In this document: positions 1 through 64,000 of the stretch, one piece after another
Layout of the letters: every line of letters begins with the position of its first letter
Position numbering within the stretch: the stretch's first letter is position 1
From: Patescibacteria group bacterium
Lineage (GTDB): Bacteria > Patescibacteriota > Minisyncoccia > Minisyncoccales > GWA2-38-27
NCBI GenBank assembly: GCA_020148045.1
Contig: JAHCRG010000003.1
Span: 34,087-98,086 of the forward strand
Direction of reading: 5' to 3'
Length of the DNA stretch: 64,000 bases
Notes under the pieces: model-generated
What the model saw: the letters and a program-made list of their open reading frames with translations, nothing else
Databases searched by the model: none
Told to the model about the DNA's origin: nothing
Made by a program: the position numbers and the translations under genes

Positions 1-148
1 GATTGTGGATCCAACTAAAGTTGTTAGGTCTGCTCTTCAAAATGCTGCTTCAGCAGCTAGTATGTTTTTGACTACTGAATGTGTTGTTGCTGAACGAAAA
101 GAGGAAAAAGGAAAAGAAATGCCTCAAATGCCTGGCATGGGATATTAA
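1..148 (+). CDS. groL: chaperonin GroEL, C-terminal fragment (5' end lies outside the window)
   Basis: Frame 2 translation reads ...[48 protein letters not shown]. This matches the conserved GroEL C-terminus including the Gly/Met-rich tail. Confidence 0.85.
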
Positions 149-173
149 ATTATGTTAGAATAAACAAAAGGGT

Positions 174-1058
174 ATGAAAAACCAAGCTTTAAAAAACTTG
201 TTAGTAGAATATTTAGTTGAGACGACCAAAGAGGTAAAAAAGATAGCTGTCCAAGGAAAGGGCAGGCAGGTTTTGGGTGAGACAATCAACAGGCCAGAGG
301 ACCTGGAAATTGGAATTGATAGAGTAGGAGAAGAAATTTTAGAAAAGCTTTTGAAAAAGCACAGAGTGAAAGCAACTATCTTTTCTGAACCAGAAGACAG
401 AGATATTGAAAACGGAGGAGAAATTTACGGTTCAGTTGATCCCTTTGATGGTTCAATGCTTTATCTTCGGGGCTTTGAACATAATTGGTACACAGCTCTA
501 AGTTTCTTTGATAAAAAAAGAAACCCTTTATGCTGCGGTATAGCTGATATTGTTAATGAGAAATATTACATCACAGAAGAAAATGGAAATTATTTAGTTT
601 CAATGAATAGTGGTAGAAAAAAGAAAATTAAGCCAGCTACCAGAAAAAAAATAACAGAACCTATTGTTTTGTCCAGTTACATAATGAGTTCTCAATATTC
701 TTCAAAGTTTCTTGATATTTTCGGGGACTTAATAAAAAATATGCACCCCAAAGGACTTTTTTATCCTCACGGTGGCTCTTATATTTACAGCTTCCTTGCT
801 TCGGGTTTAATTGACGCTTATATAATGTTTGATGAGCCTCGTTCAGAAATAGATCCCGGTTTTCCAATTGCTAAAAATGCTGGCTGTCGGGTTGTCAGTG
901 TTGATTCTGATGGAAGCTACCAGGATTACCAATTTATTCCTGGGGGACAACATAGCAAGGTAGATTTATTAATTGCTACTTCAACTCCTCAACTTCGTGA
1001 TCAATTAATAAAACATTATGTGAAAAAATATGCAGAAAAATACTCTTTTAAGCCTTAA
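174..1058 (+). CDS. inositol monophosphatase / FBPase family protein
   Basis: Contains a VDPFDGS motif resembling the IMPase metal-binding DPIDGT motif, and the overall size fits the IMPase/FBPase fold. Confidence 0.5.
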   Translation: MKNQALKNLLVEYLVETTKEVKKIAVQGKGRQVLGETINRPEDLEIGIDRVGEEILEKLLKKHRVKATIFSEPEDRDIENGGEIYGSVDPFDGSMLYLRGFEHNWYTALSFFDKKRNPLCCGIADIVNEKYYITEENGNYLVSMNSGRKKKIKPATRKKITEPIVLSSYIMSSQYSSKFLDIFGDLIKNMHPKGLFYPHGGSYIYSFLASGLIDAYIMFDEPRSEIDPGFPIAKNAGCRVVSVDSDGSYQDYQFIPGGQHSKVDLLIATSTPQLRDQLIKHYVKKYAEKYSFKP

Positions 1059-1962
1059 ACCAATAAAGAAATTTATTAAAGGAGTTGGTAAAGATGTAAT
1101 AAAGTATTTTGGTAAAGACAAAGGATGCATAATTGGTTTGGAAGATGACGGTGTTTTTTATGGAGAAGGCCTTTATGAATGGTTATCTCAGAAAAAGAAA
1201 AATGTCACTTTTACTACAATGGATGATTATGGAAAAGGATTGGAACAAGAGAAAGTCAAAGGAAGAAAAGTTTTATTAGTTGACAATGATATCGTTACTG
1301 GCAAGGCCTATAGAATAGTCATGAAGTTTATGAGAGAGAAAAAAGAGAGATTAGAGATAAAGGATATAAAGTTTGCTGTTTTGTGTGACAGAATGAAGGT
1401 GGCTGATTTTTCAGTTGAAGATTATCCCGCCCCAACCTCTTGGAGTTTAAGGGCTTTAGATGAAATTGATCTTGAAGTAATTAGGTCATTATCTGAGGAT
1501 GGAAGAAAAAGCTTTGTGGATATTGCCAAGAAAACAGGATTAACTCCAGTTGGCGTTAAAAATAGGGTTGAGAAGTTAATTAAGCATGATATTTTGAAAA
1601 TCCGAGCATTATTAAATATTGAAAAATTTTATTCTGTCTCAGCCAATATAGGTATTGAAGCACCCCCTGATATTATTTCTAAATTAATAAGAAAATTTGA
1701 AAATTGTCCTTTGGTATATAATTTAGTTAGAGTTTCCTCTGGTCAGCATAATCTAATCATAGGAATTTTAGCTCCTAATCTTAAAAGGATAAATGATTTT
1801 GCTAAGAAACAAATAAGGTCTGAGCCGAAGATAAGAGATATTCATGTTAACTTTGGGGAAATACCATTAATACCTAAAGGACATTTACCACCTAATCTTT
1901 CTGATATATCTAAAAAATGTCTTTGTGAAGAAAAATGCAATGAGTGCGAGCATTTTCTATAG
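1030..1962 (+). CDS. fusion protein: PRTase-like domain + Lrp/AsnC-type HTH regulator + C-terminal Cys cluster
   Basis: The N-terminal half carries a type I phosphoribosyltransferase-like loop (KVLLVDNDIVTGKAYR). The middle carries an AsnC/Lrp HTH (LDEIDLEVIRSLSEDGRKSFVDIAKKTGLTPVGVKNRVEKLIKHDIL). The C-terminus is CLCEEKCNECEH. Confidence 0.5.
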   Translation: MQKNTLLSLKPIKKFIKGVGKDVIKYFGKDKGCIIGLEDDGVFYGEGLYEWLSQKKKNVTFTTMDDYGKGLEQEKVKGRKVLLVDNDIVTGKAYRIVMKFMREKKERLEIKDIKFAVLCDRMKVADFSVEDYPAPTSWSLRALDEIDLEVIRSLSEDGRKSFVDIAKKTGLTPVGVKNRVEKLIKHDILKIRALLNIEKFYSVSANIGIEAPPDIISKLIRKFENCPLVYNLVRVSSGQHNLIIGILAPNLKRINDFAKKQIRSEPKIRDIHVNFGEIPLIPKGHLPPNLSDISKKCLCEEKCNECEHFL

Positions 1963-2007
1963 AAGGTATTAGACAATAGGAATAGGTGAATAGATAAATT
2001 TTATTAA

Positions 2008-2028
2008 ACCCTTAAAGGGTTTTTTGTT
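2008..2028 (+). terminator. intrinsic terminator (AACCCTTTAAGGGTT + T-run)
   Basis: Perfect short hairpin followed by TTTTTTG, downstream of the 1030..1962 CDS. Confidence 0.5.
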
Positions 2029-2057
2029 TGTTCTCTAATTTTCAACAGTTTGCTCTT

Positions 2058-2134
2058 GCCCTCACAACCAAACAGGGACAGGGCGCCGAAGGCGCCCTAA
2101 AAGGGGTAGCCGGTCCTTGTTATGGTGTGAGGGC
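2058..2134. other. GC-rich 77-nt structured palindromic element (candidate small RNA or recombination/MITE-like site)
   Basis: Outer inverted repeat GCCCTCACA(A)CC / GGTGTGAGGGC encloses an inner hairpin AGGGCGCC-GAA-GGCGCCCT. The element is strongly GC-rich against an AT-rich background and lies between a terminator and the greA promoter. Confidence 0.35.
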
Positions 2135-2286
2135 TTGACAAACTATCTTGATCGGATAAAATAATATATACCTGTGGAAAACTTTAAAAAACAAAGTTGA
2201 AAGGTCAAATCACTAAATTTTACTAACTGCTCTTGACAAACTGTTTTGGAAAACTAAAATGAAAGGGGGTTAGCAAAAACAAAAAT

Positions 2287-2757
2287 ATGGTACAAAGAAA
2301 AAAGTTTTATTTAACATCAAAAGGACTTGGGGATATAGAAAAAGAATATAAAGTTTTAAAAAATCTTCGGCTTGCTAAAACCAGAGGGGAAGTTCCAAAA
2401 ATTTGGGAATCTGAAGATTTGAATCCTGAATATCTTTCTTTCCAAGAAGATTTAAGTTTTCTTGAGACAAGAATAGCCGAACTTGAAAATATTTTAAAGA
2501 ATGTAGAATTAATTAAAACTCCTTCCAAGAAAAAGCGAGATGTTATAGAGCTTGGGGCGACAGTGGTAGTAGAAGTAGATAGAGATAAAGATGAATTTAG
2601 AGTTGTAGGAACTCTTGAAGCTAATCCTTCCTTGGGTAAGATTAGTAATGAGTCACCAGTTGGAATGGCTCTTTTAGGCCATAAAGTTGGAGATGAAGTT
2701 ATTATTTCCTCGCCAATAAAAACAGTTTATAAAATTAATAAGATAAAATATAACTGA
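2287..2757 (+). CDS. greA: transcription elongation factor GreA
   Basis: N-terminal coiled-coil and C-terminal FKBP-like domain (…GATVVVEVDRDKDEFRVVG…EVIISSPIKTVYKI); size 156 aa. Confidence 0.8.
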   Translation: MVQRKKFYLTSKGLGDIEKEYKVLKNLRLAKTRGEVPKIWESEDLNPEYLSFQEDLSFLETRIAELENILKNVELIKTPSKKKRDVIELGATVVVEVDRDKDEFRVVGTLEANPSLGKISNESPVGMALLGHKVGDEVIISSPIKTVYKINKIKYN

Positions 2758-2897
2758 TTTATTATAATTAACAAAAAAGAGTTGAGTTTTCTTAGCTCTT
2801 TTTTAATGTTATAATTACAAGTGAGGGAAGAAAAGAAAAATTTATTTTTCTTTTTTGACCGAACGACGCAATTCCAAGCTTTGCTTATAATAATTAT

Positions 2898-3554
2898 ATG
2901 ATTGACTTTGTTAATTTTTTACATGAAGTAGGAAAACTAAGAAGAATACCAAGAAGAGGTTGGGTTTTAATTGGGGTGAAGAAGGATCCTGCCAGTGTTA
3001 CTGATCATAGTTTTCGATTGGCAATTATGGCCTGGATTTTGGGAAAGAAAAAAAGATTAAATCTTGAAAGAGCTATTAAGATGGCCTTAATTCATGATCT
3101 TTGCGAGCTATATGCTGGAGATATAACTCCTTATGATCACAAGTCATTACCTAAAAATAAAAAAGAATGGCCTAAATTGTTTGACTCTTGGCCAAGATTT
3201 ACAAAGTCTAAAAAACTTAAAAATTTTCTTAAAAAACATAAAAAAGAGAAAATCGCTTTAACAAAAATTACTTCAGGATTGCCTTTAGAATTAAAAAAAG
3301 AGATTTTAAATCTTTGGTATGATTATGAAAAAGGATCCACAAAAGAGGCGCGATTCGTTAGGCAGGTAAATAGATTAGAAACTCTTTTGCAGGCGTTTGA
3401 ATATAGTAAAGAAACTAAAAAACGCCCTTTTCATTCTTGGTGGGTTGGGACAGAAGAACAAATAGACGACCCCTTTTTAGTAAAGTTTATGGAAAAGATA
3501 GCTGAAAAGTTTTATCGTAGACCGAGAAAGAAAACTAAAAAGACAAGAAAATGA
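2898..3554 (+). CDS. HD-domain 5'-deoxynucleotidase (YfbR-like)
   Basis: HSFRLAIMAW…LIHDLCELYAGDITP matches the YfbR HD hydrolase motifs. Confidence 0.7.
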   Translation: MIDFVNFLHEVGKLRRIPRRGWVLIGVKKDPASVTDHSFRLAIMAWILGKKKRLNLERAIKMALIHDLCELYAGDITPYDHKSLPKNKKEWPKLFDSWPRFTKSKKLKNFLKKHKKEKIALTKITSGLPLELKKEILNLWYDYEKGSTKEARFVRQVNRLETLLQAFEYSKETKKRPFHSWWVGTEEQIDDPFLVKFMEKIAEKFYRRPRKKTKKTRK

Positions 3555-4297
3555 ACAAAGGTAAAATATATATCGGTACTTCTGGGTGGGTTTATCGCCA
3601 CTGGGAAAATATTTTCTATCCAGAAAGCCTGTCTTCAAAAGATAAACTAAAATACTTTTCTCAACATCTTAAAACAACTGAAGTAAACTATTCTTTTTAT
3701 CGTCTGCCAAGACCGAGTACTTATCAAAATTGGTACTCCCAAACGCCGGGAGATTTTTTATTTACTGTAAAGGCAAGTCGTTTCATTACCCATATTAAGA
3801 GATTGAAAGATGTTAAGGAGCCCTGGAAAATATTTATTAAAAATGCTCTGAATCTTAAAGAAAAGCTCGGCCCAATTTTATTTCAATTCCCTCCTTCTTT
3901 TAAAGCAACTGAAGAAAATATAAAAAGATTAGAAGAATTTTTAAAGTTTATTCGCAAAAATAACAAAAAATTACGATTTGCTTTTGAGTTTCGTCATAAA
4001 ACCTGGTGCGAAGAGAAAATTTACAAACTTTTAAAAAAACATAGAGTTGCTTGGGTAATTGCTGATTCTCCTTCTTTCCCCAGAGCTGAAAAAATAACTG
4101 CTGATTTTGTCTATATCAGAATGCACGGGTCTAAAGTTTTATTCTCTTCAAAATATACAAAAAAGGAATTAAAGGATTTAGCTGAAAAAATCAAAAAGTG
4201 GAAGAGAAATAAAGATGTCTTTGTCTATTTCAACAACGATGCCCACGGCCACGCAATTGAGAATGCCAAAACCTTAAGAGGATTTTTAGGTAAATAG
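3551..4297 (+). CDS. DUF72 (YecE-like) family protein
   Basis: N-terminal IYIGTSGWVYRHWENIFYP is the DUF72 signature. Confidence 0.7.
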   Translation: MNKGKIYIGTSGWVYRHWENIFYPESLSSKDKLKYFSQHLKTTEVNYSFYRLPRPSTYQNWYSQTPGDFLFTVKASRFITHIKRLKDVKEPWKIFIKNALNLKEKLGPILFQFPPSFKATEENIKRLEEFLKFIRKNNKKLRFAFEFRHKTWCEEKIYKLLKKHRVAWVIADSPSFPRAEKITADFVYIRMHGSKVLFSSKYTKKELKDLAEKIKKWKRNKDVFVYFNNDAHGHAIENAKTLRGFLGK

Positions 4298-4319
4298 AAT
4301 TTGAAGTATAATATATACA

Positions 4320-5321
4320 ATGAAAAAGGTTTTGGTTTTTTTGTTTTCTTTTGTAATCGGGTTGGGTCTTTTTTTCTTAGTTATTGAGCGGGTTGGGTGG
4401 GAAGAGATAAAAGAAATTCTTTTCACTTTTTCTGGCTGGAAGGGAATAGCTATTTTAGGAATAACATTGCTAATTTGGTTAGTTGGAATTTGGAAATATA
4501 AATTTATTTTTAAATCTCAGGGATATAATTTTTCAGCTTGGAGTTTAGGAGAAATTTTATTTGCTAGCTTCACTATTACTTATTTATTTCCAACCACTTA
4601 CTTTGGAGGAGAGGTCTTTAAATTTTACGCTATTAAGAAAAAATTTTCTCTACCCTGGAAGAAAAATCTGGCTGCAATTGCTATTGAAAAATTAGTTAGC
4701 TTAAGTATTCTTTTATTATTTTTAGTTGTTGGAGCAGTGTCTTTTCTTTTATTAAGTAACTCGCTCTTAAAAAATTTCGGGATAATAACTTTAGTTCTTA
4801 TCGGAGCTTTAGCTATCGGAGTGACTATTTTTTATTTCAAAAGTTTTAAAAAAGAAAGCATTTTAAAATGGTTTTTTAGATTTTTTGGAATAGAAAACAA
4901 AAAGAACCATTTAGTTGGAGATATTGAAAAAGAAATCTTTCTTTTTTTCGATTTTAGAAAAATTCTAATGTGGAAAGGTTTGGGAATTGCTTTTTTAAGA
5001 TATCTTTTGGTTCTAATTCGCTGTTGGTTCCTGCTTTTCTTTTTAAAAGGAGAAATAAATATTTTTATTTCCTTGGCAATATTTTCTTTCTTCTATTTAT
5101 CTTATCTCTTTCCTTTCCCAGCCCGACTAGGAAGTTCAGAGGCAGCTCAGGTTTTTGCTTTTGGTTGTTTAGGATTGGGAACAGCTACTGGGATTACTTT
5201 TAGTTTTATTTTAAGGGGGGCAGAAATTTTAATTGCCCTTTTAGGACTTATATTTTTAGTAAAACTGGGAATAAAATTTTTCCTCAAGAGCAAGTTAAAA
5301 AAGTTGCCCCATAACCTTTAA
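4320..5321 (+). CDS. polytopic membrane protein (flippase-like / UPF0104-type)
   Basis: Eight or more hydrophobic segments and a KK-rich N-terminus; no soluble domain. Confidence 0.35.
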   Translation: MKKVLVFLFSFVIGLGLFFLVIERVGWEEIKEILFTFSGWKGIAILGITLLIWLVGIWKYKFIFKSQGYNFSAWSLGEILFASFTITYLFPTTYFGGEVFKFYAIKKKFSLPWKKNLAAIAIEKLVSLSILLLFLVVGAVSFLLLSNSLLKNFGIITLVLIGALAIGVTIFYFKSFKKESILKWFFRFFGIENKKNHLVGDIEKEIFLFFDFRKILMWKGLGIAFLRYLLVLIRCWFLLFFLKGEINIFISLAIFSFFYLSYLFPFPARLGSSEAAQVFAFGCLGLGTATGITFSFILRGAEILIALLGLIFLVKLGIKFFLKSKLKKLPHNL

Positions 5322-5338
5322 CGGGGTAGAATGAGATA

Positions 5339-5743
5339 ATGAGATTTTCTCTAAAAACAAAAGGATTTAATGATATTATTGATATTACAGACGAGATTTC
5401 AGGGGCAGTAGAGAAAGCAGGAAAAGAAGAGGGGATATGTTTGATATCTTGTCCTGGTTCAACCTGCGGGATTACTACAATTGAATATGAAAAGGGAGTG
5501 ATTGAAGATTTGAAAAGGGCTTTAGAAAAAATAGCTCCAATGAATAAAGATTACGAGCATTGTAAAAAATGGGGTGATTGTAATGGTTACGCCCATATCA
5601 GGTCAGCCTTAATTCAACCATTTTTAGCAGTGCCAGTTGAAGATGAAAAATTAGCTTTGGGCACGTGGCAACAAATTATTTTCTTGGATTTTGACAATAG
5701 ACCGAGAGAAAGAGAGGTAATTGTTAAAGTGATTGGTAATTAG
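5339..5743 (+). CDS. YjbQ/UPF0047 family (secondary thiamine-phosphate synthase-like)
   Basis: ICLISCPGSTCGITTIEYE…GTWQQIIFLDFD…REVIVKVIG is the conserved UPF0047 pattern. Confidence 0.7.
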   Translation: MRFSLKTKGFNDIIDITDEISGAVEKAGKEEGICLISCPGSTCGITTIEYEKGVIEDLKRALEKIAPMNKDYEHCKKWGDCNGYAHIRSALIQPFLAVPVEDEKLALGTWQQIIFLDFDNRPREREVIVKVIGN

Positions 5744-5748
5744 TAAAT

Positions 5749-6384
5749 ATGCTTAAGTCTATCAACAAAGTTATAAAAGTTTTGATACTCGGTGATTTCT
5801 TTATGAATTCTGCCTGGGGTTTGTTTGCTCCTGTTTTCGCTTTATTTATTGCCCAGAATATTACCATCGGAAGTACGGCAGAAGCAGCTGAAGTTGCGGG
5901 TCTTGCCACTCTTTTCTATTGGGGTACAAGATCTCTTTTACAAATTCCAATTGGCCGGTATCTTGATAAGAATCATGGAGAGAAAGATGATTTCTGGTTT
6001 ATGGTTATAGGAATATTTTTAACTGCTTTGCCTCCATTTGGCTTTCTTATTTCTTTTTTACCTTGGCATATTTATGGTTTTCAAGTATTACATGCAATCG
6101 GTATGGCAATGTTTGTTCCCTCTATTTTAGCTATTTTTACTCGCCATATTGATAGAGGCAAAGAGGCTTTTGAATGGGGAGTGAAAAGTACTTCTCTTGG
6201 TTTTGGTATAGGAGTTACCGGAGCTATTGGCGGAGCTATAGCTGCTTTTCTTGGTTTTAAGCCCCTTTTTATTTTAGCCGGAGCTATAAATATGATAGCT
6301 GTTTTTATCTTTTTATTTATTCGCAAAAGAATATTTTCTAAAGACCACGTTGTGTATAAAATTCCTTCTCCAGAATCTTTTTAG
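5749..6384 (+). CDS. 6-TM half-size MFS-like transporter, paralog A
   Basis: Six TM segments and an MFS motif-A-like loop IGRYLDKNHGEKDD; tandem paralog of the next gene. Confidence 0.45.
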   Translation: MLKSINKVIKVLILGDFFMNSAWGLFAPVFALFIAQNITIGSTAEAAEVAGLATLFYWGTRSLLQIPIGRYLDKNHGEKDDFWFMVIGIFLTALPPFGFLISFLPWHIYGFQVLHAIGMAMFVPSILAIFTRHIDRGKEAFEWGVKSTSLGFGIGVTGAIGGAIAAFLGFKPLFILAGAINMIAVFIFLFIRKRIFSKDHVVYKIPSPESF

Positions 6385-6409
6385 AAATTAAGATTTATCA
6401 ATTAAATCT

Positions 6410-7030
6410 ATGTTTAAAACTCTTAACAAAGTTGTAAAAGTAATGGTTTTTTCTGATTTGGTTTTGAATTCTGGCTGGGGCTTGGTTGGCCCAATTTTAG
6501 CTATTTATATTGTAGGAAGCATTCAGGGAGGAAACGTTAAAGTGGCTGGAATTGCTATGGGAGTTTACTGGTTGGGCAAATCAATTCTCCAAATACCATT
6601 TTCTCATTATTTAGACGAGAATCATGGAGAGAAAGACGATTATTATGCCTTATTTGGAGGAACTCTTCTGGCTAGCCTTACTCCGATTGGCTTTATTTTT
6701 GCCACATTGCCCTGGCATATATATGTTCTCCAAGGAGTCCATGCCGTAGGTATGGCTCTGGCTATTCCTTCTTGGTCAGCTATTTTCACTCGCCATATTG
6801 AGAAAAAAAGAGAGGCCTTTTGCTGGGGCTTAGACAGTTCTGCTATTGGGCTTGGAGCGGGAGTAGCTGCAATTTTAGGAGGAGCAATAGCTGAGATTTT
6901 CGGATTTATTCCTCTTTTTATTGGGGTGAGCGCTTTTGGAATAGTAGCTTCCTTTTTGTTTTTACTAATTAGAAAAGAAATTTTGCCGAAAGTGCCAGAA
7001 GAAAGAGTATTCCCAATGCCAAAACCATGA
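6410..7030 (+). CDS. 6-TM half-size MFS-like transporter, paralog B
   Basis: About 45% identical to the preceding ORF, with the same loop motif (HYLDENHGEKDD). Confidence 0.45.
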   Translation: MFKTLNKVVKVMVFSDLVLNSGWGLVGPILAIYIVGSIQGGNVKVAGIAMGVYWLGKSILQIPFSHYLDENHGEKDDYYALFGGTLLASLTPIGFIFATLPWHIYVLQGVHAVGMALAIPSWSAIFTRHIEKKREAFCWGLDSSAIGLGAGVAAILGGAIAEIFGFIPLFIGVSAFGIVASFLFLLIRKEILPKVPEERVFPMPKP

Positions 7031-8769
7031 GAAATCAGGAGTTAGCTAAAATTTTTTATGACATTGCTAATTATCTTGAGATGGAAGAGGTTGCTTTTAA
7101 ACCCTATGCTTATCAAAAAGTAGCTATTACTTTAGAATCATTGGAAGAAGACGTTGAAGAAATTTATAAAAAAGGAGGGTTAAAGGGGCTTGAAGAGATT
7201 CCTGGGGTAGGAAAAAACATTGCTCTGAAAATTGAAGAATATCTTAAAACCGGAAGAATTAAATTTTACGAGAAATTAAAAAAGAAAACTCCGATAAATT
7301 TAGAAGAAATGATTACTGTGGAAGGAATGGGGCCTAGAAAAGTAAAGATTCTTTATCAGAAATTGGGAATTAAGAATTTAAAGGATTTAGAAAAAGCAGC
7401 TAAGTCACATAAAATTGCTCCTTTGTTTGGCTTTGGAGAAAAAACAGAAAAGAATATTTTAGAGGGAATTGCTTTTTTGAAAAAGAGTAAAGGAAGATTT
7501 CTTTTGGGAGACATAATGCCGGTTGTCAAAGAGGTTTCAGAAGAGTTAAAAGGTTTAAAAGAAGTTAAAGAAATAAGTGTGGCAGGTTCAGTTAGAAGGA
7601 TGAAAGAGACAATTGGTGACGTTGATTTTTTAATAATTTCAAAAAATCCAAAGAAAGTGATGGATTTTTTTGTTTCTTTACCAGATGTAATTAAAATCTG
7701 GAGTAAAGGGCCGACAAAGTCTTCTGTCAGGATGAAAAATGGCTTTGATATGGATTTAAGAGTAGTTCCTGCTAAAAGTTATGGTTCAGCTCTTCAATAT
7801 TTTACTGGCTCAAAAGAACATAATATTGCTACTCGGCGGATTGCTATAGCTAAAGGTTTGAAGTTGAATGAATATGGAGTTTTCAAGGGCTCTAAAATGA
7901 TAGCTGGCAGGACTGAAAAAGAAGTTTATAAGACAATTGGTCTTCCCTTGATGCCTCCTGAAATGAGAGAAAACGAGGGAGAAATTGAAGCAGCCCTTCG
8001 GCAAGCTCGGGGCAGGCCCAACGGGTTACCAAAAATTATTGGCTACGATGACATTCGGGGAGATTTACATTGTCATTCAGATTGGGATGGTGGAACAAAT
8101 TCAATTAAAGAGATGGCCGAAGCTGCAATTGTTCAGGGATATGAATATTTGGGCATTGCAGACCATACTAAGTTTTTGAGGATAGAGCATGGATTAAATG
8201 AGAGGCAACTATCTCAACAAAGAAAAGAAATTGAAAAATTAAATTCAAAATTCAAAATTCAAAATTCAAAATTTAGAGTATTACAGGGCTGCGAAGCAAA
8301 CATTATGAATGACGGTTCTATTGATATTAAAGATGAAGCTCTTAAAAAATTAGATTATGTTATTGCTGGAGTTCATTCAAGTATGAAAATGGAAAAAGAA
8401 AAAATGACAGAAAGAATAATCAAAGCAATGAAAAATCCTAATGTTGATATTATCTCCCACCCAACAGGAAGAATAATTAAGCGCCGGGATGAGTATCAGG
8501 TTGATTTTGAAAAGATTTTAAGAGCGGCCAGGGAACTAGGAACAATCTTAGAAATAAACTCTTCTCCAGACAGATTAGATTTAAAAGATGTGTATATTAG
8601 GAGAGTAAAAGAAGTAGGGGTAAAAATGGTAATTAATACTGATTCTCATCATAGAGATCAGTTGAGATTTATTAGATTTGGAATTGCCCAAGCTCGGCGC
8701 GGCTGGGCAGAGAAAAAAGATATCATCAACACCCAGTCATTAAGTGAGCTTTTAAAATTTTTTAGATAA
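7027..8769 (+). CDS. polX: DNA polymerase X family with C-terminal PHP phosphoesterase domain
   Basis: N-terminal PolX HhH region (IPGVGKNIALKIEEYL) and nucleotidyltransferase (GSVRRMKETIGDVDFLI); C-terminal PHP (HCHSDWDGG…IADHT). Confidence 0.8.
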   Translation: MRNQELAKIFYDIANYLEMEEVAFKPYAYQKVAITLESLEEDVEEIYKKGGLKGLEEIPGVGKNIALKIEEYLKTGRIKFYEKLKKKTPINLEEMITVEGMGPRKVKILYQKLGIKNLKDLEKAAKSHKIAPLFGFGEKTEKNILEGIAFLKKSKGRFLLGDIMPVVKEVSEELKGLKEVKEISVAGSVRRMKETIGDVDFLIISKNPKKVMDFFVSLPDVIKIWSKGPTKSSVRMKNGFDMDLRVVPAKSYGSALQYFTGSKEHNIATRRIAIAKGLKLNEYGVFKGSKMIAGRTEKEVYKTIGLPLMPPEMRENEGEIEAALRQARGRPNGLPKIIGYDDIRGDLHCHSDWDGGTNSIKEMAEAAIVQGYEYLGIADHTKFLRIEHGLNERQLSQQRKEIEKLNSKFKIQNSKFRVLQGCEANIMNDGSIDIKDEALKKLDYVIAGVHSSMKMEKEKMTERIIKAMKNPNVDIISHPTGRIIKRRDEYQVDFEKILRAARELGTILEINSSPDRLDLKDVYIRRVKEVGVKMVINTDSHHRDQLRFIRFGIAQARRGWAEKKDIINTQSLSELLKFFR

Positions 8770-8773
8770 AAAT

Positions 8774-9229
8774 ATGCCAAAGGAAACATCAGCTGGAGCT
8801 GTAATTTTTAGAAAAGAGGATAGTAATATTTACTATCTCCTTTTGCATTACAAATCAGGCCATTGGGATTTTCCTAAGGGAAATATTGAAAAAGGGGAGA
8901 AAGAAGGAGAGACGGTAAAGAGAGAAGTAGCGGAAGAAACAGGAATTGAGGATATTAAGATAGTTGAAGGTTTTAAAGAATGGATAAAATATTTTTATCG
9001 CAAAACCTATGGTTTAAATGAAAATGAGAAGAAAAAAGTTCCCTGGACTTTCAAAATAGTTACTTTTTATTTAGCTGAGACCAGGACTAAAGAAGTGAAA
9101 ATTTCTTTTGAACATATAGGATATGAATGGTTAATATATAAAGAGGCGATTGAAAGAGTAACATATAAGAATGCTAAGGAGGTTTTAAAGAAAGCAAATG
9201 AATACCTTATTTCAAAGAAAAGTATATAA
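8774..9229 (+). CDS. NUDIX hydrolase
   Basis: Nudix box GNIEKGEKEGETVKREVAEETGI (G-x5-E-x7-REUxEExGU). Confidence 0.8.
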   Translation: MPKETSAGAVIFRKEDSNIYYLLLHYKSGHWDFPKGNIEKGEKEGETVKREVAEETGIEDIKIVEGFKEWIKYFYRKTYGLNENEKKKVPWTFKIVTFYLAETRTKEVKISFEHIGYEWLIYKEAIERVTYKNAKEVLKKANEYLISKKSI

Positions 9230-9476
9230 AGTGGTTAAAGAGATTCCAAAAGGTAAGGTTTTGACATACAAAATAGTAGCTAAGAAAGCAGGCTATCCAC
9301 GAGCGTGGAGAGCAGTAGGAAATGTTTTGAATAGAAATAAAAATCCTGAGATTCCTTGCCATCGGGTAATAAGAAGCAATGGAAATATTGGAGGATACAA
9401 CCGAGGAGTAAAACGAAAAAGAACTTTACTTTTAAAAGAAGGTGTGGTAGTAAAGAATATCAAAGTTGTTCGTTGA
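9198..9476 (+). CDS. ogt: methylated-DNA-protein-cysteine methyltransferase (MGMT/Ogt C-terminal domain, standalone)
   Basis: PCHRV active-site motif and an HTH (YKIVAKKAGYPRAWRAVGNVL). Confidence 0.7.
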   Translation: MNTLFQRKVYKVVKEIPKGKVLTYKIVAKKAGYPRAWRAVGNVLNRNKNPEIPCHRVIRSNGNIGGYNRGVKRKRTLLLKEGVVVKNIKVVR

Positions 9477-9511
9477 AAACAGAAGATAGGGTTTTAAAGA
9501 AGGAGAAAGAA

Positions 9512-10981
9512 ATGAGTGCTGGACTGTTTGCATTAAGTATTAATCCGGAGAGTTTTCAGGGCGATTTTCAGGAGATAATTTTTTGGGGTACTTCTTATGC
9601 TCAGCATTTTAGCGGAAAGTTTTCTGGTTTTGCTTCGTTTGATGGTAAGAGGATCATCAGCGACAGTAAATCCGGACTATTTGCTCCTAATTTTGAAGAA
9701 AGGATAAGCGAATTTATCGGGCCAGAAGCTATTGGATATTGCGGCCCAGCTGAGGAACCTTTCTATGTAGGAAAATCAGATGTCGGTAGTTTTAGTGCTT
9801 GTTTCGGTGGCAACATTAGAAACTGCGATGAATTAATAAGGGATTTTTTACACGCCAAGCACAATTTCGAAAGAACAGATGACATCGTAGCAATGAGCAA
9901 ACTTATTATCCAAGGGGCAGATATCATCGATGGTATTAGGCGGATGAGCGAAAAAATTGACGGGGCTTATACTCTTTTGCTCCTTACTCCAGAAGGGATT
10001 TATGCTGTTCGTTCTCCCGACGGTCACTGGCCCCTAGTAATTGGCTGCAGCAAGGAACAAGACGCAGTAATAGTTGCTTCTGAGTGTGTAGGATTTGATA
10101 ATCTTGGTTTTAAACGAGTTAGAGATATTGAGCCGGGAGAGATTGTGTTGCTGAAAGACGGACATTGGTTCAAAAAAAGTGCGCTTCCAAAAACACAAGT
10201 TCAAGAATGTAGTTTCTTTGGAGCATATACTTCTTCTCGTGCTGCGATAGTTCATGGGATTCCAGCTACTTTAATCAGGAGGGGGTTAGGAGCCGCTTCA
10301 GCCAAACGAGACATTGCCGATGATTTTACTCCCCATGTAGTAATGGGCGTGCCTGCCTCTGGTCTTTCCTCTGCCGAGGGTTATAAGGAGACATTTGATG
10401 CTGAAATAAATCGACAGATAAGCTCAGGGAATATAACTCTGAAATGGGTTCCTTTTTATCGTCAGGATTTAATTAAGCATATCATGGTGAGGAGCTATCT
10501 AGCCCCGACTCAGGAAGAGAGAGAAAGAAGAGCTTATTACAAAATTGTGATTACTAGTGAGACCATTAAGCACATTCTTCAGTGGTTAGAAGAAGAAGGT
10601 TTGACAGTAATATTGGGGGATATAAAGTCAAAAAGGAGGATAATCTTAGTTGTCTGCGATGATTCTATTGTTAGGGGAAGTCAGATGAAGTCGAATCTGG
10701 CTCCAAAAACAAGAATAATATATGAGATGGAAGTAGATGGGGTTGATATAAAAGTTGAAATTCATCTAAGAATCTCTTTCCCTCCACTCCGTTCTTATTG
10801 TCCTCACGGAAAGACAACCAAAAGGGGGGAAACTTTAGTTGAGCAACATCCGGATGAAGAAGATAGAATTAGAGCATTAGGAGTAGATGGTTTGAAGTAT
10901 AACAGTGTTGATGATTTGGTTGGGATAATTGGCAAGCCCCGAGAGCAACTATGTATAGATTGCTGCTTCCGTAGAGAATAA
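9512..10981 (+). CDS. PurF-like amidophosphoribosyltransferase homolog with Cys1 replaced (MSAG…)
   Basis: Gn_AT_II-like core (DGAYTLLLLTPEGIYAVRSPDGHWPLVIG…VIVASECVGFDNLGF) and PRTase domain (VVMGVPASGLSSAEGY…ILVVCDDSIVRGSQ). The ATG at 9512 has a good RBS (AAGGAGAAAGAA ATG). The ORF-track start at 9356 overlaps ogt and is unlikely. Confidence 0.6.
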   Translation: MSAGLFALSINPESFQGDFQEIIFWGTSYAQHFSGKFSGFASFDGKRIISDSKSGLFAPNFEERISEFIGPEAIGYCGPAEEPFYVGKSDVGSFSACFGGNIRNCDELIRDFLHAKHNFERTDDIVAMSKLIIQGADIIDGIRRMSEKIDGAYTLLLLTPEGIYAVRSPDGHWPLVIGCSKEQDAVIVASECVGFDNLGFKRVRDIEPGEIVLLKDGHWFKKSALPKTQVQECSFFGAYTSSRAAIVHGIPATLIRRGLGAASAKRDIADDFTPHVVMGVPASGLSSAEGYKETFDAEINRQISSGNITLKWVPFYRQDLIKHIMVRSYLAPTQEERERRAYYKIVITSETIKHILQWLEEEGLTVILGDIKSKRRIILVVCDDSIVRGSQMKSNLAPKTRIIYEMEVDGVDIKVEIHLRISFPPLRSYCPHGKTTKRGETLVEQHPDEEDRIRALGVDGLKYNSVDDLVGIIGKPREQLCIDCCFRRE

Positions 10982-10985
10982 GAAG

Positions 10986-11030
10986 AATTTAAAAAGCCAT
11001 CTTTCAAAGGTGGCTTTCTTTTTATCATAG
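10986..11030. terminator. bidirectional intrinsic terminator between the convergent PurF-like gene and rplT
   Basis: AAAAAGCCATCTTTCAAAGGTGGCTTTCTTTTT hairpin with A-run and T-run flanks. Confidence 0.5.
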
Positions 11031-11031
11031 G

Positions 11032-11379
11032 TTATTTTTTTACCTCTTCTACGATCTTTTCAAAGATGTTGGGATTGTTTTTTGCGAGGTCGGCTAAGAT
11101 TTTTCTATCAAGTTCAATCTTTTTTTCTTTTAGTTCGTGGATAAAACGACTGTAGGATAAACCCTGCTTTCTACAGGCAGAATTTATTTGAATTTGCCAG
11201 AGTTTTCTAAATTCCCTTTTTTTGACCCTTCTATCTCGATAAGCATATTTCCAGGCATGCATTAATGCCTCTTTTGCTGCTTTGTACTTTGATTTTCTTC
11301 CCCAACGAAAACCTTTAGTATGTTTTAATACTTTTTTTCTTCTTTTGTGTGCAGCTTTTCCTCTTTTTACACGAACCAT
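11032..11379 (-). CDS. rplT: 50S ribosomal protein L20
   Basis: MVRVKRGKAAHKRRKKVLKHTKGFRWGRKSKYKAAKEALMHAW… is a canonical L20. Confidence 0.9.
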   Translation of the reverse strand: MVRVKRGKAAHKRRKKVLKHTKGFRWGRKSKYKAAKEALMHAWKYAYRDRRVKKREFRKLWQIQINSACRKQGLSYSRFIHELKEKKIELDRKILADLAKNNPNIFEKIVEEVKK

Positions 11380-11380
11380 A

Positions 11381-11563
11381 TTACTTAATTAACTTCTTAA
11401 TCTTCCTGGCAAATGGCTTGGAAACTTTAACCCATTTCCGGCCTTTTCTTTTCCTCTTACCCGTTTTTTTCGCCCGATAATGGTCCTGTCCAGTCGCTCT
11501 TCTTAGAACCTTACCGGTTTTAGTTATTTTAAAACGTTTTTTGATTGATTTTCTCGTTTTCAT
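11381..11563 (-). CDS. rpmI: 50S ribosomal protein L35
   Basis: 60-aa basic protein MKTRKSIKKRFKITKTGKVLRR; infC-rpmI-rplT operon order. Confidence 0.85.
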   Translation of the reverse strand: MKTRKSIKKRFKITKTGKVLRRATGQDHYRAKKTGKRKRKGRKWVKVSKPFARKIKKLIK

Positions 11564-11575
11564 AGTTAAATTTTT

Positions 11576-12085
11576 CTATTTTTTGGAAATAATCATTGTT
11601 AATCCTCTTGGTTGTCTTTTTAATTCTCTTTCAATTTTTATTGGAATTGACTTTTCTAATGCCTCAAGAAATTTTTTTATTTTTTCTTTAGCAAAATCTT
11701 GATGTGCTTTTTCTCTTCCTCTCAATTTCATCTCTATTCTAACCTTATATCCTGACTTTAAAAATTTTTCTGTTTGTCTGACTCTTGTTTCTAAATCGTG
11801 TTCAGAAATTCCAAAAGTTAATCTTATTCCTTTAAGTAAGCTTATCCGGTGATCTTTAGCTGATTTTTCTTTCTTTTTCAGTTGATAAAGATATTTTCCA
11901 TAGTCCATTAGTTTACAAACAGGCGGCTCAACTTTTTCTGTAACCTGGATTAAATCGAAACCGCGCTCCCTTGCTATTTGGAGCGCTTTTGTTAATACCA
12001 AAACTCCCAGTTGTTTTCCAGCTTCATCAATCACCCTTACTTCTCTGGCCCTTATTCGATTGTTGACTAATGGTTTTCTTTGCAC
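11576..12085 (-). CDS. infC: translation initiation factor IF-3 (GTG start)
   Basis: N- and C-domain motifs (IRAREVRVIDEAGKQLGVL…); upstream of rpmI-rplT. Confidence 0.85.
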   Translation of the reverse strand: MQRKPLVNNRIRAREVRVIDEAGKQLGVLVLTKALQIARERGFDLIQVTEKVEPPVCKLMDYGKYLYQLKKKEKSAKDHRISLLKGIRLTFGISEHDLETRVRQTEKFLKSGYKVRIEMKLRGREKAHQDFAKEKIKKFLEALEKSIPIKIERELKRQPRGLTMIISKK

Positions 12086-12086
12086 T

Positions 12087-12425
12087 GTGGAGATGGCGAG
12101 GGTGAACTCGCGTCCAAAAGTTTTGCCAAAATAGTTCTACAGATTTAGTCTGTTTTAATTTTCAGATACCAAGCAAGAAACAGACAAAATCTTAGTATCT
12201 TATCCTCGTTTGTTTCAATAATTCCCTTGAGGAAGAAAATTATCTATCTCGCGATTATAACGCCAAAGATTGCTTAGCGAGAATCAGTAATCCCGACGGC
12301 GTTAAGCAAATGCTAACGCAGGTTTCTTAAATAAGTTAGCACTTATTTTTTCTGGAAGTTTTACCAGATTCCAAGCTGGAACTGCTTTATCCTGACAAAA
12401 ACTTCTGTCAAAACTTTTCATCCCC
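12087..12425 (-). ncRNA. ssrA: tmRNA (SsrA); predicted tag peptide ANLFKKPALAFA
   Basis: Minus-strand transcript begins GGGGAUGAAAAG… and ends …GGACGCGAGUUCACCCUCGCCAUCUCCAC. The 5' GGGGAUG pairs with 3' CAUCUCC to form the acceptor stem, and a T-arm GCGAG-UUCACCC-CUCGC is present. An internal ORF GCU AAC UUA UUU AAG AAA CCU GCG UUA GCA UUU GCU UAA is present. The gene lies immediately downstream of smpB. Confidence 0.75.
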
Positions 12426-12867
12426 GTGATTTTAATTCTCTTTTTAATTCTCTTTCTGCTTCTCGTTTTTTAATTAGCTCTCTTTTGTCAGCTTTTTTTC
12501 TTCCTTTAGCTATTCCAAATTCAAGCTTAATTTTACCTCTCTTAGTATACACTCTTAAGGGTATTAAAGTCAAGCCCTTTTGTTTTGTTTTCCCGATTAA
12601 ATGTTTAATTTCTAACTTATTCAAAAGAAGTTTTCTTGACTTTTCTGGTTCATAATCTTTAGGAGCGTTTTTTGGTTGATAAGGAGGGATATTAGCTCCG
12701 ATTAAATACGGTTCCTCTCCCTTTAGAACCACATAAGAACCTTTTAAGCTCATCCTCCCTGATTTTATTGACTTTACTTCCTGTCCAATCAAAACCATGC
12801 CTGCTTCAAATTTCTCCAGGATTTCATAGTCAAACCTCGCTTTTCTATTTTCCGCAAGAACCTTCAT
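12418..12867 (-). CDS. smpB: SsrA-binding protein SmpB
   Basis: MKVLAENRKARFDYEILEKFEAGMVLIGQEVKSIKSGRMSLKGSYV… is a canonical SmpB. Confidence 0.9.
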   Translation of the reverse strand: MKVLAENRKARFDYEILEKFEAGMVLIGQEVKSIKSGRMSLKGSYVVLKGEEPYLIGANIPPYQPKNAPKDYEPEKSRKLLLNKLEIKHLIGKTKQKGLTLIPLRVYTKRGKIKLEFGIAKGRKKADKRELIKKREAERELKRELKSRG

Positions 12868-12908
12868 ATCACTTTTATTTTATCAGAAAATAAGCTAAAC
12901 TGGAAACA

Positions 12909-14459
12909 ATGATTAGGAATGATATCAGGAAATTAATAGAGAAAGCAGTAAAGGAGCTTGGTTTTAAGGTTCCAGAGGTTTTGGTTGAGGAGCCGAGGGA
13001 GAAGGCATACGGTAATTATGCCACTAATGTTGCAATGACGATTGGGAAAGAAGATCCAATAAAGATAGCTGAAATGATAAAATCAAAAATTAAAAGCAAT
13101 ATTATCGAGAAGATTGATGTTGTTAAACCGGGTTTTATTAATTTTTTTATTTCCAAAGAGTATTTGCAAGAACAAGTAGGGGAGATTTTAAAAGAAAAAG
13201 AGAAATTTGGTGATTTGAAACTCGGGAAGGGTAAAAAAGTTCAAGTAGAATTTATTTCCGCGAATCCAACAGGTCCCTTAACAGTAGGTAATGCTCGAGG
13301 CGGTCCTTTTGGTGATGCCTTGGGGAATATCCTGAAAAAAGCTGGTTTTAACGTTGAAAAAGCTTTTTATATCAATAATTACGGGATGCAAATTTTAGCT
13401 TTGGGAAATTCTGTTTTGAAAAATAAAGAAGCTAAATACAAAGGTAAATATATTGATTATTTAAGCAAAAAAATTAAAGGGAAAGATCCTTATAAAGCAG
13501 GGGAGAAGGCAGCTAAAATTATTGTTGATGAAATGATTAAGAAGACAGCTGATAGAATGGGAATAAAGTATGACGAGTGGTTTTCAGAAACAAAACTTCA
13601 CAAATCTGGAGAAGTTGATAAGGTTTCAGAGTTTTTAAAGAAAAAAGGTTTAGCTTATAAAAAAGAAGGAGCTTTGTGGTTTAAATCTACAAAATTTGGT
13701 GATAATAGAGACAGGGTTATTATCAAAAAAGATAGCTGGAAAACTTATTTGGCTGGAGATATTGCCTATCATAAATATAAATTTGAGAAGAAGAAGTTTG
13801 ATAAAGTAATCGATGTTTGGGGGGCTGACCATGCTGGCGATGTTTTTGGTTTGCAGGCTGGAATGACTGCTTTTGGCCACAAAGGAAAGCTTGATATAAT
13901 TCTTTTACAATTTGTTACTCTCTTGGAAAAAAAGAAAAAAATCAAAATGTCCAAAAGGCGGGGTGTTTATGTTGCCATGGATGAGCTACTTGATAAAGTT
14001 GGAGCTGATGTTACTAAGTTCTTTTTCTTACAAAAGTCAGCTGACACTCACTTAAATTTTGACGTCTCTATAGCTAAAGAGCAATCAGAGAAGAATCCGG
14101 TTTATTATGTCCAATACGCTCATGCCAGGATTTGTAGCATTTTACGTAAAGCAAAAGGTTTCAAGTTTCAAGTTTCAAGTTTCAGGTTATTAGATCATCC
14201 AAGCGAACTATCTTTAATTAAGCGGTTGATTAGATTCCCAGAAATTATTGGAGATACTGCTAAAGATTATCAGGTGCAGAGAGTTCCTCAATATGCAACT
14301 GATTTAGCTACTGAGTTTCATAAATTTTATCGCGATTGTAAGGTTATTTCAGACGATAAAGAGTTAAGCCAGGCAAGATTATCTTTAATTTTAGCAACCC
14401 AAACCGTTCTTAAAAATACTTTAGATTTAATGGGAATTAGCGCCCCAAAAAAAATGTAA
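12909..14459 (+). CDS. argS: arginyl-tRNA synthetase
   Basis: ISANPTGPLTVGNARGG (HIGH-region variant of ArgS), KMSKRRG, and the C-terminal anticodon-binding domain. Confidence 0.85.
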   Translation: MIRNDIRKLIEKAVKELGFKVPEVLVEEPREKAYGNYATNVAMTIGKEDPIKIAEMIKSKIKSNIIEKIDVVKPGFINFFISKEYLQEQVGEILKEKEKFGDLKLGKGKKVQVEFISANPTGPLTVGNARGGPFGDALGNILKKAGFNVEKAFYINNYGMQILALGNSVLKNKEAKYKGKYIDYLSKKIKGKDPYKAGEKAAKIIVDEMIKKTADRMGIKYDEWFSETKLHKSGEVDKVSEFLKKKGLAYKKEGALWFKSTKFGDNRDRVIIKKDSWKTYLAGDIAYHKYKFEKKKFDKVIDVWGADHAGDVFGLQAGMTAFGHKGKLDIILLQFVTLLEKKKKIKMSKRRGVYVAMDELLDKVGADVTKFFFLQKSADTHLNFDVSIAKEQSEKNPVYYVQYAHARICSILRKAKGFKFQVSSFRLLDHPSELSLIKRLIRFPEIIGDTAKDYQVQRVPQYATDLATEFHKFYRDCKVISDDKELSQARLSLILATQTVLKNTLDLMGISAPKKM

Positions 14460-14460
14460 A

Positions 14461-15045
14461 ATGAGAAATAAATATATTCTTTTGCGGCATGGAGAGACGA
14501 TTTATCAAACCAAAAAAGATGATCTTTTGTATCCTTGGCCTGATTTTATTACTAGTTTGACTAAAACAGGTAAGAAACAGGCAGAAACTGCGGCTAAGAA
14601 ACTTAAAAGTAAAAAGATTGATTTAATCTATTCTTCAGATTTTCTAAGGGCTCGCCGAACAGCAGAAATTGTGGCTAAAGAGCTTGGTTTGAAAGTTAAG
14701 GTTGATAAACGGCTTAGGGATATAAATTGGGGAGTTTATCAAGATAGGCCAGTAAAAGATTATCTTCAATTTTTTTCTTCAATAAAACAGAGATTTTCAA
14801 AACGTCCTCCTAAAGGCGAAAACTGGAGAGATGTGAAAAAAAGAATGATGGATTTTATAAAAGATATTGACAAAAGACATAGAAATAAGAAGATTTTAAT
14901 TGTTAGTCATGGAGATCCTTCGTGGCTTTTAATCGGAACAATGAGAGGTCTAAACGAAGATAAGCTTTTTAAAAAAAGGACTGAAAGGTTTAGTCCTTAT
15001 AAAGATTTTTATCCAAATGTTGGAGAATTTTTAAAAGTTAAATAA
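14461..15045 (+). CDS. histidine phosphatase family protein (phosphoglycerate mutase-like)
   Basis: LLRHGET catalytic motif and SHGD. Confidence 0.7.
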   Translation: MRNKYILLRHGETIYQTKKDDLLYPWPDFITSLTKTGKKQAETAAKKLKSKKIDLIYSSDFLRARRTAEIVAKELGLKVKVDKRLRDINWGVYQDRPVKDYLQFFSSIKQRFSKRPPKGENWRDVKKRMMDFIKDIDKRHRNKKILIVSHGDPSWLLIGTMRGLNEDKLFKKRTERFSPYKDFYPNVGEFLKVK

Positions 15046-15046
15046 C

Positions 15047-17866
15047 ATGAATTTTGATTTTCCGAAAATTGAAGAGAAAATTCTAAAGTTTTGGCAGGAG
15101 AAGAAGATCTTTGAAAAACTTAGAAAGAAAAATCAGGGCAAAGAACGCTGGTCATTTTTAGATGGACCAATAACAGCTAACAATCCAATGGGCGTGCATC
15201 ATGCTTGGGGAAGGACTTACAAAGATTTATTCCAGAGATATAAAGCAATGCAGGGTTTTGACCAGAGGTTTCAAAATGGCTTTGATTGCCAGGGGCTTTG
15301 GGTTGAGGTTGAGGTTGAAAAAGAAATGGGCTTTAAAACAAAAAAGGACATTGAGAAATTTGGTATTGAGAAATTTGTTGAGGCCTGCAAGAAAAGAGTT
15401 TTGAAATATTCTAAGATTCAGACAGAGCAGTCAATTCGCTTGGGCCAGTGGATGGATTGGAAGAATTCCTATTACACAATGTCTGATGAAAATAATTATG
15501 CTATTTGGAGTTTTCTTAAAACTTGCTGGAAAAAAGGATTATTGTACAAAGGCAGGGATGTTGTTCCTTGGTGTCCTCGTTGTGGCACAGCTATTTCCCA
15601 GCATGAGATTTTAACTGAAGAGTATAAAGAACTTACTCATAAATCAATTTTTGTAAAATTGCCAGTTGAGGGACGGAAGAATACCTTTTTCCTTGTTTGG
15701 ACAACCACGCCCTGGACTTTACCAGCTAATATTGCCTTAGCTGTTCAGCCAAGATTAACTTATGCTGAAGTCCGGGATAAGAAAGGAGGTATTTTTATTG
15801 TTCTTAAAGAAAAAGCTGATTTAATTCCAGATGGAAGGATAATTAAAGAGTTTCCTGGAAAAGAATTGGATAATTTAAAGTATCAAGGCATGTTTGACGA
15901 GTTGGAGGCAGTTAAGAAGAGCATGAAAAAAGAAAAGCACAGAGTTATTTTATGGAAGGATGTTTCTGAAGAAGAAGGGACTGGGATTGTTCATATTGCT
16001 CCTGGTTGTGGACAAGAGGATTTCCAATTAAGTAAAGAACTTAAATTTCCAGTTGTTGATCCAACAGATGAGGAAAGTAGATACAAAGATGGTTTTGGAT
16101 TTTTAGCTGGGAAATTAGTGAGCGAGGTGAACGAGCAGATTTTTGAGAATTTAACCAAAAAAGGTTTAGTTTTCAAAATTGAAGATTATATTCACCGTTA
16201 TCCAACTTGCTGGCGTTGTAAAGAAGAATTGATTTTCCGCTTAGTTGATGAGTGGTATATTTCAATGGATAGATTGAGAAAATCCTTGATGAAAGTAGCA
16301 AAGAAAATAAAATGGATTCCTTCTTTTGGTTTAGATAGAGAATTGGATTGGTTAAAAAATATGCAGGATTGGTTAATTTCCAAGAAACGTTATTGGGGCT
16401 TGGCTTTACCAATTTATGAATGTAAATGTGGTAATTTTGAAGTGATTGGTTCAAAAGAGGAATTGAAAGAAAAGGCAGTTTCTGGTTGGGATAAATTTGA
16501 AGGTCGTTCTCCTCATCGTCCTTGGGTAGACGAAGTGAAAACTAAATGTTCAAAATGCAAGAAATTAGTTTCTCGGATTCCTGATGTAGGAAATCCCTGG
16601 CTTGATGCTGGCATAGTTCCTTTTTCTACAATGGAAAAAGAATGGTTTCCAGCTGAATTTATTTGCGAATCTTTCCCTGGCCAATTTAAAAATTGGTTTT
16701 ATGCTTTGATTGTGATGAGCACTTTTTTAGAAAATACTGAGCCGGTAAAGACAATTTTTGGTTTTGCTTCAGTTAAGGACGAAAAAGGAGAAGAGATGCA
16801 TAAGTCAAAAGGAAATGTTATTTGGTTTGATGAGGCAGTTGATAAAATTGGAGCTGATCCAATGCGTTGGATGTACAGCAGGCAGAATCCTGTTTATAAC
16901 TTGAAGTTTGGCTATGGACCAGCAGAAGAGATAAAGAGGAAGTTATTAACTTTATATAATGTCTATGCTTTTTTTGAAACGTATGTCTCAAAAAAAGAAC
17001 TACCAACTACCAACTACCAACTACAATCTAATAATATTTTAGGTAGATGGATTATTTCCAGATTAAATAATTTGATTGGAAGGGTTACTAGAAGTTTGGA
17101 TAGATATAATACCTCTGCTGCCACGGTGGCAATTGAGAAATTTTTTATTGATGATTTATCCCTTTGGTATGTTAGAAGGTCTAGAAAAAGATTTCACCAG
17201 GGAGCTAAAGGAAGAAAAGAAGCAATTGAAACCCTTTATTATGTGCTTCTAGATTTAACCAAACTCATAGCTCCTATTATGCCCTTTTTTGCTGAAGAGA
17301 TGTATTCTAATTTGCGTTTAGAAAATATGCCAGAGTCAATTCATTTGTTTGATTGGCCAAAAGTATATAAAGAGAAAATTGACAAGGATTTAGAAGAAAA
17401 AATGAAACAAGTTCGGGAGAGTGTTACCCAAGCTTTAGCTCAAAGAGCAGAATTAGGAATTAAAGTGCGCCAGCCGTTAGCTGGGTTGAAGATTAAGAAT
17501 AAGTTAGATGAAGAATTATTAGAATTGATTAAGGATGAAGTTAATGTTAAGAAAATTACTTTTGGCAAGGAAGTTAAATTAGATACTAAGATTAGCAAAG
17601 AGCTGAGAGAGGAAGGGATAGTTAGGGAAGTTATTCGGCATATTCAAGAAATGAGAAAGAAAGCTGGATTAAAGACAAAAGATAGAATTTTAGTTCAATG
17701 CCATGGTTCAGATAAATTGAATAAGATTTTGGTTGCGAAGAAGGATTTTATTATCAAAGAGACAGTGGCTGAAGATTTTAAAATAGAGAAGGAAGAAAAA
17801 TTTGAGATTAAAAAAGAAATAAAAGCCGATAAAGAAAAATTATGGCTTGGAATTAAGAAAGTTTAA
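15047..17866 (+). CDS. ileS: isoleucyl-tRNA synthetase
   Basis: PITANNPMGVHHAWGRT, KMSKSKGN, CP1 editing region; 939 aa. Confidence 0.9.
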   Translation: MNFDFPKIEEKILKFWQEKKIFEKLRKKNQGKERWSFLDGPITANNPMGVHHAWGRTYKDLFQRYKAMQGFDQRFQNGFDCQGLWVEVEVEKEMGFKTKKDIEKFGIEKFVEACKKRVLKYSKIQTEQSIRLGQWMDWKNSYYTMSDENNYAIWSFLKTCWKKGLLYKGRDVVPWCPRCGTAISQHEILTEEYKELTHKSIFVKLPVEGRKNTFFLVWTTTPWTLPANIALAVQPRLTYAEVRDKKGGIFIVLKEKADLIPDGRIIKEFPGKELDNLKYQGMFDELEAVKKSMKKEKHRVILWKDVSEEEGTGIVHIAPGCGQEDFQLSKELKFPVVDPTDEESRYKDGFGFLAGKLVSEVNEQIFENLTKKGLVFKIEDYIHRYPTCWRCKEELIFRLVDEWYISMDRLRKSLMKVAKKIKWIPSFGLDRELDWLKNMQDWLISKKRYWGLALPIYECKCGNFEVIGSKEELKEKAVSGWDKFEGRSPHRPWVDEVKTKCSKCKKLVSRIPDVGNPWLDAGIVPFSTMEKEWFPAEFICESFPGQFKNWFYALIVMSTFLENTEPVKTIFGFASVKDEKGEEMHKSKGNVIWFDEAVDKIGADPMRWMYSRQNPVYNLKFGYGPAEEIKRKLLTLYNVYAFFETYVSKKELPTTNYQLQSNNILGRWIISRLNNLIGRVTRSLDRYNTSAATVAIEKFFIDDLSLWYVRRSRKRFHQGAKGRKEAIETLYYVLLDLTKLIAPIMPFFAEEMYSNLRLENMPESIHLFDWPKVYKEKIDKDLEEKMKQVRESVTQALAQRAELGIKVRQPLAGLKIKNKLDEELLELIKDEVNVKKITFGKEVKLDTKISKELREEGIVREVIRHIQEMRKKAGLKTKDRILVQCHGSDKLNKILVAKKDFIIKETVAEDFKIEKEEKFEIKKEIKADKEKLWLGIKKV

Positions 17867-17882
17867 GGTAAAATAAATTAAT

Positions 17883-18896
17883 ATGCTTATTCTTTGGATT
17901 GTTATTTTTATCGCAAGTTTAGCTGTATTGGTAAAATCAGCTGATTGGGTTGTTGAAAGCTCAGAAAAAATTGGTCTGGCTTTAAAACTTTCACCTTTTA
18001 TTGTTGGAGTAACTATTGTTGCTATTGGTACATCTTTTCCGGAACTGGCAACAACTTTAATTGCTACTTTTAAAGGAAATACTGAATTTGTTGTTGATAC
18101 TGCTTTTGGTTCTAATATCGCCACTATTCTTTTGATTGTTGGTTTGGCAACAGTAGTAGGTCGTAAACTCATAGTCAAAAGAAGCTTGATTGATTTAGAC
18201 GCTCCTTTATTTGCAGTAAGTACAGTTTTAATTCTTTTTATGGCTTTGGATAGAAAAATAGTTTTCTGGGAAGGGGTTTTACTTATACTGGGTTTTATAG
18301 TTTATTTTTTGTATACGATTTTTCAACGAGGAAATGGAGAAGAAGAAACCCCAGAAGCGGTTGAGGTTTTGCCTTTGCGGCCAGAAAGAAGAGAAGCAAG
18401 AATTCAAAGGGAAATTAAAGAGGAAAAGAAAAAAATAGTAGAGGCAAAATTAAGCTTTAAAATTTTCCTTTTTCTGACTTTAGGAATAGCTGGCTTGGTT
18501 ATTGGGTCTAACTATATAGTGGAATCGGTTTCAAGCTTATCAGAGCTTTTGAAAATCAACGCTTCTTTTATCACTATCACCGCGGTAGCTGTGGGTACTT
18601 CTTTGCCAGAGCTGGTTGTTTCAGTTGGGGCTGCTCTCAAGAAAAAATATGAGCTTGCTTTGGGAAATGTTTTTGGTTCAAATGTTTTTACCATATTTTT
18701 AGTTATAGGTCTGCCGGCTCTTATTAAGCCGTTAGCAATTAACGAGACTACCTTCTCGGTTGGTCTTCCTTATTTAGTTGTTGCTACTTTACTTTTTGTA
18801 GTTTCGGGAATTTCCAGAAGAATTCATATCTGGGAGGGACTAATGTATATTTTAATTTTTGTCTTATTTATAGCCCAGTTTTTTGGTCTATTTTAA
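17883..18896 (+). CDS. Na+/Ca2+ exchanger (CaCA, YrbG-like)
   Basis: Two alpha-repeats GTSFPELATT / GTSLPELVVS. Confidence 0.75.
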   Translation: MLILWIVIFIASLAVLVKSADWVVESSEKIGLALKLSPFIVGVTIVAIGTSFPELATTLIATFKGNTEFVVDTAFGSNIATILLIVGLATVVGRKLIVKRSLIDLDAPLFAVSTVLILFMALDRKIVFWEGVLLILGFIVYFLYTIFQRGNGEEETPEAVEVLPLRPERREARIQREIKEEKKKIVEAKLSFKIFLFLTLGIAGLVIGSNYIVESVSSLSELLKINASFITITAVAVGTSLPELVVSVGAALKKKYELALGNVFGSNVFTIFLVIGLPALIKPLAINETTFSVGLPYLVVATLLFVVSGISRRIHIWEGLMYILIFVLFIAQFFGLF

Positions 18897-18952
18897 GATT
18901 ATATATTTATACATTAGCGAAACAAGGTTCTGACGGAGTCAGGTTCTTATTT
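18894..18952 (+). promoter_or_regulatory. conserved promoter/leader motif copy A (AAGAYTATATATTTATA…TTAGCGAAnCAAGGTTCTGA-hairpin-GGTTCTTATTTT)
   Basis: Near-identical to 52251..52323 upstream of nrdD. The hairpin sequences differ (CTGAC-gga-GTCAG vs GAAACGC-gaga-GCGTTTC) but both retain pairing. Confidence 0.5.
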
Positions 18953-18995
18953 TAGAAAGGTCGTAAAAATTAGCGATTAAGTTTTTAATACCACT

Positions 18996-19292
18996 ATGGG
19001 ACTTTTTGATAAAAAACAATCAATTTCAAGGAGCAGATTTAGGTCTGCTCTTAGAAAAACCACATTGCCAAAACCAAGAACCGGTGGCAGGAGATACGCC
19101 CGAGGAGAACGGATAGGTTTTGAAAAGGAATTATTTCACCGCAAATACGGACGGCAGATTTCTAAAAAAGAGTATGGAACTGTTCTTGAGAAAATGAGGA
19201 GAAGTAAAATTAGAGCAAAAGGTACGGCTGAAAAATTGGAGATTCAGAGAAAGGTTGATTTTTTAAAAAGATTAGGAGGGGTAAAGAAGTGA
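18996..19292 (+). CDS. hypothetical basic protein (98 aa)
   Basis: Lys/Arg-rich ORF, no recognisable motif; preceded by leader motif copy A. Confidence 0.3.
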   Translation: MGLFDKKQSISRSRFRSALRKTTLPKPRTGGRRYARGERIGFEKELFHRKYGRQISKKEYGTVLEKMRRSKIRAKGTAEKLEIQRKVDFLKRLGGVKK

Positions 19293-19314
19293 CCAATCTT
19301 ATATTATATTAGAA

Positions 19315-20040
19315 ATGGCGGTCCACTATAGAACTCAAGGTTTTGTATTAAAAAAAACTGATTTGCGGGAAGCAGACCAAGTTTTTTCTATTTATACTCA
19401 AGATTTTGGCAAGTTGGAGATTTTAGGAAAAGCAATCAGAAAGATAAAATCAAAGCTAAGGTTAGGAGCTGAACTTTTTTATTTATCAGAAACTGAATTT
19501 ATTCAAGGAAAAACCTATAAAACCTTAACTGATGCAATAGTAATTGATAAGTTTAAAAATATAAGGAGTGATTTGGAAAGATTAAAGATTGCCTATCAAA
19601 TTGCTGAAACCGCAGATAATTTAATCAGTGGTCAAGAAAAAGACGAAAAGATTTGGAATTTATTAAATGAAGTATTTGATAAGTTGGAGAACTATGAATT
19701 AAGAATTAAGAATTATGGATTGATTTATTTGTATTTTATTTGGAACTTGCTTTCAATTTTGGGGTATCAGATTGACCTTTATAATTGCGCTGTTTGTCAG
19801 AAAAAATTAGTTCCTCAAAAACTTTACTTTAACCCGGAAGAAGGAGGGACAATTGATTTGGAATGTTTTAAAAAGATAGAAAAAGGAGAGGAGGTTTCTC
19901 CAGAGTTAGTGAAGATATTACGGCTTTTACTAAAAAAGGATTGGAACATTTTATCAAGATTAAAAATTCAAGATTTACATAAAAAAGAATTAGAAAATAT
20001 TTCTGAAAATTATATTTCTTTTTACAAACAAGGAGCTTAG
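19315..20040 (+). CDS. recO: DNA repair protein RecO
   Basis: N-terminal OB fold (YRTQGFVLKKTDLREADQVFSIYTQDFGKLEI) and C-terminal zinc motif CAVCQKK…C. Confidence 0.75.
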   Translation: MAVHYRTQGFVLKKTDLREADQVFSIYTQDFGKLEILGKAIRKIKSKLRLGAELFYLSETEFIQGKTYKTLTDAIVIDKFKNIRSDLERLKIAYQIAETADNLISGQEKDEKIWNLLNEVFDKLENYELRIKNYGLIYLYFIWNLLSILGYQIDLYNCAVCQKKLVPQKLYFNPEEGGTIDLECFKKIEKGEEVSPELVKILRLLLKKDWNILSRLKIQDLHKKELENISENYISFYKQGA

Positions 20041-20071
20041 TTTCTTAAGGGAATAATGATATAATAAAAAT

Positions 20072-20887
20072 ATGAAGCAGAGATCATTCACTCTAATTGA
20101 AGTTTTAGTAGTTGTTGCTATAATAGGTTTTTTAGCCAGTATTACTTTAGTATCTATAAAAGAAGCAAGAGAAAGGGCCAGAGTTGCTGTAGGTCTTAAT
20201 TTTGCTGCCCAAGTCCATCACGCTCTCGGTGCTTATGCAGTAGGTATTTGGGATTTTAATGAAGGCAGCGACGGAACCGCAAAAGACACCAGCGGCAATG
20301 GAAATGATGGAACAATTGTTGGTGCCAGCTGGACCGGAGATACCCCAAGCGGAAAAGGTTATGCTTTGGAGTTTAATGGAAGCACTGATTATGTTAATTG
20401 CGGGAATGACCCTTCTATTGATATTACACACCCAATTACAATCAGTGCTTGGGTTTATCCAAAAGGATTCGGTGCTTATAACACAATCGTTGGAAAAAGA
20501 GATAATAGCGCTGCCACTAACTATGCATTGAGAATAAATAATAACACTGTTTTGTCTTACTATTTTGGAAATGGTAGTTGGAGAGTATATACAGCAAGCT
20601 ATACTTTTTCCCAAGATACTTGGTATCATGTTGGAGTAACAGTAAACTCCAGTGGCAATATTATATTCTATGTGAATGGGAAGGATATCGGCTCGTCTTC
20701 AACTTCATACACGCCTGTTCCAGCAAGCAACCCTCTGGGGGTTGGTAGTTACCGTGGTGATGCAGCAGCCGAGGCATTCAACGGCACAATCGACGAAGTC
20801 GGAATTTACGAAGAAGCCCTATCTTCAGCCCAGATTAAAAAACTCTATGTAGAGGGGCTGGAAAGGCATAAATTAGCTGAGAAATAA
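20072..20887 (+). CDS. type IV pilin-like protein (prepilin N-terminal methylation motif) fused to a LamG/concanavalin-like domain
   Basis: MKQRSFTLIEVLVVVAIIGFLA class III signal. Gly/Thr-rich jelly-roll-like domain with elevated GC. Confidence 0.6.
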   Translation: MKQRSFTLIEVLVVVAIIGFLASITLVSIKEARERARVAVGLNFAAQVHHALGAYAVGIWDFNEGSDGTAKDTSGNGNDGTIVGASWTGDTPSGKGYALEFNGSTDYVNCGNDPSIDITHPITISAWVYPKGFGAYNTIVGKRDNSAATNYALRINNNTVLSYYFGNGSWRVYTASYTFSQDTWYHVGVTVNSSGNIIFYVNGKDIGSSSTSYTPVPASNPLGVGSYRGDAAAEAFNGTIDEVGIYEEALSSAQIKKLYVEGLERHKLAEK

Positions 20888-20937
20888 AAAAACAGAGAAC
20901 GGGTCCCTGTTAAAGGTCTCTGTTAAACCCTTGGGTT

Positions 20938-22620
20938 ATGAAGAAATTTATTTTTATTATTATTATTTTATGTATAGCGCTGGGGGCAGCTGGGTTTTGG
21001 TATTGGCAGAGAAATCCTTACTCAAAAGAAATTTTGAAATTAGAAATTTTAGGTCCTGGAGAGGCAGCAATTTTTCAGGAAGTTGAATACACAGTGAAGT
21101 ATAAAAATAATGGCAATGTTAGATTGGAAGAGCCCCGTCTTATTTTTGAGTTCCCAGAATATACTTTACTGGAGGAGGGTCTTTCAAGAAGGCAAGAAAT
21201 AGGACCCGAAGAATTGGGAGATATCTATCCTGGTGAAGAAAAAACCCTCCAGTTTAAAGGCCGGCTTTTTGGAAAAGAGGGCGATATAAAAACAGCTAAG
21301 GCCTGGTTGAGTTACCGTCCTAAAAATCTTCAAGCTCGTTATGAATCAACCACCACTTTTACCACTGAGATTAAATTTGTGCCTTTGACTTTTGATTTTG
21401 ACCTTTCTTCAAAAATAGAGGCAGGCAGAGATTTCAAATTTTCTTTGAATTACTATTCCAGTTTAGACTACCCGCTCTCTAATTTAGGGATAAAGATTGA
21501 ATATCCTTCAGGCTTTGAATTTTTAGAAAGCGATCCTCAAGGATTGGCAAAAACCGAATGGGAACTTTCTCTTTTAAATCAAGCCGAAGGAGGAAGGGTT
21601 GAGATTACAGGAAGGTTGTCAGGGGAAGTTAAAGAACAGAAAATTTTTAAAGCTACTCTTGGAATTTGGCAAGAAGACGAGTTTGTTTTATTGAAAGAAA
21701 TAACAAGGGGCGTAGAAATTACCAGACCCCGCCTTTTCGTTTTTCAGCGAATAAATGGCCAAAGCCAATATATTGCTAATCACGGAGGTTTACTTCATTA
21801 CGAAATTTTCTTCAGAAATATTGGAGAAGAGCCTTTTACAGATTTATTTTTGGTAGCAACCCTTGGGGGCAGAGGTTTTGATCTCGAAACAGTAAAAGCT
21901 GATTCGAGTCAATTTAAAAAAGGTGATAACTCCATAATTTGGGATTGGAGAGATGTTCCTAAGCTCCGATTTTTAGGACAGGGAGAAGAAGGAAAGGTTG
22001 AATTCTGGATAAACCTAAAAGATGAGTGGGAAATTAGCAGCCCCCAAGAGAAAAATGCTATTTTAAAAAATACGGTTTTAATTTCTCAAATAAAGGAAGA
22101 ATTTGAAACAAAAATAAATTCAAAATTAGCCATTTCCCAAAGAGGTTATTATCAAGAAGAGGTCTTTGGCAATTCAGGACCCATCCCTCCAGAAGTTGGC
22201 GAAGCCACTACTTATACGATAATCTGGCAGGCAAAGAATTATTTTAATGATGTTAAAAATGTAAAAGTGAAAGCAGTTTTGCCTTCAAATGTTAGATTAA
22301 CTGGTAAAATTTTCCCCGAACAAGAATCCTCAAAATTTGCCTTTGATATTCAGAGTCGAGAGATTATCTGGATGGTCAGAGATAATCAGGTGATGGAGAC
22401 GGGGACAGGAGTTTTAAATCCAGCCCCGAATATTGCCTTTCAGGTTGCTTTAACTCCAACTTCCGGCCAAAAAGGTAAAGTTTCGCCAATTATTAAAGAG
22501 GCGATGATTACAGGTGAAGACCAATGGACAGAATCGTTTATTGAAGGAACTGATTCCGGAATAGATACTACTCTGCCAGATGATTCAACTGTTTCTTCTG
22601 GCCAGGGAATTGTCCAGTAA
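20938..22620 (+). CDS. large secreted/membrane-anchored hypothetical protein
   Basis: N-terminal TM anchor and internally repetitive beta-rich sequence; adjacent to the pilin-like gene. Confidence 0.3.
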   Translation: MKKFIFIIIILCIALGAAGFWYWQRNPYSKEILKLEILGPGEAAIFQEVEYTVKYKNNGNVRLEEPRLIFEFPEYTLLEEGLSRRQEIGPEELGDIYPGEEKTLQFKGRLFGKEGDIKTAKAWLSYRPKNLQARYESTTTFTTEIKFVPLTFDFDLSSKIEAGRDFKFSLNYYSSLDYPLSNLGIKIEYPSGFEFLESDPQGLAKTEWELSLLNQAEGGRVEITGRLSGEVKEQKIFKATLGIWQEDEFVLLKEITRGVEITRPRLFVFQRINGQSQYIANHGGLLHYEIFFRNIGEEPFTDLFLVATLGGRGFDLETVKADSSQFKKGDNSIIWDWRDVPKLRFLGQGEEGKVEFWINLKDEWEISSPQEKNAILKNTVLISQIKEEFETKINSKLAISQRGYYQEEVFGNSGPIPPEVGEATTYTIIWQAKNYFNDVKNVKVKAVLPSNVRLTGKIFPEQESSKFAFDIQSREIIWMVRDNQVMETGTGVLNPAPNIAFQVALTPTSGQKGKVSPIIKEAMITGEDQWTESFIEGTDSGIDTTLPDDSTVSSGQGIVQ

Positions 22621-22627
22621 AGTTAAT

Positions 22628-22859
22628 ATTGACAAAAACATTATAAAAAGCTATCTTTTATAATATAGTATGGTTCTTTTCGCAAAAAAGGGTGATTGTG
22701 GCGCCGGTAAGCTACGCTTATTCATAAAGGTGTTGAGATTACAACTACGGTAATTCGCAAAAAAACCTTAACGCCCTTTCACTCTTTTTATAAACCATGC
22801 CCTGCATTTTCGCTTTCTGGCTCCCCCCACCGGAAGGTTGTAGAATGCAGGGTTTTTTT
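22628..22859 (+). promoter_or_regulatory. long glyQS 5' leader: promoter (TTGACA…) plus ~200-nt structured region ending in a strong intrinsic terminator
   Basis: TTGACA at 22628. Nested hairpin CCCTGCAT…(CUUUCUGG-CUCCCCCCA-CCGGAAGG)…ATGCAGGG followed by T7 at 22853-22859. The glyQS ATG is 39 nt downstream. Confidence 0.45.
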
Positions 22860-22897
22860 CTCTTGCCCTGTAATCTCTAACGGGGTAAAATATAATA

Positions 22898-24226
22898 ATG
22901 GCTGACTTAATGCAGAAAATTGTATCTTTTAGCAAAAGAAGAGGTTTTATTTTTCCTTCGTCTGAGATTTATGGGGGGTTTGGCTCTTGTTATGATTTTG
23001 GGCCTTTGGGAGTGGAGATGAAAAATAATATTAAGAGGGCTTGGTGGGATGAAATGCTCAAGAAGCACGACGATATTGTTGGCTTGGATGCGGCAATTTT
23101 AATGAGTCCAAAAGTTTGGAAAGCATCTGGTCACTTAACTGCTGGCTTTGCTGATGAATTAGTAGAGTGTAAGAGTTGTCACCATCGTTTTAGAAAAGAT
23201 TTTTTAAAGGGGAACAAATGCCCAGATTGCGGAGGTATCTTAACAAAGCCAAAAAAGTTTAATTTAATGATGAAAACCTTTGTGGGACCTGTTGAAGATA
23301 AGGCAGCGGCAACTTATTTGAGAGCTGAGACCTGTCAAGGGATTTACGTTAATTTTAAAAATGTTTTGCAAACAATGCGCTTGAAAATCCCTTTTGGAAT
23401 AGCCCAGATTGGTAAAGCATTTAGAAACGAGATTACTCCAAAAGATTTTATTTACAGAACTCGGGAATTTGAGCAAATGGAAATGCAGTGGTTTTGTCAT
23501 CCTAAAGAAACTTCAAGACTTTTTGATTATTGGAAAAAAGAGCGACTAAACTGGTATTTAAATTTAGGAATTAAAAAAGAGAATTTGAGAATAAAAGAGG
23601 TTTCTGAAAAAGAACTTCCTCATTACGCAAAGAGGGCTTTGGATATTGAATATAAATTTCCTTTTGGTTGGCAGGAAATTGAAGGAATTCATAATCGAGT
23701 GGATTGGGATTTATCTAATCACTCAAAACACAGCGGAGAGGATTTGAAATATTATGATGAGGAAACCAAGAAAAAATATTTCCCTCATATTATTGAAACC
23801 TCGGTTGGGGTAGATAGGTCTCTTTTTGCTTTTTTGTGTGATGCTTATCAGGAGGTAAGCGGCGGCAGGACAAAAACTACTAAAGCTGCAAAAGAGGTTG
23901 AGGTTTTGCTTCGCCTCCATAAATCTTTAGCTCCAATCAAAGTAGCAATTTTGCCATTGGTGAAAAATAAACCAAAATTGGTAAAGAAAGCAAAAGAAGT
24001 TTATCAGATATTAAAGCCCTATTTTATGTGTCAGTATGATGAGATTGGTTCAATTGGCAGAAGATACAGAAGGCAAGATGAAATAGGGACTATTTTTGCC
24101 CTGACCGTGGATTTTGAAAGCTTAGAGCAGGATGATGTAACTGTTAGAAACCGCGACACAATGAAGCAAAAAAGAGTAAAAATTAAAGATTTAGCAGAAG
24201 TTTTAAAAGAAAAACTAGGAAAATGA
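22898..24226 (+). CDS. glyQS: glycyl-tRNA synthetase (alpha2 type)
   Basis: RRGFIFPSSEIYGGFGSCYDFGPLG (class II motif 1 region), FRNEITP motif 2, and C-terminal anticodon-binding domain. Confidence 0.85.
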   Translation: MADLMQKIVSFSKRRGFIFPSSEIYGGFGSCYDFGPLGVEMKNNIKRAWWDEMLKKHDDIVGLDAAILMSPKVWKASGHLTAGFADELVECKSCHHRFRKDFLKGNKCPDCGGILTKPKKFNLMMKTFVGPVEDKAAATYLRAETCQGIYVNFKNVLQTMRLKIPFGIAQIGKAFRNEITPKDFIYRTREFEQMEMQWFCHPKETSRLFDYWKKERLNWYLNLGIKKENLRIKEVSEKELPHYAKRALDIEYKFPFGWQEIEGIHNRVDWDLSNHSKHSGEDLKYYDEETKKKYFPHIIETSVGVDRSLFAFLCDAYQEVSGGRTKTTKAAKEVEVLLRLHKSLAPIKVAILPLVKNKPKLVKKAKEVYQILKPYFMCQYDEIGSIGRRYRRQDEIGTIFALTVDFESLEQDDVTVRNRDTMKQKRVKIKDLAEVLKEKLGK

Positions 24227-24885
24227 AAGTTGCGGCTATTGTTCCGGCTTTAAATGAAGAGGCAAATATAGGGAATGTTTTGAAAGTGCTTTTAAAATCA
24301 AAAGATCTTGATGAAGTTATTTTAGTGGATGATGGGTCTGAAGATAGGACAGCTGAAATAGGTGAAGAGATGGGGGTTAAAGTGATAAAATTGCCTAAAA
24401 AAGGAGGCAGTGGTAAGGGGAATGCAATGAAAAAAGGAGTAGAAAGCACTGATGCTGATATAATAGCTTTTTTTGATGCTGATTTGATTGGTTTGACAAC
24501 AGAGCACGTTTCTTTAGTAGTCCGGCCTGTTTTAGAAAATAGGGCTGTAATGTGCGTTGGAGCAAGGCAACGTTACGGGGGTCTACCAAAGCTTTTTATT
24601 AAAATTGATCCTCTTTTAGCTGTTGGAGGAGAAAGAGCAATGAAGCGTTTTGTATTTGAGAGCATACCTGAAAGATTTATCCAGGGATTTGCTGTTGAAA
24701 CATCTTTGAATTATTACTGCCGGAAGAAAAAATTAAAAGTGCTTTATCCTGAATTAAAAGATTTAACCGTGGTAATAAAAGAGAAAAAATGGGGTTTGCT
24801 AAAAGGGTTTAAAAATAGAATGAAAATGTTTTGGCAACTTTTTAAAATTAGAGTTTTAATATTAACGAATAGAAAAGAGTTTTAA
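24223..24885 (+). CDS. family 2 glycosyltransferase (dolichyl-phosphate mannose / glucosyl-3-phosphoglycerate synthase-like)
   Basis: VPALNEEANI…LVDDGSEDRT…FDADL (GT-A DxD). Confidence 0.65.
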   Translation: MKVAAIVPALNEEANIGNVLKVLLKSKDLDEVILVDDGSEDRTAEIGEEMGVKVIKLPKKGGSGKGNAMKKGVESTDADIIAFFDADLIGLTTEHVSLVVRPVLENRAVMCVGARQRYGGLPKLFIKIDPLLAVGGERAMKRFVFESIPERFIQGFAVETSLNYYCRKKKLKVLYPELKDLTVVIKEKKWGLLKGFKNRMKMFWQLFKIRVLILTNRKEF

Positions 24886-24897
24886 CTAGGTGAATAA

Positions 24898-26163
24898 ATG
24901 TTTAAAAAAACTACTCTTAAAAATGGTTTAAGGATTATTACTGTTCCTCAAAAAAGCACTCAAGCAGTGACTGTTTTGGTATTGACTGGGACTGGTTCCA
25001 AATATGAGAAAAAGGAAATAAATGGTATTTCTCATTTTTTAGAACATATGCTCTTCAAGGGGACAAAAAAACGTCCCAATACCATAGCTATTGCTGAAAC
25101 TTTAGATAAGGTGGGCGGAATTTACAATGCTTTTACCGGTGAAGAATATACTGGCTATTTTGCAAAGCTTGATGTCAGCCACTTAGACTTAGCCTTAGAT
25201 TGGGTCTCTGATATTTTTTTAAACTCCAAATTGGATCCCTTAGAAATTAAAAGAGAAAAAGGGGTAATTCTTGAAGAAATTAATATGCTCTTTGATAACC
25301 CGATGTCTTATGCCCAAATTTTATGGAGAGAACTTTTATACGGAGACCAGCCTGCTGGCTGGAATATTGCCGGAACTAAAGAAACCGTGCTCGGTATTTC
25401 TCGCCAGAAATTGGCAGATTATCTGAGAACTCAATATGTTGCTCCAAATACTATTGTTTGCATAGCAGGGAAAATAAAAGATTCTCAGATAATAGAGAAA
25501 GTTAAAAAATATTTTTCCAAGATAAAAAGTGCCGGAGTTCTAAAAAAACCGAAAGTTATTGAAAGACAAACAGGACCGGAATGTCTTTTAAAAGAAAGAA
25601 AGACCGACCAAACTCACCTTTGCTTGGGAGTGAGAGTATATAATCTTTTTCATCCTTTGAGATACGCTCAAGAGATTTTGGGAATAATTTTAGGTGGAAT
25701 GATGAGCTCAAGATTATTTATTAGGGTAAGAGAAAGATTGGGCTTGGCTTATTATATAACCACTGAGGTTTCGGTTGACCCGGATACCGGATTTTTGGTT
25801 ACTCAGGCAGGTGTTGATAATGAAAATGTTGAGAAAGCTATCATAACTATCTTGAAAGAATACAAAAAAATTTCTCAGAAAAAAATCCCGGCTGCTGAAC
25901 TGAAAAAAGTAAAAGATTATATCAAAGGGAAAATGACCCTACAGTTGGAAGCTTCTGATGCTCAGGCATCTTTTTACGGAATACAGGAACTTCTGGAAAA
26001 TAAAATTTTAACCCAAAAAGAAATCTATGCTAAAATTAATAAAGTAAGTACTGATGATATCTTGAAACTTAGCAAAGATATTTTTCAGCCCCAAAAATTA
26101 AATTTAGCCCTGATAGGACCGTTTAAAAATAAAAAGAGGTTCGAAAAACTATTAAAGATTTAA
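24898..26163 (+). CDS. M16 family zinc peptidase (insulinase-like)
   Basis: HFLEHMLFKGT inverted zinc motif HxxEH. Confidence 0.8.
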   Translation: MFKKTTLKNGLRIITVPQKSTQAVTVLVLTGTGSKYEKKEINGISHFLEHMLFKGTKKRPNTIAIAETLDKVGGIYNAFTGEEYTGYFAKLDVSHLDLALDWVSDIFLNSKLDPLEIKREKGVILEEINMLFDNPMSYAQILWRELLYGDQPAGWNIAGTKETVLGISRQKLADYLRTQYVAPNTIVCIAGKIKDSQIIEKVKKYFSKIKSAGVLKKPKVIERQTGPECLLKERKTDQTHLCLGVRVYNLFHPLRYAQEILGIILGGMMSSRLFIRVRERLGLAYYITTEVSVDPDTGFLVTQAGVDNENVEKAIITILKEYKKISQKKIPAAELKKVKDYIKGKMTLQLEASDAQASFYGIQELLENKILTQKEIYAKINKVSTDDILKLSKDIFQPQKLNLALIGPFKNKKRFEKLLKI

Positions 26164-26164
26164 T

Positions 26165-27196
26165 ATGGATCAGACAGAAAAAATTTTAGACATCTCTTGG
26201 AGAACAATTCTGAAAATTTCTATTGCTGCTGTTTGCTTTTACGTCCTTTATTCAGTTAAAGATATTCTGATTTGGTTTATTTTTGCTTTGACAATTTCAG
26301 TTTTGTTTAATCCAGCCATTAATTTTTTACAGAAAAGAAAAATCCCCCGTATTCTTGGGGTCGTGCTTGTTTATGTTGGCTTCTTTGGGCTCTTAAGTCT
26401 TTTAGTTTATTTAGTAACCCCTTTATTTGCTTCTGAAATTCAAGGGTTTTTGCAATCTTTCCCCCAGTATTTTGAAAAAATTTCTCCTCTCCTAAAAGGG
26501 CTTGGCTTTCAGGCATTTGAAAATATTGAGAGTTTTCTAAAAGCTCTGGGAGGTACTTTGGAAGGAATGGCAGATAATATTTTTAGTGTTTTATTTACTA
26601 TTTTTGGTGGAGTTTTCACAACTTTATTTGTTATTATTACGGCAATTTTTCTTTCTTTGGAAGAAAAAACGATTGAGAAGGCTTTAATTCTTCTTTTCCC
26701 CAAAAAATATGAAGTGCAGGTTTTAGATGTTTGGACAAGATGCCAAAAAAAAGTTTCAGGTTGGTTTGGGGCAAGGATATTAGCTTGTTTATTTGTTGGA
26801 GTTGTTTCTTATGTTGCTTTTTTACTTTTTAATGTAAAATATCCTTTCACTTTAGCATTGTTCGCCGGTGTCTTTAATTTTATTCCTTATGTGGGGCCTC
26901 TTTTAACCGGTATTATCCTCTTTTTGATTATTTTCCCAACGGAGGCGTTTAAAGCTATTTTTGTTCTAGTTGCTTTTGCCCTCATTCAGCAGATTGAAAA
27001 TAGTATTTTGTCTCCGATATTGATGAAAAAATTTGTTGGGCTTCCTCCTGCCTTAGTTTTAATTTCTTTAGTTGTTGGAGGAAAACTTTGGGGATTATTG
27101 GGAGCAATTTTAGCTGTTCCTTTGTCTGGAATATTATTTGAATTCCTCCGCGAATTCCTCCAAAAAAGAAAAGACAAAAAAGCCGAAGTGGTTTAG
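26165..27196 (+). CDS. AI-2E family transporter (PerM/UPF0118)
   Basis: 8-TM topology and characteristic N-terminal region. Confidence 0.6.
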   Translation: MDQTEKILDISWRTILKISIAAVCFYVLYSVKDILIWFIFALTISVLFNPAINFLQKRKIPRILGVVLVYVGFFGLLSLLVYLVTPLFASEIQGFLQSFPQYFEKISPLLKGLGFQAFENIESFLKALGGTLEGMADNIFSVLFTIFGGVFTTLFVIITAIFLSLEEKTIEKALILLFPKKYEVQVLDVWTRCQKKVSGWFGARILACLFVGVVSYVAFLLFNVKYPFTLALFAGVFNFIPYVGPLLTGIILFLIIFPTEAFKAIFVLVAFALIQQIENSILSPILMKKFVGLPPALVLISLVVGGKLWGLLGAILAVPLSGILFEFLREFLQKRKDKKAEVV

Positions 27197-27268
27197 ATAA
27201 AAACTTAAAATTATGCTAAAATAAAAGGAGGTTAAACCCTCCTTTTAAGATTATAGAATGTCTTATAT

Positions 27269-28714
27269 ATGAAAAAGTTTTATATTCCAACCAGTATTCC
27301 TTATACCAATGCCCCGCCTCATATAGGATTTGCCCTGGAGGCGGTTCAGGCAGATGTTTTGGCGCGCTATCACCGCATTTTAGGCGAGGATGTTTTTTTC
27401 TTAACTGGAACAGATGAGCACGGCTTAAAAATTAAAAAAGCAGCACAAGAAGCTGGCAAAGATCCAAAAGAATTTACTGATGAGATTTCAGCAGAATTCA
27501 AAAAATTAGAAAAAACGTTAAACCTTTCTAACGATGATTTTATTCGGACTACTGATGAAAAAAGGCATTGGCCAACAGTAAAAAAAATTTGGTTAAAATT
27601 AAAAGAAAACGGCGATATTTACAAAAAAAAGTATAAAGGTTTTTATTGTTCTGGTTGTGAGGCATTTATTACAGAAAAAGATTTAGTGGATGGTAAATGT
27701 CCAAATCATCAGATAGAGCCAGAATTAGTTGAAGAAGAAAACTATTTCTTTCGTCTTTCTAAATATTTGAATCAGATTGAAAAATCAATAAAAAAAGATG
27801 AATTGAAAATTATTCCCGAAACCAGAAAGAATGAAGTTTTAGGTTATATTAAAACAGGTTTTGGGGATATTAGTTTTTCCAGAGCAAAAGAAAAATATTG
27901 GGGATTCCCAGTCCCAGATGATGATACCCAAATAATCTATGTTTGGGGAGATGCGCTCCCGAATTATATTTCAGCCTTAGGTTTCGCAGAGAATGGTGAC
28001 AAATTCAAGAAATACTGGCCAGCTGATGTACATTGTATCGGAAAAGATATATTAAAATTCCATGCTTTAATTTGGCCAGGTATGCTTTTATCTTTAGGAT
28101 TGTCATTGCCAAAGAAGATATTTGTTCATGGGTTTATTACTGTGGGGGGACAGAAGATGTCAAAATCTTTGGGGAACGTGATCGATCCTTTTGAGCTTGT
28201 TGAGAAATATGGAATAGATGCTGTTAGATATTATCTCTTGCGGGAAATTCCTCCAACCGAGGACGGCGACTTTACTTATGAAAAATTTGAGCAAAGATAT
28301 AATTCTGATTTAGCATCTGGAATCGGAAACTTGCTTGCCAGAGTTAGAGTAATGGCAGAAGGGGTAAGTTTTAAAGAAGATAATCTTAAAATCGTAGAGC
28401 CCAAAATAAAAGAAACCCGGGGAAATTATAAAAAAGCATTAGAAGAATTTAAATTCAATGAAGCATTGAGAGCAATTTGGGATTTGATTAGTTTTTGTGA
28501 CAAATATATTGAAAAGGAAAGGCCTTGGGAGAAAAAAGAAAATTCTCCTCAAGTTTTAGGTAATTTATTAGTTATTTTGAATAATATAGCTGAATTACTT
28601 CAGCCGTTTTTACCAGAGACCTCAGAGAGAATTACTAAGGGAATAGAGAGAGATGAAAAATCTGGAAAATTTAAAAACAAAAGAGGCAAACTGTTATTTC
28701 CAAGACTTGACTAA
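27269..28714 (+). CDS. metG: methionyl-tRNA synthetase (short form)
   Basis: PYTNAPPHIGFA (HIGH), KMSKSLGN, zinc knuckle CSGCEAF…C. Confidence 0.9.
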   Translation: MKKFYIPTSIPYTNAPPHIGFALEAVQADVLARYHRILGEDVFFLTGTDEHGLKIKKAAQEAGKDPKEFTDEISAEFKKLEKTLNLSNDDFIRTTDEKRHWPTVKKIWLKLKENGDIYKKKYKGFYCSGCEAFITEKDLVDGKCPNHQIEPELVEEENYFFRLSKYLNQIEKSIKKDELKIIPETRKNEVLGYIKTGFGDISFSRAKEKYWGFPVPDDDTQIIYVWGDALPNYISALGFAENGDKFKKYWPADVHCIGKDILKFHALIWPGMLLSLGLSLPKKIFVHGFITVGGQKMSKSLGNVIDPFELVEKYGIDAVRYYLLREIPPTEDGDFTYEKFEQRYNSDLASGIGNLLARVRVMAEGVSFKEDNLKIVEPKIKETRGNYKKALEEFKFNEALRAIWDLISFCDKYIEKERPWEKKENSPQVLGNLLVILNNIAELLQPFLPETSERITKGIERDEKSGKFKNKRGKLLFPRLD

Positions 28715-28792
28715 TATTTTTGCTTGTTTAAAATTAAAATTAGCGTGCTTAATAATTAAATAAAGAAAGCTAAAAATGAAAGGAGGTCTTTT

Positions 28793-29134
28793 ATGGATGG
28801 GTTCCAGGAATTGAGAGAGAAATTAAGGAAGGTTATCCTTGGCGAAAAAGATAAGATTAGTAAAGTGTTTCCAAAACTTAATTTAAATGATGGAAACCTT
28901 TCTTCTTTTACTAAAAAAGTTTTATCAGAAGCTGAGTATTTTCGTTTTAGCTGTCGGCTTAGTGATGAAATAGAATCTCCCGAGGAGCTGCGAGAGAAAT
29001 ATAGTGACGGAAGACATTTCGCTGTTGAAGATAACAAAGTGATAATATCAATTGATGATGAAAAGAAGCTCCACGATTTTTTAAGCGCTAGCAATGAATG
29101 GGTTAAAGATGGAAGCGTTGAACTTGTTATTTAA
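28793..29134 (+). CDS. hypothetical protein (113 aa)
   Basis: Good RBS AAAGGAGG; the antisense ORF 28756..29094 is judged to be a shadow. Confidence 0.35.
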   Translation: MDGFQELREKLRKVILGEKDKISKVFPKLNLNDGNLSSFTKKVLSEAEYFRFSCRLSDEIESPEELREKYSDGRHFAVEDNKVIISIDDEKKLHDFLSASNEWVKDGSVELVI

Positions 29135-29159
29135 CAAAGATATTGAAAGGAGGATTTGA

Positions 29160-29273
29160 ATGGGACAGAGAAATAGACGTCCTAGTCAGAAGAAAACGCA
29201 TTGTAATATCTGTAACAGAAGAACACTTACTAAGAAAAACGGTAATTGTGAAAGGTGTGGTAAGCCAAAGTAA
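29160..29273 (+). CDS. small zinc-ribbon protein (37 aa, CxxC…CxxC)
   Basis: Ideal RBS GAAAGGAGGATTTGA ATG. MGQRNRRPSQKKTHCNICNRRTLTKKNGNCERCGKPK*. Not in the ORF track because it is under 60 aa. Confidence 0.45.
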   Translation: MGQRNRRPSQKKTHCNICNRRTLTKKNGNCERCGKPK

Positions 29274-29427
29274 AGGGGAATATCCCTATGGCTATAAAGC
29301 GCTTCTTATCTTAACGGAGCGCTTTTTCACTTGTTAAAAAACTTGACAAAAATTTATGGATTTGGTATGATGTAGGCAATCAAAGACTGTTTTTTTAACA
29401 AGTGAATATGGATATAGAATTTCAGAA
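29260..29427 (+). repeat. 168-bp direct repeat copy 1 (terminator hairpin + sigma70-like promoter TTGACA-17-TATGAT + 5' UTR)
   Basis: Matches 30795..30961 at all but 3 substitutions and a 1-bp indel. Hairpin AGCGCTtc…ggAGCGCT+T5 at 29298-29326; TTGACA 29343-29348; TATGAT 29366-29371. Confidence 0.85.
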
Positions 29428-29524
29428 AAGAGGTGAAAGTGAAGCAAAAGTGTTTTTTAAGGTTTTGTAAAATGATAGGAATATTGTTAGGAAGATTAAC
29501 AGAGTTCTTTGGAGGAATGAGAAA

Positions 29525-30760
29525 ATGTTTACTTCATGCAAATGGCCTCAATTAATAACTTGCAAACAAAGCAGTAAATTAACAATGCCGTTACTTGTAT
29601 TGCTTGCCATCTTTCTATTCGGCCGATCGGCCGAGGCACAATACGGCGGCGGCACCGGAGACCCCAGTGACCCTTACCTGATTTACACGGCCGAGCAGGT
29701 GAATGCAATTGGGGCCGAGCCCAACGATTGGGACAGGCACTTTAAGCTCATGGCAGATATTGATTTGAGCGGCGTTACGGGAACAGATTTTAACATCATC
29801 GGATACTATCGAACTTGGCAAGACCACAAGCCATTTACCGGCGTTTTTGACGGCAGCGGCAAGATAATCTCAAACTTCAGCTACACTTCTACGGATACAG
29901 ACTACATAGGACTTTTCGGGTACGTTATGGGAGGAAATGCAGTAATTAAGGATTTGGGATTGATTGACCCAAATATTGATGCGGGAACAGGAAATTGCGT
30001 TGGCTCGCTGGTCGCAATCAATATTGGCACAATCACCAACTGCTATGCCCAGGGCGGCAGCGTTTCTGGCAATGACGAAGTCGGCGGCCTGGTGGGATGG
30101 AATAAGTGGAGAACAATCTCCGACTGCTATTCAACCAGCTACGTTTCGGGAAATTGGCGTGTCGGCGGCCTGGCGGGATTCAATGATTGTGCCCCAATCA
30201 CCAACTGCTATTCAACCGGCAGCGTTTCAGGAACAACAGATGTCGGCGGCCTGGTGGGAAATAATGAGGGCACAATCACCAACTGCTATTCAACCAGCTA
30301 TGTTTTGGGAAATCGGCGTGTCGGTGGCCTTGTGGGAGAAAATGGGTACGAAGGCTACTTGGGGAGCACATATGGTACGATATCCAACTGCTATTCGAGC
30401 GGCAGCGTTTTGGGAGATGGTTATGTCGGAGGCCTGGCGGGATATAATCGTTCTGGCACAATCATCAACTGCTATTCAACCAGCTACGTTTCGGGAGATA
30501 GTTATGTCGGTGGCCTGGTGGGAGAAAATTTTTGGGGTGGTGAGGTTATGGCTTCTTTCTGGGATATTGAAACCAGCGGACAGACAGCGAGTGCTGGGAC
30601 GGGTAAAACAACGGCCGAGATGCAGACCGAGAGCACGTTTTCTGATGCTGGCTGGGATTTTCTAGTCGAGAGCGTAAATGGCACCGAGGATATCTGGTGG
30701 ATTCTCGAAGGTCAGGATTATCCCCGGCTGAGTTGGGAGCTCATCGGAGACGGCTCGTAG
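29525..30760 (+). CDS. secreted GLUG-motif repeat protein (GC-rich)
   Basis: Signal-peptide-like MPLLVLLAIFLFGRSAEA. About six tandem ~27-aa repeats TI(T/S)NCYS…V(S/L)G…VGGL(V/A)G, the GLUG motif. GC content is far above flanking DNA. Confidence 0.65.
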   Translation: MFTSCKWPQLITCKQSSKLTMPLLVLLAIFLFGRSAEAQYGGGTGDPSDPYLIYTAEQVNAIGAEPNDWDRHFKLMADIDLSGVTGTDFNIIGYYRTWQDHKPFTGVFDGSGKIISNFSYTSTDTDYIGLFGYVMGGNAVIKDLGLIDPNIDAGTGNCVGSLVAINIGTITNCYAQGGSVSGNDEVGGLVGWNKWRTISDCYSTSYVSGNWRVGGLAGFNDCAPITNCYSTGSVSGTTDVGGLVGNNEGTITNCYSTSYVLGNRRVGGLVGENGYEGYLGSTYGTISNCYSSGSVLGDGYVGGLAGYNRSGTIINCYSTSYVSGDSYVGGLVGENFWGGEVMASFWDIETSGQTASAGTGKTTAEMQTESTFSDAGWDFLVESVNGTEDIWWILEGQDYPRLSWELIGDGS

Positions 30761-30794
30761 CTATTCATAGCTACGGTTGTTGCCAACAGCAAGA

Positions 30795-30961
30795 GTAAAC
30801 CAAAGTAAAGGGGAATATCCCTACGGCTATAAAGCGCTTCTTATCTTAACGGAGCGCTTTTTCACTTGTTAAAAAACTTGACAGAAATTTATGGGTTTGG
30901 TAATGTAGGCAATCAAAGACTGTTTTTTTAACAAGTGAATATGGATATAGAATTTCAGAAA
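30795..30961 (+). repeat. 168-bp direct repeat copy 2 (terminator + promoter TTGACA-17-TAATGT + 5' UTR)
   Basis: See copy 1. Hairpin 30833-30861; TTGACA 30878-30883. Confidence 0.85.
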
Positions 30962-30977
30962 TCAGAAAGGAGAAAAA

Positions 30978-31823
30978 ATGATTAGCAAACAAACAAATAC
31001 AATCAGAATCTTGGTAGTAGCCTGTTTGATTTTATGTTGTCTCTATCTTATTGGTGTTGTGAGAAGAGAGGCAAGGGCGTTAAATTTACGCAACGTGACC
31101 GACAGTCTTATTTTGTCTATTGAGTTTACGACTGAGCCAGGTATGGATTATATTCAGGCTAAAGCTGATTATGTGGAGATATTATATAAATATGTCAGAC
31201 ACATGGAGAATCGGCATATACCCTTGTTGTTTTTCTTTTCAAGGAGTAATATTGCGGGAGACCTGAAACGTGTAGTGAGGGATTTGGAAAAAGCCGATGA
31301 ACTAAACGCTCGTGAGGCTATAGAAAAGGCTTCAGAAGCAATCGCTGAATTTTTCACCAAAACGAAGCCGTTCACAGATGAATCAATTATTACCTTTGAA
31401 TCCGAAGTTATATCTGAGGAAATACAAACTGCTATCAAGGATTCGCTTCAGGAAGCGCATGAGAAAGCAGAGACATGTGCCAATGATTCAAATGTGGCTA
31501 ATTTTGAAGCGCTATATCGGGCCAACAGAAAAGCGATAGTTTATTTGTACCTTGCTCGTTTTGAGTATCAAGAAATCGTTGATGAAGAAAAACTTAGAAC
31601 GTTTCGAACAGATCTAAACGCGACTTGCTATCGGAACGAGGCTTTGCAAGATTCTGATACCGTGGAAATCAGTGAGGAAGAGTGTTCGCGGCTTACTGTA
31701 TATTATGGTAGCGAGCTTCGCCGTCTTGGGATTTTGTATGCGATCATAGACAATAATATACAGCAAGCTTATGATTTATTACAAACAGAAATGGCTGCAA
31801 GAAAAGCTATCCCCGATATTTAA
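30978..31823 (+). CDS. membrane-anchored hypothetical protein (281 aa, GC-rich)
   Basis: RBS AAAGGAGAAAAAATG, one N-terminal TM, acidic helical rest; driven by repeat copy 2. Confidence 0.4.
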   Translation: MISKQTNTIRILVVACLILCCLYLIGVVRREARALNLRNVTDSLILSIEFTTEPGMDYIQAKADYVEILYKYVRHMENRHIPLLFFFSRSNIAGDLKRVVRDLEKADELNAREAIEKASEAIAEFFTKTKPFTDESIITFESEVISEEIQTAIKDSLQEAHEKAETCANDSNVANFEALYRANRKAIVYLYLARFEYQEIVDEEKLRTFRTDLNATCYRNEALQDSDTVEISEEECSRLTVYYGSELRRLGILYAIIDNNIQQAYDLLQTEMAARKAIPDI

Positions 31824-31923
31824 TTCATAGATATACCGTACTTAAAGCGTGGGAATATTGATTAGTCAATACTCATCCGCGCTTTTTATTTGAAATCATT
31901 TTCGTCTTTGATAAGATAGAGTA

Positions 31924-32742
31924 ATGCTAATAGATACTCATGCGCATCTTAATTTTAATGCATTTAGAGGTGACTTAGATGAAGTCATTGAGCGTTCTTT
32001 GGCTGAAAATGTTTGGGTGATAAATGTTGGCTCAAAATATGAGACAAGCAAAAGAGCAGTTGAGATTGCTGAAAAATATGAAAAAGGTATATATGCAACA
32101 ATTGGGCTTCATCCTATTTATTCAACAGCTGGAATAGTCAAAATAAAAACTGATCCCGAAGAGGGTAATTTTGTAGCGAGCGGAGAGGATTTTGATAACG
32201 AAAGATATAAAGAGCTTGCGAAGTCAGAAAAAGTAGTAGCAATTGGAGAGATTGGTTTGGATTATTATTACAAGCCGAAAACAAAAAGAAAACTTGAATT
32301 ATTTAAAGAAAAACAGAGAACAGTTCTCTGGAAACAATTAGATTTAGTTAAGGAATTAAATCTGCCAGTAATTTTCCATTGTAGAATGGCCCATAATGAC
32401 TTGCTGGAGATTTTGAAAAATCATCAAGTCCCAGGCGTTATCCATTGCTTTACTGGAAATTGGAACCAAGCAAAAGAATATTTAGAAATGGGATTTTATT
32501 TGGGAATTAATGGGATAATTTACAAATTAGATTTAAAAGAGGTGATTGAGAAAGCACCTTTGGAGAAAATTCTAATAGAAACCGATTGTCCTTATCTTAC
32601 GCCACCACAAGCAGGAGTTGAACGTAACGAGCCGATTTTTGTAAAATACATTGCTCAAGACATTGCCAGAATAAAAAACTTAGATTTCCAAAAAGTGGCT
32701 GAAACTACCTCCCAAAACGCCAAAAATTTATTCGGAATATAA
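31924..32742 (+). CDS. tatD: TatD family hydrolase
   Basis: MLIDTHAHLNF…GEIGLDYYY…HCF…ETDCPYL metal-ligand pattern. Confidence 0.8.
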   Translation: MLIDTHAHLNFNAFRGDLDEVIERSLAENVWVINVGSKYETSKRAVEIAEKYEKGIYATIGLHPIYSTAGIVKIKTDPEEGNFVASGEDFDNERYKELAKSEKVVAIGEIGLDYYYKPKTKRKLELFKEKQRTVLWKQLDLVKELNLPVIFHCRMAHNDLLEILKNHQVPGVIHCFTGNWNQAKEYLEMGFYLGINGIIYKLDLKEVIEKAPLEKILIETDCPYLTPPQAGVERNEPIFVKYIAQDIARIKNLDFQKVAETTSQNAKNLFGI

Positions 32743-32770
32743 TTAAGGAGCTTAGCTCCTCGAATTAGCT

Positions 32771-32806
32771 TAGCTCCGAAAGAAAGAGGCCTATTCGATT
32801 TCACGA
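32771..32806. terminator. bidirectional hairpin GAGGCCT…AGGCCTTTTCT after tatD
   Basis: Palindromic AGGCCT arms and a T-run. Confidence 0.4.
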
Positions 32807-33091
32807 ACAGGCCTTTTCTGAATTTTTTTATTTTGGGAGTTTTTAGATTCTTTTTGAGCCTTCAGAAAGAAAACCCAAAGTATTAAAGGAACTCCAAAGA
32901 TTATAATATAACTAATAATTAATACAATGGTTAGGGTGGTTGGGTTCATTGGGTTCATTTTAGTGCCCTTCTTTTTTAGAGAGATAAACTATTATTTACT
33001 TGTTTAAGTAACTACTTCTATATTATGCCATTATTTTTAGATTGTCAACTTTTTTAAAAAAGCTAATTATGTTATGATAAAAAATTAGAAT

Positions 33092-35551
33092 ATGGAGAAA
33101 TATAATCCGAGGAAAATTGAGAAAAAGTGGCAGAAGAGGTGGGAGGAATTGGATGTTTTTCGGGCTTTTGATAGGTCAAAAAAGCCAAAGTTTTATGTTT
33201 TAGTTGAGTTTCCTTATCCTTCTGGTGAAGGCCTTCATGTTGGTCATTGCAGAGGCTACGTTGCTATGGATGTTTTGGCTCGGAAAAGAAGAATGCAAGG
33301 TTTTAATGTTTTATTTCCCATGGGCTGGGATGCTTTTGGTTTGCCAACAGAAAACTATGCTATCAAAACCGGAATTCATCCGGCAATCGCCACTAAAAAA
33401 AATACAGCTGTTTTTAAACGCCAGCAGAAAAACTTAGGCCTTTCTTTTGATTGGAGCAGAGAGATTAATACTACTGACCCTTTTTATTATAAATGGACTC
33501 AATGGATATTTGTCCAATTATTTAAAAAGGGCTTAACTTACAAAGCAAAAATGCCCATTAACTGGTGCCCGAGTTGCAAGATTGGCTTGGCTAACGAGGA
33601 GGTAGTTGACGGCAAGTGTGAACGGTGCGGGGAGAAAGTAGTCAGAAAAGAAAAAGGGCAGTGGATGCTGAAGATTACCAAATATGCTGAGAGATTAATT
33701 CAAGATTTAGATAAGGTTGATTATCCAGAAAGAGTTAAGATTTCCCAAAAAGAATGGATAGGCAAGTCAGAGGGAGTAGAAGTTGAATTCAAAATTCAAA
33801 ACCAACCCTCCGGGGAGTCTCTCACTTCGTTCAATCCAGCAAAATTCAAAATTCCCGTCTTTACTACTAGGACAGACACCTTGTTTGGATGTACCTATTT
33901 AGTATTAGCACCGGAATATCCATTAATTGAAGAACTTAAAGATAAAATTACAAATTATAAACAGGTTAAAGATTATATTGAAAAATCAAAAAAGAAAATA
34001 GAGAAAGAGAGAACTACCGAAGATAAGGAAAAAACTGGTATAAAACTTAGAGGCGTTAAAGCTATAAATCCGGTTAATAACAGGGAAATTCCTATTTTTG
34101 TGGCAGATTATGTGCTAATGCATTATGGAACCGGGGCAATTATGGCAGTGCCAGCTCACGACCAGCGTGACTTTGATTTTGCTAAACGCTATAATCTTCC
34201 CATAATTGAGGTCATCAAACCCAAAAATGCCAAACCCAGAGTTTTAGATAGAGCTTATGAAGGAGAAGGTATTTTAATCGACTCGGGACGTTTCACTGGA
34301 ATGAGATCAGAAGATGCCAGAGGGAGGATGGGCCAGTGGTTAGCTAAAAAGGATTTAGCTAAAAAAGCAGTTCACTACAAACTAAGAGATTGGATTTTTT
34401 CCAGACAGCGATACTGGGGTGAGCCAATACCAATGGTAAAATGTGAGAAGTGTGGCTGGCAGCCGGTGCTGGAAGACGATCTACCAGTTAAATTGCCCAG
34501 AGTTAAGGAATACAAGCCAACTGAAAAAGGTGAGTCACCTTTGGCAAAAGTTAAAAATTGGGTGAATACTAAATGTCCTAAATGTGGGGACCCAGGGCAA
34601 AGAGAAACTGACGTGATGCCAAATTGGGCCGGTTCTAATTGGTATTATCTTCGTTATTGTGATCCTCAAAATGAGAGGAAATTAGCTGACCCAAAGTTGC
34701 TGAAACACTGGATGCCGGTGGATTGGTATAATGGCGGTATGGAACACGTTACTTTGCATTTATTGTATTCTCGTTTTATTTACAAATTTTTATGGGATAT
34801 TAAAGCTGTGCCAAAATCTATTGGTTCAGAACCTTATAAAAGACGAACTTCTCATGGGATAGTTCTCGGGGAAGGAGGAATTAAAATGTCAAAATCAAAA
34901 GGCAATGTGATTAATCCCGAAAAGGTTGTAAAAGAACACGGAGCTGATACTATGAGAGTTTATGAAATGTTTATGGGCCCTTTTGAGCAGATGATTCCCT
35001 GGGATACAAAAGGAGTAAAAGGAGTAAGAAGGTTTTTGGAGAAAGTTTGGAAATTGCAATATAAAGTTGGCCAAAAATTAGGCGATGGCCCTGGGTTGGA
35101 AAGATTAGTTCACAAGACAATTAAAAAAGTAGGGGAGGATATTGAGAGCTTGAAATATAATACAGCGGTTTCTGCTTTAATGGTTTTAACTAACAAAATG
35201 GGTAGCTATAAAGAGATTTCTCTGAATTATTATTCATTACTCTTGATTCTTTTGTGCCCTTTTGCTCCGCATATTACAGAAGAGCTCTGGTATAGAGCAA
35301 AGATTAAAGGATTATGCTGTAATCAAGAATGGCTTAAGTATAATCCGAAATTAATTAAAGAAAAGAAAGTAATTTTAGTTATTCAGATTAATGGTAAAAT
35401 TCGTGGTAAAATAGAAGTCGAAGCTGGTATATCTGAAAAGAAAGCAAAAGAGCTTGCCTTAATCCAAGAAAAAATAATAAAATGGACAAAAGGCAAGAAA
35501 ATTAAAAAGACAATATTTGTCCCTGGAAAATTAATTAATTTTGTAGTATGA
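33092..35551 (+). CDS. leuS: leucyl-tRNA synthetase
   Basis: YPSGEGLHVGHCRGY (HIGH), KMSKSKGN, CP1 editing domain; 819 aa. Confidence 0.9.
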   Translation: MEKYNPRKIEKKWQKRWEELDVFRAFDRSKKPKFYVLVEFPYPSGEGLHVGHCRGYVAMDVLARKRRMQGFNVLFPMGWDAFGLPTENYAIKTGIHPAIATKKNTAVFKRQQKNLGLSFDWSREINTTDPFYYKWTQWIFVQLFKKGLTYKAKMPINWCPSCKIGLANEEVVDGKCERCGEKVVRKEKGQWMLKITKYAERLIQDLDKVDYPERVKISQKEWIGKSEGVEVEFKIQNQPSGESLTSFNPAKFKIPVFTTRTDTLFGCTYLVLAPEYPLIEELKDKITNYKQVKDYIEKSKKKIEKERTTEDKEKTGIKLRGVKAINPVNNREIPIFVADYVLMHYGTGAIMAVPAHDQRDFDFAKRYNLPIIEVIKPKNAKPRVLDRAYEGEGILIDSGRFTGMRSEDARGRMGQWLAKKDLAKKAVHYKLRDWIFSRQRYWGEPIPMVKCEKCGWQPVLEDDLPVKLPRVKEYKPTEKGESPLAKVKNWVNTKCPKCGDPGQRETDVMPNWAGSNWYYLRYCDPQNERKLADPKLLKHWMPVDWYNGGMEHVTLHLLYSRFIYKFLWDIKAVPKSIGSEPYKRRTSHGIVLGEGGIKMSKSKGNVINPEKVVKEHGADTMRVYEMFMGPFEQMIPWDTKGVKGVRRFLEKVWKLQYKVGQKLGDGPGLERLVHKTIKKVGEDIESLKYNTAVSALMVLTNKMGSYKEISLNYYSLLLILLCPFAPHITEELWYRAKIKGLCCNQEWLKYNPKLIKEKKVILVIQINGKIRGKIEVEAGISEKKAKELALIQEKIIKWTKGKKIKKTIFVPGKLINFVV

Positions 35552-35591
35552 AAAAATTAATTTACCAAAGTGTCACTTTAAACATGCTTCT

Positions 35592-36968
35592 ATGATTAAA
35601 AAAGTAGTTATTGCTGCTGCGGGTCAGGGGACTCGCATGCTTCATCTTACCAAAGAAAAATCTAAACATCTTATTAGGGTCAAAAAAAGACCCTTTTTAG
35701 CTTATCTTTTAGATAATCTTTTTTTAGCAGGTTATAGAGATTTGATTTTGGTGACTGGTTTTAAAGAAGAGTTAATAGAAGAATTTTTAAATAGATACAA
35801 ACCGCCTCTTAAAAGTTTAAGAAAGAGTCAGTATAAAATTAGGATGGTCAGTCAGTATGAGATTTTAGGACCAAAAGATAAAATGTATGGCACTGCCTGT
35901 CCCTTGATGTGTGTTAAAGACATTGTTAAAAAAAGCCAATTTATTTATCTTTGCGGAGATAATCTTTATTCTGTTAGAGATTTAAAAGCAATGAATATTG
36001 GAGGAAATCATAGTTATGTCGCCGGTATTTATCAAAAAAATCCTGAAAAATATGGTGTTCTTGTTGGAGATGATGGATTTTTATTAAAAATTGTTGAAAA
36101 GCCAAAAGAGTTTATAGGTAATTTAGTTAATACCGGCCTTTATAAATTTACCTTTGATATTTTTGATAAGCTTGGAAAAATTAAGAAATCTCCTCGGGGC
36201 GAGTACGAAATTACAGATGCTATTAATCTTTTGGCAAGAAAAAAGAAAGTGAAAATTCAGAAAATTAAGGATTTTTGGTTGGATTTTGGCAATCCGGCAG
36301 ATATAATAAAGATTTCTTACTTTTTAAGGTCTTTTAAAAAGTTTAAAGAACTTTTCTGGAAACACAAAGATTTTGAAATTATTTCTTACCGGGCGAGAGA
36401 TGTAGTTGAAAAAGCTGTAGAATTTCTTGAAAGGGGACAGGTTGTAGTTTGTCCTACAGATACTGTCTATGGACTTTTGGCTGATGCCACTAATGATAAA
36501 GCAGTAGAGAAAGTTTTTGAAATAAAGAGAAGAGATAAGAAAAAAGCTATCCCTATTTTTGTTAAGGATATGAAGATGGCAAAAAAGCTGGCTCTGATGA
36601 ACAAAAATTTGGAAGAATTTTTGGAAGAAATTTGGCCCGGGAAAATAACAGTAGCTTTAAAAAGGAAAGAAAGGTGCAGTTTACCAAAAACATTATTTGG
36701 CCGGAAGGAAACAATTGGTCTAAGAATCCCGGATTATAAATTAGTTGCCCAAATTCTTAAAAAAATAAACAAACCTCTGACTAGCACTTCAGCTAACATT
36801 TCTGGCAGAGCTTCTTCAACAAAAATTAGAGAAATTTTAGAACAATTTGAGGAACAAGAAGTTAAACCAGATTTAATTTTGGATGCCGGCAACCTGTCAA
36901 AAAGTTTCCCTTCAACCGTAGTTGATTTTAGTGAGAAGAAACCTAAAATTTTAAGAAAGGGGAGATAA
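35592..36968 (+). CDS. fusion: sugar-phosphate nucleotidyltransferase-like N-domain + YrdC/Sua5 (TsaC) threonylcarbamoyl-AMP synthase domain
   Basis: N-terminal VIAAAGQGTRM (G-x-G-T-R NTP-transferase loop). C-terminal VVVCPTDTVYGLLADATNDKAVEKVFEIKRRDKKKAIPIF is the YrdC signature. Confidence 0.6.
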   Translation: MIKKVVIAAAGQGTRMLHLTKEKSKHLIRVKKRPFLAYLLDNLFLAGYRDLILVTGFKEELIEEFLNRYKPPLKSLRKSQYKIRMVSQYEILGPKDKMYGTACPLMCVKDIVKKSQFIYLCGDNLYSVRDLKAMNIGGNHSYVAGIYQKNPEKYGVLVGDDGFLLKIVEKPKEFIGNLVNTGLYKFTFDIFDKLGKIKKSPRGEYEITDAINLLARKKKVKIQKIKDFWLDFGNPADIIKISYFLRSFKKFKELFWKHKDFEIISYRARDVVEKAVEFLERGQVVVCPTDTVYGLLADATNDKAVEKVFEIKRRDKKKAIPIFVKDMKMAKKLALMNKNLEEFLEEIWPGKITVALKRKERCSLPKTLFGRKETIGLRIPDYKLVAQILKKINKPLTSTSANISGRASSTKIREILEQFEEQEVKPDLILDAGNLSKSFPSTVVDFSEKKPKILRKGR

Positions 36969-37102
36969 TAGTATATCTCCCGGCAAAATCCCTGACAAAT
37001 CTGTCAACCTATGACACAGTGTAAGTGTTATGGTGAAGTAGTTATAACTTCGCAAAATGTTAATTAAAAACCAATAGTAGATAAATATCAAGGAGATGAA
37101 AA

Positions 37103-37336
37103 ATGAAAGTAGGAACGAAAGTAGAAATGAAAGTAAAAATGATTTTGATGCCAGGAATTTTCTTTCTGATGCTCGCGGTAGCATTAATTTATATAACTTT
37201 TTCCGGGGAAGCATCTGATCCGAGTAAAACAGCGATTGCTGGGATTGTGGCAGCTGTGCCTGGTATAACTTTCACAAGTATTGGACTTTTATGGATTAAG
37301 GAAGCCGTTAAGAAAGGTATTAAGAAAGCCACATGA
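37103..37336 (+). CDS. small membrane protein (77 aa)
   Basis: RBS CAAGGAGATGAAAAATG; two TM helices. The 5' end contains a 12-nt x3 tandem repeat. Terminator at 37371-37398. Confidence 0.4.
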   Translation: MKVGTKVEMKVKMILMPGIFFLMLAVALIYITFSGEASDPSKTAIAGIVAAVPGITFTSIGLLWIKEAVKKGIKKAT

Positions 37337-37420
37337 TAAAGTACATTTCAAACACTGCACATTACACCAGAGCCGAGTAGGTGATGCTCGGCCTTTTTAT
37401 TTTTGATTTTTTAATATTTT

Positions 37421-37458
37421 GAGAACTGTTCCTGTAGAGCTCTACGAGAACAGTTCTC
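37421..37458. repeat. 38-bp near-perfect palindrome GAGAACTGTTC-CTGTAGAGCTCTACGA-GAACAGTTCTC
   Basis: Contains CTCTACGAGAACAGTTCTC, also present at 56768-56790; the GAGAACnGTTCTC core is also at 32314-32330. Confidence 0.6.
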
Positions 37459-37494
37459 TTAACATTAATCGAAAATGTAGTAAAATAAAAGAAT

Positions 37495-38736
37495 ATGGAG
37501 CTTAGTAAAATCGACCCAAAAATTGCAGAGCTTATTGAAAAAGAAAAAGAAAGGCAGAAAACTACGCTGGAGATGATTCCTTCTGAAAATCATACCTCTC
37601 CAGCGGTACGAGAGGCTTTGGGTTCTGTTTTAACTGATAAATACGCTGAAGGATATCCTAAAAAAAGATATTATGCTGGCTTGGAATTCTATGATAAGAT
37701 TGAAGCCCTTTGCCAGGAAAGAGCAAAGAAGATATTTAAAGTAGCTCATGTTAATGTTCAACCCTATTCTGGCTCACCAGCAAATCAAGCAGTTTATTTC
37801 GCTCTTTTAGAGCCAAGAGATACTGTAATGGGAATGTCTCTTCCTCATGGAGGCCATTTAACCCATGGCTGGAAAGTAAGTTTTTCCGGAAAGTATTTTA
37901 AATCTGTTCAGTATGGAGTTGATAAAAAAACAAATTTGCTTAATTATCAAGAAATAGGAAAGTTAGCTAAAAAAGCAAAGCCAAAACTTATTTGGGTTGG
38001 AGCTACTGCTTATCCTCGGATTTTTGACTGGAAAAAATTAGGCATGATTGCTGATTCAGTCAGGGCTTATCTTGTAGCTGATATCGCTCATATCGCAGGA
38101 TTAATTGTTGCTGGAGTTCATCCCAGTCCTGTTCCTTATGTTCATATTGTTACAACTACTACTCATAAAACTTTAAGAGGTCCTAGGGGTGGAATGATAA
38201 TGGTTACTAGAAAAGGATTAAAAAAAAATCCAGAGCTTACTCAAAAGATTGATAAGTCAGTTTTTCCTGGTCTTCAAGGTGGTCCTCATGAAAATAATAT
38301 AGCTGCTATTGCTGTTTGCTTAAAAGAAGCATCAAAACCAGGTTTTAAAAGATATGGAAAGCAGATTGTGAAAAATTGTAAGATATTAGCTTCAGAACTT
38401 TTAAAATATGGCTTTGATTTAGTCACTGCTGGCACTGATAATCATTTAATTTTAATTGATTTGAGGAATAAGAAAATTTCAGGAAAAGAAGCTCAAAACC
38501 GGCTGGAAAAAGCTGGCATTACTGTTAATAAAAATACTATTCCTTTTGATCCCAATCCTCCATTTAATCCTTCTGGAATTCGCTTAGGCACACCAGCTAT
38601 AACAACCAGGGGAATGAAAGAAAAAGAAATGAGAAAAATTACTTTTTGGATTAATGAAGTTATTTCTGATGCTAAAAATTGTTTAAGAGTTAGGAAAGAA
38701 GTTAAAAAACTTTGTAGAAAATTTCTTTTGCCATGA
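37495..38736 (+). CDS. glyA: serine hydroxymethyltransferase
   Basis: LEMIPSENHTSPAV…TTTTHKTLRGPRGG PLP-lysine region. Confidence 0.9.
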   Translation: MELSKIDPKIAELIEKEKERQKTTLEMIPSENHTSPAVREALGSVLTDKYAEGYPKKRYYAGLEFYDKIEALCQERAKKIFKVAHVNVQPYSGSPANQAVYFALLEPRDTVMGMSLPHGGHLTHGWKVSFSGKYFKSVQYGVDKKTNLLNYQEIGKLAKKAKPKLIWVGATAYPRIFDWKKLGMIADSVRAYLVADIAHIAGLIVAGVHPSPVPYVHIVTTTTHKTLRGPRGGMIMVTRKGLKKNPELTQKIDKSVFPGLQGGPHENNIAAIAVCLKEASKPGFKRYGKQIVKNCKILASELLKYGFDLVTAGTDNHLILIDLRNKKISGKEAQNRLEKAGITVNKNTIPFDPNPPFNPSGIRLGTPAITTRGMKEKEMRKITFWINEVISDAKNCLRVRKEVKKLCRKFLLP

Positions 38737-39497
38737 AGATTCTAGATGGGAAAAAAATATCTAAGAAGATTTTGAAGAACCTTAAAAGAGAAATAGAAAA
38801 AAAGGGACTGAAATTGAAATTAGCTGTAATTTTTGTTGGAAAGGACCCAGCTTCAAAGATCTTTATTAGAGAAAAAAAGAAAGCTTGTGAGTTTGTTAGG
38901 ATTGATTTTGAATTATTTAGATTTCCAGCAAGGATTAGTAACTCAGTACTGAAAAAAGAAATTAAGAAAATTGTCAAAAACCCTACTATCTCTGGAGTTG
39001 TAATTCAATTGCCTTTGCCAGAGAAATTTAATGTTCAAGAATTCTTAAGCCTTGTTCCTTCAGAAAAAAATATTGAAGCTGTTTCGCCGGTTGTTTGCGC
39101 TATAGATTATATTTTGAGGAGGTATAAAATTTCTTTGAAAAGAAAAACCATAGTTTTAGTAGGACACGGAAGATTGGTTGGGAGACCCTTGGCTAAATGG
39201 TTTAAAAATAAAAAAATCAAGTTCTACAATATTAATAAAATCAAAAAAGCAGATATTATAATTTCCGGAGTGGGCAGACCGGGTTTTATTACCGGAGATA
39301 TGGTTAAAAAAGGAGCAGTAATAATTGATGTTGGTTTTTCTCACAATAAAAAGAGGAAAGCAGCCGGCGATGTAGATTTCAAAAGCGTCTCTAAAAAAGC
39401 AAGCTATATTACTCCAGTTCCCGGAGGCGTTGGTCCTATGACCATTGCTTGCTTGCTTAAAAACTTAGTATGGACTTATACTTATTCCAACAAATAA
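38733..39497 (+). CDS. folD: methylenetetrahydrofolate dehydrogenase/cyclohydrolase
   Basis: ILDGKKISKKI…LAVIFVGKDPASKIF…VVIQLPLP…VPGGVGPMT. Confidence 0.75.
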   Translation: MKILDGKKISKKILKNLKREIEKKGLKLKLAVIFVGKDPASKIFIREKKKACEFVRIDFELFRFPARISNSVLKKEIKKIVKNPTISGVVIQLPLPEKFNVQEFLSLVPSEKNIEAVSPVVCAIDYILRRYKISLKRKTIVLVGHGRLVGRPLAKWFKNKKIKFYNINKIKKADIIISGVGRPGFITGDMVKKGAVIIDVGFSHNKKRKAAGDVDFKSVSKKASYITPVPGGVGPMTIACLLKNLVWTYTYSNK

Positions 39498-39961
39498 ATC
39501 AATTCGCTGGTAGATGGCTTTGGCTTGATACTTTAGGTATTTATCTCGCTGAATATTTTGAATATGTTGTAGTTTTTTGTTTGCTTTTATTTTTATTGAA
39601 ACTTAAAAAGTACTGGAAGATGGTTTTTCAGGCAATTATTTCTGCTGTTTTGGCAAGGTTTATTGTTGTAGAGCTTATTCGCTGGCTTTGGTCACGGTCA
39701 AGGCCTTTTGTTGAAAACAATGTTAATTTGCTTTTGACTCATAACAAAGCTTCTTTTCCTTCTGGTCATGCAGCTTTCTTTTTCGCTCTTTCCTTTATTG
39801 TCTATCTTCATAATAAAAAAATAGGAATTCTATTTTTTATAGCCAGTTTTCTGATTTGTTTAGCTAGAATTTTTACCGGCATCCACTGGCCAACTGATAT
39901 TCTCGCTGGCGCTTTCATTGGCATTCTCTCTGGCTGGTTGCTATATAAGATTTTCAAATAA
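39470..39961 (+). CDS. PAP2 family phosphatase
   Basis: KASFPSGHAAFFFAL…TGIHWPTD PAP2 motifs. Confidence 0.7.
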   Translation: MDLYLFQQINQFAGRWLWLDTLGIYLAEYFEYVVVFCLLLFLLKLKKYWKMVFQAIISAVLARFIVVELIRWLWSRSRPFVENNVNLLLTHNKASFPSGHAAFFFALSFIVYLHNKKIGILFFIASFLICLARIFTGIHWPTDILAGAFIGILSGWLLYKIFK

Positions 39962-39982
39962 AGCAATTATCTCAATAATAAA

Positions 39983-40012
39983 AAAATGCCTCGCGAACGA
40001 GGCATTTATTTT
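39983..40012. terminator. bidirectional terminator AATGCCTCGCGAACGAGGCATTTATTTTT
   Basis: 9-bp perfect stem, with an A-run upstream and a T-run downstream. Confidence 0.6.
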
Positions 40013-40051
40013 TGGCTGAGATGCTTTATTCAACTTTTTTCCGTGTAATTA

Positions 40052-40579
40052 TTATGGGCTTTTTTTCATTGGAGGAGTGGTAAGTTTTTTTAAAAACCAA
40101 GGTTCAGTATATATCGCTATTAACCCTACTGGCACAGCAATTCCACTAAAGTCATGGATTATTTTCCCCCAATGCTCGTTACCGAGAGTTAAAGCGAGCA
40201 TAATGATTATTATTCGTATTGTATTACAAAGCAGAGCAATGGGCAGGCTTGAGGCCAGGACAATTAGTTTTTCCCAGCACGAAGATTTAACCAACAATGT
40301 CACTAAGCTACTGAACATCAAAAAGGCAATTATTATTTTCAATCCATTGCAGCCTTTGGTTATTTTAACTCTCATATCACCGATACGGATAATATTATCT
40401 TCTTGGATAATTTCATAGCCTATTATCTCCAAGCCGAATACGGTTGATAAAACAGTCCAGCGCACTAAAGGTTTTGCTACGGCATCCTCAAGTGTGGACC
40501 AATAAGACTGAAGAAAGGCAATTAAAACTAAGCTGGCCAGAAACCACACAATAATTTTAGATATTTTAGAGTTTGTCAT
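40052..40579 (-). CDS. small exosortase/archaeosortase-family protein (175 aa)
   Basis: Polytopic, with a conserved Cys (ITKGCNGLKII) and an N-x-x-R motif (LLCNTIRIII) ~35 aa downstream, as in exosortases. The start is trimmed to M at 40579 because the longer ORF runs into the tRNA. Confidence 0.45.
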   Translation of the reverse strand: MTNSKISKIIVWFLASLVLIAFLQSYWSTLEDAVAKPLVRWTVLSTVFGLEIIGYEIIQEDNIIRIGDMRVKITKGCNGLKIIIAFLMFSSLVTLLVKSSCWEKLIVLASSLPIALLCNTIRIIIIMLALTLGNEHWGKIIHDFSGIAVPVGLIAIYTEPWFLKKLTTPPMKKSP

Positions 40580-40626
40580 TTTATTCCTCGCTTTCAAGTA
40601 TAAAGTTTTTAACGTTCTATTTTTTG

Positions 40627-40710
40627 TGCCTGGGGTGGGACTCGAACCCACATGAGATTGCTCTCACATCGTTTTGAGCGATGCGCGTAAACCAATTCCG
40701 CCACCCAGGC
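40627..40710 (-). tRNA. tRNA-Leu (anticodon CAA), type II with long variable arm
   Basis: GCCTGGG acceptor pairs with CCCAGGC. D-loop GGAATTGGTTTA. Anticodon stem CATCG/CGATG with loop CTCAAAA. Variable arm TGAGAgcaaTCTCA. T-arm GTGGG-TTCGAGT-CCCAC. Discriminator A. Confidence 0.85.
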
Positions 40711-40723
40711 TTTTTTAACTTTC

Positions 40724-42757
40724 TTATTCTACCACTTTTTTCTCAAATTGGCAATCTTTATTGGAGCACTTGATTTGCTTCTTTTTTGTTTCAATTAATA
40801 GTGTATTACATTCTGGGCATTTTTCATTTATAGGCTTGTCCCACAAAGCAAAATCGCATTTTGGAAATTGATTGCAGCCATAAAATACTTTCCTAGTTTT
40901 AGTCCTTTTCTCAGTAATTTCTCCTTTGCCGCATTTAGGACATTTTATCCCCAAGGTTTTTTCTTCTAAGGATTCAGTATATTTACATTTTGGGAAATTG
41001 GGACAAGCATAAAATCTTCCGAATTTCCCTAAGCGGATTACCAAAAGAGCTCCACATTTCGGACATTTCTTTTTAGTCGGCTTTTCAGTAATATCTTTCT
41101 TATCAACTTCTTGATATTTTTTCCGGAGATTTTTCTCAAAAGGGCCATAAAAATCTTGGCAAACTTCAACCCATTTTTCTTTTCCTTGGGCAATTTCGTC
41201 TAAATCCTCTTCCATCTCCGCGGTAAATTTAATATTTACAATTTTGGGAAAGTGTTTTACTAAAAGGTCATTAACCACTATTCCAATTTCGGTTGGACAG
41301 AATTTCTTTTGTTCATCTTTTTCAATATAATTTCTGTTTTGAATTGTTGATAAAATTGGGGCATAGGTTGAAGGGCGACCAATTCCATTTTGCTCCAAAG
41401 CTTTGATTAAAGTAGCTTCACTATATCTTTGGGGAGGTTGGGTAAAATGTTGAGAGGGGATAAGTTTGATTAAATCTAATATTTCTTTTTCTTTTAAGTC
41501 AGGTAATTCATTTTCTTCAAACTTAAGGGGATAAACTTTTAAGAATCCATCAAATTTCATAATCTGCCCACTAGCTCGAAAAGTATATTTGTTTCTTGCT
41601 TCGATTTCGACGACAGTCGAATCGAATCTCGCCTGAGCCATTTGTGATGAAATGAATCTCCGCCAAATAAGATCATAGAGTTTTTGCTGGTTTTTCTCTA
41701 ATTTTATCTGTTCTGGTGTTTTTTGGGCAAAGGTAGGACGGATTGCTTCATGAGCTTCTTGGACCCTGCCTTTTGCTTTATATTTTCTTAGAAATCCTGC
41801 CCAATATTCTTTGCCAAAATTTTTTTCAATAAATTTTTTAGCTGCAAAGAGAGAAAGATTAGAAAGATTTAAAGAATCGGTTCGGTGATAAGTAATATGT
41901 CCCTTTTCATAAAGTTGCTGTGCAAGACCCATTGTAAATCTTGCTGGAAACTTAAATCTTTTCCAGGCCTCTTGTTGGAGAGTGCTGGTAGTAAATGGCG
42001 GTAGGGGATTCTTTTTTACTTCTTTTTTCTCAATTTTTCCAACCTTATATTCAGCTCCATCCAAATCTTTAACAATCTTATCTGTTTCTTTTTTTGTTTT
42101 AATACCAAGTTTGGGAATTGCCTTATCATCTTTTTTGACAAGCAGGGCGCTAAATTTGTTTTCTTGTTTCTGCTTTTTAAGCAAAGCTTCGATTGTCCAA
42201 TACTCTTGAGGAACAAAATTTTCAATTTCTTTTTCTCTTCCCACCACTAATCTTACCGTGACTGATTGGACTCTTCCAGCAGATAACCTCCGGGCCACTT
42301 TTTTCCATAAAAAAGGCGAGAGTTTATAACCAACAATTCTGTCTAGGATTCTTCGTGCCTGTTGAGCGTCAACTAAATCCTTGTTAATTCCTCTGGGATT
42401 TTTCAGGGCTTGGTCAATTGCTGATTTAGTAATTTCATGAAAAACAATTCTTTCTGGTTTTTTTAAATCAAGAGCTTGGGAAAGATGCCAGGCAATAGCT
42501 TCTCCTTCTCTGTCTTCATCAGTAGCCAAAATAGTTATTTTGGCTTTTTGAACTTCGCTTTTTAGAGTCCGAATAACTTTTTCTGATTTTAGAGGAATAA
42601 TATATTTTGGTTTAAAATCTTTTCCAATATCCACACCAAGCTCATCTTCCGGCAAATCTCGGATGTGCCCAAAAGAAGACCTAACTGTATAGTTGGGCCC
42701 TAAAAAGCCTTGAAGGGTTTTTGATTTAGTTGGGCTTTCGACAATAACGAGGTTCAT
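40724..42757 (-). CDS. topA: DNA topoisomerase I with C-terminal zinc ribbons
   Basis: Toprim N-terminus MNLVIVESPTKSKT…; active-site region …YITYHRTDS…; four C-terminal C4 zinc fingers. Confidence 0.9.
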   Translation of the reverse strand: MNLVIVESPTKSKTLQGFLGPNYTVRSSFGHIRDLPEDELGVDIGKDFKPKYIIPLKSEKVIRTLKSEVQKAKITILATDEDREGEAIAWHLSQALDLKKPERIVFHEITKSAIDQALKNPRGINKDLVDAQQARRILDRIVGYKLSPFLWKKVARRLSAGRVQSVTVRLVVGREKEIENFVPQEYWTIEALLKKQKQENKFSALLVKKDDKAIPKLGIKTKKETDKIVKDLDGAEYKVGKIEKKEVKKNPLPPFTTSTLQQEAWKRFKFPARFTMGLAQQLYEKGHITYHRTDSLNLSNLSLFAAKKFIEKNFGKEYWAGFLRKYKAKGRVQEAHEAIRPTFAQKTPEQIKLEKNQQKLYDLIWRRFISSQMAQARFDSTVVEIEARNKYTFRASGQIMKFDGFLKVYPLKFEENELPDLKEKEILDLIKLIPSQHFTQPPQRYSEATLIKALEQNGIGRPSTYAPILSTIQNRNYIEKDEQKKFCPTEIGIVVNDLLVKHFPKIVNIKFTAEMEEDLDEIAQGKEKWVEVCQDFYGPFEKNLRKKYQEVDKKDITEKPTKKKCPKCGALLVIRLGKFGRFYACPNFPKCKYTESLEEKTLGIKCPKCGKGEITEKRTKTRKVFYGCNQFPKCDFALWDKPINEKCPECNTLLIETKKKQIKCSNKDCQFEKKVVE

Positions 42758-42775
42758 AAAATTTCCAATTTTCGA

Positions 42776-43642
42776 TTAACGCCGTAAGGCATAAATATTT
42801 CTTCCTAAGTTTCTCACTTTTCCTTTTATTTCTAAAACACTAAGAGTACTGGCTACAATGGTTGCCTTTAATTTTGTTTTTTCAATGATTTTATCAATAT
42901 ACAAGGATTCTTCTTTTAGAGTATTTAAAATCAGATTTTCTTCAAGAGTTTGGTTGTCATACCCGTCCACCTCGCCTCGCGAAGCGAGGTGGGCGGGTAA
43001 ATTTAATTCTTGCAAGATGTCATCAGCTTTGTCAAGGAGCTTAGCTCCTTTTTTTATCAGGATGTGGGGGCCTCGAGAGTTTAAAGCATAAATTGGGCCT
43101 GGCACGGCAAATACCTTTCTTTTTTGAGAAAAAGCAAAATTAGCAGTAATTAAAGCCCCGCTTTTTTCTTTAGCTTCAATTACTAATGTTCCCAAAGAAA
43201 GACCTGAGATTATTCGATTTCTGTCAGGGAAAGTGAAGCGAGTACCTCTTGTTCCCGGAGGATATTCTGAAATTAAAAGGCCTCCTGAATCAACAATTTT
43301 TCTGGCTAATTTAATATTTTCTTTTGGATAGATGCTTTTTTCATCAAGACCGGTGCCAAGAACAGCAATTGTTCTTCTTCCTTGCTCAACTACTGCTGTG
43401 TGGGCAAAAGTATCAATTCCCGGAGCTAAACCACTAACAATAGTAAGTCCAGATTCAGCTAAGTTACCTGCAATTTCCAGGGCTACTTGCTTTCCATAAG
43501 AAGAGCATCTCCTTGTGCCGACCACGGCGAAACATAATTCATCTGGTTTAATTTCGCCTTTAAAATAGAGAATTTTCGGTGCTTTTTTGATTCTTTTAAG
43601 CTGTTCTGGATAATCCTTGTCTTCTATTGTTATTTTTTCCAT
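42776..43642 (-). CDS. dprA: DNA processing protein DprA (Smf)
   Basis: Rossmann-like core FAVVGTRRCSSYGKQVALEIAGNLAESGLTIVSGLAPGIDTFAH. Confidence 0.8.
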   Translation of the reverse strand: MEKITIEDKDYPEQLKRIKKAPKILYFKGEIKPDELCFAVVGTRRCSSYGKQVALEIAGNLAESGLTIVSGLAPGIDTFAHTAVVEQGRRTIAVLGTGLDEKSIYPKENIKLARKIVDSGGLLISEYPPGTRGTRFTFPDRNRIISGLSLGTLVIEAKEKSGALITANFAFSQKRKVFAVPGPIYALNSRGPHILIKKGAKLLDKADDILQELNLPAHLASRGEVDGYDNQTLEENLILNTLKEESLYIDKIIEKTKLKATIVASTLSVLEIKGKVRNLGRNIYALRR

Positions 43643-43832
43643 TCTTAAATCATAACATTAACCTCTAACGGGGTAAAATAAAAAAAACTTGAAATTCTTT
43701 TAATTCTTTGGTATTATATAAGAACCTGCTCGCTTTGCCCGCAGAACCTTGATTCGCTATTGTATGATTATTTAATCTTGAATTAAAATTACAAAGCACA
43801 TTGACAAATTATAAAGAAAGGAGAAGGCGGCA

Positions 43833-44429
43833 ATGAAAGACGCTAAAAAAAGAGTAAAAAGGTTTATTATAGGCGGGGCCAGTTTTTTAAAGAGGGAAAA
43901 AAGAGTTATTGATACAGAACAGATCAAGTCAACTCTTCCTCATACGGGAAGAATGCTTCTTTTGGACCGAGCTATATTCACTCGCAAGAAAATTATTGGT
44001 GAACTTTTAATGAGACCAGAAATCTGCGCGGGACATGAAATTGGCGGAAAGCCAATCACTAGAGGAATGGAGTTTGGAGACATGGCAGCTCAGCTTTTGG
44101 GAGTTTGGTTAGTCCAACAAACAGATGAGTATCCTAAACTTAATGGTAAATTAGCTCCTTTTAGAGAAGCTCATATCAAGTCTCTTGGTCCTGTTTTTCC
44201 TGGTGATTTTGTAACTTTAGAGATACCTGTAAGAGAAGCTGAAGAAAATGAGCCAGAAAAGAAGAATCCTAAAATTGTAGTCCTCGAAGATGAGGCTAGA
44301 CCGGAACGTTCAATCCGACGAGCAGTTGCAGTAGATGGTGAAGTTTGGGTGAGGGGCCAGAAGCAGAAAAAGGCAGTAATTTATTTTGTTGAATTGAATA
44401 TCGTTGGTGCCGAAAGCTTAGCTAAATGA
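43833..44429 (+). CDS. FabZ/FabA-like hotdog-fold dehydratase homolog (orphan)
   Basis: LPHTGRMLLLDRA (cf. FabZ LPHRYPFLLVDRV) and CAGHEIGGKPITRG (cf. GHFPGKPIMPG); GC-rich; promoter TTGAAA-17-TATTAT upstream. Confidence 0.5.
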   Translation: MKDAKKRVKRFIIGGASFLKREKRVIDTEQIKSTLPHTGRMLLLDRAIFTRKKIIGELLMRPEICAGHEIGGKPITRGMEFGDMAAQLLGVWLVQQTDEYPKLNGKLAPFREAHIKSLGPVFPGDFVTLEIPVREAEENEPEKKNPKIVVLEDEARPERSIRRAVAVDGEVWVRGQKQKKAVIYFVELNIVGAESLAK

Positions 44430-44433
44430 TTGG

Positions 44434-44946
44434 CTAAGCTTTTTTTATTGCTTCTTTGATAACTTGTTTTATTATTTTCTCTTCTTCTTTGTCAAATTTT
44501 TGAAGAACATATTTCTCTACATTTTTTGATTTTCCTATTTTGGGTGAAATTCCAATTCTGAATCTTGTAAAGTTTTTGGTGCCAATTTCTTTAGTTATTG
44601 ATTCCACGCCTTTGTGGCCAGCTGCGCCTCTATTTTTAGAAATTCTAATTTTTCCTAAAGGCAAATCAATATCGTCGTGAATTATAATTATTTCTTTAGT
44701 TTTGTAAAAGTTAATTAAAGCGCTCACTGCTTCGCCGGATTTATTCATAAAAGTTTGGGGTTTGACTAAAATTATTTTTTCATTATTTAAAATACTCTCT
44801 GAAACAAGAGAGTTGAATTTTTTAGATAATCTGAATTCAGGGAAATTATTTTCCTTGGCAAATTCATCAACAACTTGAAAACCAATATTATGCCGAGTAT
44901 ATATATATTTTTTCCCGGGATTCCCAAGACCTACAATAATTGTCAT
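44434..44946 (-). CDS. pth: peptidyl-tRNA hydrolase
   Basis: MTIIVGLGNPGKKYIYTRHNIGF…. Confidence 0.85.
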   Translation of the reverse strand: MTIIVGLGNPGKKYIYTRHNIGFQVVDEFAKENNFPEFRLSKKFNSLVSESILNNEKIILVKPQTFMNKSGEAVSALINFYKTKEIIIIHDDIDLPLGKIRISKNRGAAGHKGVESITKEIGTKNFTRFRIGISPKIGKSKNVEKYVLQKFDKEEEKIIKQVIKEAIKKA

Positions 44947-45177
44947 GTTGTATTATTATACCAAATAATTATTCTTGTGGAAAAATTACTATTGACAGGA
45001 TTTTTTAACGGGATTATACTAAAAAAACAGTTCTTTATTGTTCCTTTGAAAAAGCAATCTGGCTCTTGGAGTAGAATGATGTACAAAACCAGTTTTTATG
45101 TTTTGTCAACAGGGTATAAGAAAGGAGGTTAATTAGTTTTTTAGCTTGTCAGGGCTAAACAAAAATGTTATGAATCT

Positions 45178-45417
45178 TTCGATGAACAAACATGTTAAGA
45201 AAGGTTGGGTAGAAATTATGTACGAGAAAACTTTGTTCTACGGTTCGGCAAAAAAGAAGAAAGACCTGGCAGTTGTAGCTAAGGGGCTAAGACGAAGGTG
45301 CCTCGAGCAGGCCATCATCCTGTTGTAACGACAATTTCCCATAGAACAGGCAGCGTGGCCAAGCAAAGACAATATGTCTATTGCTTTGTGAGCCGAGATA
45401 ATACCTCGGCTCTTTTT
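45178..45417 (+). ncRNA. candidate small RNA or leader-encoded small ORF (GC-rich, multi-hairpin, ends in intrinsic terminator)
   Basis: TTGTCA-17-TATGAA promoter at ~45141-45170. Hairpins GGCC…CCTGTT…AACAGG…GGCC. Terminator GAGCCGAGataataCCTCGGCTC+T5 at 45391-45417. Alternative reading: a 36-aa ORF at 45218..45328. Confidence 0.3.
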
Positions 45418-45502
45418 ATTTGACAAGGATTAATAATTTTGTTAGAAGGGAGGATATCGTTCTTTAAGAGTATTATTAATCAAAAATGAAAGGAGACCTG
45501 AA

Positions 45503-45847
45503 ATGGGAGCAATGATTCCATGGCTGATCTTTGGTTTTGGTATAATAGTTTTAGTAGGTATATGGGCGCATATACGCATTACTAAACTTGAGGAGAAAAT
45601 TAAACGGGTTGATAAGAGACTCACAAAATTTTTATCTGTAGATGGGCAAATTATTCAGAGAATTTTCCCTCGTGTTTTTCGTATAATTGAAGAGAATTCA
45701 GATATTTTGGACACCGAAACCAAAGAATTTATACAGGAGATTATGCAGGGCATCAAAGAAGAGATAGAGGGAATATTTGGATCGATTTTTAAAGAAAAAA
45801 AAGAAGAGACAGAGGCAGTGAACTTAGGAGAGGATAAAAGGGGCTAG
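45503..45847 (+). CDS. hypothetical membrane-anchored protein (114 aa)
   Basis: RBS AAAGGAGACCTGAAATG; one N-terminal TM, acidic tail. Confidence 0.35.
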   Translation: MGAMIPWLIFGFGIIVLVGIWAHIRITKLEEKIKRVDKRLTKFLSVDGQIIQRIFPRVFRIIEENSDILDTETKEFIQEIMQGIKEEIEGIFGSIFKEKKEETEAVNLGEDKRG

Positions 45848-45904
45848 AAATAGCCCTTATTTTTTATTGCATAAATAAATAATATTTGCTATAATAGAAA
45901 AATC

Positions 45905-46450
45905 ATGAGAAAGTTTTTCATATTCATCTGGGAGATTGCAAAAATAGTTGTCATTGCTGCTGTAATAGTAGTTCCGATTAGATATTTTTTATTTCAACCG
46001 TTTTTTGTGAGGGGTCAGTCAATGAACCCGAGTTTTGAAAATGGCGATTATTTGATTATAGATGAGATTAGCTATCGCTTTAAGACTCCTCAGAGAGGAG
46101 AGGTAGTAGTTTTTAAATCTCCCCAAAATCCTTCCCAACGTTTTATCAAAAGAGTTATTGGTCTTCCAGGAGAAACCGTGGAGATTAAAGATGGTGAGAC
46201 AATAATTTATAAGGATGGCTTCTCCCAAGTTTTAGACGAATCAGAATATCTCTTTTCTGATTTATCGACATCAGGAAATACCAAGGTTATTTTGGCTGAA
46301 AATGAATATTTTGTTTTGGGCGATAATCGTTCTTATTCTTTTGATTCAAGAAGATTCGGGGCCTTGCCTGAAGAAAATATTATTGGCCGGGTAATTTTCA
46401 GAGCTTGGCCATTTGTTGCTGCGGCCAAGTTTGAGGCCCCTTCGTATTGA
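45905..46450 (+). CDS. lepB: signal peptidase I
   Basis: GQSMNPSF (Ser nucleophile box), RVIGLPGETV (Lys box region), GDNRSYSFDSR. Confidence 0.8.
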   Translation: MRKFFIFIWEIAKIVVIAAVIVVPIRYFLFQPFFVRGQSMNPSFENGDYLIIDEISYRFKTPQRGEVVVFKSPQNPSQRFIKRVIGLPGETVEIKDGETIIYKDGFSQVLDESEYLFSDLSTSGNTKVILAENEYFVLGDNRSYSFDSRRFGALPEENIIGRVIFRAWPFVAAAKFEAPSY

Positions 46451-46453
46451 TTT

Positions 46454-47749
46454 ATGAGAAAACCCAAGTTTCAACGTCCAACCGGGATGCGCGATATATT
46501 ACCAGAAGAGCAGAAATATTATCAAAAGATTTATGATATAGTTTCCAATATTGCTGATTTTTATGGATTTGGAAAAATTGATACTCCCATTGTTGAAGAA
46601 ACAGAGCTTTTTTCCAAAGGGATTGGATTGGCCACTGACATTGTAAAAAAGCAAATGTATAGTTTAAAAACCAAAGGAGGAGATTCTTTGAGTTTGAGAC
46701 CAGAATGGACTGCTCCGGTAGTTAGGGCTTATATTGAAAATGGCATGCAAAACTTGCCTCAACCATTAAAACTTTGGTATTTTGGCCCTTGTTATCGCCA
46801 TGAACGGCCCCAGGCTGACAGATACCGTCAATTTTGGCAATTCGGCTTCGAGGTTTTAGGAGAAAAAAGTCCGGTAATAGACGCTCAGATTATCCAGATT
46901 TTTTATAATATTTTGCGAGAACTTAAATTAAAGAATTTAATTGTTGAGGTAAATAGTATTGGAGATAGTAATTGCCGGCCCTACTATAAAAAACTTTTAG
47001 CAAATTATTTCAGGACAAGGGAAGCCTCATTGTGTGCTGATTGTAAAAAACGGCTTAGAGAAAATGTTTTAAGAATTTTAGATTGCAAAGAAGAAAAATG
47101 CCAGCCCATAAAAGCTGAGGCGCCTCAGATACTTGACCATCTTTGTGAAGAATGCCACTCACATTTTAAAGAGGTTTTGGAATTTTTGGACGAAATTGAA
47201 ATACCTTATAATCTTAATCCTTATTTAGTTAGAGGCCTTGATTATTATACTAAAACTGTTTTTGAAATTTTTCCTGGGGCAGCTGAAAAGAAAGAAAGTT
47301 CCCAGAACGCTTTAGCAGGCGGGGGAAGATACGATAGGTTAGTTAAGCTTTTGGGGGGAAAGGAAACGTCAGCTTGCGGGGCGGCAGTCGGAATAGAAAG
47401 AATTATAAATTTGATGAAGTCCCAAGAGATAAAACGGGCGGATAAAGAAGCTGAAGCTCAGATATTTTTAGCTCAACTTGGTAATTTAGCAAAGAGGAAA
47501 AGTTTGAAGCTTTTGGAAGATTTTAGAAAAGCAAAAATAAGGGTTGCTGAATCTTTTGGTAGGGATTCTTTAAAAGCCCAGTTGAGCAGAGCTGATAAAG
47601 TTGGAGCAAGATATACTCTTATTCTTGGACAGAAAGAATCTTTGGAAGGGATAATTATAATCAGAGATATGAAGAGCGGGAAGCAGGAAATAGTGAAGCT
47701 GGATAAAGTAGTAGCAACGATGAGAAAGAAACTAAAGAAATCATCTTAA
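46454..47749 (+). CDS. hisS: histidyl-tRNA synthetase
   Basis: RPTGMRDILPEE N-terminus, class II motifs, and C-terminal anticodon-binding domain. Confidence 0.85.
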   Translation: MRKPKFQRPTGMRDILPEEQKYYQKIYDIVSNIADFYGFGKIDTPIVEETELFSKGIGLATDIVKKQMYSLKTKGGDSLSLRPEWTAPVVRAYIENGMQNLPQPLKLWYFGPCYRHERPQADRYRQFWQFGFEVLGEKSPVIDAQIIQIFYNILRELKLKNLIVEVNSIGDSNCRPYYKKLLANYFRTREASLCADCKKRLRENVLRILDCKEEKCQPIKAEAPQILDHLCEECHSHFKEVLEFLDEIEIPYNLNPYLVRGLDYYTKTVFEIFPGAAEKKESSQNALAGGGRYDRLVKLLGGKETSACGAAVGIERIINLMKSQEIKRADKEAEAQIFLAQLGNLAKRKSLKLLEDFRKAKIRVAESFGRDSLKAQLSRADKVGARYTLILGQKESLEGIIIIRDMKSGKQEIVKLDKVVATMRKKLKKSS

Positions 47750-47814
47750 CATTTTAGCATTTAAACATCTAAACATTCTGAATTTGAATTTTGTTTAAAT
47801 GTTAATATGTTTAT

Positions 47815-48150
47815 ATGACGAGAGATTGTATTTTTTGTAAAATTGCAAATAAGGAGATACCCAAAGATTTTGTTTATGAAGACGAAAAAATTATGGCCTT
47901 TGAAGATATTAATCCCAAGGCCCCGGTCCACCTTTTAATTATTCCTAAAAAACACATTCCTTCAGTGGACCATCTTGGAGTTGAAGATAAAACATTAATG
48001 GGGGAGATAATTTTAACTGCCAAAAAAATAGCCAAAGAAAAAGACTTAAAGGGCTATAAATTAATAATTAATGTTGGCAGGAGCGCTGGGCAGCTAATTG
48101 ACCATTTACATTTGCATCTCTTAGCTGGAAGACCAATGAGGATGCCTTGA
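47815..48150 (+). CDS. HIT family protein (Hint-like)
   Basis: CIFCKI…HLHLHLL histidine triad. Confidence 0.8.
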   Translation: MTRDCIFCKIANKEIPKDFVYEDEKIMAFEDINPKAPVHLLIIPKKHIPSVDHLGVEDKTLMGEIILTAKKIAKEKDLKGYKLIINVGRSAGQLIDHLHLHLLAGRPMRMP

Positions 48151-48153
48151 AAT

Positions 48154-48372
48154 ATGCCTTTAGAAATAAAAAAAGAAGAGAGAGAAACATCACAGAGCTT
48201 AGTTCGCCGCTTTTCAAGAAGAATGAAACAAAGCGGGATTTTGCTTCGGGCCAGAAAAACCCGTTTTAGGGGAAGAGCAAAAAGTCGTCAGATGAAAAAA
48301 AGATCAGCTCTGAGAAGAGAACAATTGAAAAGAGAATACGAGAAATTAGAAAAATTAGGTAAGCCCCGTTAG
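48154..48372 (+). CDS. rpsU: 30S ribosomal protein S21
   Basis: Basic 72-aa protein with …LVRRFSRRMKQSGIL…RKTRFRGRAKSRQMKKRSALRR. Confidence 0.8.
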   Translation: MPLEIKKEERETSQSLVRRFSRRMKQSGILLRARKTRFRGRAKSRQMKKRSALRREQLKREYEKLEKLGKPR

Positions 48373-48398
48373 AAATCTTTGACTTCTAACGGGGTAAG
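48364..48398 (+). terminator. hairpin CCCCGTTAGAA-atctttgac-TTCTAACGGGG after rpsU
   Basis: 11-bp perfect stem; contains the recurring CTAACGGGGTA motif. Confidence 0.4.
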
Positions 48399-48405
48399 CA
48401 GATTA

Positions 48406-48912
48406 ATGCTAAAAGATAAAATTCAAAGCGATCTTAATCAAGCTCTTAAAAGAGGTGATGAAATCACCTGTTCTACTCTGCGGATGCTTTTGGCTGCTAT
48501 TTTGAGTAAGGAAAAGGAAAAGAGATATAAAATTTCCAAAGAGGAGCCAGAATTAACTGAGAAAGAACTTGCTGAGAAATCTAATTTAACAGACGAGGAA
48601 GTAATTGAAGTTATTTCTTCTGAGATTAAAAAAAGAAAAGAAGCGATTTTAGGATTTGAGAAAGGCGAAAGAAAAGAGCTTGCTGAAAAAGAAAAAGCAG
48701 AAATGGAAGTTTTAGAAAAGTATTTGCCAGAGCAGCTCTCGGAACAAGAAATTAAAAGAATAGCTAAAGAAGTTATTGAAAAAGTTGGGGCTACGGAAAT
48801 AAAAGATATGGGAAGGGTGATGGCAGAGATGATGCCTCAAGTTAGAGGAAAAGCAGATGGAGGACTAGTAAGTAAAGTTGTAAAAGAGTTATTAACCACA
48901 GAAGAGACATAA
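48406..48912 (+). CDS. GatB/YqeY domain protein
   Basis: MLKDKIQSDLNQALKRGDE…TLRMLLAAI… is the YqeY pattern. Start moved to 48406 because the ORF-track start lies inside the hairpin. Confidence 0.65.
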   Translation: MLKDKIQSDLNQALKRGDEITCSTLRMLLAAILSKEKEKRYKISKEEPELTEKELAEKSNLTDEEVIEVISSEIKKRKEAILGFEKGERKELAEKEKAEMEVLEKYLPEQLSEQEIKRIAKEVIEKVGATEIKDMGRVMAEMMPQVRGKADGGLVSKVVKELLTTEET

Positions 48913-48914
48913 AT

Positions 48915-49637
48915 ATGGAAAATCAACAGGTTTCATCTCTAGTTGGGCCAGGTGAATTATTAAGGAAAACCTTTCAGATTTATAAAAGTAGGATTGGAGT
49001 TTTTCTTGGAATAGCGGTTATCCCCTTTCTTGTTTATTTGCTTTTTATCCCCTTTTTTCTTTTGCCTTTATTTTTTAATTTATCATTTATTGCCTTTTAT
49101 AAATCCTTAGGCCTTATTTTGTTACCCCTTACCTTGTCAGTAATGATTGTTTTGGGGATTATGGCGTTTGTTGTTAATCTTTGGGCGTCTATAGCTTTGC
49201 TCTATGCTATCAAAGAAAGAGATCAGAAAATTGGCATTAAAGAATCATTTACTAAGGGTTGGTCTAAAATACTTTCCTATTGGTGGATTTCTATTTTGGT
49301 TGGGCTTATTACAATGGTGGGTTTTTTGCTTTTTATTATTCCTGGAATTATCTTTAGTCTTTGGTTTAGTTTAGCGGGCTATGTTTTAGTCTCAGAAGAT
49401 ATAAAAGGAATGAAGGCTCTTTTTAGAAGTAAGCAATTAATAAAAGGATATTGGTGGAAGGTTTTTTGGAGATATCTGGCGCTAACTTTTCTTATTATCT
49501 TAGTTCTTTGCATTGTTGGATTCATTCCTTTTGTTAGAAATATTATTTACATATTTATTACCCCGTTCTCTGTTACTTTCAGCTTCTTAATTTATGAGAA
49601 CCTAAAACAATTAAAATGCTCGAAATTAACAACTTAA
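48915..49637 (+). CDS. hypothetical polytopic membrane protein
   Basis: Six or more hydrophobic segments. Confidence 0.3.
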   Translation: MENQQVSSLVGPGELLRKTFQIYKSRIGVFLGIAVIPFLVYLLFIPFFLLPLFFNLSFIAFYKSLGLILLPLTLSVMIVLGIMAFVVNLWASIALLYAIKERDQKIGIKESFTKGWSKILSYWWISILVGLITMVGFLLFIIPGIIFSLWFSLAGYVLVSEDIKGMKALFRSKQLIKGYWWKVFWRYLALTFLIILVLCIVGFIPFVRNIIYIFITPFSVTFSFLIYENLKQLKCSKLTT

Positions 49638-50008
49638 CTACCAGTTCTGTTGATGAGGAATTTTTAAAAGGGGTTGCAAAAAAAGTTTTAAAAGGTGAAG
49701 ATAGAAAAGAAGTTGGTTTATCTATCGTTTTCGTTGGCCAGGGGAAAATGAGAAAACTAAATAAGAAATATCGGGGCAAGAACAAGGTAACGGATGTTTT
49801 ATCTTTTGATAATGGATTAAATGAGATTGTTATTTGCCTCAGGGAGGTTAAGAAGAATGCTAAGAGATATAATTCAACATTTAAAAAAGAATTAGCTCAG
49901 GTTTTAATTCACGGTATTTTACATCTTTTGGGTTATGAGCACGAAAAAACTAAAAAAGAAGCTGAGGTAATGGAGAATAAACAAAGTTATTATTTATCTC
50001 AAATTTAA
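49616..50008 (+). CDS. ybeY: rRNA maturation endoribonuclease YbeY
   Basis: HGILHLLGYEH zinc motif. Confidence 0.8.
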   Translation: MLEINNLTTSSVDEEFLKGVAKKVLKGEDRKEVGLSIVFVGQGKMRKLNKKYRGKNKVTDVLSFDNGLNEIVICLREVKKNAKRYNSTFKKELAQVLIHGILHLLGYEHEKTKKEAEVMENKQSYYLSQI

Positions 50009-50011
50009 TTT

Positions 50012-51220
50012 ATGCCAAGGCCTTACATTATAACTGCTTTAGATATTGGCTCAGGTAGTATAAAGCTGCTTACTGTTTCTAAAAAACCCGGGGAAGCAGA
50101 TTTTGAAATTTTGAGCTATAACCAGCAAGCTTCTTTGGGAATTAGAAAAGGAGTGGTGATTGATGTTCCCAAAGTAGCAGAAATTGTTTCTTCTTTAAAG
50201 GAAAAAGCTGAGCAAGATTGTGGCCGAAGAATAGACAACGTTTATGCCAGCATTGGAGGAGGGCATATATTTTGCACTTCTTCTCGAGGATTAGTTTCTG
50301 TTTCTCGAGCCGACCAAAAAATTTCAGAAGAAGATATTGCAAGGGTTTTACAGGCTGCCCAGGCTATTTCTCTTCCTTCAAATAAAGAAATTATTGAAGT
50401 TTTCCCCAAAGAGTTTATTGTTGATGGAGAGGGAGGGGTGAGGGAGGCGATAGGAATGGAAGGAGTAAGATTAGAAGCAGAAACATTGATTCTTTGTGGC
50501 TTTTCTCCTTATTTAAAAAATTCCAGCCAAAGTATTTTAAATTCCGGTTTCCAGATTAACTATTTATTTCCTGATCCTTTAGCTAGCGCCCGGGCAGTCC
50601 TAACTCCCCGAGAAAAAGAATTGGGAGTTTGCGTTTTAGATATTGGAGCCGGGACTACCGGATTAGCAGTATTTGAAGAAGGGAATTTAATCCATACCGC
50701 TGTTTTTCCTATCGGGTCAGGTCATATTACCGGTGACATTGCCATTTGCCTCAAAACAGATATTGATACCGCAGAAAAAATAAAGTTGGAATTTGGAAGT
50801 TGCCTGGCGTCTTCTAAAGAGAAAAAGAAAATAAAAATTGAGCAGGAAGAGCCACTTATTTTTTCAAAAAAAGCATTAGCAGATATTATTGAAGCTCGAG
50901 TTTCGGAAATTTTCGCGATATCTAATAAAGAATTAAAGAAAATTTCTCGTCAAAGATTACTTCCGGCTGGAGTAGTTTTAACCGGAGGAGGAGCAAAGCT
51001 ACCAGGGATTAGAGAATTGACGAAAAAAGAATTAAAACTGCCCTGTCGCATTGGAGTTTCCCAAGTTTCTCCCGCCTTTCAAGAGGACCCGAGCTTATCT
51101 ACTCTTTATGGATTAATTTTAGAAGGAGTTGATTCGGAAGAGGAACAAGGGAATTTTCCAAGCTCTAGAAAAGGAATTAAAAATAAATTAAAAAAGATAT
51201 TTAGAGTTTTTATACCATAG
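50012..51220 (+). CDS. ftsA: cell division protein FtsA
   Basis: ALDIGSGSIKLL actin-fold phosphate-1 motif…VLDIGAGTT…LTGGGAKLPGI. Confidence 0.8.
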   Translation: MPRPYIITALDIGSGSIKLLTVSKKPGEADFEILSYNQQASLGIRKGVVIDVPKVAEIVSSLKEKAEQDCGRRIDNVYASIGGGHIFCTSSRGLVSVSRADQKISEEDIARVLQAAQAISLPSNKEIIEVFPKEFIVDGEGGVREAIGMEGVRLEAETLILCGFSPYLKNSSQSILNSGFQINYLFPDPLASARAVLTPREKELGVCVLDIGAGTTGLAVFEEGNLIHTAVFPIGSGHITGDIAICLKTDIDTAEKIKLEFGSCLASSKEKKKIKIEQEEPLIFSKKALADIIEARVSEIFAISNKELKKISRQRLLPAGVVLTGGGAKLPGIRELTKKELKLPCRIGVSQVSPAFQEDPSLSTLYGLILEGVDSEEEQGNFPSSRKGIKNKLKKIFRVFIP

Positions 51221-51223
51221 ACC

Positions 51224-52153
51224 ATGACTTCAAATACAAAAATTAAAGTAGTTGGAGTGGGAGGTTCAGGGTCAAATGTAATTTCCCGGATGATGAGGTG
51301 TAAAATTAAAGGTGTGGAATTAGTTGCCGTAAATGCTGATGCCCAAGACCTTCAGAGAACTAAAGCCCATCAGAAAATTCGGATTGGCAAAAATTTAACC
51401 AAGGGTTTAGGAACAGGGATGAATCCTGAAACAGGGAAGGAGGCAGCTAAAGAACAAAGAGAGGAAATTCAAGAAGTTTTAAGCGGCTCAGATATGCTTT
51501 TTATTACTTGCGGTATGGGCGGCGGCTGTGGAAGCGGGGCTTCTCCTATTGTGGCTGATATCGCTAAAAAATCAGGAGCCTTAACACTGGCTGTAGTTAC
51601 CAAGCCCTTTTCTTTTGAGGGAATTCAACGGATGGAAATTGCTCGGGATAGTTTGAGAAAACTTAGAGGAAAAGTTGACACTTTAATTAGTATTTCCAAT
51701 GATAAGTTACTTTCAATCTTAGAACCAAAAACTACAGTTTTAAATGCTTTTTGGGTTTGTGACGAAATTTTAAGACAGGCAGTTCAGGGGATTTCTGATT
51801 TGATTGTCCTGCCTGGAATAATTAATATTGATTTTGCTGATGTTAAAGCAATTATGAAGGACTCTGGCTCTGCCCTGTTTGGCATAGGAAAAGCTACGGG
51901 CTCAGAGCGAGCAAAAGAGGCAGCTCAGAAAGCTCTTAGTTCTCCTTTGCTTGGTTTGTCTTGCAAAGGAGCAAAGGGAGTTTTATTTAATGTTTCTGGA
52001 GGCAAAGATATTAGTTTGTCTGAAATAGATGAGGTGGCTAAAATTATCACTCAGGAGGTTTCTCCAGAAGCAAAAGTAATTTTTGGAGCAATTCAGAATG
52101 AGAAACTAAAAAAAGGAGAGATAAAAGTGACGGTAATCGCCACAGGGTTCTAA
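51224..52153 (+). CDS. ftsZ: cell division GTPase FtsZ
   Basis: GVGGSGSNV…TCGMGGGCGSGASPIVA tubulin signature. Confidence 0.9.
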   Translation: MTSNTKIKVVGVGGSGSNVISRMMRCKIKGVELVAVNADAQDLQRTKAHQKIRIGKNLTKGLGTGMNPETGKEAAKEQREEIQEVLSGSDMLFITCGMGGGCGSGASPIVADIAKKSGALTLAVVTKPFSFEGIQRMEIARDSLRKLRGKVDTLISISNDKLLSILEPKTTVLNAFWVCDEILRQAVQGISDLIVLPGIINIDFADVKAIMKDSGSALFGIGKATGSERAKEAAQKALSSPLLGLSCKGAKGVLFNVSGGKDISLSEIDEVAKIITQEVSPEAKVIFGAIQNEKLKKGEIKVTVIATGF

Positions 52154-52185
52154 AAAAGAGAAATTAGGGACTTATCCACAGTTTT

Positions 52186-52220
52186 TGGTTTCTAACGGGG
52201 CTTGACCCGTTTTTTTTATG
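52186..52220 (+). terminator. intrinsic terminator after ftsZ (AACGGGGcttgaCCCGTT + T8)
   Basis: Hairpin plus TTTTTTTT. Confidence 0.6.
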
Positions 52221-52250
52221 AGTTAAAATAGAATAATTGATTTTTAATTC

Positions 52251-52323
52251 AAGACTATATATTTATATACCTTAGCGAATCAAGGTTCTGAAACGCGAGA
52301 GCGTTTCATGGTTCTTATTTTTT
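52251..52323 (+). promoter_or_regulatory. conserved promoter/leader motif copy B, immediately upstream of nrdD
   Basis: See copy A at 18894..18952. Confidence 0.5.
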
Positions 52324-54465
52324 ATGAAAAATAGAATTACCAAAGTTCACCTTCCAAAATTTTCCAAAAGAAAAATTACGAAGGTAAAAAAAAGGGATGA
52401 GACGATTGTAGATTTTGAGCAAGAAAAAATTACTGATGCTATTTTTAAAGCCATAACTGCAACTGGTCAGGGCGATGGGAAAAGGTCAAAAAAACTTTCA
52501 GATAGGGTGGTTAAATTTTTAAATCGTCGCTTTAAAAAAGATGAAATTCCTCAAGTAGAACAGATTCAGGACATTGTTGAGGAAGTTTTAATTTTGGATG
52601 GCTTAGTTGAGACCGCCCGAGCATATATTCTATACCGTGAGCAAAGAAGAAGAATCCGCGAGGCAGTAGCAGTTGTTGATGAGTCAAGCGAAAGGATTGA
52701 TAAATATTTGCAAGAACTTGATTGGCAGGTTTACGAAAACGCTAATATGACTTTTTCTTTGCAGGGTTTGAATCAATATGCAATTACAGATATTTCTAAG
52801 AAATATTGGTTAAACAAAATTTATCCTAAAGAGATAAGAGAAGCGGCTCTTAACGAAGATTTCCATATCCATGATTTAGAAAGTATTAGTACATATTGTA
52901 TGGGTTGGGATCTTTATGATTTACTAAAGAGAGGATTTAGAGGGGTGTCAGGAAAACTGGAATGCCGTCCAGCAAAACATTTCAGAACAGCTTTAGGTCA
53001 GTTGGTAAATTTCTTCTATACAGTCCAAGGTGAGTCGGCAGGTGCGCAAGCTGTTTCTAATTTTGATACACTCCTTGCTCCTTTTATCCGTTATGATGGT
53101 TTAAGCTACCCTCAGGTTAAACAAGCAATGCAGGAATTTTTATATAATTGTATGGTGCCCACTCGAGTTGGTTTCCAGACCCCTTTCTTAAATGTAACTC
53201 TTGATATTAAGCCACCCTCTTTTCTGGCTAAGCAGCCAGTAATTATTGGAGGCGAGCCCCAAAAAGAGACCTATGGCGAGTTTCAGGAAGAGATGGATAT
53301 GTTTATTCGGACTTTTTACGAAGAATTAATGGAAGGTGATGCTAAAGGAAGACCTTTTACATTTCCTATTCCAACAGTTTCCATAACTAAAGATTTTGAT
53401 TGGGATAATCCGGCTCTAAATCCTTTGTGGGAGGCAACCGCAAAGTACGGGGTTAATTATTTCCAGAATTTCATTCAATCAGATATGCGTCCAGAGGATT
53501 TCCGTTCGATGTGTTGCCGGCTTCGTTTGTCAAAGAAAGAACTCTATATGAGAGGAGGAGGATTGTTTGGATCACAGCCCTTAACAGGAAGCTTGGGTGT
53601 AGTAACTATAAATCTGTCCCGGATTGGTTATCTTTCTAAAACCAAAAAAGAGTTTTTTGAAAGATTAGAGAATCTAATGGACTTAGCTAAAGAGAGTTTG
53701 GAAATTAAGAGGAAAGCTTTAGATAATTTTATGGAAAAAGGCCTCTATCCTTATTCAAAATTTTATTTAGCTTCGGTTAAAAAAATACGAAATTCTTACC
53801 TTGGAAACCACTTTTCAACTATTGGGTTAATAGGGATGAATGAAGCTCTTTTGAATTTTATTGGAGAGGATGTAGGTTCTCGTCGGGGAAAAAGGTTTGC
53901 TTTTGAACTTTTGGATTTTATGCGGGAAAGATTAATTAAATATCAGGAGGAAACCGGGAATTTATATAATCTTGAAGCTACTCCTGGCGAGGGGACGAGC
54001 TATCGTCAGGCAAAAGCTGACAAAGACGAATATCCGGATATTGTTACTGCCGGTACAAAAGAAGCACCGTATTATACAAACTCCTCTCAACTGCCGGTTA
54101 ACTATACTGATGATATTTTTGATGCCTTAAAACTCCAAGATGAACTTCAATGTAAATATACAGGAGGCACAGTTCTCCATATATTTTTGGGCGAAAGGAT
54201 TCATGATTCCCAGATGGCTAAAAATTTAGTTAAAAAAGTTTTTGAGAATTTCCATTTACCTTATATTACTTTGACCCCAACCTTTTCAATCTGTCCTAGT
54301 CATGGTTATTTGACTGGAGAACACTTTTATTGCCCGAAATGCACAATCAAGCAGCCTTGCGAGGTTTATTCAAGAATTGTGGGGTACATTCGTCCCGTGT
54401 CCCAATGGCATATTGGCAAGCGCCGGGAATTTAAAGAGAGGAAAGAGTTTAAAATAAAAGTATAA
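52324..54465 (+). CDS. nrdD: anaerobic ribonucleoside-triphosphate reductase (class III)
   Basis: ATP-cone N-terminus, CCRLRL thiyl region, C-terminal C4 zinc (CPSHG…CPKC) and glycyl-radical motif RIVGY. Confidence 0.85.
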   Translation: MKNRITKVHLPKFSKRKITKVKKRDETIVDFEQEKITDAIFKAITATGQGDGKRSKKLSDRVVKFLNRRFKKDEIPQVEQIQDIVEEVLILDGLVETARAYILYREQRRRIREAVAVVDESSERIDKYLQELDWQVYENANMTFSLQGLNQYAITDISKKYWLNKIYPKEIREAALNEDFHIHDLESISTYCMGWDLYDLLKRGFRGVSGKLECRPAKHFRTALGQLVNFFYTVQGESAGAQAVSNFDTLLAPFIRYDGLSYPQVKQAMQEFLYNCMVPTRVGFQTPFLNVTLDIKPPSFLAKQPVIIGGEPQKETYGEFQEEMDMFIRTFYEELMEGDAKGRPFTFPIPTVSITKDFDWDNPALNPLWEATAKYGVNYFQNFIQSDMRPEDFRSMCCRLRLSKKELYMRGGGLFGSQPLTGSLGVVTINLSRIGYLSKTKKEFFERLENLMDLAKESLEIKRKALDNFMEKGLYPYSKFYLASVKKIRNSYLGNHFSTIGLIGMNEALLNFIGEDVGSRRGKRFAFELLDFMRERLIKYQEETGNLYNLEATPGEGTSYRQAKADKDEYPDIVTAGTKEAPYYTNSSQLPVNYTDDIFDALKLQDELQCKYTGGTVLHIFLGERIHDSQMAKNLVKKVFENFHLPYITLTPTFSICPSHGYLTGEHFYCPKCTIKQPCEVYSRIVGYIRPVSQWHIGKRREFKERKEFKIKV

Positions 54466-54528
54466 TTACTTTCTAAGTATATCCCTGAACTCGTTGACTT
54501 TAAAGGGATTTTTTTATTTAATTAACTA

Positions 54529-55215
54529 ATGATTATAGGCGGATTACAAAAACTTACTTTAATAGATTATCCTGGCAAATTAGCTGCCACGGTTTTTCTG
54601 GCTGGCTGTAATTTTTGCTGTCCCTGGTGTTACAGTTCGGAGCTTGTTCTTCCAGAAAAAATTAAAAAGCAACCTAAAATCTCAGAGAAAGAATTTTTTG
54701 AGTTTTTAGAAGAACGAAAAGGATTATTGAAAGGAGTGACGGTCTGTGGAGGAGAGCCAACCATTAATAAAGATTTGCCAAATTTTGCCAAAGAAATAAA
54801 AAAACTTGGATATTCAGTAAAACTTGATACTAATGGCTCTAATCCAACGATGCTAAAAAAGTTAATTGATAATAATTTAATTGACTATGTAGCTATGGAT
54901 GTGAAACTTCCCAAGGAAAAATACTCAGAACTATATTCAAAAGTTGAAAATATAGAAAAAAGCATTAAAATATTGAAAGAAGACAAAATAGATTGTGAAT
55001 TTAGGACCACGGTAATACCTACTGTTTTGGAGAAAAAAGATATCTTGAAAATTGCCAGATGGATTTCCCCAGCTAAAAAATATTATCTTCAAAACTTTCG
55101 GCCAGAAAAAACCATTGACCCAAAATTTAAAAAAATAAAACCTTATTCTGAAAAATATCTCTCGGAGATTAAAAAAGCAATTTCTCCATTTTTTGAAGTT
55201 TGTCAAATTAGATAA
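54529..55215 (+). CDS. nrdG: anaerobic RNR activating protein (radical SAM)
   Basis: AGCNFCCPWC CxxxCxxC and GGEPT. Confidence 0.8.
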   Translation: MIIGGLQKLTLIDYPGKLAATVFLAGCNFCCPWCYSSELVLPEKIKKQPKISEKEFFEFLEERKGLLKGVTVCGGEPTINKDLPNFAKEIKKLGYSVKLDTNGSNPTMLKKLIDNNLIDYVAMDVKLPKEKYSELYSKVENIEKSIKILKEDKIDCEFRTTVIPTVLEKKDILKIARWISPAKKYYLQNFRPEKTIDPKFKKIKPYSEKYLSEIKKAISPFFEVCQIR

Positions 55216-55254
55216 AAACAGGCCGAGCTTTTAGATAAACCCGGCCTTTTCGTT

Positions 55255-55330
55255 GGCTGTGCTCTACGACTAATTCACTTTTGTTTTTCTTCTTTACTTA
55301 GTAAAAGTGAGTACTTGCCGTAGCCAGCCG
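55255..55330. repeat. imperfect ~76-bp palindrome GGCTGTGCTCTACGACTAATTCACTTTT…AAAAGTGAGTACTTGCCGTAGCCAGCC
   Basis: Shares the CTCTACGA core with the 37421 and 56768 palindromes. Confidence 0.4.
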
Positions 55331-55425
55331 TTTTCTCTTTACCATAATTAGATCCTCCTAAAAAGGTTAAAGAGAGAATTAAAGTTACTATATTTATTTT
55401 ATAATATATAAGTAAAAAGTAAACT

Positions 55426-56766
55426 GTGGATAAATCAAAGATTTTTTATTTTTGCTTTTGCTTTGTCTTTTTAATTTTAGGGATTTGGAGATACCAAGTG
55501 TTGGAATTAAGAATTAAGAATTATGAATTAAGAAAATATAACGATTCAGAAGAAGAAATTACTTTGATTGGGGCAGTAGTGAAGGAACCGGATGTTAGAG
55601 AAAATAATATAAAGCTTACAATACAAGTTGATAGGGGGAAGATTTTAGCAACAGTTGGACGTTATCCTGAGTATAAATACGGCGATGAATTAAAGATTAC
55701 AGGTAAGTTGCAAACTCCTCCTATTTTTGAAGATTTCAATTATAAAAATTATTTAGTTAAAGATGGAATCTATTCTGTGGTTTATTATCCAAAAGTTGAA
55801 TTGTTAAGTAGGGAAGAGTATAAAAACTTTATTTCTGCATCTTATGCAGGAATTTTATTTTTCAAAGATAAATTAAGACAAGGCGTTTACAGCTCATTAT
55901 CGCCTCCCAAAAGTTCAATTTTAGGAGCAATGCTTTTAGGAGATAAAAATAGAATGTCTCAGGATTTGAAAGAGAAATTAAATATTGCTGGTGTTCGTCA
56001 TATTACAGCAGTTTCCGGCATGCATGTTGTTATACTAAGCGGCATTTTAATGTCTTTGTTGCTCTGGCTGGGATTTTGGCGGGGCCAGGCATTTTATATT
56101 TCAATAATTATTATCTTTCTTTTTATTGCTATGACAGGATTTCAAGCATCTGGTGTCAGAGCAGGAATCATGGGTGGTTTATTTCTTCTAGGACAAAAAA
56201 TTGGCAGAAAATCTGTAAGTTCTCGGGCTATAGTAATGGCAGCAGGAATAATGCTTGTTATAAATCCTTTGCTTTTGTTGAATGATGTTGGTTTTCAACT
56301 TTCATTTTTAGCAGCAATGGGGATTATTTATTTATCCTCTACTTTTAGAAGATGGCTAAGGTTTATTCCCCAAAAGCTTGTTAGGTTAAAAGAGATTATA
56401 GCAATGACCTTTGCTGCCCAAATTTTCACTTTACCAATTTTGGTTTATAATTTCGGCAGGATATCTTTAGTAGCTCCTTTAACTAATGTTTTAATTCTAC
56501 CCTTTGTTTATTGGATTATGACTTTCGGCTTTATTTTTGGCTTGGCAGGAATACTCTGGCAACCCTTGGGAATGATTCTTTCTTTGCCTTGCTGGTTTTT
56601 ATTAACTTATCTAACAAAAATTGTAGATTTCTTTTCTCGGGCTGGGTGGGCAGCCAAAACTTTTGAAAACGTCCACTGGCTTTGGCTGATAATTTCTTAT
56701 CTAATTTTAGGCTTTCTGGCTTGGAGATTAAATAAAAGAGAAAAACTGAAATTCCTGAATTACTAA
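55426..56766 (+). CDS. comEC: ComEC/Rec2-like DNA internalisation channel (no C-terminal lactamase domain)
   Basis: DUF4131-like N-terminal OB region and competence domain …AGVRHITAVSGMHVVIL…. Confidence 0.7.
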   Translation: MDKSKIFYFCFCFVFLILGIWRYQVLELRIKNYELRKYNDSEEEITLIGAVVKEPDVRENNIKLTIQVDRGKILATVGRYPEYKYGDELKITGKLQTPPIFEDFNYKNYLVKDGIYSVVYYPKVELLSREEYKNFISASYAGILFFKDKLRQGVYSSLSPPKSSILGAMLLGDKNRMSQDLKEKLNIAGVRHITAVSGMHVVILSGILMSLLLWLGFWRGQAFYISIIIIFLFIAMTGFQASGVRAGIMGGLFLLGQKIGRKSVSSRAIVMAAGIMLVINPLLLLNDVGFQLSFLAAMGIIYLSSTFRRWLRFIPQKLVRLKEIIAMTFAAQIFTLPILVYNFGRISLVAPLTNVLILPFVYWIMTFGFIFGLAGILWQPLGMILSLPCWFLLTYLTKIVDFFSRAGWAAKTFENVHWLWLIISYLILGFLAWRLNKREKLKFLNY

Positions 56767-56767
56767 T

Positions 56768-56790
56768 CTCTACGAGAACTGTTCTCGTAG
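56768..56790. repeat. palindrome CTCTACGAGAACTGTTCTCGTAG
   Basis: Same element as in 37421-37458. Confidence 0.6.
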
Positions 56791-56797
56791 AATTCTT

Positions 56798-56839
56798 TAG
56801 AAAGAAAAAAGACCCGATAAGGATATAATCCTTACCGGG
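56798..56839 (-). terminator. minus-strand intrinsic terminator CCCGGTAAGGATtataATCCTTATCGGG + TCTTTTTTCTTTC
   Basis: 12-bp perfect stem with the T-run on the minus strand only. No annotated minus-strand gene, which implies an unannotated antisense transcript. Confidence 0.5.
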
Positions 56840-56878
56840 TTCCCGCATAACATTTCTTGAAGGAGGTTGATTAAAGAA

Positions 56879-56980
56879 ATGTATAGGACTAATATTTTAA
56901 AAGAACAACGAGGCAAGGAAAGGGCAAACCGTTTTAAAATCCCTTTCCTCACCGAGTACGAAGACCTATCTTTATTTTAA
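56879..56980 (+). CDS. candidate 33-aa small ORF with ideal RBS
   Basis: GAAGGAGGTTGATTAAAGAAATG; MYRTNILKEQRGKERANRFKIPFLTEYEDLSLF*. Confidence 0.25.
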   Translation: MYRTNILKEQRGKERANRFKIPFLTEYEDLSLF

Positions 56981-57043
56981 TATAGCAAAAGAGCTTGTCA
57001 AATCCCTTAGAAATTTTGGATTAATAAGGTATAATAAGATAAT

Positions 57044-58333
57044 ATGTTTGAAAGCGACAATGCTTGGATAGTAGCAGTTAATATGGGCTATGGCCATCAG
57101 AGAACTGCTTATCCTTTAAGAAATTTTGTCCCTGATGGAAAAGTCATAAACGCCAATGATTATCAGGGAATTCCAGAAAAGGATAAAAAAGTCTGGGAGT
57201 CAACCAGGGGATTTTATGAATCTATTTCAAGGTTTAAAAGAATTCCTTTAATTGGTAATATAGCTTTCTCAATTTTTGATAAGTTTCAAAAAATTCCTAC
57301 TTTTTACCCTCACCGAGATTTATCCAAACCAACCTTTAGCTTAAAAAAAATCTTCTCTACAATTAAAAAAGGATGGGGGAGAGATTTAATTTTAAAGTTA
57401 AAAAAGAATCCTTTACCATTAATAACCACTTTCTTTACCCCGGCTTTTATGGCTGAGGTTTTTAACTACCCAGAAGATATTTTTTGTGTTGTTTGTGATG
57501 CTGATATTTCTAGGGCTTGGGTTTCCTTGGAACCAGCAAAAAGCAAAATAAAGTATTTTGCCCCTAATTCCTGGGTGGTTAATCGGCTAAAGCTTTACGG
57601 GGTAAAAGAAGAGAATATTTTTTTAACTGGTTTTCCTTTGCCAATAGAAAATATTGGAACAGAAAAACAGGAAATTTTAAAGAAAGATTTGGCTTATCGG
57701 GTTTTAAATTTAGATCCTCAAGGAAGATTTTATCAGAAGTACAAACCATTGGTTGATAAACATATAGGAGCTCTTCCTAAAAATTCAGACCATCCCTTAA
57801 CCGTAATGTTTTCTATTGGAGGAGCCGGAGCTCAAAAAGAAATAGTCATTGAATATGTCAAAAGTTTGGCTGAAAAGATTAGAGAAGAAAGAATTAGGAT
57901 AATCTTATCAGCTGGCATAAGAGAAAATGTTAAAGAATATTTTCTGGAAAATATTAAGAAGCTTGGGTTAGAGAATAAGCTGGATAGGACTATTGAGATA
58001 GTTTTTTCTGAAAAAATAGAAAATTATTTTGAAACTTTCAATCAAAAATTAAGAAAAACAGATATTCTTTGGACGAAACCAAGCGAGTTATCTTTTTACA
58101 CTGGCTTGGGAATTCCAACTATCATTGCTCCCTCTATTGGGTCTCAGGAGGATTTTAATCGGAAATGGCTGCGGGCAATAGGAGCAGGAATTTTACAGGA
58201 AAATCCAAGGTATGCTAATCAGTGGATTTTTGATTATTTAAATAGCGGAAGATTTGCCGAAGCTGCTTTGGATGGATTTATTGAAGTAGAAAAATTAGGA
58301 ACTTATAATATTAAAAAAATATGCTTTGGTTAG
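57044..58333 (+). CDS. GT-B glycosyltransferase, MGDG-synthase/UgtP-like
   Basis: N-terminal NMGYGHQRTAYPL (G-x-GH…A motif of the MGDG synthase family). C-terminal donor-binding half with E-x7-E-like region. Confidence 0.45.
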   Translation: MFESDNAWIVAVNMGYGHQRTAYPLRNFVPDGKVINANDYQGIPEKDKKVWESTRGFYESISRFKRIPLIGNIAFSIFDKFQKIPTFYPHRDLSKPTFSLKKIFSTIKKGWGRDLILKLKKNPLPLITTFFTPAFMAEVFNYPEDIFCVVCDADISRAWVSLEPAKSKIKYFAPNSWVVNRLKLYGVKEENIFLTGFPLPIENIGTEKQEILKKDLAYRVLNLDPQGRFYQKYKPLVDKHIGALPKNSDHPLTVMFSIGGAGAQKEIVIEYVKSLAEKIREERIRIILSAGIRENVKEYFLENIKKLGLENKLDRTIEIVFSEKIENYFETFNQKLRKTDILWTKPSELSFYTGLGIPTIIAPSIGSQEDFNRKWLRAIGAGILQENPRYANQWIFDYLNSGRFAEAALDGFIEVEKLGTYNIKKICFG

Positions 58334-59208
58334 CACTCATAATTTTAGCTTATTTCCTTTTTGCGATTGTTGCCTTGGGGGATAAATATCTTTTAAAAGG
58401 TCCTCCAAATCCAAAGATATATGCTTTTTATGTAGGGGTTCTGGGGATTTTAGCTTTGTTCTTGATTCCTTTTGTTGGTTTTTCAATCCCCGGGGTTCTT
58501 GGGATACTTTTTTGTTTATTAACAGGAGCAATTTATATCTTTGCCCTTTTAGGACTTTATGAGGGTTTGGAAAAGTTTGAAGTCTCCAGAATAATTCCAG
58601 CTGTTGGTGGATTTTTACCGATTTTTACTCTTGCTTTAACTTATTCTTTTTCTGGAGGAAAAGAAATTTTAGGGCCTTGGGAGTTGTTAGCTTTTCTCTT
58701 TCTTCTTTTAGGAAGCGTTTTGATTACCATCGAGCCAGCTAAAAAATTTTGGGGGGTAAAAAGTCTTAAAATCTCGGCACTTACCGCTTTTCTTTTGGCT
58801 TTAACCTTTGTTTTAACAAAATATGTATATTTAATGCTTCCTTTTTGGACCGGTTTTATTTGGATAAGAATTAGCGCTTTTCTGATTGCCTTATTTTTTA
58901 TTCTTTTTAGAGAAGTCAGAAAGGAAATTTTTTCTGCGAAATCCAGTTTTAGTAAAAAAACCAGTGCTTTTTTCCTTTTTAATCAAGGTATGGGAGCCGG
59001 AGCCTTTATTTTACAAAATTGGGCAATTGCTTTGGCAGGATTGGCTTATCTATCTATTATTAATGCCCTTCAAGGCATCCAATATGTTTTCTTATTTATT
59101 CTAACAGCTTTAATTCTAAAAGAAGGGCTTTCAAAGAAAGTTATTTTACAGAAAGTTATTGCTATTTTGCTTATAGGATTAGGGCTTGCTTTTTTAGTAT
59201 TTAAATAA
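58321..59208 (+). CDS. polytopic membrane protein (DMT/EamA-like)
   Basis: About ten TM helices. Confidence 0.3.
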   Translation: MLWLALIILAYFLFAIVALGDKYLLKGPPNPKIYAFYVGVLGILALFLIPFVGFSIPGVLGILFCLLTGAIYIFALLGLYEGLEKFEVSRIIPAVGGFLPIFTLALTYSFSGGKEILGPWELLAFLFLLLGSVLITIEPAKKFWGVKSLKISALTAFLLALTFVLTKYVYLMLPFWTGFIWIRISAFLIALFFILFREVRKEIFSAKSSFSKKTSAFFLFNQGMGAGAFILQNWAIALAGLAYLSIINALQGIQYVFLFILTALILKEGLSKKVILQKVIAILLIGLGLAFLVFK

Positions 59209-59213
59209 ACAAA

Positions 59214-60206
59214 ATGAAAAAAATGTTTATCTATTTTTTAGTTGTAATTTTAGGTTTATTTTTAATCATTATTTGCTGTTTTTTCATTGGCTTTCCAAAA
59301 CAAGCAGAGAATATCATTTGGGGGGTTAATTTTTCCCAAAAACATACTGAGGGATTAGGTTTGGACTGGAGAGAGACCTATTTAGCTATATTGGATGATT
59401 TAGGGGCAAGAGATATTAAAATAGCTGCTCATTGGGATTTCATTGGAGGAGAGGAGGGAAATTATTATTTTGATGATTTGGATTGGCAAATTAGAGAGGC
59501 AGAAAAAAGAGAAGCGAAAATTATTTTGGTAATAGGGATGAAAACTCCTCGTTGGCCAGAGTGTCATATTCCTGAATGGGCGGTTAATTTAAGTAAAGAA
59601 AAACAGCAAGAAAAAATATTAAAGTTGGTTGAAGAAATTGTTTTGCGTTACCGAGAGTCAGAAGCAATTAAATATTGGCAGGTGGAAAACGAACCATTTT
59701 TTTCTTTTGGAGAATGCCCCTGGTATGATAAAAAATTCTTAAAAAAAGAAATTGATTTAGTAAAATCCTTAGATTTACGAAAAAGACCGATAATAATTTC
59801 AGAGAGTGGGGAATTTTCATTATGGACTCGGGCAGCCAGATATGGAGATATGGTTGGAACAACTATCTATAGGAGGGTTTGGTCTAAAGAATTTAAAATT
59901 TATTTTACTCATTTTTTCCCTTCAACTTTTTATCATAGAAAAGCCCAAATTATTAAGAGAATTTTTGGCAAAGAAGTGATTTGCGTTGAACTCCAAACAG
60001 AACCCTGGGGTCCCAAATTACTTTATGATTCGTCTTTAGAAGAACAAGAAAAAAGTATGGACTTAGAGCGATTTCAGAAGAATATTAAATTTGCTAAAAA
60101 GACCGGCCTCAGAGAATTTTATCTTTGGGGAACCGAATGGTGGTATTGGCTGAAAATAAAACAAAATAAGCCCGAAATCTGGGAGGAGGCAAAGAAGTTG
60201 TTTTAA
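59214..60206 (+). CDS. membrane-anchored TIM-barrel glycoside hydrolase-like protein
   Basis: N-terminal TM; WQVENEP catalytic-acid-like motif of clan GH-A. Confidence 0.4.
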   Translation: MKKMFIYFLVVILGLFLIIICCFFIGFPKQAENIIWGVNFSQKHTEGLGLDWRETYLAILDDLGARDIKIAAHWDFIGGEEGNYYFDDLDWQIREAEKREAKIILVIGMKTPRWPECHIPEWAVNLSKEKQQEKILKLVEEIVLRYRESEAIKYWQVENEPFFSFGECPWYDKKFLKKEIDLVKSLDLRKRPIIISESGEFSLWTRAARYGDMVGTTIYRRVWSKEFKIYFTHFFPSTFYHRKAQIIKRIFGKEVICVELQTEPWGPKLLYDSSLEEQEKSMDLERFQKNIKFAKKTGLREFYLWGTEWWYWLKIKQNKPEIWEEAKKLF

Positions 60207-60211
60207 AAATT

Positions 60212-60940
60212 ATGATATCAATCATTGTTCCAGCTTATAATGAAGAAAAATATATTTCTCATTGTCTTGCATCTATCTTTCTTTTAAAAAAGACGGTTGA
60301 TTTTGAAGTTATTATGGTTAACAATGTTAGTACTGACAGAACACCAGAAATAGTAAAAAATAATTTTCCCCAGGTAAAGCTGATAAACGAAAATCGTAAG
60401 GGTTTAAGCATTGCTTATAATCGGGGAGCAAAAGAGGCCAAGGGAGAAATTCTGGTATTTGTTGATGCCGATGTAGTTTTACCCCCGAACCATTTAGAAA
60501 AAATTTTAAAGGAGTTTAATAAAAACCCAAAACTAGTAGCTTTGTCCGGACCCTATCTTTATAAAGATGGTGGATTTTTTCCAAAATTTACTTTTCTTTT
60601 AGCAGTTTTATTTATAGCTATGCCAACAGAATTTATTTTTAATCGTTTTTTAAATCTCGGAGCCAGCATAACTAGTGGCAATTCTGCTATAAAGAAAGAA
60701 TCCTTTAAGAAAGTGGGGGGTTTTAATGAAAAAATTTTTTATGGACTTGATACTGACCTTGCTTTAAGAATTAGAAAAACAGGTAAAGTTCGATACAAAT
60801 TTCATCTTTCAGTTGAAAGTTCGGCTCGCCGTCTAAAAAAAGAAGGAGTATTAAAAATATTGATTAGGTATATTCTTAATGTGGTTTGGGCCTATTTTTT
60901 TAGCAAACCATTTACAAAAGACCACATTGATGTGCGTTGA
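60212..60940 (+). CDS. family 2 glycosyltransferase
   Basis: IIVPAYNEEKYI…VDADV (DxD). Confidence 0.7.
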   Translation: MISIIVPAYNEEKYISHCLASIFLLKKTVDFEVIMVNNVSTDRTPEIVKNNFPQVKLINENRKGLSIAYNRGAKEAKGEILVFVDADVVLPPNHLEKILKEFNKNPKLVALSGPYLYKDGGFFPKFTFLLAVLFIAMPTEFIFNRFLNLGASITSGNSAIKKESFKKVGGFNEKIFYGLDTDLALRIRKTGKVRYKFHLSVESSARRLKKEGVLKILIRYILNVVWAYFFSKPFTKDHIDVR

Positions 60941-61010
60941 TTTTCCTTGGACTATTTAAAAAAAAGGAAAAACAAGCTATAATTGCAACGTAGGCTGCAA
61001 TAATTATAAT

Positions 61011-62321
61011 ATGTCAATATACGATTTGCCAAAATTTAATTTATCTTGGAAAAAGAAAAAACCCCTTCAGTTAATTGCTTTGGTGGTTTTCGTTTCCATT
61101 ATTTTTGGTTTTTTAGCCGGAGCTATTTCTAGCGCTTTTTTCTATTTTCAGATTAAAGATTATTTAGAAAAACTAAATATTTTACCGTCAGCGGTTGAAA
61201 AAGAGCTTGTTGAGAAAGAAACGATTGAAGAATATCTTCCTCAAACTTCTCAAGAAGAGACAATTATTAAAGTAGTGGAAAATGCCTCACCAGCTGTCGT
61301 TAGCATTATTATTTCCAAAGATTTACCAATTTTTGAGGAATATTTTGAACCGGGTCCTTTTGGGTTTCAGGTTCCTCAGTATCGCCAGAAGGGCACTGAA
61401 AAAAAAGAAATTGGAGGAGGGACAGGGTTTATTGTTTCCGAAGACGGGATGATTTTGACCAACAAGCATGTAGTTTTGGATGAAGAGGCGGAATACACGG
61501 TTTTTACTAATGACGGCAGAAAATTTTCAGCAAAAGTTTTAGCTCGAGACCCTATTCAGGATTTGGCAGTAATGAGAATTGAACAAGAAAAAACAGTAGA
61601 TGATGGCGGCGAGTTTGTTTTAGAGTCATTTCCAACAGTAAAATTAGGCAACTCGGATAAATTAGAGAGCGGCCAAACAGTAATTGCTATTGGCAATGCT
61701 CTGGGAGAGTTTCGAAACACTGTTTCAGTTGGAGTGATTTCTGGTTTAGGAAGAACTATTACAGCCTCGGGTGGGGGACTGGTTGAAACTCTGGAAGATG
61801 TTATTCAAACAGATGCTGCGATTAACAAAGGAAATTCTGGCGGCCCTCTTTTGAATCTAAAAAGTGAGGTAGTTGGAATAAATACGGCGATGGCTTTGGA
61901 GGCTCAAAGTATTGGTTTTGCTATTCCGATTAACAAAGCCAAAAAAGATATTGAGCAGGTGAGAAGTTTAGGTAAAATTGTCTATCCTTTTTTGGGAGTT
62001 CGTTATGTTTTGATAAGCGAAAAGATTAAAGAAGAAAATGATTTATCAGTAGATTATGGGGCTTTGATTGTTGATGGAGGGCCAGGAGAGCCGGCTGTTT
62101 GGCCGGATTCAGCTGCCCAGAGAGCTGGTTTAAAAGAAGGGGATATTGTTTTAGAGTTTAATAATGAGAAAATTACTGCTGAGAATACCTTGGCAAAAAT
62201 TATTATGAAATATAATCCCGGAGATGAAATAGTTTTGAAAATTTTAAGACCTCCTTCTTCAACAGACGGGGACTGGGAAGAAATAACCGTTGAAGCCACT
62301 CTAGGCGAGAGAAGCGAGTAA
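61011..62321 (+). CDS. htrA: HtrA/DegP-family serine protease with PDZ domain
   Basis: TNKHVV (His), D, GNSGGPLLN (Ser) triad and C-terminal PDZ. Confidence 0.85.
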   Translation: MSIYDLPKFNLSWKKKKPLQLIALVVFVSIIFGFLAGAISSAFFYFQIKDYLEKLNILPSAVEKELVEKETIEEYLPQTSQEETIIKVVENASPAVVSIIISKDLPIFEEYFEPGPFGFQVPQYRQKGTEKKEIGGGTGFIVSEDGMILTNKHVVLDEEAEYTVFTNDGRKFSAKVLARDPIQDLAVMRIEQEKTVDDGGEFVLESFPTVKLGNSDKLESGQTVIAIGNALGEFRNTVSVGVISGLGRTITASGGGLVETLEDVIQTDAAINKGNSGGPLLNLKSEVVGINTAMALEAQSIGFAIPINKAKKDIEQVRSLGKIVYPFLGVRYVLISEKIKEENDLSVDYGALIVDGGPGEPAVWPDSAAQRAGLKEGDIVLEFNNEKITAENTLAKIIMKYNPGDEIVLKILRPPSSTDGDWEEITVEATLGERSE

Positions 62322-62518
62322 TCCACTTGACAAGTTTTTTTGAATAAGTAAAAATAAAGGATTATGAAACAAACTAGCCCAAGATTTAATTTCTTTTTTG
62401 CCTTTTTTGCAAGAAGGGCTGGTTTGGATTTTGAGTAAAAATAAATAAAATTTTCCAAATTAGCCCTTTTCTCAAAAAGGGCTTTTTATTTTTAACGTTC
62501 TTTAAAAAGGAGTTAAAG

Positions 62519-62698
62519 ATGGATGCAATATTTGATAAAGAAGGAAATTGTTTAAGGTGTAAAGGAACAAACAAGTGTATTAGTTGCAGAGGTAGTGGTA
62601 GGAATAGGTTTGATGAAAAACTTGTTTGTCCAACATGCAAAGGTAGTGGGAAATGCAATCATTCCCAAAACCCAAAGGTAAAGCCCCTGATGAAATAA
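62519..62698 (+). CDS. small DnaJ-type zinc-finger protein (59 aa, 4 x CxxCxGxG-like)
   Basis: RBS AAAAGGAGTTAAAGATGG; CLRCKGTN / CISCRGSG / CPTCKGSG / KCNHS; flanked by terminators at 62459-62490 and 62681-62712. Confidence 0.5.
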   Translation: MDAIFDKEGNCLRCKGTNKCISCRGSGRNRFDEKLVCPTCKGSGKCNHSQNPKVKPLMK

Positions 62699-62828
62699 CC
62701 AGGGGCTTTTTTAATTGACAAATTTTTTATTAAAATGTATAATTAAAATACAAATTTACGAATTAAAACTGCTCTTTTAAAACAAGAAAGGAGGTGAATA
62801 TGGATTGATTCTGATAATATAAGCCATA

Positions 62829-63032
62829 ATGGCAGTGAGACCCAGAAGAATTCTGCGAGCCAAGGGAAGATTGAAACCCAATCATGTGTATGCGAGCCAG
62901 TCAGAAAATGAAACCCAAAGGGACGTTGCGAGCCAAAACTCCATTGAAACCCAAAGTAATTTTGCGAGCCACGACAAGAATGAAACCCAACATATTATTG
63001 CGAAAATTTCGCAGAAGGGAGAATTGAAATGA
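62829..63032 (+). CDS. possible repeat-encoded small protein, translationally coupled (ATGA overlap) to the downstream ORF
   Basis: Basic N-terminus plus 12-aa repeats. The stop TGA overlaps the next ATG. Confidence 0.25.
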   Translation: MAVRPRRILRAKGRLKPNHVYASQSENETQRDVASQNSIETQSNFASHDKNETQHIIAKISQKGELK

Positions 63033-63036
63033 AAGA
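62855..63036 (+). repeat. 36-bp tandem repeat x ~5 (GCGAGCCA-N11-TGAAACCCAA-N8)
   Basis: Unit starts at 62855, 62892, 62928, 62964 and 63000. Conserved 9-bp and 10-bp blocks separated by variable segments. Overlaps a 67-aa ORF (62829..63032) with 12-aa repeats ASQxxxETQxxx. Confidence 0.8.
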
Positions 63037-64000
63037 ATCAAAAAAAGATAGCCGAGTAATTAGTGAAATTGGAAGAACAATTGCAGGAGGATACGCTGAC
63101 CATCAGGATGTGCGTAAAAGTACGATGAATAGGATTCGCAGCTTGGTGCGTCATATCAGCGAGGGTATTCCCTTTGACCAACCAGAAGAAAAGAAAGAAG
63201 AAAGAACCTTTGATAGTAAGTACAGGGATGGTAATCTTTTAAAGCTTATTGAGATGATGTTTGCTCAAGGTAAAATAACCAAAGAGGAAAGTGATTATCT
63301 AAGTAAAGCCCTAGAGCTTGCCAAAAAGGCCTTATCACTGGAACAGAGCCACAAAGGTCCGATGAGAATTTTCATTTTAGCTGAGCCAGTATGGAAAGAA
63401 TTTCTTTCTCATGTCCCTGGTATTGGTGGGGTACTTGCTTCAAATTTAATCGCTAAGTTTGCTAACTGCGAGCGCTACGATAGAGTATCGTCTTTATGGA
63501 GGCATTGTGGTTTGCACCTGATATGTCCTGAGTGCGTTGAGGAGACTGAAGATAAAATTCTACCTGTTCCTGCCAATGTTAACGGCAAGTGCCCAAAATG
63601 TGGCAAGCAAGGGGTAGCTCCTAGAAGAAAGAAAGGCCGGAGGAATGATTATGATGGCCGGTTGAAGACGTTTGCCTGGAATATCGCTGACTGTTTGATA
63701 AAAAAGAAGTCACCTGTATACTACGAGATATACCTCAAAGAGAAAGAACGTCAGCTTAACCGGAGATTTAGTCGGGGCCAGCTTCAAAGAAATTATGGAA
63801 AACCCTATAAGAAAAGTGATACTACCTTGAAATTACTCCATGCTCACAACAGAGCCCGGCGCAAGATGGTCAAGATTTTCCTCCAGCATTACTGGGTGGC
63901 CTCCAGGGAACTGGCAGGGTTGTCAGTAATCGGACCTTATGTAAAAGACAAGCTTGAGCATGAGGACATTGTTACCTGGAGAGATGTCTTGAAGGCCAAT
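63029..64000 (+). CDS. GC-rich ORF (3' end lies outside the window) with an HhH domain resembling the IS110-family transposase C-terminal (Transposase_20) domain plus a CPEC…CPKC zinc ribbon, but no DEDD N-domain
   Basis: LSHVPGIGGVLASNLIAKFANCERYDRVSSLWRHCGLH compares with IS110 LLSVPGIGPLTASALVAEIGDISRF…LAAYAGLTP. Downstream G…RRKKGRR…YDGRLKTFAWNIA…VYYEIYL. The N-terminal 130 aa are unrelated to the DEDD domain. Runs off the window end. Confidence 0.4.
   Translation, partial: MKESKKDSRVISEIGRTIAGGYADHQDVRKSTMNRIRSLVRHISEGIPFDQPEEKKEERTFDSKYRDGNLLKLIEMMFAQGKITKEESDYLSKALELAKKALSLEQSHKGPMRIFILAEPVWKEFLSHVPGIGGVLASNLIAKFANCERYDRVSSLWRHCGLHLICPECVEETEDKILPVPANVNGKCPKCGKQGVAPRRKKGRRNDYDGRLKTFAWNIADCLIKKKSPVYYEIYLKEKERQLNRRFSRGQLQRNYGKPYKKSDTTLKLLHAHNRARRKMVKIFLQHYWVASRELAGLSVIGPYVKDKLEHEDIVTWRDVLKAN

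Follow-up and report, generated by a model that had tools for sequence, protein, structure and literature searches.

Heptanucleotide repeat arrays in permissive loops of housekeeping genes in one lineage of Patescibacteria

Introduction

Heptanucleotides are the most abundant class of 5-11-nt repeat in most prokaryotic genomes (Mrazek, Guo and Shah 2007, as cited in PMC4679880), and it has been proposed that 7 nt corresponds to the stretch of DNA in contact with the polymerase (Mrazek et al. 2007, as cited in PMC4679880). Dispersed heptamer arrays occur in Xanthomonas and Nostoc, where a single unit is used genome-wide and about four units are preferred, and tandem heptanucleotides have also been reported from the cyanobacterium Calothrix (PMC4692102).

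Our study concerns a window of 64,000 nt from a Patescibacteria (Parcubacteria-like) genome with a GC content of ~35%. An initial annotation of this window described seven-base repeats within essential genes and suggested that they were slippage-prone insertions or footprints of a mobile or templated insertion process. We found no description of such arrays, or of the small inserts that share their sites, for Patescibacteria in the searchable literature. The bacterial preference for 7-nt repeats has been noted since 2007 and, to our knowledge, has been explained by nobody.

Results

The window was searched for period-7 repeats with Tandem Repeats Finder (TRF) and with a separate exact scan. 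Five intact heptanucleotide arrays of 3.9-4.7 units were found, in PolX, ArgS, IleS, RecO and ComEC. A sixth lies in LeuS, in two halves around a 38-nt GC-rich insert. All six array-bearing ORFs were identified by NCBIfam, and the reading frame runs through every array unbroken. The features are as follows.

8241-8273, + strand: (AAATTCA) x4.7 array in PolX (ORF 7027-8769), 100% matches, peptide NSKFKIQNSKF
14158-14188, + strand: (GTTTCAA) x4.4 array in ArgS (ORF 12909-14459), peptide FKFQVSSFR
15301-15318, + strand: hexamer (GGTTGA) x3 in IleS, not part of the heptamer phenomenon
16998-17024, + strand: (AACTACC) x3.9 array in IleS (ORF 15047-17866), 100% matches, peptide LPTTNYQL
~19688-19717, + strand: (GAATTAA) x4.0 array in RecO (ORF 19315-20040), TRF unit AGAATTA, peptide NYELRIKNY
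~33785-33801, + strand: left half of the split (AAATTCA) array in LeuS (ORF 33092-35551)
33802-33839, + strand: 38-nt GC-rich in-frame insert of family A in LeuS, CCAACCCTCCGGGGAGTCTCTCACTTCGTTCAATCCAG, which splits the array
~33840-33856, + strand: right half of the split (AAATTCA) array in LeuS
55504-55534, + strand: (GAATTAA) x4.4 array in ComEC (ORF 55426-56766), peptide ELRIKNYELRK

These in-frame repeats are real and far above chance, as the initial annotation had supposed. Perfect period-7 tracts reached at least 3 copies in 3 places, where 200 dinucleotide-preserving shuffles gave an expectation of 0.0, and at least 2.5 copies in 5 places (0.25 expected). No tracts of at least 3 copies were present in the window at period 5 or periods 8-11. 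The 22-mer GAATTAAGAATTAAGAATTATG, correctly reported as common to two genes, is exact in RecO (19696-19717) and ComEC (55504-55525), with 0 matches in 100 shuffles; an exact scan of the window gave no copies beyond those two arrays. By TRF, scan and shuffles, the arrays are long simple sequence repeats, that is, units of 5-11 nt repeated head-to-tail to a length above the composition expectation. The annotation erred in detail by describing three-copy arrays that keep the frame, since the arrays have ~4-5 units. It had also listed two other repeats. The IleS hexamer is not a slippage product, as its peptide WVEVEVEK is conserved in four relatives (L113, L011, L086 and L105) with synonymous differences, and the 12-mer repeat (37099-37142) sits outside the large genes and has no connection with the heptamer arrays.

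Comparison with orthologs confirmed that the repeats occupy permissive, sequence-variable loops, and it contradicted the claim that they are insertions. Array loops in ArgS, PolX, IleS, RecO and ComEC are as long as the corresponding ortholog loops, and in relatives the same loops of ArgS, PolX, RecO, IleS and LeuS hold arrays of other units. The PolX site is a loop of the PHP domain, equal in length among orthologs. Elsewhere it carries TCAAGAT x5 (L137), GCAAATT (L083), CTTAAAA (L089) or AATGAAA (L082). Units in this loop include conserved anchor codons in phase, AAATTY for K-F, at both loop ends, and this presence of locally conserved codons within the units points to a local origin. In ArgS, the array lies in the linker preceding the anticodon-binding domain, and a low-confidence AlphaFold model (mean pLDDT 63.8, pTM 0.37) would place it between two helices. 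Period 7 is the leading period of this loop in most Patescibacteria orthologs, with units that differ; outside Patescibacteria the loop is of similar length and lacks period 7. The window and the close relative L130 have in common a CAAGTTT unit in the same phase, while more distant relatives differ. Loop peptides diverge among close relatives in both ArgS (FKFQVSSF, ISNFQFP, SKVKS) and RecO (YELRIKNY, NLQLTTCN). The ArgS gene of L011 is broken at an A-run and not at its array.

At the IleS site, loop length resembles that of L113, which carries a degenerate CCAGTTA array, and of L086, and Thermus thermophilus IleS (1ile) differs by one residue in the alignment. The RecO loop has the same length as in relatives, where the units are AACTTAC x4.6 (L113), AATTGTC x5 (L086) and AAATTGG (L082). 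In RecO, ComEC and the ArgS of L083, the TAA of the GAATTAA unit that would create a stop reads TAT. In ComEC, the peptide ELRIKN[YN]ELR is kept in ~78 homologs, down to 60% identity, with no insertion, so that orthologs carry the same residues and, at the protein level, the insertion claim fails for this gene. In L163, the closest ComEC relative, the peptide type persists with a decayed DNA periodicity. An ELRIKNxELR-type peptide is also conserved at an IleS C-terminal site, down to 37% identity. The likeness of the encoded peptides, pointed out in the annotation, stems mostly from reading stop-free A/T-rich units in three frames and calls for no common inserted element.

The two LeuS tracts, listed earlier as separate, are genuine repeats and prove to be halves of one 4.7-unit AAATTCA array. 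LeuS homologs have an unbroken FKIQNSKFKIP-type array at this site. The length of the array equals that of the T. thermophilus loop, so that here too the array is no insertion and only the 12-residue GC-rich insert is extra. Within a single cluster of at least 90% identity, LeuS with the 4.7-unit array (807 residues) occurs with a form 7 residues shorter (800 residues), and at least 3 clades with the short form are nested among lineages that bear the array. The N-terminal loop of ArgS is likewise either 14 or 7 residues long. Whole-unit copy-number change between close relatives thus takes place, in three-unit steps only (LeuS and the ArgS N-terminal loop), which bears out the 21-nt (7-residue) quantum that had been proposed. 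Among close relatives, ~5 of ~17 indels were of 7, 14 or 21 residues, an apparent excess that is suggestive, though the sample is very small. The arrays of two near-identical contig pairs (L088/L089 and L097/L098) are identical.

Array loops also house small in-frame GC-rich or hairpin inserts, which recur in unrelated genes. The LeuS insert belongs to family A and amounts to a net gain of 36 nt, or 12 residues. Copies ~87% identical to it, read in a different frame, are present in the PolX of L113 and the LeuS of L160, and a related variant is found in ComEC of L161 and L162. Small inserts are 27-54 nt long, with few copies per genome sample, and mostly alter length by multiples of three; the exception, judged by eye, is the IleS insert of L113 (~+2 residues). 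Such inserts form a class separate from the heptamer arrays, mobile or templated in appearance. The earlier idea of mobile or templated insertion footprints is partly right in that it may apply to these inserts, including the one in the window's LeuS, and not to the heptamer arrays themselves. Family A has no significant fold (z-scores 0.5 to 1.0), and an Rfam search of the LeuS insert with its flanks (33760-33880) gave sub-threshold, chance-level matches only. An origin from tmRNA or tRNA was rejected, as the inserts resemble neither tmRNA nor tRNA of the window, and the T-loop-like string GTTCGATYC in family A lacks a complementary stem. Three heuristics for GC-rich inserts between heptamers were uninformative, being too noisy, too strict or blind to known cases. 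Intergenic palindromes in L045 are built from an array, a GC hairpin and an inverted array.

With few exceptions, the arrays are found within long ORFs and on the sense strand; their modal length is 31-34 nt, and alleles are in frame throughout the ~100 loci examined. Arrays are also present in non-coding DNA (L002 and L045). The length distribution is sharply peaked and does not decay with length, and units are identical even at synonymous positions across 27-39 nt. The observed unit composition (A50 T25 C18 G7) differs from that predicted by stop avoidance and background composition (A27 C20 G22 T31), which cannot be its sole cause; the unit repertoire is narrower, more A-rich and more G-poor than expected, and the expected chance of unit sharing is 0.0011. 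Identical units made up 8.9% of within-genome pairs at different sites versus 1.4% of between-genome pairs (permutation p=0.001; 79 within-genome pairs). In the window, PolX and LeuS share AAATTCA, and RecO and ComEC share the 22-mer with its TAT variant. Sharing was also seen between ArgS and IleS in L007, between two ArgS sites in L092 and among three AAACTCC arrays in L045. Unit similarity correlated weakly with relatedness (Spearman -0.18, p=0.04).

Heptamer arrays are lineage-specific at equal GC. TRF detected 56 period-7 arrays in 1.09 Mb of Patescibacteria versus 10 in 1.12 Mb of other phyla, the latter being contigs mostly of distant phyla among the matches listed. In the same sets, period-14 arrays numbered 38 and 13, respectively, and the rates at periods 6, 8 and 9 were alike. 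Density is ~85 period-7 arrays per Mb in the window's clade, 78 per Mb in the window and ~9 per Mb in other phyla. A sister Patescibacteria clade (394 kb, GC 0.354) has 5 per Mb, both of its arrays being in L113 and L127, and a more distant Patescibacteria group has zero. Array-poor sister Patescibacteria have the same GC and equally long loops with no arrays.

Discussion

Based on these observations, we think it probable that the arrays are slippage-prone heptanucleotide repeats kept in permissive loops and homogenised by misaligned replication or conversion. Arrays would arise, and stay homogeneous, by slippage during replication and by out-of-register conversion inside an array, with misaligned DNA synthesis being unusually active in this lineage. 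Since nearly the whole genome is coding, arrays would survive only under three constraints. First, the protein should tolerate arbitrary sequence at the site, as in surface loops, hairpins and linkers. Second, net length change should come in multiples of three units (21 nt, 7 residues). Third, the unit should be stop-free in all three frames, or be a variant that repairs the stop. Such a filter would lead to the sense-strand placement, to the order of A-run, T-run and C in most units and to the ~31-35-nt length, a typical array being one 21-nt quantum plus a seed. Once in a permissive loop, an array would persist while its unit drifts and is then re-homogenised, so that orthologous loops come to be equal in length and to hold different perfect units. 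We infer both the slippage or conversion mechanism and the cause of the 7-nt unit size from these patterns.

Several observations count against slippage. Simple slippage changes an array by one unit per step, which would frameshift an essential gene. We know of no established mechanism for gaining three units in one step from a seed of 1-2 units; only the loss of three units is easy. Purely local slippage does not predict the sharing of units within a genome. The narrow A-rich repertoire, the sharp length peak and the weak correlation between unit similarity and relatedness also speak against it, and the conservation of the ELRIKNxELR peptide in ComEC and at the IleS C-terminal site reaches beyond what a neutral array would allow. 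We consider it possible, on a decidedly tentative footing, that an active sequence-writing process operates in one Patescibacteria lineage rather than generic slippage. This could take the form of a defect or specialisation of replication or repair, by which 7-nt units are reiterated and palindromic, fold-back insertions made, or of copying among dispersed arrays. In either form, loop stretches of ~33 nt would be continually rewritten and arrays homogenised across the loci of one genome.

A dedicated templated or mobile process that places ~33-nt heptamer cassettes in permissive sites, with loci copying one another, seems unlikely. Candidates include ectopic conversion from a genome-specific master copy, a reverse transcriptase or polymerase that reiterates a 7-nt template, and a small element with heptamer arms. 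A diversity-generating retroelement, in which a reverse transcriptase nearby would overwrite a variable repeat from a template repeat differing at adenines, comes to mind only because loops are rewritten at constant length. Identical units at non-orthologous sites of one genome (p=0.001) argue for it, although the within-genome sample is small (79 pairs), and shared K-F anchors or ectopic conversion of already similar arrays can share units as well. The narrow repertoire and 31-34 nt length peak, the strong lineage specificity at equal GC, the overwriting of PolX and RecO loops without length change, the L045 palindromes and the presence of small dispersed GC-rich inserts in array loops are all consistent with such a process. 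However, the units are in phase with, and contain, local conserved anchor codons, and close relatives share units while distant ones are a few substitutions off, as descent with drift predicts. Moreover, the shared 'imperfection' of GAATTAA is forced by stop avoidance, and the surroundings of the arrays showed no terminal repeats, target-site duplications, flanking homology or associated gene.

It is also rather improbable that the DNA periodicity is a by-product of protein selection for an amphipathic, beta-hairpin-like peptide of seven-residue repeats, such as KFKI-QNS-KFKI or ELRI-KNY-ELRI, which A/T-rich codons would automatically turn into a near-heptamer repeat. The deep conservation of the ComEC and IleS C-terminal peptides fits this explanation, as does the LeuS array standing in for a T. 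thermophilus hairpin of equal length, and four-residue polar/hydrophobic strands such as KFKI (AAATTCAAAATT) are 1.7 heptamer units by construction. Against it, synonymous positions of the units are identical across 27-39 nt; the peptides of orthologous ArgS and RecO loops differ widely between close relatives; in sister Patescibacteria of equal GC, loops just as long are free of arrays; arrays exist in non-coding DNA; and in L163 the ComEC peptide type has outlasted the DNA periodicity. Chance, composition or assembly artefact, which an A/T-rich metagenome assembly and the drop in L084/L085 identity from 99.4% to 82% exactly at an array (possibly a chimeric join) might suggest, is effectively refuted by shuffles that expect zero, by arrays at orthologous sites in dozens of independent assemblies (JGI, ENA, NCBI), by every array being in frame and by equal-GC control clades without arrays.

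As to the arrays in general, their setting in essential genes allows only three-unit steps and stop-free units, and the mutational process is thereby unusually cleanly exposed. The arrays show how proteins of extremely reduced genomes gain fast-changing loops at constant loop length. They also carry a warning for annotators that housekeeping genes of Patescibacteria do contain genuine repeats and odd inserts. The more than 10-fold contrast in density between sister clades of equal composition puts the polymerase, exonuclease or repair factor responsible within reach of a comparative search. If a sequence-writing process were indeed at work, then, taken with the small GC-rich hairpin inserts dispersed in array loops, the 'junk DNA' of ultra-compact genomes would live inside essential proteins, and the 7-nt preference would have an enzymatic cause that a comparison of array-rich with array-free sister clades could reveal. 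Roles in frameshifting, ribosomal slippery sites, uptake sequences, intron-like removal of inserts and telomerase-like synthesis were dropped because every allele keeps the frame and the inserts change length mostly by multiples of three; no feature supporting them was seen.

The small inserts, as distinct from the arrays, resemble Rickettsia palindromic elements, reportedly selfish DNA of roughly 100-150 nt found in-frame within protein-coding genes. Both are short, dispersed among unrelated genes of a reduced genome, in-frame in either orientation and located in permissive parts of proteins, and some form hairpins. The inserts are shorter (27-54 nt, with family A lacking a significant fold) and occur in few copies per genome sample.

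Among repeat systems, the arrays share with the contingency loci of Haemophilus and Neisseria the presence of non-triplet, slippage-prone tandem repeats within ORFs (PMC3315296, PMC2651432). Contingency loci, however, are surface or host-interaction genes switched by frameshift, with repeats near the 5′ end that vary by single units (PMC3315296, PMC2651432). In contrast, the Patescibacteria arrays lie mid-gene in essential housekeeping genes and change in three-unit steps between in-frame alleles. A phase-variable contingency locus was therefore rejected, the hosts being aminoacyl-tRNA synthetases, PolX, RecO and ComEC, with alleles in frame at all ~100 loci.

The TAACTGA repeats of Beggiatoaceae, cyanobacteria and Bacteroidetes are likewise heptamer direct repeats of 2-6 copies with a patchy distribution among lineages and a placement governed by translation (PMC4679880). 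They create stops in three frames, are intergenic, often upstream of starts, and have been proposed to be regulatory (PMC4679880). The Patescibacteria units are their opposite, being open in three frames and located within genes. With the GGGNATC repeats of Xanthomonas and Nostoc (PMC4692102), the arrays have in common a unit used at many loci of one genome, about four copies and restriction to certain lineages. GGGNATC repeats are G-rich, quadruplex-capable, over-represented between genes and under-represented on the coding strand (PMC4692102), whereas the Patescibacteria units are A/T/C-rich, differ by site and lineage and lie almost always on the sense strand of ORFs.

A close likeness is to the long simple sequence repeats summarised in PMC4679880, where head-to-tail 7-nt arrays exceed chance, period 7 is favoured over 5, 6 and 8-11, and slippage is invoked. 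According to that summary, such repeats are found mainly in large genomes and mostly outside genes, with units that are multiples of three tolerated in coding DNA. Unlike the repeats so summarised, those described here belong to a tiny genome and lie in conserved loops of housekeeping genes, as ~4-5 units read in three frames. The Patescibacteria arrays are a coding-region form of the known bacterial excess of seven-base repeats.

Heptanucleotide arrays in the window

The A/T-rich window (33-40% GC) has almost all of its genes on the + strand. Protein searches assign it to a metagenome-assembled Patescibacteria genome (Parcubacteria/Paceibacteria-like), and the closest homologs of its ArgS and LeuS share 72-73% and 88-89% identity, respectively. 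Arrays of period 7 were detected by Tandem Repeats Finder (TRF) and an exact scan, and their host genes were confirmed by NCBIfam.

Period-7 arrays in the window
8241-8273, PolX, AAATTCA x4.7, perfect
14158-14188, ArgS, GTTTCAA x4.4
16998-17024, IleS, AACTACC x3.9, perfect
19688-19715, RecO, AGAATTA x4.0
33786-33801 and 33840-33854, LeuS, two short AAATTCA tracts
55504-55534, ComEC, GAATTAA x4.4

As the initial annotation had stated, the repeats are in frame within coding regions, every tract being translated through without a frame break, and RecO and ComEC share an identical 22-mer (GAATTAAGAATTAAGAATTATG, exact match). The two LeuS tracts that it reported are real; however, they are not separate repeats but halves of one (AAATTCA) array. 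This array is split by a 38-nt GC-rich sequence (33802-33839) that replaces two array bases and adds 36 nt net (12 residues). The repeats of the window also exceed chance in a shuffled comparison: three perfect period-7 tracts of at least three copies were observed versus none in 200 dinucleotide-preserving shuffles, and five of at least 2.5 copies versus a mean of 0.25. Periods 5 and 8-11 gave no tract of at least three copies in the real window sequence. Two other repeats once grouped with the arrays proved unrelated, since the IleS hexamer encodes WVEVEVEK and is kept in relatives with synonymous differences, and the 12-mer repeat at 37099-37142 is situated between large genes.

Other features of the window were also recorded. 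A tmRNA gene (12085-12425, - strand; Rfam, 133.9 bits; missed by ARAGORN) lies directly upstream of ArgS, and a 12-nt repeat (12430-12475) adjoins its 5′ end. The window reaches its highest GC content (0.40) in the region of an ORF at 29525-30760, which contains GLUG motifs together with tandem repeats of 81/159 nt (30030-30346); its product may be an acquired surface protein. Strong GC-rich hairpins at 2055-2134 (-50 kcal/mol), 22798-22853 (-29) and 42950-43004 (-34) may represent terminators or small RNAs that lack annotation. An HtrA-like protease gene is followed by a degenerate tandem repeat with a 36-nt unit (4.3 copies, 62836-62990). The length of the topoisomerase ORF (40724-42757) is unremarkable; in a close relative (locus L160), precomputed Pfam matches place an intein with a LAGLIDADG endonuclease domain in the topoisomerase I gene (11014-14174, - strand).

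Comparison with orthologous loops

Loci around ArgS homologs (78 metagenomic and 80 genome loci, among the matches listed; L-numbers below) were compared with the window, and the gene order PolX-ArgS-IleS-RecO was kept in many of them. In the ArgS loop, defined as the stretch between ARICSILRK and LLxHPSEL, period 7 leads in most Patescibacteria relatives, with differing units: GTTTCAA in the window, ATTTCCA x5.6 in L127, TCAAAAA in L002, ATTCCAA in L007, AAATTCA in L011, GAATTAA in L083, AAATTCG in L084 and GCTACAA in L097. The loop of Firmicutes, Chloroflexi and others has a similar length without periodicity. The PolX loops of the window (LNSKFKIQNSKFRVLQG) and L127 (LNEKFEKHNIKFRILQG) align without gaps, and L137, L083, L089 and L082 each carry their own array at the identical site. 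PolX units include conserved anchor codons at both loop ends (e.g. AAATTY for K-F), which speaks for array formation from the sequence already present at the site. The RecO loop has a constant length, with units GAATTAA (window), AACTTAC (L113), AATTGTC (L086) and AAATTGG (L082). The IleS loop (residues 651-660) is nearly as long as that of Thermus thermophilus IleS and holds a degenerate array in L113, and most LeuS homologs have an uninterrupted 4.7-unit array (e.g. FKIQNSKFKIP) with the length of the T. thermophilus hairpin.

The arrays had been proposed to be insertions relative to orthologs. This holds only for the GC-rich element at LeuS 33802-33839; at every other site the claim fails, the loops of ArgS, PolX, RecO, IleS, ComEC and LeuS being equal or near-equal in length. 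Because loop length is unchanged across orthologs, the alignments indicate that the arrays overwrite permissive loops and do not extend them. The ArgS of L011 is seemingly split by a frameshift at ~10330-10345, probably an assembly error. A nearby heptamer array was rejected as its cause, as the break is located in an A-run (GGCAAAAAATAAATG).

Abundance and lineage specificity

Across all fetched DNA, TRF found 56 period-7 arrays in 1.09 Mb of Patescibacteria versus 10 in 1.12 Mb of other phyla, and 38 versus 13 arrays of period 14; rates for periods 6, 8 and 9 were comparable. The arrays of the other phyla were restricted to four loci and were mostly non-coding. Density was 85/Mb in the clade defined by ArgS identity of 62% or more and 78/Mb in the window. 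A sister group (394 kb) of the same GC (0.354) had 5 arrays/Mb, its two arrays lying in L113 and L127, and a more distant Patescibacteria group had zero period-7 arrays. Since density differs more than ten-fold at equal base composition, codon usage and A/T-richness were ruled out as the cause. The arrays are robust and lineage-specific: they are DNA-level tandem repeats, greatly over-represented in one lineage and confined to permissive loops. One Parcubacteria contig (L045) has 10 heptamer arrays within 21.6 kb (956-1007, 7990-8060 and 15422-15502 among the positions). Some of them form intergenic palindromes, in which a short GC hairpin separates an array from its reverse complement.

Unit composition and turnover

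Almost every array falls within a long ORF, in the sense orientation, and array length peaks at 31-34 nt (4.4-4.9 units). Because translation passes through a heptamer repeat in each of the three frames, the cyclic unit must avoid TAA, TAG and TGA; most units are consequently an A-run, a T-run and then C (A 50%, T 25%, C 18%, G 7%). For the same reason, the would-be TAA codon is altered in every GAATTAA array (to TAT in RecO, ComEC and the ArgS of L083), and the imperfection common to the RecO/ComEC 22-mer is at least partly forced by stop avoidance. Stop avoidance plus background composition predicts A27 C20 G22 T31 and a chance of 0.0011 that two arrays share a unit, and does not fully account for the units. 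A loop preference for hydrophilic, A-rich codons may explain part of the bias. Two arrays had an identical unit in 8.9% of pairs within genomes versus 1.4% between genomes (permutation p=0.001). This within-genome excess across loci fits copying between arrays or a templated process better than misaligned synthesis, as do the small range of units and the sharp peak in array length; such a process is nevertheless an unlikely origin of the arrays.

The array-length form of LeuS is present in 44 of the 78 homologs and a form exactly 7 residues shorter (FP--IP) in 9, while a third state has extra inserts within the array. A neighbour-joining tree places the predominant array-length form at its base and the short form in three or more distinct clades, the window's nearest relatives among them. 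LeuS lengths of 800, 807 and 832 residues fall together in one cluster of at least 90% identity, in which the 7-residue difference maps exactly onto the array. Similarly, the N-terminal loop of ArgS has 7 or 14 residues. Close relatives can have a common unit (CAAGTTT in both the window and L130, in phase); past ~80% flank identity units are effectively randomised, and unit similarity correlates weakly with relatedness. Arrays thus change by 21-nt steps and unit turnover, with loop length kept.

Protein-level selection as the general cause of arrays is quite unlikely, given that units are identical even at synonymous positions, close relatives encode differing peptides at one loop, array-free sister clades have similar loops and arrays are present outside genes too. 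It does now hold the sequence at ComEC and the IleS C-terminal site. ELRIKN[YN]ELR is found in essentially all ComEC homologs, to 60% identity, and ELRIKNxELR in the IleS of many Patescibacteria to 37% identity. The variable seventh residue in ComEC (Y, N, S, D or H) is exactly where a perfect GAATTAA repeat gives TAA. The IleS site (17480-17520 in the window, residues ~812-825; also in L011, L082, L086, L004 and L009) encodes the same peptide as the window's RecO and ComEC arrays, and in the window itself is a shortened, decayed GLKIKNKLDEE.

Small inserts in the same loops

Three families of small inserts (A, B and C), distinct from the arrays, were also found.

Copies of the small inserts
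A, window LeuS, 33802-33839
A, L113 PolX, 4641-4679
A, L160 LeuS, 2360-2398
A, L161 ComEC (variant), 10256-10291
A, L162 ComEC (variant), 4562-4597
A, L002, ~7083-7117 (- strand)
B, L085 ArgS, 4038-4091
B, L086, ~4965-5020
C, L113 PolX and IleS, 4005 and 14591, in frame
C, L100 ArgS, 11297-11350, two copies, one nested inside the other
C, L159 TatD, ~9830-9856 (- strand), reverse orientation
C, L102, ~9270-9334, tandem
C, L118, 8989, and L152, 390, upstream of tRNA-like sequence, apparently intergenic
C, L139, 172, one further copy

Family A has the consensus GCAACCCT[AC]CGGGGAGTCTCTCACT..GTTC[AG]AT[CT]CAG (38-39 nt; in short, GCAACCCTNCGGGGAGTC...TCCAG) and is GC-rich, with copies of 36-39 nt. 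It lies in frame in the LeuS, PolX and ComEC of different genomes in differing reading frames, the LeuS copies of L160 and the window among them. There are two alternative 3′ halves; the ComEC copies of L161 and L162 have the differing one, as do three further ComEC homologs, judged from the peptide ATLRGVRLEASR. Family A showed no significant fold and no Rfam match. Family B, 54 nt long, forms a double hairpin (z -4.3 and -5.6) and is inserted in L085 exactly at a heptamer unit boundary; the L086 version has compensatory stems, and L084 lacks it (position 2141). Identity between L084 and L085 is 99.4% upstream of the insert versus 82% downstream, which marks the array as the site either of recombination or of a chimeric join in the assembly. 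Family C is a ~27-nt hairpin with a conserved loop (TTCGCTAAAGCT[TA]C) and a variable GC stem (CCCGCC/GGCGGG, TCCTCC/GGAAGGA or CCCCCC/GGGGG), also found in frame in LeuS homologs (peptide PAFAKASAG). The TatD copy has no array nearby, indicating that inserts are not strictly array-targeted; the sites common to inserts and arrays are best read as permissive loops.

Over ~9,000 aligned residues, palindromic GC-rich insertions make up most of the indels of 2 residues or more that separate the window from its nearest relatives (window ~62256, ~39336 and 55633, with aligned positions in L163 and L159; e.g. GAAACTCGGTTTCCTAATGGAAACCGAGTTTC in the L163 ComEC). Several span 7, 14 or 21 residues. The pattern hints at fold-back template switching.

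Mechanism and comparison with known systems

The underlying process is probably ordinary misalignment. We infer that misaligned synthesis, by slippage and by out-of-register pairing inside an array with subsequent conversion, would create and homogenise arrays, and that selection would purge out-of-frame, stop-containing or length-altering changes in constrained loops. Given the coding density of the genome, loops would be the sole refuge for arrays. No established mechanism exists for the one-step gain of three units from a seed of one or two; only loss is easy. Work from the Lovett laboratory in E. coli reportedly showed that single-strand DNA exonucleases keep tandem-repeat misalignment as well as quasi-palindrome template switching in check. 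If a reduced genome had lost such functions, this could account for its arrays and its palindromic inserts alike.

The arrays qualify as heptanucleotide long simple-sequence repeats, and lack insertion or transposon-footprint features among those testable here. Contingency loci are excluded by the position of the arrays in the middle of essential genes and by the intact frame of every allele. As far as the summary of Mrazek et al. 2007 in PMC4679880 goes, the 7-nt preference agrees with prokaryotic long simple-sequence repeats in general, and the sole published idea is that 7 nt corresponds to the stretch of DNA that the polymerase holds. Dispersed heptamer arrays of Xanthomonas and Nostoc likewise prefer about four units (PMC4692102). 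In contrast to the TAACTGA, GGGNATC and Calothrix heptamer repeats, the arrays described here are on the sense strand, are translated in three frames, and lie within housekeeping genes at conserved loop positions with a variable unit. Our search of the literature on Patescibacteria and the Candidate Phyla Radiation, in the journals covered, found no report of heptanucleotide or tandem repeats. The coding arrays of Patescibacteria offer a handle on the unexplained preference for 7 nt.

Follow-up and report, generated by a model that had tools for sequence, protein, structure and literature searches.

A PurF relative without the N-terminal cysteine nucleophile in a Patescibacterium, and the family to which it belongs

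The locus

The window, a 64,000-nucleotide stretch of a Patescibacterial contig, carries on its forward strand a gene for a Cys1-less PurF paralogue of 489 aa (9512..10981), which we assign to a group called here clade A on the basis of its ORF and start context, its score against TIGR01134, its PDB and fold matches and the family alignment. The ORF starts with the ATG at 9512, its stop codon ends at 10981 and its translation opens with MSAGLFALS. A Shine-Dalgarno sequence, AAGGAG (9500..9505, forward strand), can be read 6 nt 5' of the ATG, and a strong terminator-like hairpin with an 11-bp stem and a T-run (10993..11017, forward strand) follows the stop codon, between the PurF-like gene and the convergent rplT. 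The tight packing with a Nudix and an MGMT gene described in an earlier note on this DNA is as stated there, and the group lies behind a gene for a PolX-PHP DNA polymerase (7027..8769, forward strand), the first of the co-directional run. The Nudix hydrolase gene, directly upstream (8774..9229, forward strand; Pfam NUDIX; PDB 3u53, E 1e-16), encodes a protein with a perfect Nudix box whose nearest solved relatives are asymmetric Ap4A hydrolases. The MGMT gene (9198..9476, forward strand) encodes a stand-alone catalytic domain of 92 aa with a PCHR motif; its first 32 nt are shared with the Nudix gene, and 35 nt separate its end from the ATG of the PurF-like gene. No riboswitch or other RNA element was found upstream of the PurF-like gene, Rfam over the window giving one tmRNA and one tRNA only, and as to a defence or phage origin PADLOC gave no match and the sole PHROG match is unannotated.

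An upstream in-frame start that would expose a cysteine was searched for, and no usable cysteine in the proper context was found. The reading frame is open as far as TTG 9356 and the extension holds '..RRCGSKEY..'. This start was rejected because it lies within the MGMT gene, in another frame, because the sequence around its cysteine is unlike the PurF strand CG[IV][FV]G, and because it places 24 extra residues ahead of the counterpart of PurF strand beta-1 in the alignment. The public gene call (P0001) starts at TTG 9473 and is 502 aa long, and its extra N-terminus, MKTEDRVLKKEKE, contains no cysteine. A protein identical to the one in the window was recovered from an independent assembly (L005).

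The two domains

The protein matches TIGR01134 with E 2e-36 and 126.1 bits; as the cutoff of this model is 350 bits, the window protein is therefore not a canonical PurF. By sequence (HMMER) it matches B. subtilis PurF 1ao0 with E 1e-29, and Foldseek matches the same structure with E 1e-31 and TM scores of 0.77/0.82. The AF2 model (pLDDT 91.2, pTM 0.89) has the two-domain fold of an Ntn amidotransferase joined to a type I PRTase, and its top fold matches are PurF structures with GMP, ADP, ppGpp and ppApp. Profile searches detected no DNA-binding or signalling domain. Positions 9512-10981 are thus a real, intact gene for a PurF relative.

The Ntn-type (class II amidotransferase) domain spans residues 1 to ~230 (9512..10201, forward strand), within which Pfam GATase_7 covers residues 89-193. 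The earlier note had described a PurF homologue that has lost Cys1 and retains the full class II amidotransferase core; the loss of Cys1 is borne out and the fold is kept, whereas the site tables show a dismantled glutaminase site, with at least four positions replaced and not Cys1 alone. In the window protein Ala3 stands in the Cys1 column, Phe33 in that of Arg26, a GYCG loop replaces GHVRY and Gly99 takes the place of Asn101. To place these changes, we use a family alignment of 120 sequences (119 homologues and the query) that includes both Patescibacteria and Acidobacteriota. The Cys1 column holds Ala in 76, Pro in 40, Ser in three and Glu in one, with Cys in none, and 116 of the 120 open directly with M-[A/P/S/E]-G-[LI]-F; the loss of Cys1 is a family trait and not a local mutation. 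Arg26 is Leu in 113 sequences, and the Arg73 column is Gly in all 120 (Gly78 in the query), the Arg73-Tyr74 glutamine loop having become a short GIGYCG loop. The oxyanion-hole Asn101 is replaced by Ser in 101 and Thr in 11, the following Gly102 being retained. As Cys1, Arg26, the loop of Arg73-Tyr74 and the oxyanion Asn have each given way to something else, the family cannot hydrolyse glutamine in the manner of PurF.

Other parts of the old site are kept or have been gained. The equivalent of Asp127, which in PurF binds the alpha-amino group of glutamine (Asp124 in the query), is present in 113/120 members and in 12/12 true PurFs. Two cysteines are specific to the family, Cys77 (120/120), one residue ahead of the Arg73 column, and Cys97 (118/120), two ahead of the Asn101 column; true PurFs have Val and Ala/Ser there. 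Over the wider superfamily Cys77, Cys97 and Cys382 show no strict co-occurrence. Residue 81, within the remodelled loop, is Arg or Lys in most members and Glu in the window protein, which also departs from the family consensus at other conserved positions (an extra Ser2, Phe33, Gly99, Val126 and Ala282).

The type I PRTase domain (residues ~231-489; 10202..10978, forward strand), delimited by the HMMER alignment to 1ao0 and by residues conserved in 120/120 sequences, carries the PRPP loop C382-DDSIVRG and a flexible loop K322..R327-S328, with which a dip in AF2 pLDDT at residues 321-340 coincides. Lys322 is present in 119/120 sequences, Arg327, Ser328, Asp384, Ser385 and Arg388 each in 120/120, and the loop D383-D384-S385-I-V-R388-G389 is invariant or nearly so. 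Cys233, Cys430, Cys481 and Cys484 stand where B. subtilis-type PurF has its [4Fe-4S] ligands and are found in 120/120 members; Cys233 and Cys430 align with Cys236 and Cys382 of 1ao0 respectively, and C481-x2-C484 aligns with the C-terminal CxxC region in a register that is ambiguous by 3 residues relative to C434/437/440. The alignment called for in the earlier note thus finds the PRPP loop and the four ligand positions intact, and the four cysteines are a predicted [4Fe-4S] site of the B. subtilis type. The host is an anaerobe as judged from NrdD/NrdG, which is compatible with an O2-labile Fe-S enzyme. The subclade of the window protein has, in addition, helical inserts in the PRTase domain.

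Distribution and purine context

Homology searches gave for clade A at least 1,260 clusters at 90% identity (E<=1e-60); at 50% identity and E<=1e-30 the number is 82. The hosts are Patescibacteria and Acidobacteriota (Bryobacterales, with large genomes), between which an identity of 63% is seen, and all sequences come from MAGs or metagenomes; a second search for cultured hosts, with an acidobacterial member as query, returned MAG and metagenome proteins only. In the NJ tree clade A is coherent and stands apart from PurFs with Cys1, Arg26 and Asn101. The mean frequency of the majority residue is 0.69 in the N-terminal domain and 0.74 in the PRTase part; such comparable constraint on both domains across two phyla argues for a functional protein and against one in decay. 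Databases frequently label family members 'amidophosphoribosyltransferase', and the searchable literature yielded no biochemistry of any of them; on such PurF paralogues it offered only a 2011 note on archaeal PurF' and general statements on CPR bacteria without purine synthesis.

The earlier note was right that the organism, a Patescibacterium, is reduced and has no purine genes near this one: no de novo purine gene stands among the ORFs annotated in the 64 kb of the window. A pur gene lies within 8 kb in 1/44 clade A loci as compared to 19/99 loci of the remaining PurF clades (Fisher p=0.007). The literature generally describes Patescibacteria as without de novo purine synthesis (PMC11974145, PMC5113843). 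Clustering of the neighbouring genes (85 + 80 loci) gave no partner gene that crosses lineages, only lineage-specific synteny, namely a PolX-Nudix arrangement in one group of Patescibacteria and, in some Bryobacterales, a GuaA C-terminal-like PP-loop ATPase that adjoins the PurF-like gene in about a dozen loci.

Possible functions and related proteins

Based on the sequence and model we propose, tentatively and at a little under an even chance, that the protein is a glutamine-independent, PRPP-dependent PurF paralogue for which free ammonia would be the simplest acceptor. At the PRTase domain a nucleophile with an origin other than Cys1 chemistry would take the place of the pyrophosphate of PRPP; with free ammonia, the simplest candidate, the product would be phosphoribosylamine, and the remodelled and conserved N-terminal domain may act as a ligand-binding or gating module. 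We read the protein as a PRPP-dependent transferase because the PRPP loop DDS[IV]VRG, the flexible loop K..GR[ST]F and the Fe-S site, all that PRPP binding and activation are known to require, are kept; the catalytic activity of the PRTase and the identity of its nucleophile and product we infer. According to a later paper, replacement of Cys1 in E. coli PurF by Ala or Ser abolishes glutamine use and leaves NH3-dependent activity (Mei & Zalkin 1989, via PMC3261824). The non-housekeeping neighbours of clade A genes are, where present, nucleotide-related (IMPDH, PyrB and the GuaA-C-like protein), and we count this towards the best explanation. Against the ammonia version stands that, to our knowledge, PurD is the sole user of phosphoribosylamine, whereas the window has no pur gene and 43 of the 44 loci have none nearby; an NH3-dependent phosphoribosylamine synthase would seem useless in a host said to lack de novo purine synthesis. 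In addition, Cys77-Gly78, Cys97 and Glu82, all invariant or nearly so, together with the kept Asp124, are more than the entry of ammonia needs, a pattern suggestive of some particular ligand or chemistry. The departures of the window protein from the family consensus also count against the proposal. It is conceivable, with perhaps half the likelihood of a fifty-fifty call, that the activity is a new one: either a PRPP transferase whose N-terminal domain binds or generates another nucleophile, or an Ntn amidotransferase whose cysteine nucleophile has moved, serving nucleotide or ribose salvage without de novo purines, its gene having been exchanged horizontally between Patescibacteria and Bryobacterales. 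Such a transfer is suspected.

An unlikely alternative, although the one that comes next, is that the protein is a non-catalytic pseudoenzyme which does no more than bind PRPP or purine nucleotides and so senses them or regulates a partner, such as another PRPP-using enzyme, as its subunit. Allosteric binding of nucleotides and ppGpp is a property of PurF itself, nucleotide-bound PurF structures head the fold matches, the glutaminase tetrad is gone and the gene stands alone in variable contexts; in addition, a more distant Cys-less clade adjoins canonical PurF in pur operons, as would fit a regulatory partner. Yet Lys322, Arg327, Ser328 and the Mg-PRPP aspartates are invariant (Lys322 but for one sequence), a constraint that binding alone does not need, canonical PurF adjoins clade A in 0/44 loci, and a DNA-binding or signalling domain is missing.

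More doubtful still is the suggestion that Cys77, or Cys97, beside the old active site, has become a relocated nucleophile for the hydrolysis of glutamine, or of a different amide or amine donor, with the ammonia passed on to the PRTase site. The conservation of both cysteines where true PurFs have Val and Ala/Ser is in keeping with it, as are the retained Asp127 equivalent, the Arg/Lys81 of most members and the flexible loop, which in PurF forms the ammonia channel. We know, however, of no precedent for a relocated cysteine in Ntn amidotransferases, in which the general base is the free alpha-amino group of residue 1; moreover, the oxyanion Asn is gone, the window protein has no Arg81, and Cys77, Cys97 and Cys382 fail to co-occur strictly across the superfamily.

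The neighbourhood raises the further possibility, which we regard as very improbable, that PolX, the Nudix and MGMT proteins and the PurF-like protein form a DNA-repair or nucleotide-sanitation operon, in which a damaged base or nucleotide would be the substrate of the last, perhaps as a PRTase that salvages or processes a modified base. All four genes point the same way and lie close together without a terminator between them, and among syntenic Patescibacterial loci PolX precedes the PurF-like gene in 19 clade A loci, the Nudix gene in 14 of these 19 and the MGMT gene in 6-7 of about 19. The synteny, however, forms a block of at least ten genes that runs on through MFS transporter genes, GreA, rplT-rpmI-infC, smpB, argS and ileS, and because it extends through such housekeeping genes we take it as lineage-wide gene order and not a dedicated operon. 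Unrelated genes, for IMPDH, PyrB and a glycosyltransferase, interrupt the PolX run, at some loci just before the PurF-like gene, and the PolX-Nudix-MGMT arrangement is missing in other Patescibacteria (L001, L011, L031, L032, L048) and in all ~30 Acidobacteriota loci. The PurF Ntn domain, besides, sits where the base-binding hood of a PRTase would be. A conserved neighbourhood, for which the earlier note had proposed to look in related genomes, therefore exists within one Patescibacterial lineage, where it belongs to a housekeeping block that includes MGMT in a minority of loci, and is absent elsewhere; as the Nudix/MGMT link lies within this long synteny and is not found outside it, we see no functional operon in it, and the adjacency is weak evidence of functional coupling. 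Finally, an ordinary PurF with a misplaced start or a sequencing error, as the frequent database name might suggest, is refuted by the absence of Cys1 from all 120 aligned sequences together with three further replaced catalytic positions, by the lack of an upstream cysteine in context, by a score of 126 bits against 350 and by the identical protein in a second assembly, and we give it next to no credence.

The preferred reading, a PRPP-dependent paralogue that makes no use of glutamine, can be set against known systems. With B. subtilis-type PurF (1ao0/1gph, TIGR01134) clade A shares the two-domain fold (TM 0.77-0.82), the PRPP loop, the K..GR[ST]F loop, Asp127 and the four cluster-ligand cysteine positions. 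It differs in the absence of Cys1, in the changes of Arg26 to Leu/Phe and of Asn to Ser/Gly, in the new Cys77 and Cys97, in a short GYCG-x2-(R/E)EP in place of the GHVRY loop, in an extra PRTase helix of ~19 aa, in having ~24% identity and in the lack of pur linkage. Four glutaminase residues have thus been replaced jointly while the PRPP machinery is intact, which makes clade A, large and strongly conserved, a tractable target in the search for either a route that uses ammonia or a new reaction of PRPP. The automatic label 'amidophosphoribosyltransferase' leads to false calls of 'purine biosynthesis step 1 present' in metabolic reconstructions of Patescibacteria and Acidobacteriota. Loss of Cys1 has a parallel in the beta-lactam and carbapenam synthetases, homologues of AsnB whose synthase domain has kept its nucleotide or phosphoryl chemistry and gained a new nucleophile; this domain is a PP-loop ATPase and not a PRTase, and the sequence relation is limited to the Ntn domain.

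The closest described case is crenarchaeal PurF', PurF paralogues with Ala or Val for the N-terminal Cys that were predicted not to be glutamine amidotransferases and proposed to be NH3-dependent (Brown et al. 2011, Biol Direct 6:63; PMC3261824). The loss of that Cys is, going by the published description, the common trait; the archaeal proteins we retrieved, from Thermoplasmata, have Cys1 and Arg26 wherever the ORF calls captured the N-terminus. Unlike clade A, which stands alone in hosts thought to lack the pathway, PurF' is found in archaea that make purines and has purF and further pur genes as neighbours (PMC3261824). The Cys-less 'PurF-prime' noted once, in Crenarchaeota in 2011, would belong to a far broader radiation that takes in bacterial PurF paralogues. 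Another Cys-less clade, 'MSGIFGVVS..GTDYHSHLGT', from metagenome loci, likewise has no Cys1 or Arg26 and keeps the PRPP loop and the Fe-S cysteines; it is separate in the NJ tree, 28-32% identical and without the Cys77-Gly78 signature. Its genes often lie inside purB-purL-purQ-purM operons, sometimes beside carB or canonical PurF, so that some bacterial Cys-less paralogues reside in purine operons next to the canonical enzyme.

The PurF-like protein and its glutaminase site

The open reading frame at 9512-10981 (+) encodes a PurF homologue that nevertheless lies outside the curated family. In a profile search it matches TIGR01134 at E 2e-36, scoring 126 bits where the trusted cutoff is 350, and Pfam recognizes GATase_7 only. 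By sequence, the solved structures closest to it are those of B. subtilis PurF (1ao0/1gph, E ~1e-29), followed by those of the Arabidopsis and E. coli enzymes. An AlphaFold2 model made from a 28-sequence family alignment (pLDDT 91.2, pTM 0.89) has a single clearly weaker stretch, residues 321-340, which matches the PurF flexible loop. Foldseek ranks B. subtilis PurF first (E 1e-31, TM 0.77/0.82), with GlmS and AsnB next, through the N-domain only. The profile match, the solved relatives and the predicted fold bear out the earlier note, which had read this gene as a PurF homologue with Cys1 replaced. The replacement is confirmed as well, as the protein carries Ala there and none of the 120 sequences aligned from its family, clade A, has Cys; the interpretation placed on this observation is supported in part only.

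We favour ATG 9512 as the start, giving a 489-residue product that begins MSAGLFALS, based on the family alignment and on the position of the Shine-Dalgarno sequence AAGGAG at 9500-9505 (+). The public gene call (P0001, 502 residues) uses TTG 9473, 13 codons upstream and overlapping the MGMT stop codon, and its N-terminal extension is also without Cys. The frame is open upstream to 9356 and this stretch contains RRCGSKEY. A start exposing that Cys, the main objection raised beforehand, is excluded by frame, motif and position: the stretch falls within the MGMT gene but is read in a different frame, has no likeness to the PurF CG[IV][FV]G strand and is 24 residues ahead of the strand aligned with PurF beta-1. 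An 11-bp hairpin followed by a T-run (10993-11017) separates the gene from the convergent rplT. As an independent Logan assembly (L005) and a 111-kb ENA scaffold both encode the identical protein, a sequencing artefact is unlikely.

A homology search with this protein gave 504 matches, and all 120 of those listed start with M-[A/P/S]-G-[LI]-F-[AG]-[LI]-S or carry this motif behind a short mis-called leader. In an alignment of 120 clade-A sequences (119 homologues and the window's protein) with 12 canonical PurFs, the nucleophile column holds Ala in 76, Pro in 40, Ser in three and Glu in one, compared with Cys in all 12 canonical enzymes. The Arg26 column is Leu in 113 (Phe in the window's protein; Arg in all 12), that of Arg73 is Gly78 in 120/120, and the oxyanion Asn, present in all 12, is Ser in 101 and Thr in 11 (Gly in ours). 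The canonical glutamine loop, GIGH[VI]RY plus ~14 residues, is shortened to GIGYCG-x2-(R/K)EP, here GIGYCG...EEP. The equivalents of His25, Pro87, Gly102, Asn103 and Asn106 are kept throughout, as is that of Asp127 (D124; 113 of 120, all 12 and ours). Judged from this alignment, the missing Cys1 is a character of the family, and the Ntn glutaminase residues were lost together across clade A. The window's protein is itself atypical in its extra Ser2 and in F33, G99, E81, V126 and A282, and its subclade has two helical inserts.

Unlike the glutaminase site, the predicted PRPP, flexible-loop and Fe-S residues are shown by the same alignment to be retained. R327, S328, D384, S385 and R388 are each found in 120/120 sequences and K322 and G389 in 119/120, with Asp or Glu at 383 in all. 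Four cysteines, likewise in 120/120, align with the motifs that, following Smith et al. 1994, we take to hold the [4Fe-4S] ligands of B. subtilis-type PurF: C233 with C236, C430 with C382, and C481-x2-C484 with the C-terminal CxxC, whose register is ambiguous by 3 residues. The majority-residue frequency is 0.69 in the N-domain and 0.74 in the PRTase part, showing strong purifying conservation in both, and as the two are similarly conserved the protein is probably a working one rather than a decaying copy.

Extent and relatives of the family

Exhaustive HMMER searching of 1.84 billion 50%-identity representatives found 82 clusters at E<=1e-30 and 1,216 at E<=1e-10, the scores shading into ordinary PurFs. 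A second, word-indexed search with an acidobacterial member as query gave 1,260 90%-identity clusters at E<=1e-60, all of MAG or metagenome origin and named 'hypothetical protein' or 'amidophosphoribosyltransferase' only; the latter is a common annotation error that the present finding corrects. Genome matches fall in Patescibacteria (Nealsonbacteria, Minisyncoccales, Wildermuthbacteria and others) and in Bryobacterales/Solibacteraceae, and a few homologous proteins carry an Aminicenantes label. Clade A, a widespread and uncharacterised group of PurF paralogues that spans phyla, has had its glutaminase site dismantled; it does not amount to a categorically new system, and it offers a concrete target for enzyme discovery.

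Patescibacterial and Bryobacterales members share 63-67% identity (as with P0020 of Minisyncoccales and P0104 of Acidobacteriota; one Minisyncoccales protein is at 63% to an acidobacterial one), and as this is high for phyla so distant, it suggests that the gene may have been exchanged horizontally between them. The window's own subclade has only 44-47% identity to either. A neighbour-joining tree of 129 representatives (BLOSUM distances, no support values), which shows grouping and not branching order, recovers a coherent query clade with signature x-L-S-C and an 'MSGI[VI]ALS' sister, and places a large second Cys-less clade (clade B) and several intermediate groups between the query clade and PurFs with Cys1, Arg26 and Asn101. 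At three loci of the sister clade (L049 and L055, ~7.6-9.5 kb, and L052) the PurF-like gene sits in a heat-shock operon, grpE-dnaK-DUF3467-[PurF-like]-dnaJ, in which DnaK, DnaJ and GrpE are named by N-terminal sequence only and DUF3467 by Pfam.

Genomic context

In its gene content the window is housekeeping DNA of a kind typical for Patescibacteria (aminoacyl-tRNA synthetases, ribosomal proteins, FtsA/FtsZ, TopA, DprA, ComEC), with a tmRNA gene (12085-12425, -; 134 bits) directly downstream of smpB (12418-12867, -) and a tRNA at 40627-40710 (-). NrdD with its radical-SAM activase (52324-55215, +) and GlyA-FolD (37495-39497, +) indicate an anaerobe making dNTPs and one-carbon folates. No de novo purine genes were found among the annotated ORFs of the 64 kb, as the earlier note had stated, and the literature generally portrays Patescibacteria as being without that pathway (PMC11974145, PMC5113843). 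Clade A is unlinked to pur operons: a pur gene lies within 8 kb at 1/44 of its loci, compared with 10/64 for other Cys-less proteins and 9/35 for canonical PurF (1/44 vs 19/99, Fisher p = 0.007, such genes being rarer near clade A).

Clade B (MSGIFGVVS..GTDYHSHLGT) is found inside purB-purL-(LOG-family)-purQ-[paralogue]-purM operons (metagenome loci L097, L107, L109, L123, L126, L130, L138 and L153), whose PurB, PurL, PurQ, PurM and TIGR00730/LOG-like products are confirmed by NCBIfam; in four of these loci the operon includes a canonical Cys1 PurF too, which parallels in bacteria the crenarchaeal PurF/PurF' pair. Divergent PurF-like genes immediately downstream of carB, encoding the carbamoyl-phosphate synthase large subunit, are recurrent (L098, L100-L103, L116), also for clade B (L118, L125, L129, L137), and one carB-linked type keeps Cys1 and Arg26 and has lost the oxyanion Asn ('..DNCGVFG..LQHRGQEYCGI').

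ORFs were called in 85 and 80 related loci and all neighbours clustered. One lineage of Patescibacteria conserves the order MFS-PolX-Nudix-(MGMT)-PurF-like, convergent rplT-rpmI-infC-smpB, then argS, and the run from MFS to argS is a block of at least 10 unrelated housekeeping genes. The MFS-PolX-Nudix-PurF-like arrangement was not found in the other Patescibacteria or any Acidobacteriota loci surveyed, so that the Nudix-MGMT-PurF-like cluster described previously is real in the window but restricted to this lineage. The Nudix hydrolase (8774-9229, +) has a perfect Nudix box and is closest to asymmetric Ap4A hydrolases (human NUDT2 3u53, E 1e-16; Aquifex 3i7u). Some Ap(n)A/DIPP-type Nudix enzymes reportedly hydrolyse PRPP to ribose 1,5-bisphosphate (Fisher et al. 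2002); if this one did, both neighbours would be PRPP-related. The MGMT gene (9198-9476, +), overlapping it by 32 nt, encodes only the 92-residue catalytic C-terminal domain, and an ATL-type Cys-less protein is ruled out by its intact PCHR active-site motif.

At related Patescibacterial loci the slot immediately upstream of the PurF-like gene takes other inserts, namely IMP dehydrogenase (L015 3657-5153, L044 6401-7894; 434 bits vs the TIGR01302 cutoff of 481) and aspartate carbamoyltransferase (L020 6791-7867, L022 7191-7856; above cutoff), indicating that at least some of these bacteria retain part of the machinery for making or interconverting nucleotides. At ~12 Bryobacterales loci a 321-residue stand-alone GuaA C-terminal-like PP-loop ATPase (ATP-pyrophosphatase) without GATase domain (287 bits vs the guaA_Cterm cutoff of 339) adjoins the PurF-like gene, in divergent or tandem orientation (6879-7844, -, in L002/L003 and in L045; also L033, L038, L024, L067 and others). 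A loose tie to nucleotide metabolism is the sole recurring theme among neighbours.

Proposed function

The window's protein is almost certainly a Cys-less, glutamine-independent paralogue in the PurF sense. We propose that its PRTase domain, which from its sequence is probably catalytically active, would still activate PRPP, and that the nucleophile would come from other than Cys1 chemistry. Free ammonia would be the simplest candidate, since the C1A and C1S variants of E. coli PurF keep NH3-dependent activity (Mei & Zalkin 1989, as cited in PMC3261824); that ammonia is in fact the acceptor is possible, yet doubtful when taken by itself. A glutamine-independent, PRPP-dependent paralogue with ammonia as simplest acceptor is the best explanation as a whole, and we hold it tentatively, with somewhat less than even confidence, for two reasons. 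Its weak point is the product, phosphoribosylamine, in hosts thought to be without purine synthesis; to our knowledge PurD is the only use of this compound. In addition, the remodelled pocket, with invariant Cys77-Gly78, Cys97, Glu82, a retained Asp124 and usually Arg or Lys at 81, appears designed and not abandoned.

A rival reading is a non-catalytic sensor of PRPP or a nucleotide, which we consider unlikely with the catalytic PRTase residues kept. Both pocket cysteines are new and family-specific (Cys77 in 120/120, Val in PurF; Cys97 in 118/120, Ala or Ser in PurF), and an amidotransferase in which the nucleophile has moved to one of them, in a family that has also lost the oxyanion Asn, is less likely still. 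Membership of a PolX-Nudix-MGMT repair module is improbable, although PolX, Nudix and MGMT genes occur at 19, 14 and 6 of the 44 clade-A loci. An ordinary PurF is scarcely credible: the protein is like PurF proper in fold, PRPP site, Asp127 and Fe-S motif, but differs in nucleophile, glutamine-site residues, HMM threshold and genomic context.

Returning to the glutamine-independent paralogue, an analogy is offered by beta-lactam synthetase and carbapenam synthetase, AsnB homologues in which Cys1 was lost and the synthase domain reused; clade A resembles them in the loss of Cys1. The sole description of Cys-less PurF paralogues that we found in the literature is that of crenarchaeal PurF', which has Ala or Val for Cys, lies beside purF and other pur genes, and was proposed to be NH3-dependent (Brown et al. 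2011, PMC3261824). Cys loss is common to PurF' and clade A, whereas of these two only PurF' has the pur-operon context. The Thermoplasmata proteins retrieved have Cys1 and Arg26 wherever the ORF calls captured the N-terminus, and some are tandem duplicates: two Thermoplasmata/Methanomassiliicoccales loci (L076 and L080, 7.9-10.7 kb) carry two tandem canonical purF genes with Cys1 and Arg26 in both.

Follow-up and report, generated by a model that had tools for sequence, protein, structure and literature searches.

Two unrelated neighbourhoods in one Patescibacteria contig, the start of the class III ribonucleotide reductase (RNR) operon and an ORF upstream of recO, share a leader-like sequence of about 60 nt, and the question is what this sequence does there. 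The window, the whole 64,000-nt stretch of DNA that was analysed, had been described in a first-pass annotation as carrying two copies, A (18894-18952) and B (52251-52323), built of shared strings around a hairpin and read as a conserved promoter/hairpin leader. Both copies are real, and the strings they share are exact and far beyond chance: TTAGCGAANCAAGGTTCTGA is found at 18914-18933 and 52272-52291 (0.02 chance matches expected), AAGAYTATATATTTATA starts at 18895 and at 52251, and GGTTCTTATTTT starts at 18942 and at 52310. The similarity is slightly wider than the limits first given, with copy A at 18886-18953 and copy B at 52244-52321. A covariance model run over the window finds exactly three copies, at 76-84 bits, the next match scoring 11 bits, and no degraded ones. 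The third, copy C (43719-43786), had been missed. Here the F strand is the strand used in the first-pass annotation and the opposite strand is the promoter strand; in F orientation copies A (82 bits) and B (76 bits) lie on the plus strand and copy C (84 bits) on the minus strand.

The genes around copies A and C were annotated by Pfam. Copy A overlaps the TAA stop (18894-18896) of a Na/Ca-exchanger gene (17883-18896); 43 nt beyond it comes a 98-aa ORF (18996-19292) that precedes recO (19315-20040). Copy C, in F orientation, is followed after 77 nt by dprA (42776-43642, minus strand) and topA, and the orientation class of its neighbours is anti/co. Copy B sits between a candidate nrdD promoter (TTGACC-16-TAAAAT, 52202-52229) and the nrdD ATG (52324), ending 3 nt before the latter, so that its description as the immediate leader of the RNR operon holds for position; a role specific to nrdD does not follow.

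A pattern scan, in which one genome was taken per species, found at least 120 loci, and about 100 of the matches listed are in Nealsonbacteria/Minisyncoccales/Patescibacteria MAGs. With the covariance model there are about 120 full-length matches of 62-95 bits. About 45 assemblies are represented among the matches listed, some of them bearing a generic “Saccharibacteria” label. Copies occur several to a genome, either solitary or in head-to-tail arrays of 2-5 units with a period of 60-69. By its own terms the first-pass annotation would have been refuted had there been no further occurrences and no hairpin covariation; as to occurrences there are many, and on that count it stands. Two pattern matches were obtained in a scan of viral contigs and both fail the covariance model, so no family members were found there and a phage vector was rejected. 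A literature search with the sequence string of the unit, hereafter the cassette, returned only an unrelated paper on apple.

This distribution bears directly on the idea of a cis-regulatory leader specific to nrdD and the recO-upstream ORF, whether as an NrdR site, an attenuator or a riboswitch. Fifty downstream proteins match 75 Pfam families, among them L6, L14, S19, S10, RF-1, PGK, CTP synthase and NusG, and the cassette thus adjoins at least 75 families, ribosomal proteins included; about 100 more copies, among the matches listed, adjoin unrelated genes. It is true that copy B abuts the nrdD start codon, that L011 has cassettes of like orientation ahead of nrdD, at a distance of 33 nt, and ahead of nrdG, and that copy B may act on nrdD in the manner of an attenuator, since transcripts of the gene would have to read through a terminator-like hairpin. 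Against this, in L023, the closest relative in the set (NrdD 87% identical), the ftsZ-nrdD spacer has no cassette and the copy at the nrdD-nrdG junction is in the other orientation. The specific-leader reading is therefore largely refuted and is now highly improbable. What had been seen as a nrdD/recO leader is one copy type of a multi-copy promoter and hairpin cassette, and no RNR-specific regulator need be invoked. This is a caution for the annotation of such genomes: where two genes have 5' sequence in common, a generic cassette, and no shared regulator, may be the reason.

The NrdR and RNA-family versions of the idea fare no better. NrdR sites are tandem 16-bp palindromic boxes about three helical turns apart. 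The AT-rich core of the cassette, CTATATAT, which lies immediately upstream of nrdD, had been likened to such boxes, and its left half resembles the NrdR-box consensus attributed to Rodionov and Gelfand (2005). However, only a half-match, AGACTATATAT, is found, with no 16-bp palindrome, no second box within 32 bp (about 31 bp being the distance at which one is seen in NrdR sites) and recurrence of the same core at unrelated genes; the core is the -10 region of the opposite-strand promoter described below. An NrdR regulon would be restricted to nrd upstream regions, whereas the cassette adjoins this wide set of families and is absent before nrdD in L023. No NrdR gene is present among the 20 window ORFs scanned against Pfam. 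Nor is there an Rfam match that would point to a riboswitch or short-RNA family: at the gathering threshold only a tmRNA and a tRNA were found in the window, and permissive searches with copy B and with an L034 array gave nothing near threshold. A hammerhead-like core (CUGANGA...GAAA) was also considered and rejected, as CUGA is present in some copies only, the GAAA arm in none, and Rfam gives no match. The gene neighbours had suggested two regulons as well: a LexA/SOS box, since dprA, recO and nrdD looked like a repair set, was rejected as the main reading, and a competence regulon or cin-box-like alternative-sigma promoter, suggested by dprA and comEC, was dropped, in both cases because the downstream genes are heterogeneous.

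The cassette had been called promoter-like from the outset, and this is borne out, but the strand then assumed is the wrong one: the good promoter lies on the opposite strand. Read on that strand the unit is TAA-GAACC-hairpin-AGAACC-TTGATT(-35)-16 nt-TATAAT(-10)-CTTGAAT-TAA. The -35 hexamer is TTGATT in 99 of 107 copies among the matches listed, an invariance which, like that of GGTTCT, is in part ascertainment because the search pattern fixed five of the six -35 bases and both GGTTCT motifs. At -10 the hexamers TATAAT (59), TATATT (19) and TATAGT (11) account for 89 of 94 copies among the matches listed; T1, A2 and T6 are kept and variation is confined to position 5. Of 117 copies among the matches listed, 75 have a spacer of 16 nt between the two hexamers, and in 108 its length is 15-19 nt. 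The pairing of a TTGACA-like with a TATAAT-like hexamer 16-18 bp apart that is looked for in sigma-70 promoters is thus found on the opposite strand, which is predicted to act as a near-consensus sigma-70 promoter.

A start codon often follows this predicted promoter closely. Among single copies, the ATG of a long ORF lies 6-12 nt past the -10 in 19 and within 28 nt in 33; a distance of 6-12 nt implies a leaderless mRNA. Shine-Dalgarno sites are almost lacking in the genome of the window, where TATAAT-like hexamers have their peak, about 7-fold above background, 6-9 nt ahead of start codons; leaderless starts seem to be usual in this genome.

Each of the three copies in the window has a predicted promoter of this kind. 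That of copy A (18898-18925, minus strand; read from the sequence) has a weakened -35, TTGTTT (18920-18925), a 16-nt spacer and a -10 of TATAAT (18898-18903), and it points antisense into the exchanger gene. That of copy B (52254-52283, minus strand; found by promoter scan) has TTGATT (52278-52283), an 18-nt spacer and TATAGT (52254-52259), and points back toward the ftsZ terminator. That of copy C (43749-43776, plus strand; read from the sequence) has TTGATT (43749-43754), a 16-nt spacer and a degenerate -10, TTTAAT (43771-43776); it faces a 198-aa ORF (43833-44429) which has an AGGAG ribosome-binding site.

The conserved CGCTAA and AGAACC are near-invariant, beyond what a sigma-70 promoter or the stem would need. 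One explanation would be that the promoter has a built-in operator, AGAACCTTGATTCGC, for a global transcription factor: the box contains an imperfect inverted repeat, GAAC-CTTG-ATTC, one base off the Gram-positive LexA core GAAC-N4-GTTC, and the GAAyC..GrTTC symmetry can be read in the sequence. Since the operator overlaps the -35, all cassette-driven genes would then form one regulon. LexA proteins with unusual motifs are reported for Patescibacteria, according to work cited in PMC7739468 and PMC8565304, which is in keeping with such an operator. However, the genes driven are housekeeping and heterogeneous, with no repair set among them, the distance to the second AGAACC ranges from 16 to 45 bp, which is ill-suited to a fixed dimer or tetramer, and neither LexA nor NrdR is found among the 20 window ORFs scanned. 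An operator of this kind is accordingly judged very unlikely.

The other half of the cassette is the hairpin. It had been noted that the hairpins of copies A and B, CTGAC/GTCAG and GAAACGC/GCGTTTC, differ completely and yet pair, and that direct GGTTCT repeats surround them. Both hairpins do fold (-8.5 and -14.4 kcal/mol, respectively). The full stem is longer than described, AAGG.UCU pairing with AGG.UCUU around the variable stem; the repeats are present but, because the stem extends beyond its first limits, they are the two halves of the lower stem. In copy A (18924-18953, plus strand) the structure is AAGG.UCUGAC-GGA-GUCAGG.UCUU followed by AUUUU, and its fold (z-score -2.4) compares with -7.5 kcal/mol on the other strand. 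In copy B (52282-52321, plus strand) the AAGG/UCUU lower stem carries GAAACGC-GAGA-GCGUUUC (z-score -3.75), and the U-rich tail reaches into the nrdD start codon. In copy C (43720-43750, minus strand) the structure is AAGG.UCUGC-GG-GC-AAA-GC-GA-GCAGG.UCUU, with a 2x2 purine internal loop (GG opposite GA), folding at -10.7 kcal/mol on the F strand and -5.9 on the other.

The structure-level constraint proposed from two copies is upheld by the family. Over 130 members the paired cells make up 97.2% of the total, where shuffles give 87.1%, and the covariation score is 0.232 against 0.073; none of 500 shuffles reaches the observed pairing or score. Double-sided changes number 94 where 31 are expected, and again none of 500 shuffles is that high. 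There are 74 distinct hairpin cores, with a mean MFE of -7.5 kcal/mol against -2.9 in shuffles, and eight different hairpins occur within one genome, JAUWYA01. The orthologous filled sites L065 and L070 share one flank at about 92% identity and yet have wholly different hairpins, so that part of the “covariation” may come from the swapping of whole palindromic modules.

The two strands of the hairpin are not equivalent. Among the matches listed, 105 of 107 copies have an extended stem that is more stable on the F strand (-11.0 against -7.0 kcal/mol). There are 20 G.U pairs against 6. Past GGTTCTTA the first three positions are enriched in T (0.62-0.82 against 0.36-0.47). The family tail beyond the upper stem is the T-enriched GUUCUUAUUU, while on the opposite strand AGAACCUUGA follows instead. 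Loops are GAA, GNRA or GTTA, within invariant flanks. A GC-rich stem-loop followed by a U-tract, as in an intrinsic terminator, is thus present on the F strand only, and a terminator scan flags copies A and B. The F-strand hairpin is predicted to terminate transcription; that of copy A resembles an intrinsic terminator placed after the exchanger gene.

A better hairpin on the F strand with a U-rich tail after it is also what would be seen if the cassette were a small RNA gene, with an F-strand promoter in the AT-rich part and a 50-65-nt RNA running from near UUAGCGAAUC, a conserved single-stranded “seed”, to its own terminator hairpin, complementary to opposite-strand read-through transcripts in cis or in trans. 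A seed joined to a variable terminator is the typical layout of trans-acting sRNAs. The conserved box is constrained beyond the needs of a -35 element, and an F-strand TATAAT-like hexamer (at least 5/6) occurs in 67 of 109 copies, mostly ending 9 nt before GCGAA. However, such hexamers arise easily in an AT-rich stretch and 42 of the 109 copies have no good one; the conserved unit has no F-strand -35, Rfam gives no match, and the orientation bias described next tracks the opposite-strand promoter. A small RNA family is thus an unlikely explanation.

This bias is marked. At 78 sites where both neighbours could be called, both genes are co-directional with the promoter in 51 and both opposed in 12 (51:12), and at roughly one co-directional site in two the upstream gene ends in the TAA of the cassette. 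Together with the ATGs 6-12 nt past the -10, this bias lends indirect support to a start of transcription at the predicted promoter. At least eight orthologous junctions, with flanks 70-93% identical, contain a cassette in one genome and none in a relative. Wherever it is present the cassette separates the stop of gene 1 from the ATG of gene 2; in the empty genome the two genes abut or overlap. Orientation can also differ, the nrdD-nrdG junction being occupied in opposite orientations in L011 and L023, and in L092 a copy upstream of recO is in the opposite orientation. The family alignment shows no terminal inverted repeats, as the end TAAGAACC... is no inverted copy of the other end, ...CTTGAATTAA. 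TAA stands at both ends of the consensus and the window/L023 pair is consistent with duplication of (A)TAA, but no clean target duplication is seen in the eight other filled/empty pairs. It is from presence and absence alone that we infer mobility, because no terminal inverted repeats or clean duplication were found, nor, in a non-exhaustive look at proteins, a transposase.

These observations could also be taken to mean that the cassette is a purely selfish miniature element of the REP/REPIN or IS200 type which moves as single-stranded DNA, the hairpin and its GGTTCT flanks being the putative recognition site of an enzyme and the likeness to a promoter a tolerated or secondarily selected passenger. 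Filled and empty junctions, the two orientations at nrdD-nrdG, tandem arrays and a strand-specific hairpin with GAA, GNRA and GTTA loops and invariant flanks would all be expected of it. Modules also recombine, as hairpin-only tandem units and promoter halves joined to other hairpins occur, and the window lacks degraded copies. However, a non-exhaustive look at proteins identified no transposase, RAYT or HUH gene, there are neither terminal inverted repeats nor a consistent target duplication, and no family members are found on viral contigs. Furthermore, a -10 that varies only at position 5 and ATGs 6-12 nt downstream argue for selection on the promoter. A wholly selfish origin is therefore considered improbable.

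The reading preferred here, to which a probability of about 0.6 is given, is that of an interspersed, probably mobile, intergenic promoter/terminator cassette (~65-85 bp) of Nealsonbacteria/Minisyncoccales (Patescibacteria). It would consist of two halves placed back to back. The promoter half would fire away from the hairpin and, in the usual setting, start a leaderless or nearly leaderless mRNA of the next gene, the leading TAA often doubling as the stop codon of the preceding one. In the hairpin half the conserved AAGGUUCU and AGGUUCUU would pair as a lower stem that encloses an upper one, variable and GC-rich, with UAUUU after it, and the whole would act as a one-directional intrinsic terminator, stopping transcription that runs back through the promoter, be it antisense or divergent transcripts or a gene reading in from that direction. 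The cassette would have been copied into many stop/start junctions, including those of ribosomal-protein operons, and copies would persist mainly where the direction of the promoter matches the flanking genes. In the window, copy C would drive transcription toward the ORF at 43833-44429, copy A would be in the minority orientation with a hairpin that can terminate the exchanger gene, and copy B would be an insertion in the nrdD 5' region, in which case nrdD transcripts must read through its hairpin.

Some observations speak against this reading. The promoters of copies A and B, two of the three in the window, are antisense into the upstream gene, and the -10 of copy C is degenerate. In the commonest arrangement the better-folding hairpin strand is antisense to both flanking genes, and for that reason the terminator role there depends on an assumed antisense or divergent transcript. 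A more far-reaching version, which is speculative and distinctly doubtful, is that the cassette is a self-spreading, ultra-conserved gene-junction module peculiar to a leaderless CPR lineage, one that uncouples genes at stop/start overlaps, even in ribosomal-protein operons, into separate leaderless units. GGTTCT-hairpin-GGTTCT would then be a handle for a trans-acting partner, either a DNA/RNA enzyme specific to the hairpin or a short divergent RNA to which every copy gives rise and which is complementary to any transcript reading through a cassette. If true, this would mean coordinated control across the genome, or mobility, through an as yet undescribed mechanism.

CPR bacteria have tiny, gene-dense genomes whose promoters, terminators and translation starts are almost experimentally uncharted. 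A cassette that is near letter-perfect across about 45 species-level genomes offers a testable model of gene starts and boundaries in this lineage and possibly a native promoter/terminator part for the emerging genetics of Patescibacteria. It would also indicate that streamlined genomes are not static, with an actively turning-over repeat rewiring operons, those for ribosomal proteins included.

Several known systems resemble the cassette in part. TIGR arrays have 36-nt units made of two alternating 8-12-nt repeats with 9-nt spacers and an adjacent Nop-domain gene, and these (Tas) and CRISPR arrays occur in candidate-phyla-radiation genomes too (PMC12045711). Tandem short repeats with hairpin potential in Patescibacteria genomes are a likeness, and the 60-69-nt periodicity had suggested such an array, but this was rejected: cassette units are 60-85 nt, mostly solitary, abut head to tail without spacers and adjoin housekeeping genes, and the features of TIGR do not fit. 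REP/BIME sequences and RAYT-mobilised REPINs (IS200/IS605-like) are likewise short, intergenic, strand-specific hairpins with conserved bases beside the stem, often at gene ends, and they are reported to persist as sequence populations (PMC8049555). In the cassette, however, the stem is hypervariable within a genome and the flanks are fixed, the reverse of REPs; units are solitary or in direct tandem, with no inverted REP doublet and no GTAG-type 5' tetranucleotide, no flanking RAYT gene was seen in the non-exhaustive look at proteins, and a full promoter is contained. With intrinsic terminators the F strand shares a GC-rich stem capped by a loop of the GNRA, GAA or GTTA type, with AAUCAAGG as the A-rich shoulder on the 5' side and UUCUUAUUU as the U-rich tail on the 3' side, but the flanks of its stem are sequence-invariant across species and it mostly faces against the flanking genes; the ordinary terminators of the window (52194-52219, and about 39975-40012, a weak model match) have no GGTTCT flanks.

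The cassette also resembles promoter-carrying repeats, namely Correia elements of Neisseria, ERIC and REPIN (PMC3575422), which are also short, near-identical, non-coding intergenic units upstream of many unrelated genes within and between related genomes, with promoter elements and presence/absence variation. For putative mobile promoters, Nijveen, Matus-Garcia & van Passel (PMC3575422) ask for 80% identity or more, over 50 nt or more, between sequences that lie upstream of unrelated genes both inside a genome and across genomes, and the cassette, with about 120 copies and unrelated downstream genes, falls under this definition. It differs from Correia elements in having neither terminal inverted repeats nor TA duplication. 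From the group as a whole it is set apart by its host, which belongs to a candidate-phyla-radiation lineage and has a genome of about 1 Mb, by its place at the exact stop/start junction, where it supplies a stop codon and a putative leaderless start, and by the pairing of its promoter with a terminator-like hairpin that faces the other way.

The leader described in the first-pass annotation ahead of nrdD and of the ORF upstream of recO does exist in two copies: TTAGCGAANCAAGGTTCTGA is exact at 18914 and 52272, with 0.02 chance matches expected, and the AT-rich block and GGTTCTTATTTT are likewise exact between the two. A third copy was uncovered by a match to TTAGCGAANCAAGGTTCTGA with two mismatches (43741-43760, minus strand). 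By alignment the similarity extends over 18886-18953 (copy A), 52244-52321 (copy B) and 43719-43786 (copy C), and a covariance model finds just these three in the window at 76-84 bits, the next match scoring 11 bits. The stop codon of a Na/Ca-exchanger gene lies within copy A, which is upstream of recO and a 98-aa ORF (18996-19292) that is highly basic and without Pfam match. Copy B sits between ftsZ and nrdD-nrdG-comEC, ending 3 nt short of the nrdD ATG. Copy C separates dprA-topA on the minus strand from a plus-strand ORF of 198 aa (43833-44429), which is also without Pfam match; a hotdog-fold/FabZ-like motif, LPH..P.LLLDR, was judged by eye in its product.

Further occurrences were sought beyond the window with the pattern GCGAANCAAGGTTCT-N(6-36)-GGTTCT in one genome per species, a choice of pattern that biases which units are recovered. 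At least 120 loci were found, about 20 of those listed being chance matches in other phyla; the remainder listed come from about 45 MAG assemblies, many with multiple loci each, labelled Nealsonbacteria, Minisyncoccales, Parcubacteria/Paceibacterota or Patescibacteria, with some generic 'Saccharibacteria'. All non-chance loci have in common a whole unit, TTAATTCAAGATTATAT..TATACCTTAGCGAATC-AAGGTTCT-(variable hairpin)-AGGTTCTTA, hereafter the cassette, in which AGAACC, GGTTCT and CGCTAA are nearly invariant and the box never occurs without the hairpin and second GGTTCT. Full-length covariance-model matches in the scanned loci number at least about 120 (62-95 bits), and cassettes occur singly or in head-to-tail arrays of 2-5 units with a period of 60-69. 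It is clear that the cassette is a repeat family lying beside unrelated genes rather than a leader confined to two of them. It has no match in Rfam, identity with a TIGR or CRISPR array was rejected, and no cassette was found in a scan of viral contigs.

Read as its reverse complement, the cassette is TAA-GAACC-(hairpin)-AGAACC-TTGATT-(16 nt)-TATAAT-CTTGAAT-TAA, a predicted promoter on the strand opposite to that of the first annotation (the reader's strand). Of 107 unique copies, 99 have TTGATT as their -35, a hexamer of which the scan pattern preset 5 of the 6 bases; the -10, left free by the pattern, occurs as TATAAT (59 copies), TATATT (19) or TATAGT (11), so that T1, A2 and T6 are kept and variation falls at position 5 only. 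The spacer is 16 nt in 75/117 copies. In copy B this promoter (TTGATT-18-TATAGT, minus strand) was also called by a promoter scan; that of copy C (TTGATT-16-TTTAAT) has a weak -10 and faces the ORF at 43833-44429, and copy A is in the minority orientation, its promoter (TTGTTT-16-TATAAT) running antisense. The ATG of a long ORF follows the -10 by 6-12 nt in 19 single copies and by up to 28 nt in 33, for example at genes for L6 (MSRVGKKPI) and S19 (MARSLKKGP). In the window, almost no gene has a Shine-Dalgarno-like sequence, and a TATAAT-like hexamer (at least 5/6 match) ends 4-11 nt ahead of the start codon in 16 of 58 genes, with a maximum at 6-9 nt about seven-fold above background (starts at 2898, 4320, 5339, 20072, 22898, 44946(-), 45905 and 57044 exemplify the pattern). 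Leaderless mRNAs therefore appear, from sequence, to be the norm in this genome, and the cassette promoter appears to be of the same type as the genome's own.

The window also repeats a further motif, YTAACGGGG (reverse complement CCCCGTTAR), with 6 matches against 0.55 expected, at 5318, 22877, 43665, 48364(-), 48386 and 52192. It lies within the promoter spacers of TTGCCC-17-TAAAAT/TAGAAT 5' of genes 5339 and 22898 and within the ftsZ terminator, and forms an inverted pair at 48364 and 48386. Also in the window, two neighbouring half-length MFS_1 ORFs, 5749-6384 (211 aa) and 6410-7030 (206 aa), represent a transporter that is split or frameshifted, or else one made of two parts.

With neighbouring genes called by our own simple ORF caller, both neighbours of a cassette are co-directional with its opposite-strand promoter at 51 of the 78 sites where both were called, and opposed to it at 12; 9 sites are convergent and 6 divergent. 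Roughly half the co-directional sites use the cassette's own TAA as the stop codon of the upstream gene, and the downstream ATG is mostly no more than 15 nt away. The 50 downstream proteins match 75 Pfam families, among them ribosomal L6, L14, S19 and S10, release factor, PGK, CTP synthase, H+-PPase, NusG and pilus/secretion proteins, and these matches reveal no common function.

Related genomes show insertion polymorphism, with filled and empty versions of the same junctions (L-numbers denote loci from the pattern scan). The window has no cassette at the nrdD-nrdG junction; L023, whose NrdD is 87% identical, has one there, promoter-forward with ATAA on either side, and L011 has one in the opposite orientation. 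The ftsZ-nrdD spacer holds copy B in the window vs none in L023; in L011 a cassette lies 33 nt upstream of nrdD, and in L010 the spacer contains the promoter half only, directed toward nrdD and fused to other hairpins. At L010:4304-4394 and L079:3280-3362, flanks included, the promoter half is fused with another structured repeat that is shared, GGGATTAGTCCCGCACCGTGCCCCGAAGTAGAGCGAAGCTCACTTCGGGAC; the L010 composite is the one in this spacer. L092 has a cassette in the other orientation immediately 3' of ileS and 5' of recO, the recO region of L080 has none, and a heptamer microsatellite, (GTTATAA/GTTGTAA)n, separates cassette and recO start at L092:~3260-3350. The infC-rpmI junction is filled in L052, with the promoter 12 nt ahead of the rpmI ATG, and is a 12-nt spacer in the window. 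There the small rpmI (L35) gene (11380-11575, minus strand) lies between infC (11576-12085) and rplT (11032-11379); nearby, a tmRNA gene (134 bits; 12085-12425, minus strand) lies immediately 3' of smpB (12418-12867, minus strand) with slight overlap. A systematic flank search gave additional filled/empty pairs at 70-93% flank identity (L081/L087, L027/L022, L034/L105, L051/L034, L045/L089 and L116, L007/L040, L060/L108). In all of these the cassette exactly separates the stop codon of the first gene from the ATG of the second; in the empty genomes the two overlap (TAATG) or are 4-12 nt apart. Neither a clean target duplication at these junctions nor terminal inverted repeats on the cassette were seen.

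The structure-level constraint proposed for the hairpin is borne out. The 74 distinct cores have a mean MFE of -7.5 on the reader's strand and -6.0 on the other, compared with -2.9 kcal/mol for shuffles. In a model-based alignment of 130 members, pairing cells amount to 97.2% (87.1% shuffled), cells changed on both sides number 94 (31 expected) and the covariation score reaches 0.232 (0.073 in shuffles); none of 500 shuffles attains these values, and the signal is lost on sliding the partner. In RNAalifold the stem continues into the conserved flanks, with AAGG.UCU paired to AGG.UCUU (two G.U pairs included), and rare variants at lower-stem positions mostly retain pairing. Once the lower stem is included, 105 of 107 copies fold more stably on the reader's strand (-11.0 vs -7.0 kcal/mol), as do all three window copies; G.U pairs (20 vs 6) point to the same strand, as do purine-purine internal loops (tandem G.A). 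On this strand UUCUUAUUU comes after the stem and the three positions past the conserved TA are enriched in T, and copies A and B were picked up by a terminator scan; read on the opposite strand, the hairpin precedes AGAACCUUGA and is not terminator-like. Right behind the exchanger gene, the hairpin and U-tail of copy A can probably terminate that gene.

Orthologous filled sites L065 and L070 carry quite different hairpins, and both hairpin-only tandem units and promoter halves attached to other hairpins occur, which indicates that modules are exchanged; part of the covariation may thus reflect swapped palindromic modules and not step-wise compensation. Another recurring unit, TAGACAATGGCTT-(hairpin)-ACAT(A/T)CAAGGTTCT, alternates in tandem with the GGTTCT hairpin (L012:4640-4860, L069:5246-5300, L077), so the hairpin module joins several partners. 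Very small GC-rich palindromes whose loops are GAA or GNRA, such as ATTGCGGC-GAA-GCCGCAAT and TGCAGC-GTGA-GCTGCA, lie within the AT-rich half of some cassettes (L085:~2420-2450, L086:~3975-4000, L074:~6365-6400, L051:~1830-1860, L077:~1345-1370) and look as though they were spreading themselves.

A loose resemblance to NrdR boxes had been noted for the AT-rich core; there is neither a palindrome nor a tandem box, the core supplies the -10 of the predicted promoter on the opposite strand, and no NrdR gene is among the 20 window ORFs scanned. The direct GGTTCT repeats, proposed as a possible regulator site, stand at a variable distance of 16 to 45 bp from one another and are each other's partners in the extended stem. 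The reader's strand may yield a short RNA of 50-65 nt ending at the hairpin: a -10-like hexamer is present there in 67 of 109 copies, its commonest end 9 nt before GCGAA, but this strand has no -35. As for attenuation, the promoter scan places a candidate nrdD promoter, TTGACC-16-TAAAAT, at 52202-52229, and copy B is inserted between it and the nrdD ATG; nrdD transcripts would therefore have to cross a terminator-like hairpin of -14 kcal/mol. Attenuation of nrdD by copy B is thus possible, and any such effect is no conserved feature of nrdD leaders.

Among known kinds of element, interspersed repeats that carry promoters, termed 'putative mobile promoters' and including Correia, ERIC and REPIN (PMC3575422), come closest, and the cassette falls within their operational definition. 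Unlike these, the cassette has no inverted ends, is placed exactly at stop/start junctions, supplies both a stop codon and a predicted leaderless start, and pairs its promoter with an opposed terminator-like hairpin whose flanks are invariant in sequence.
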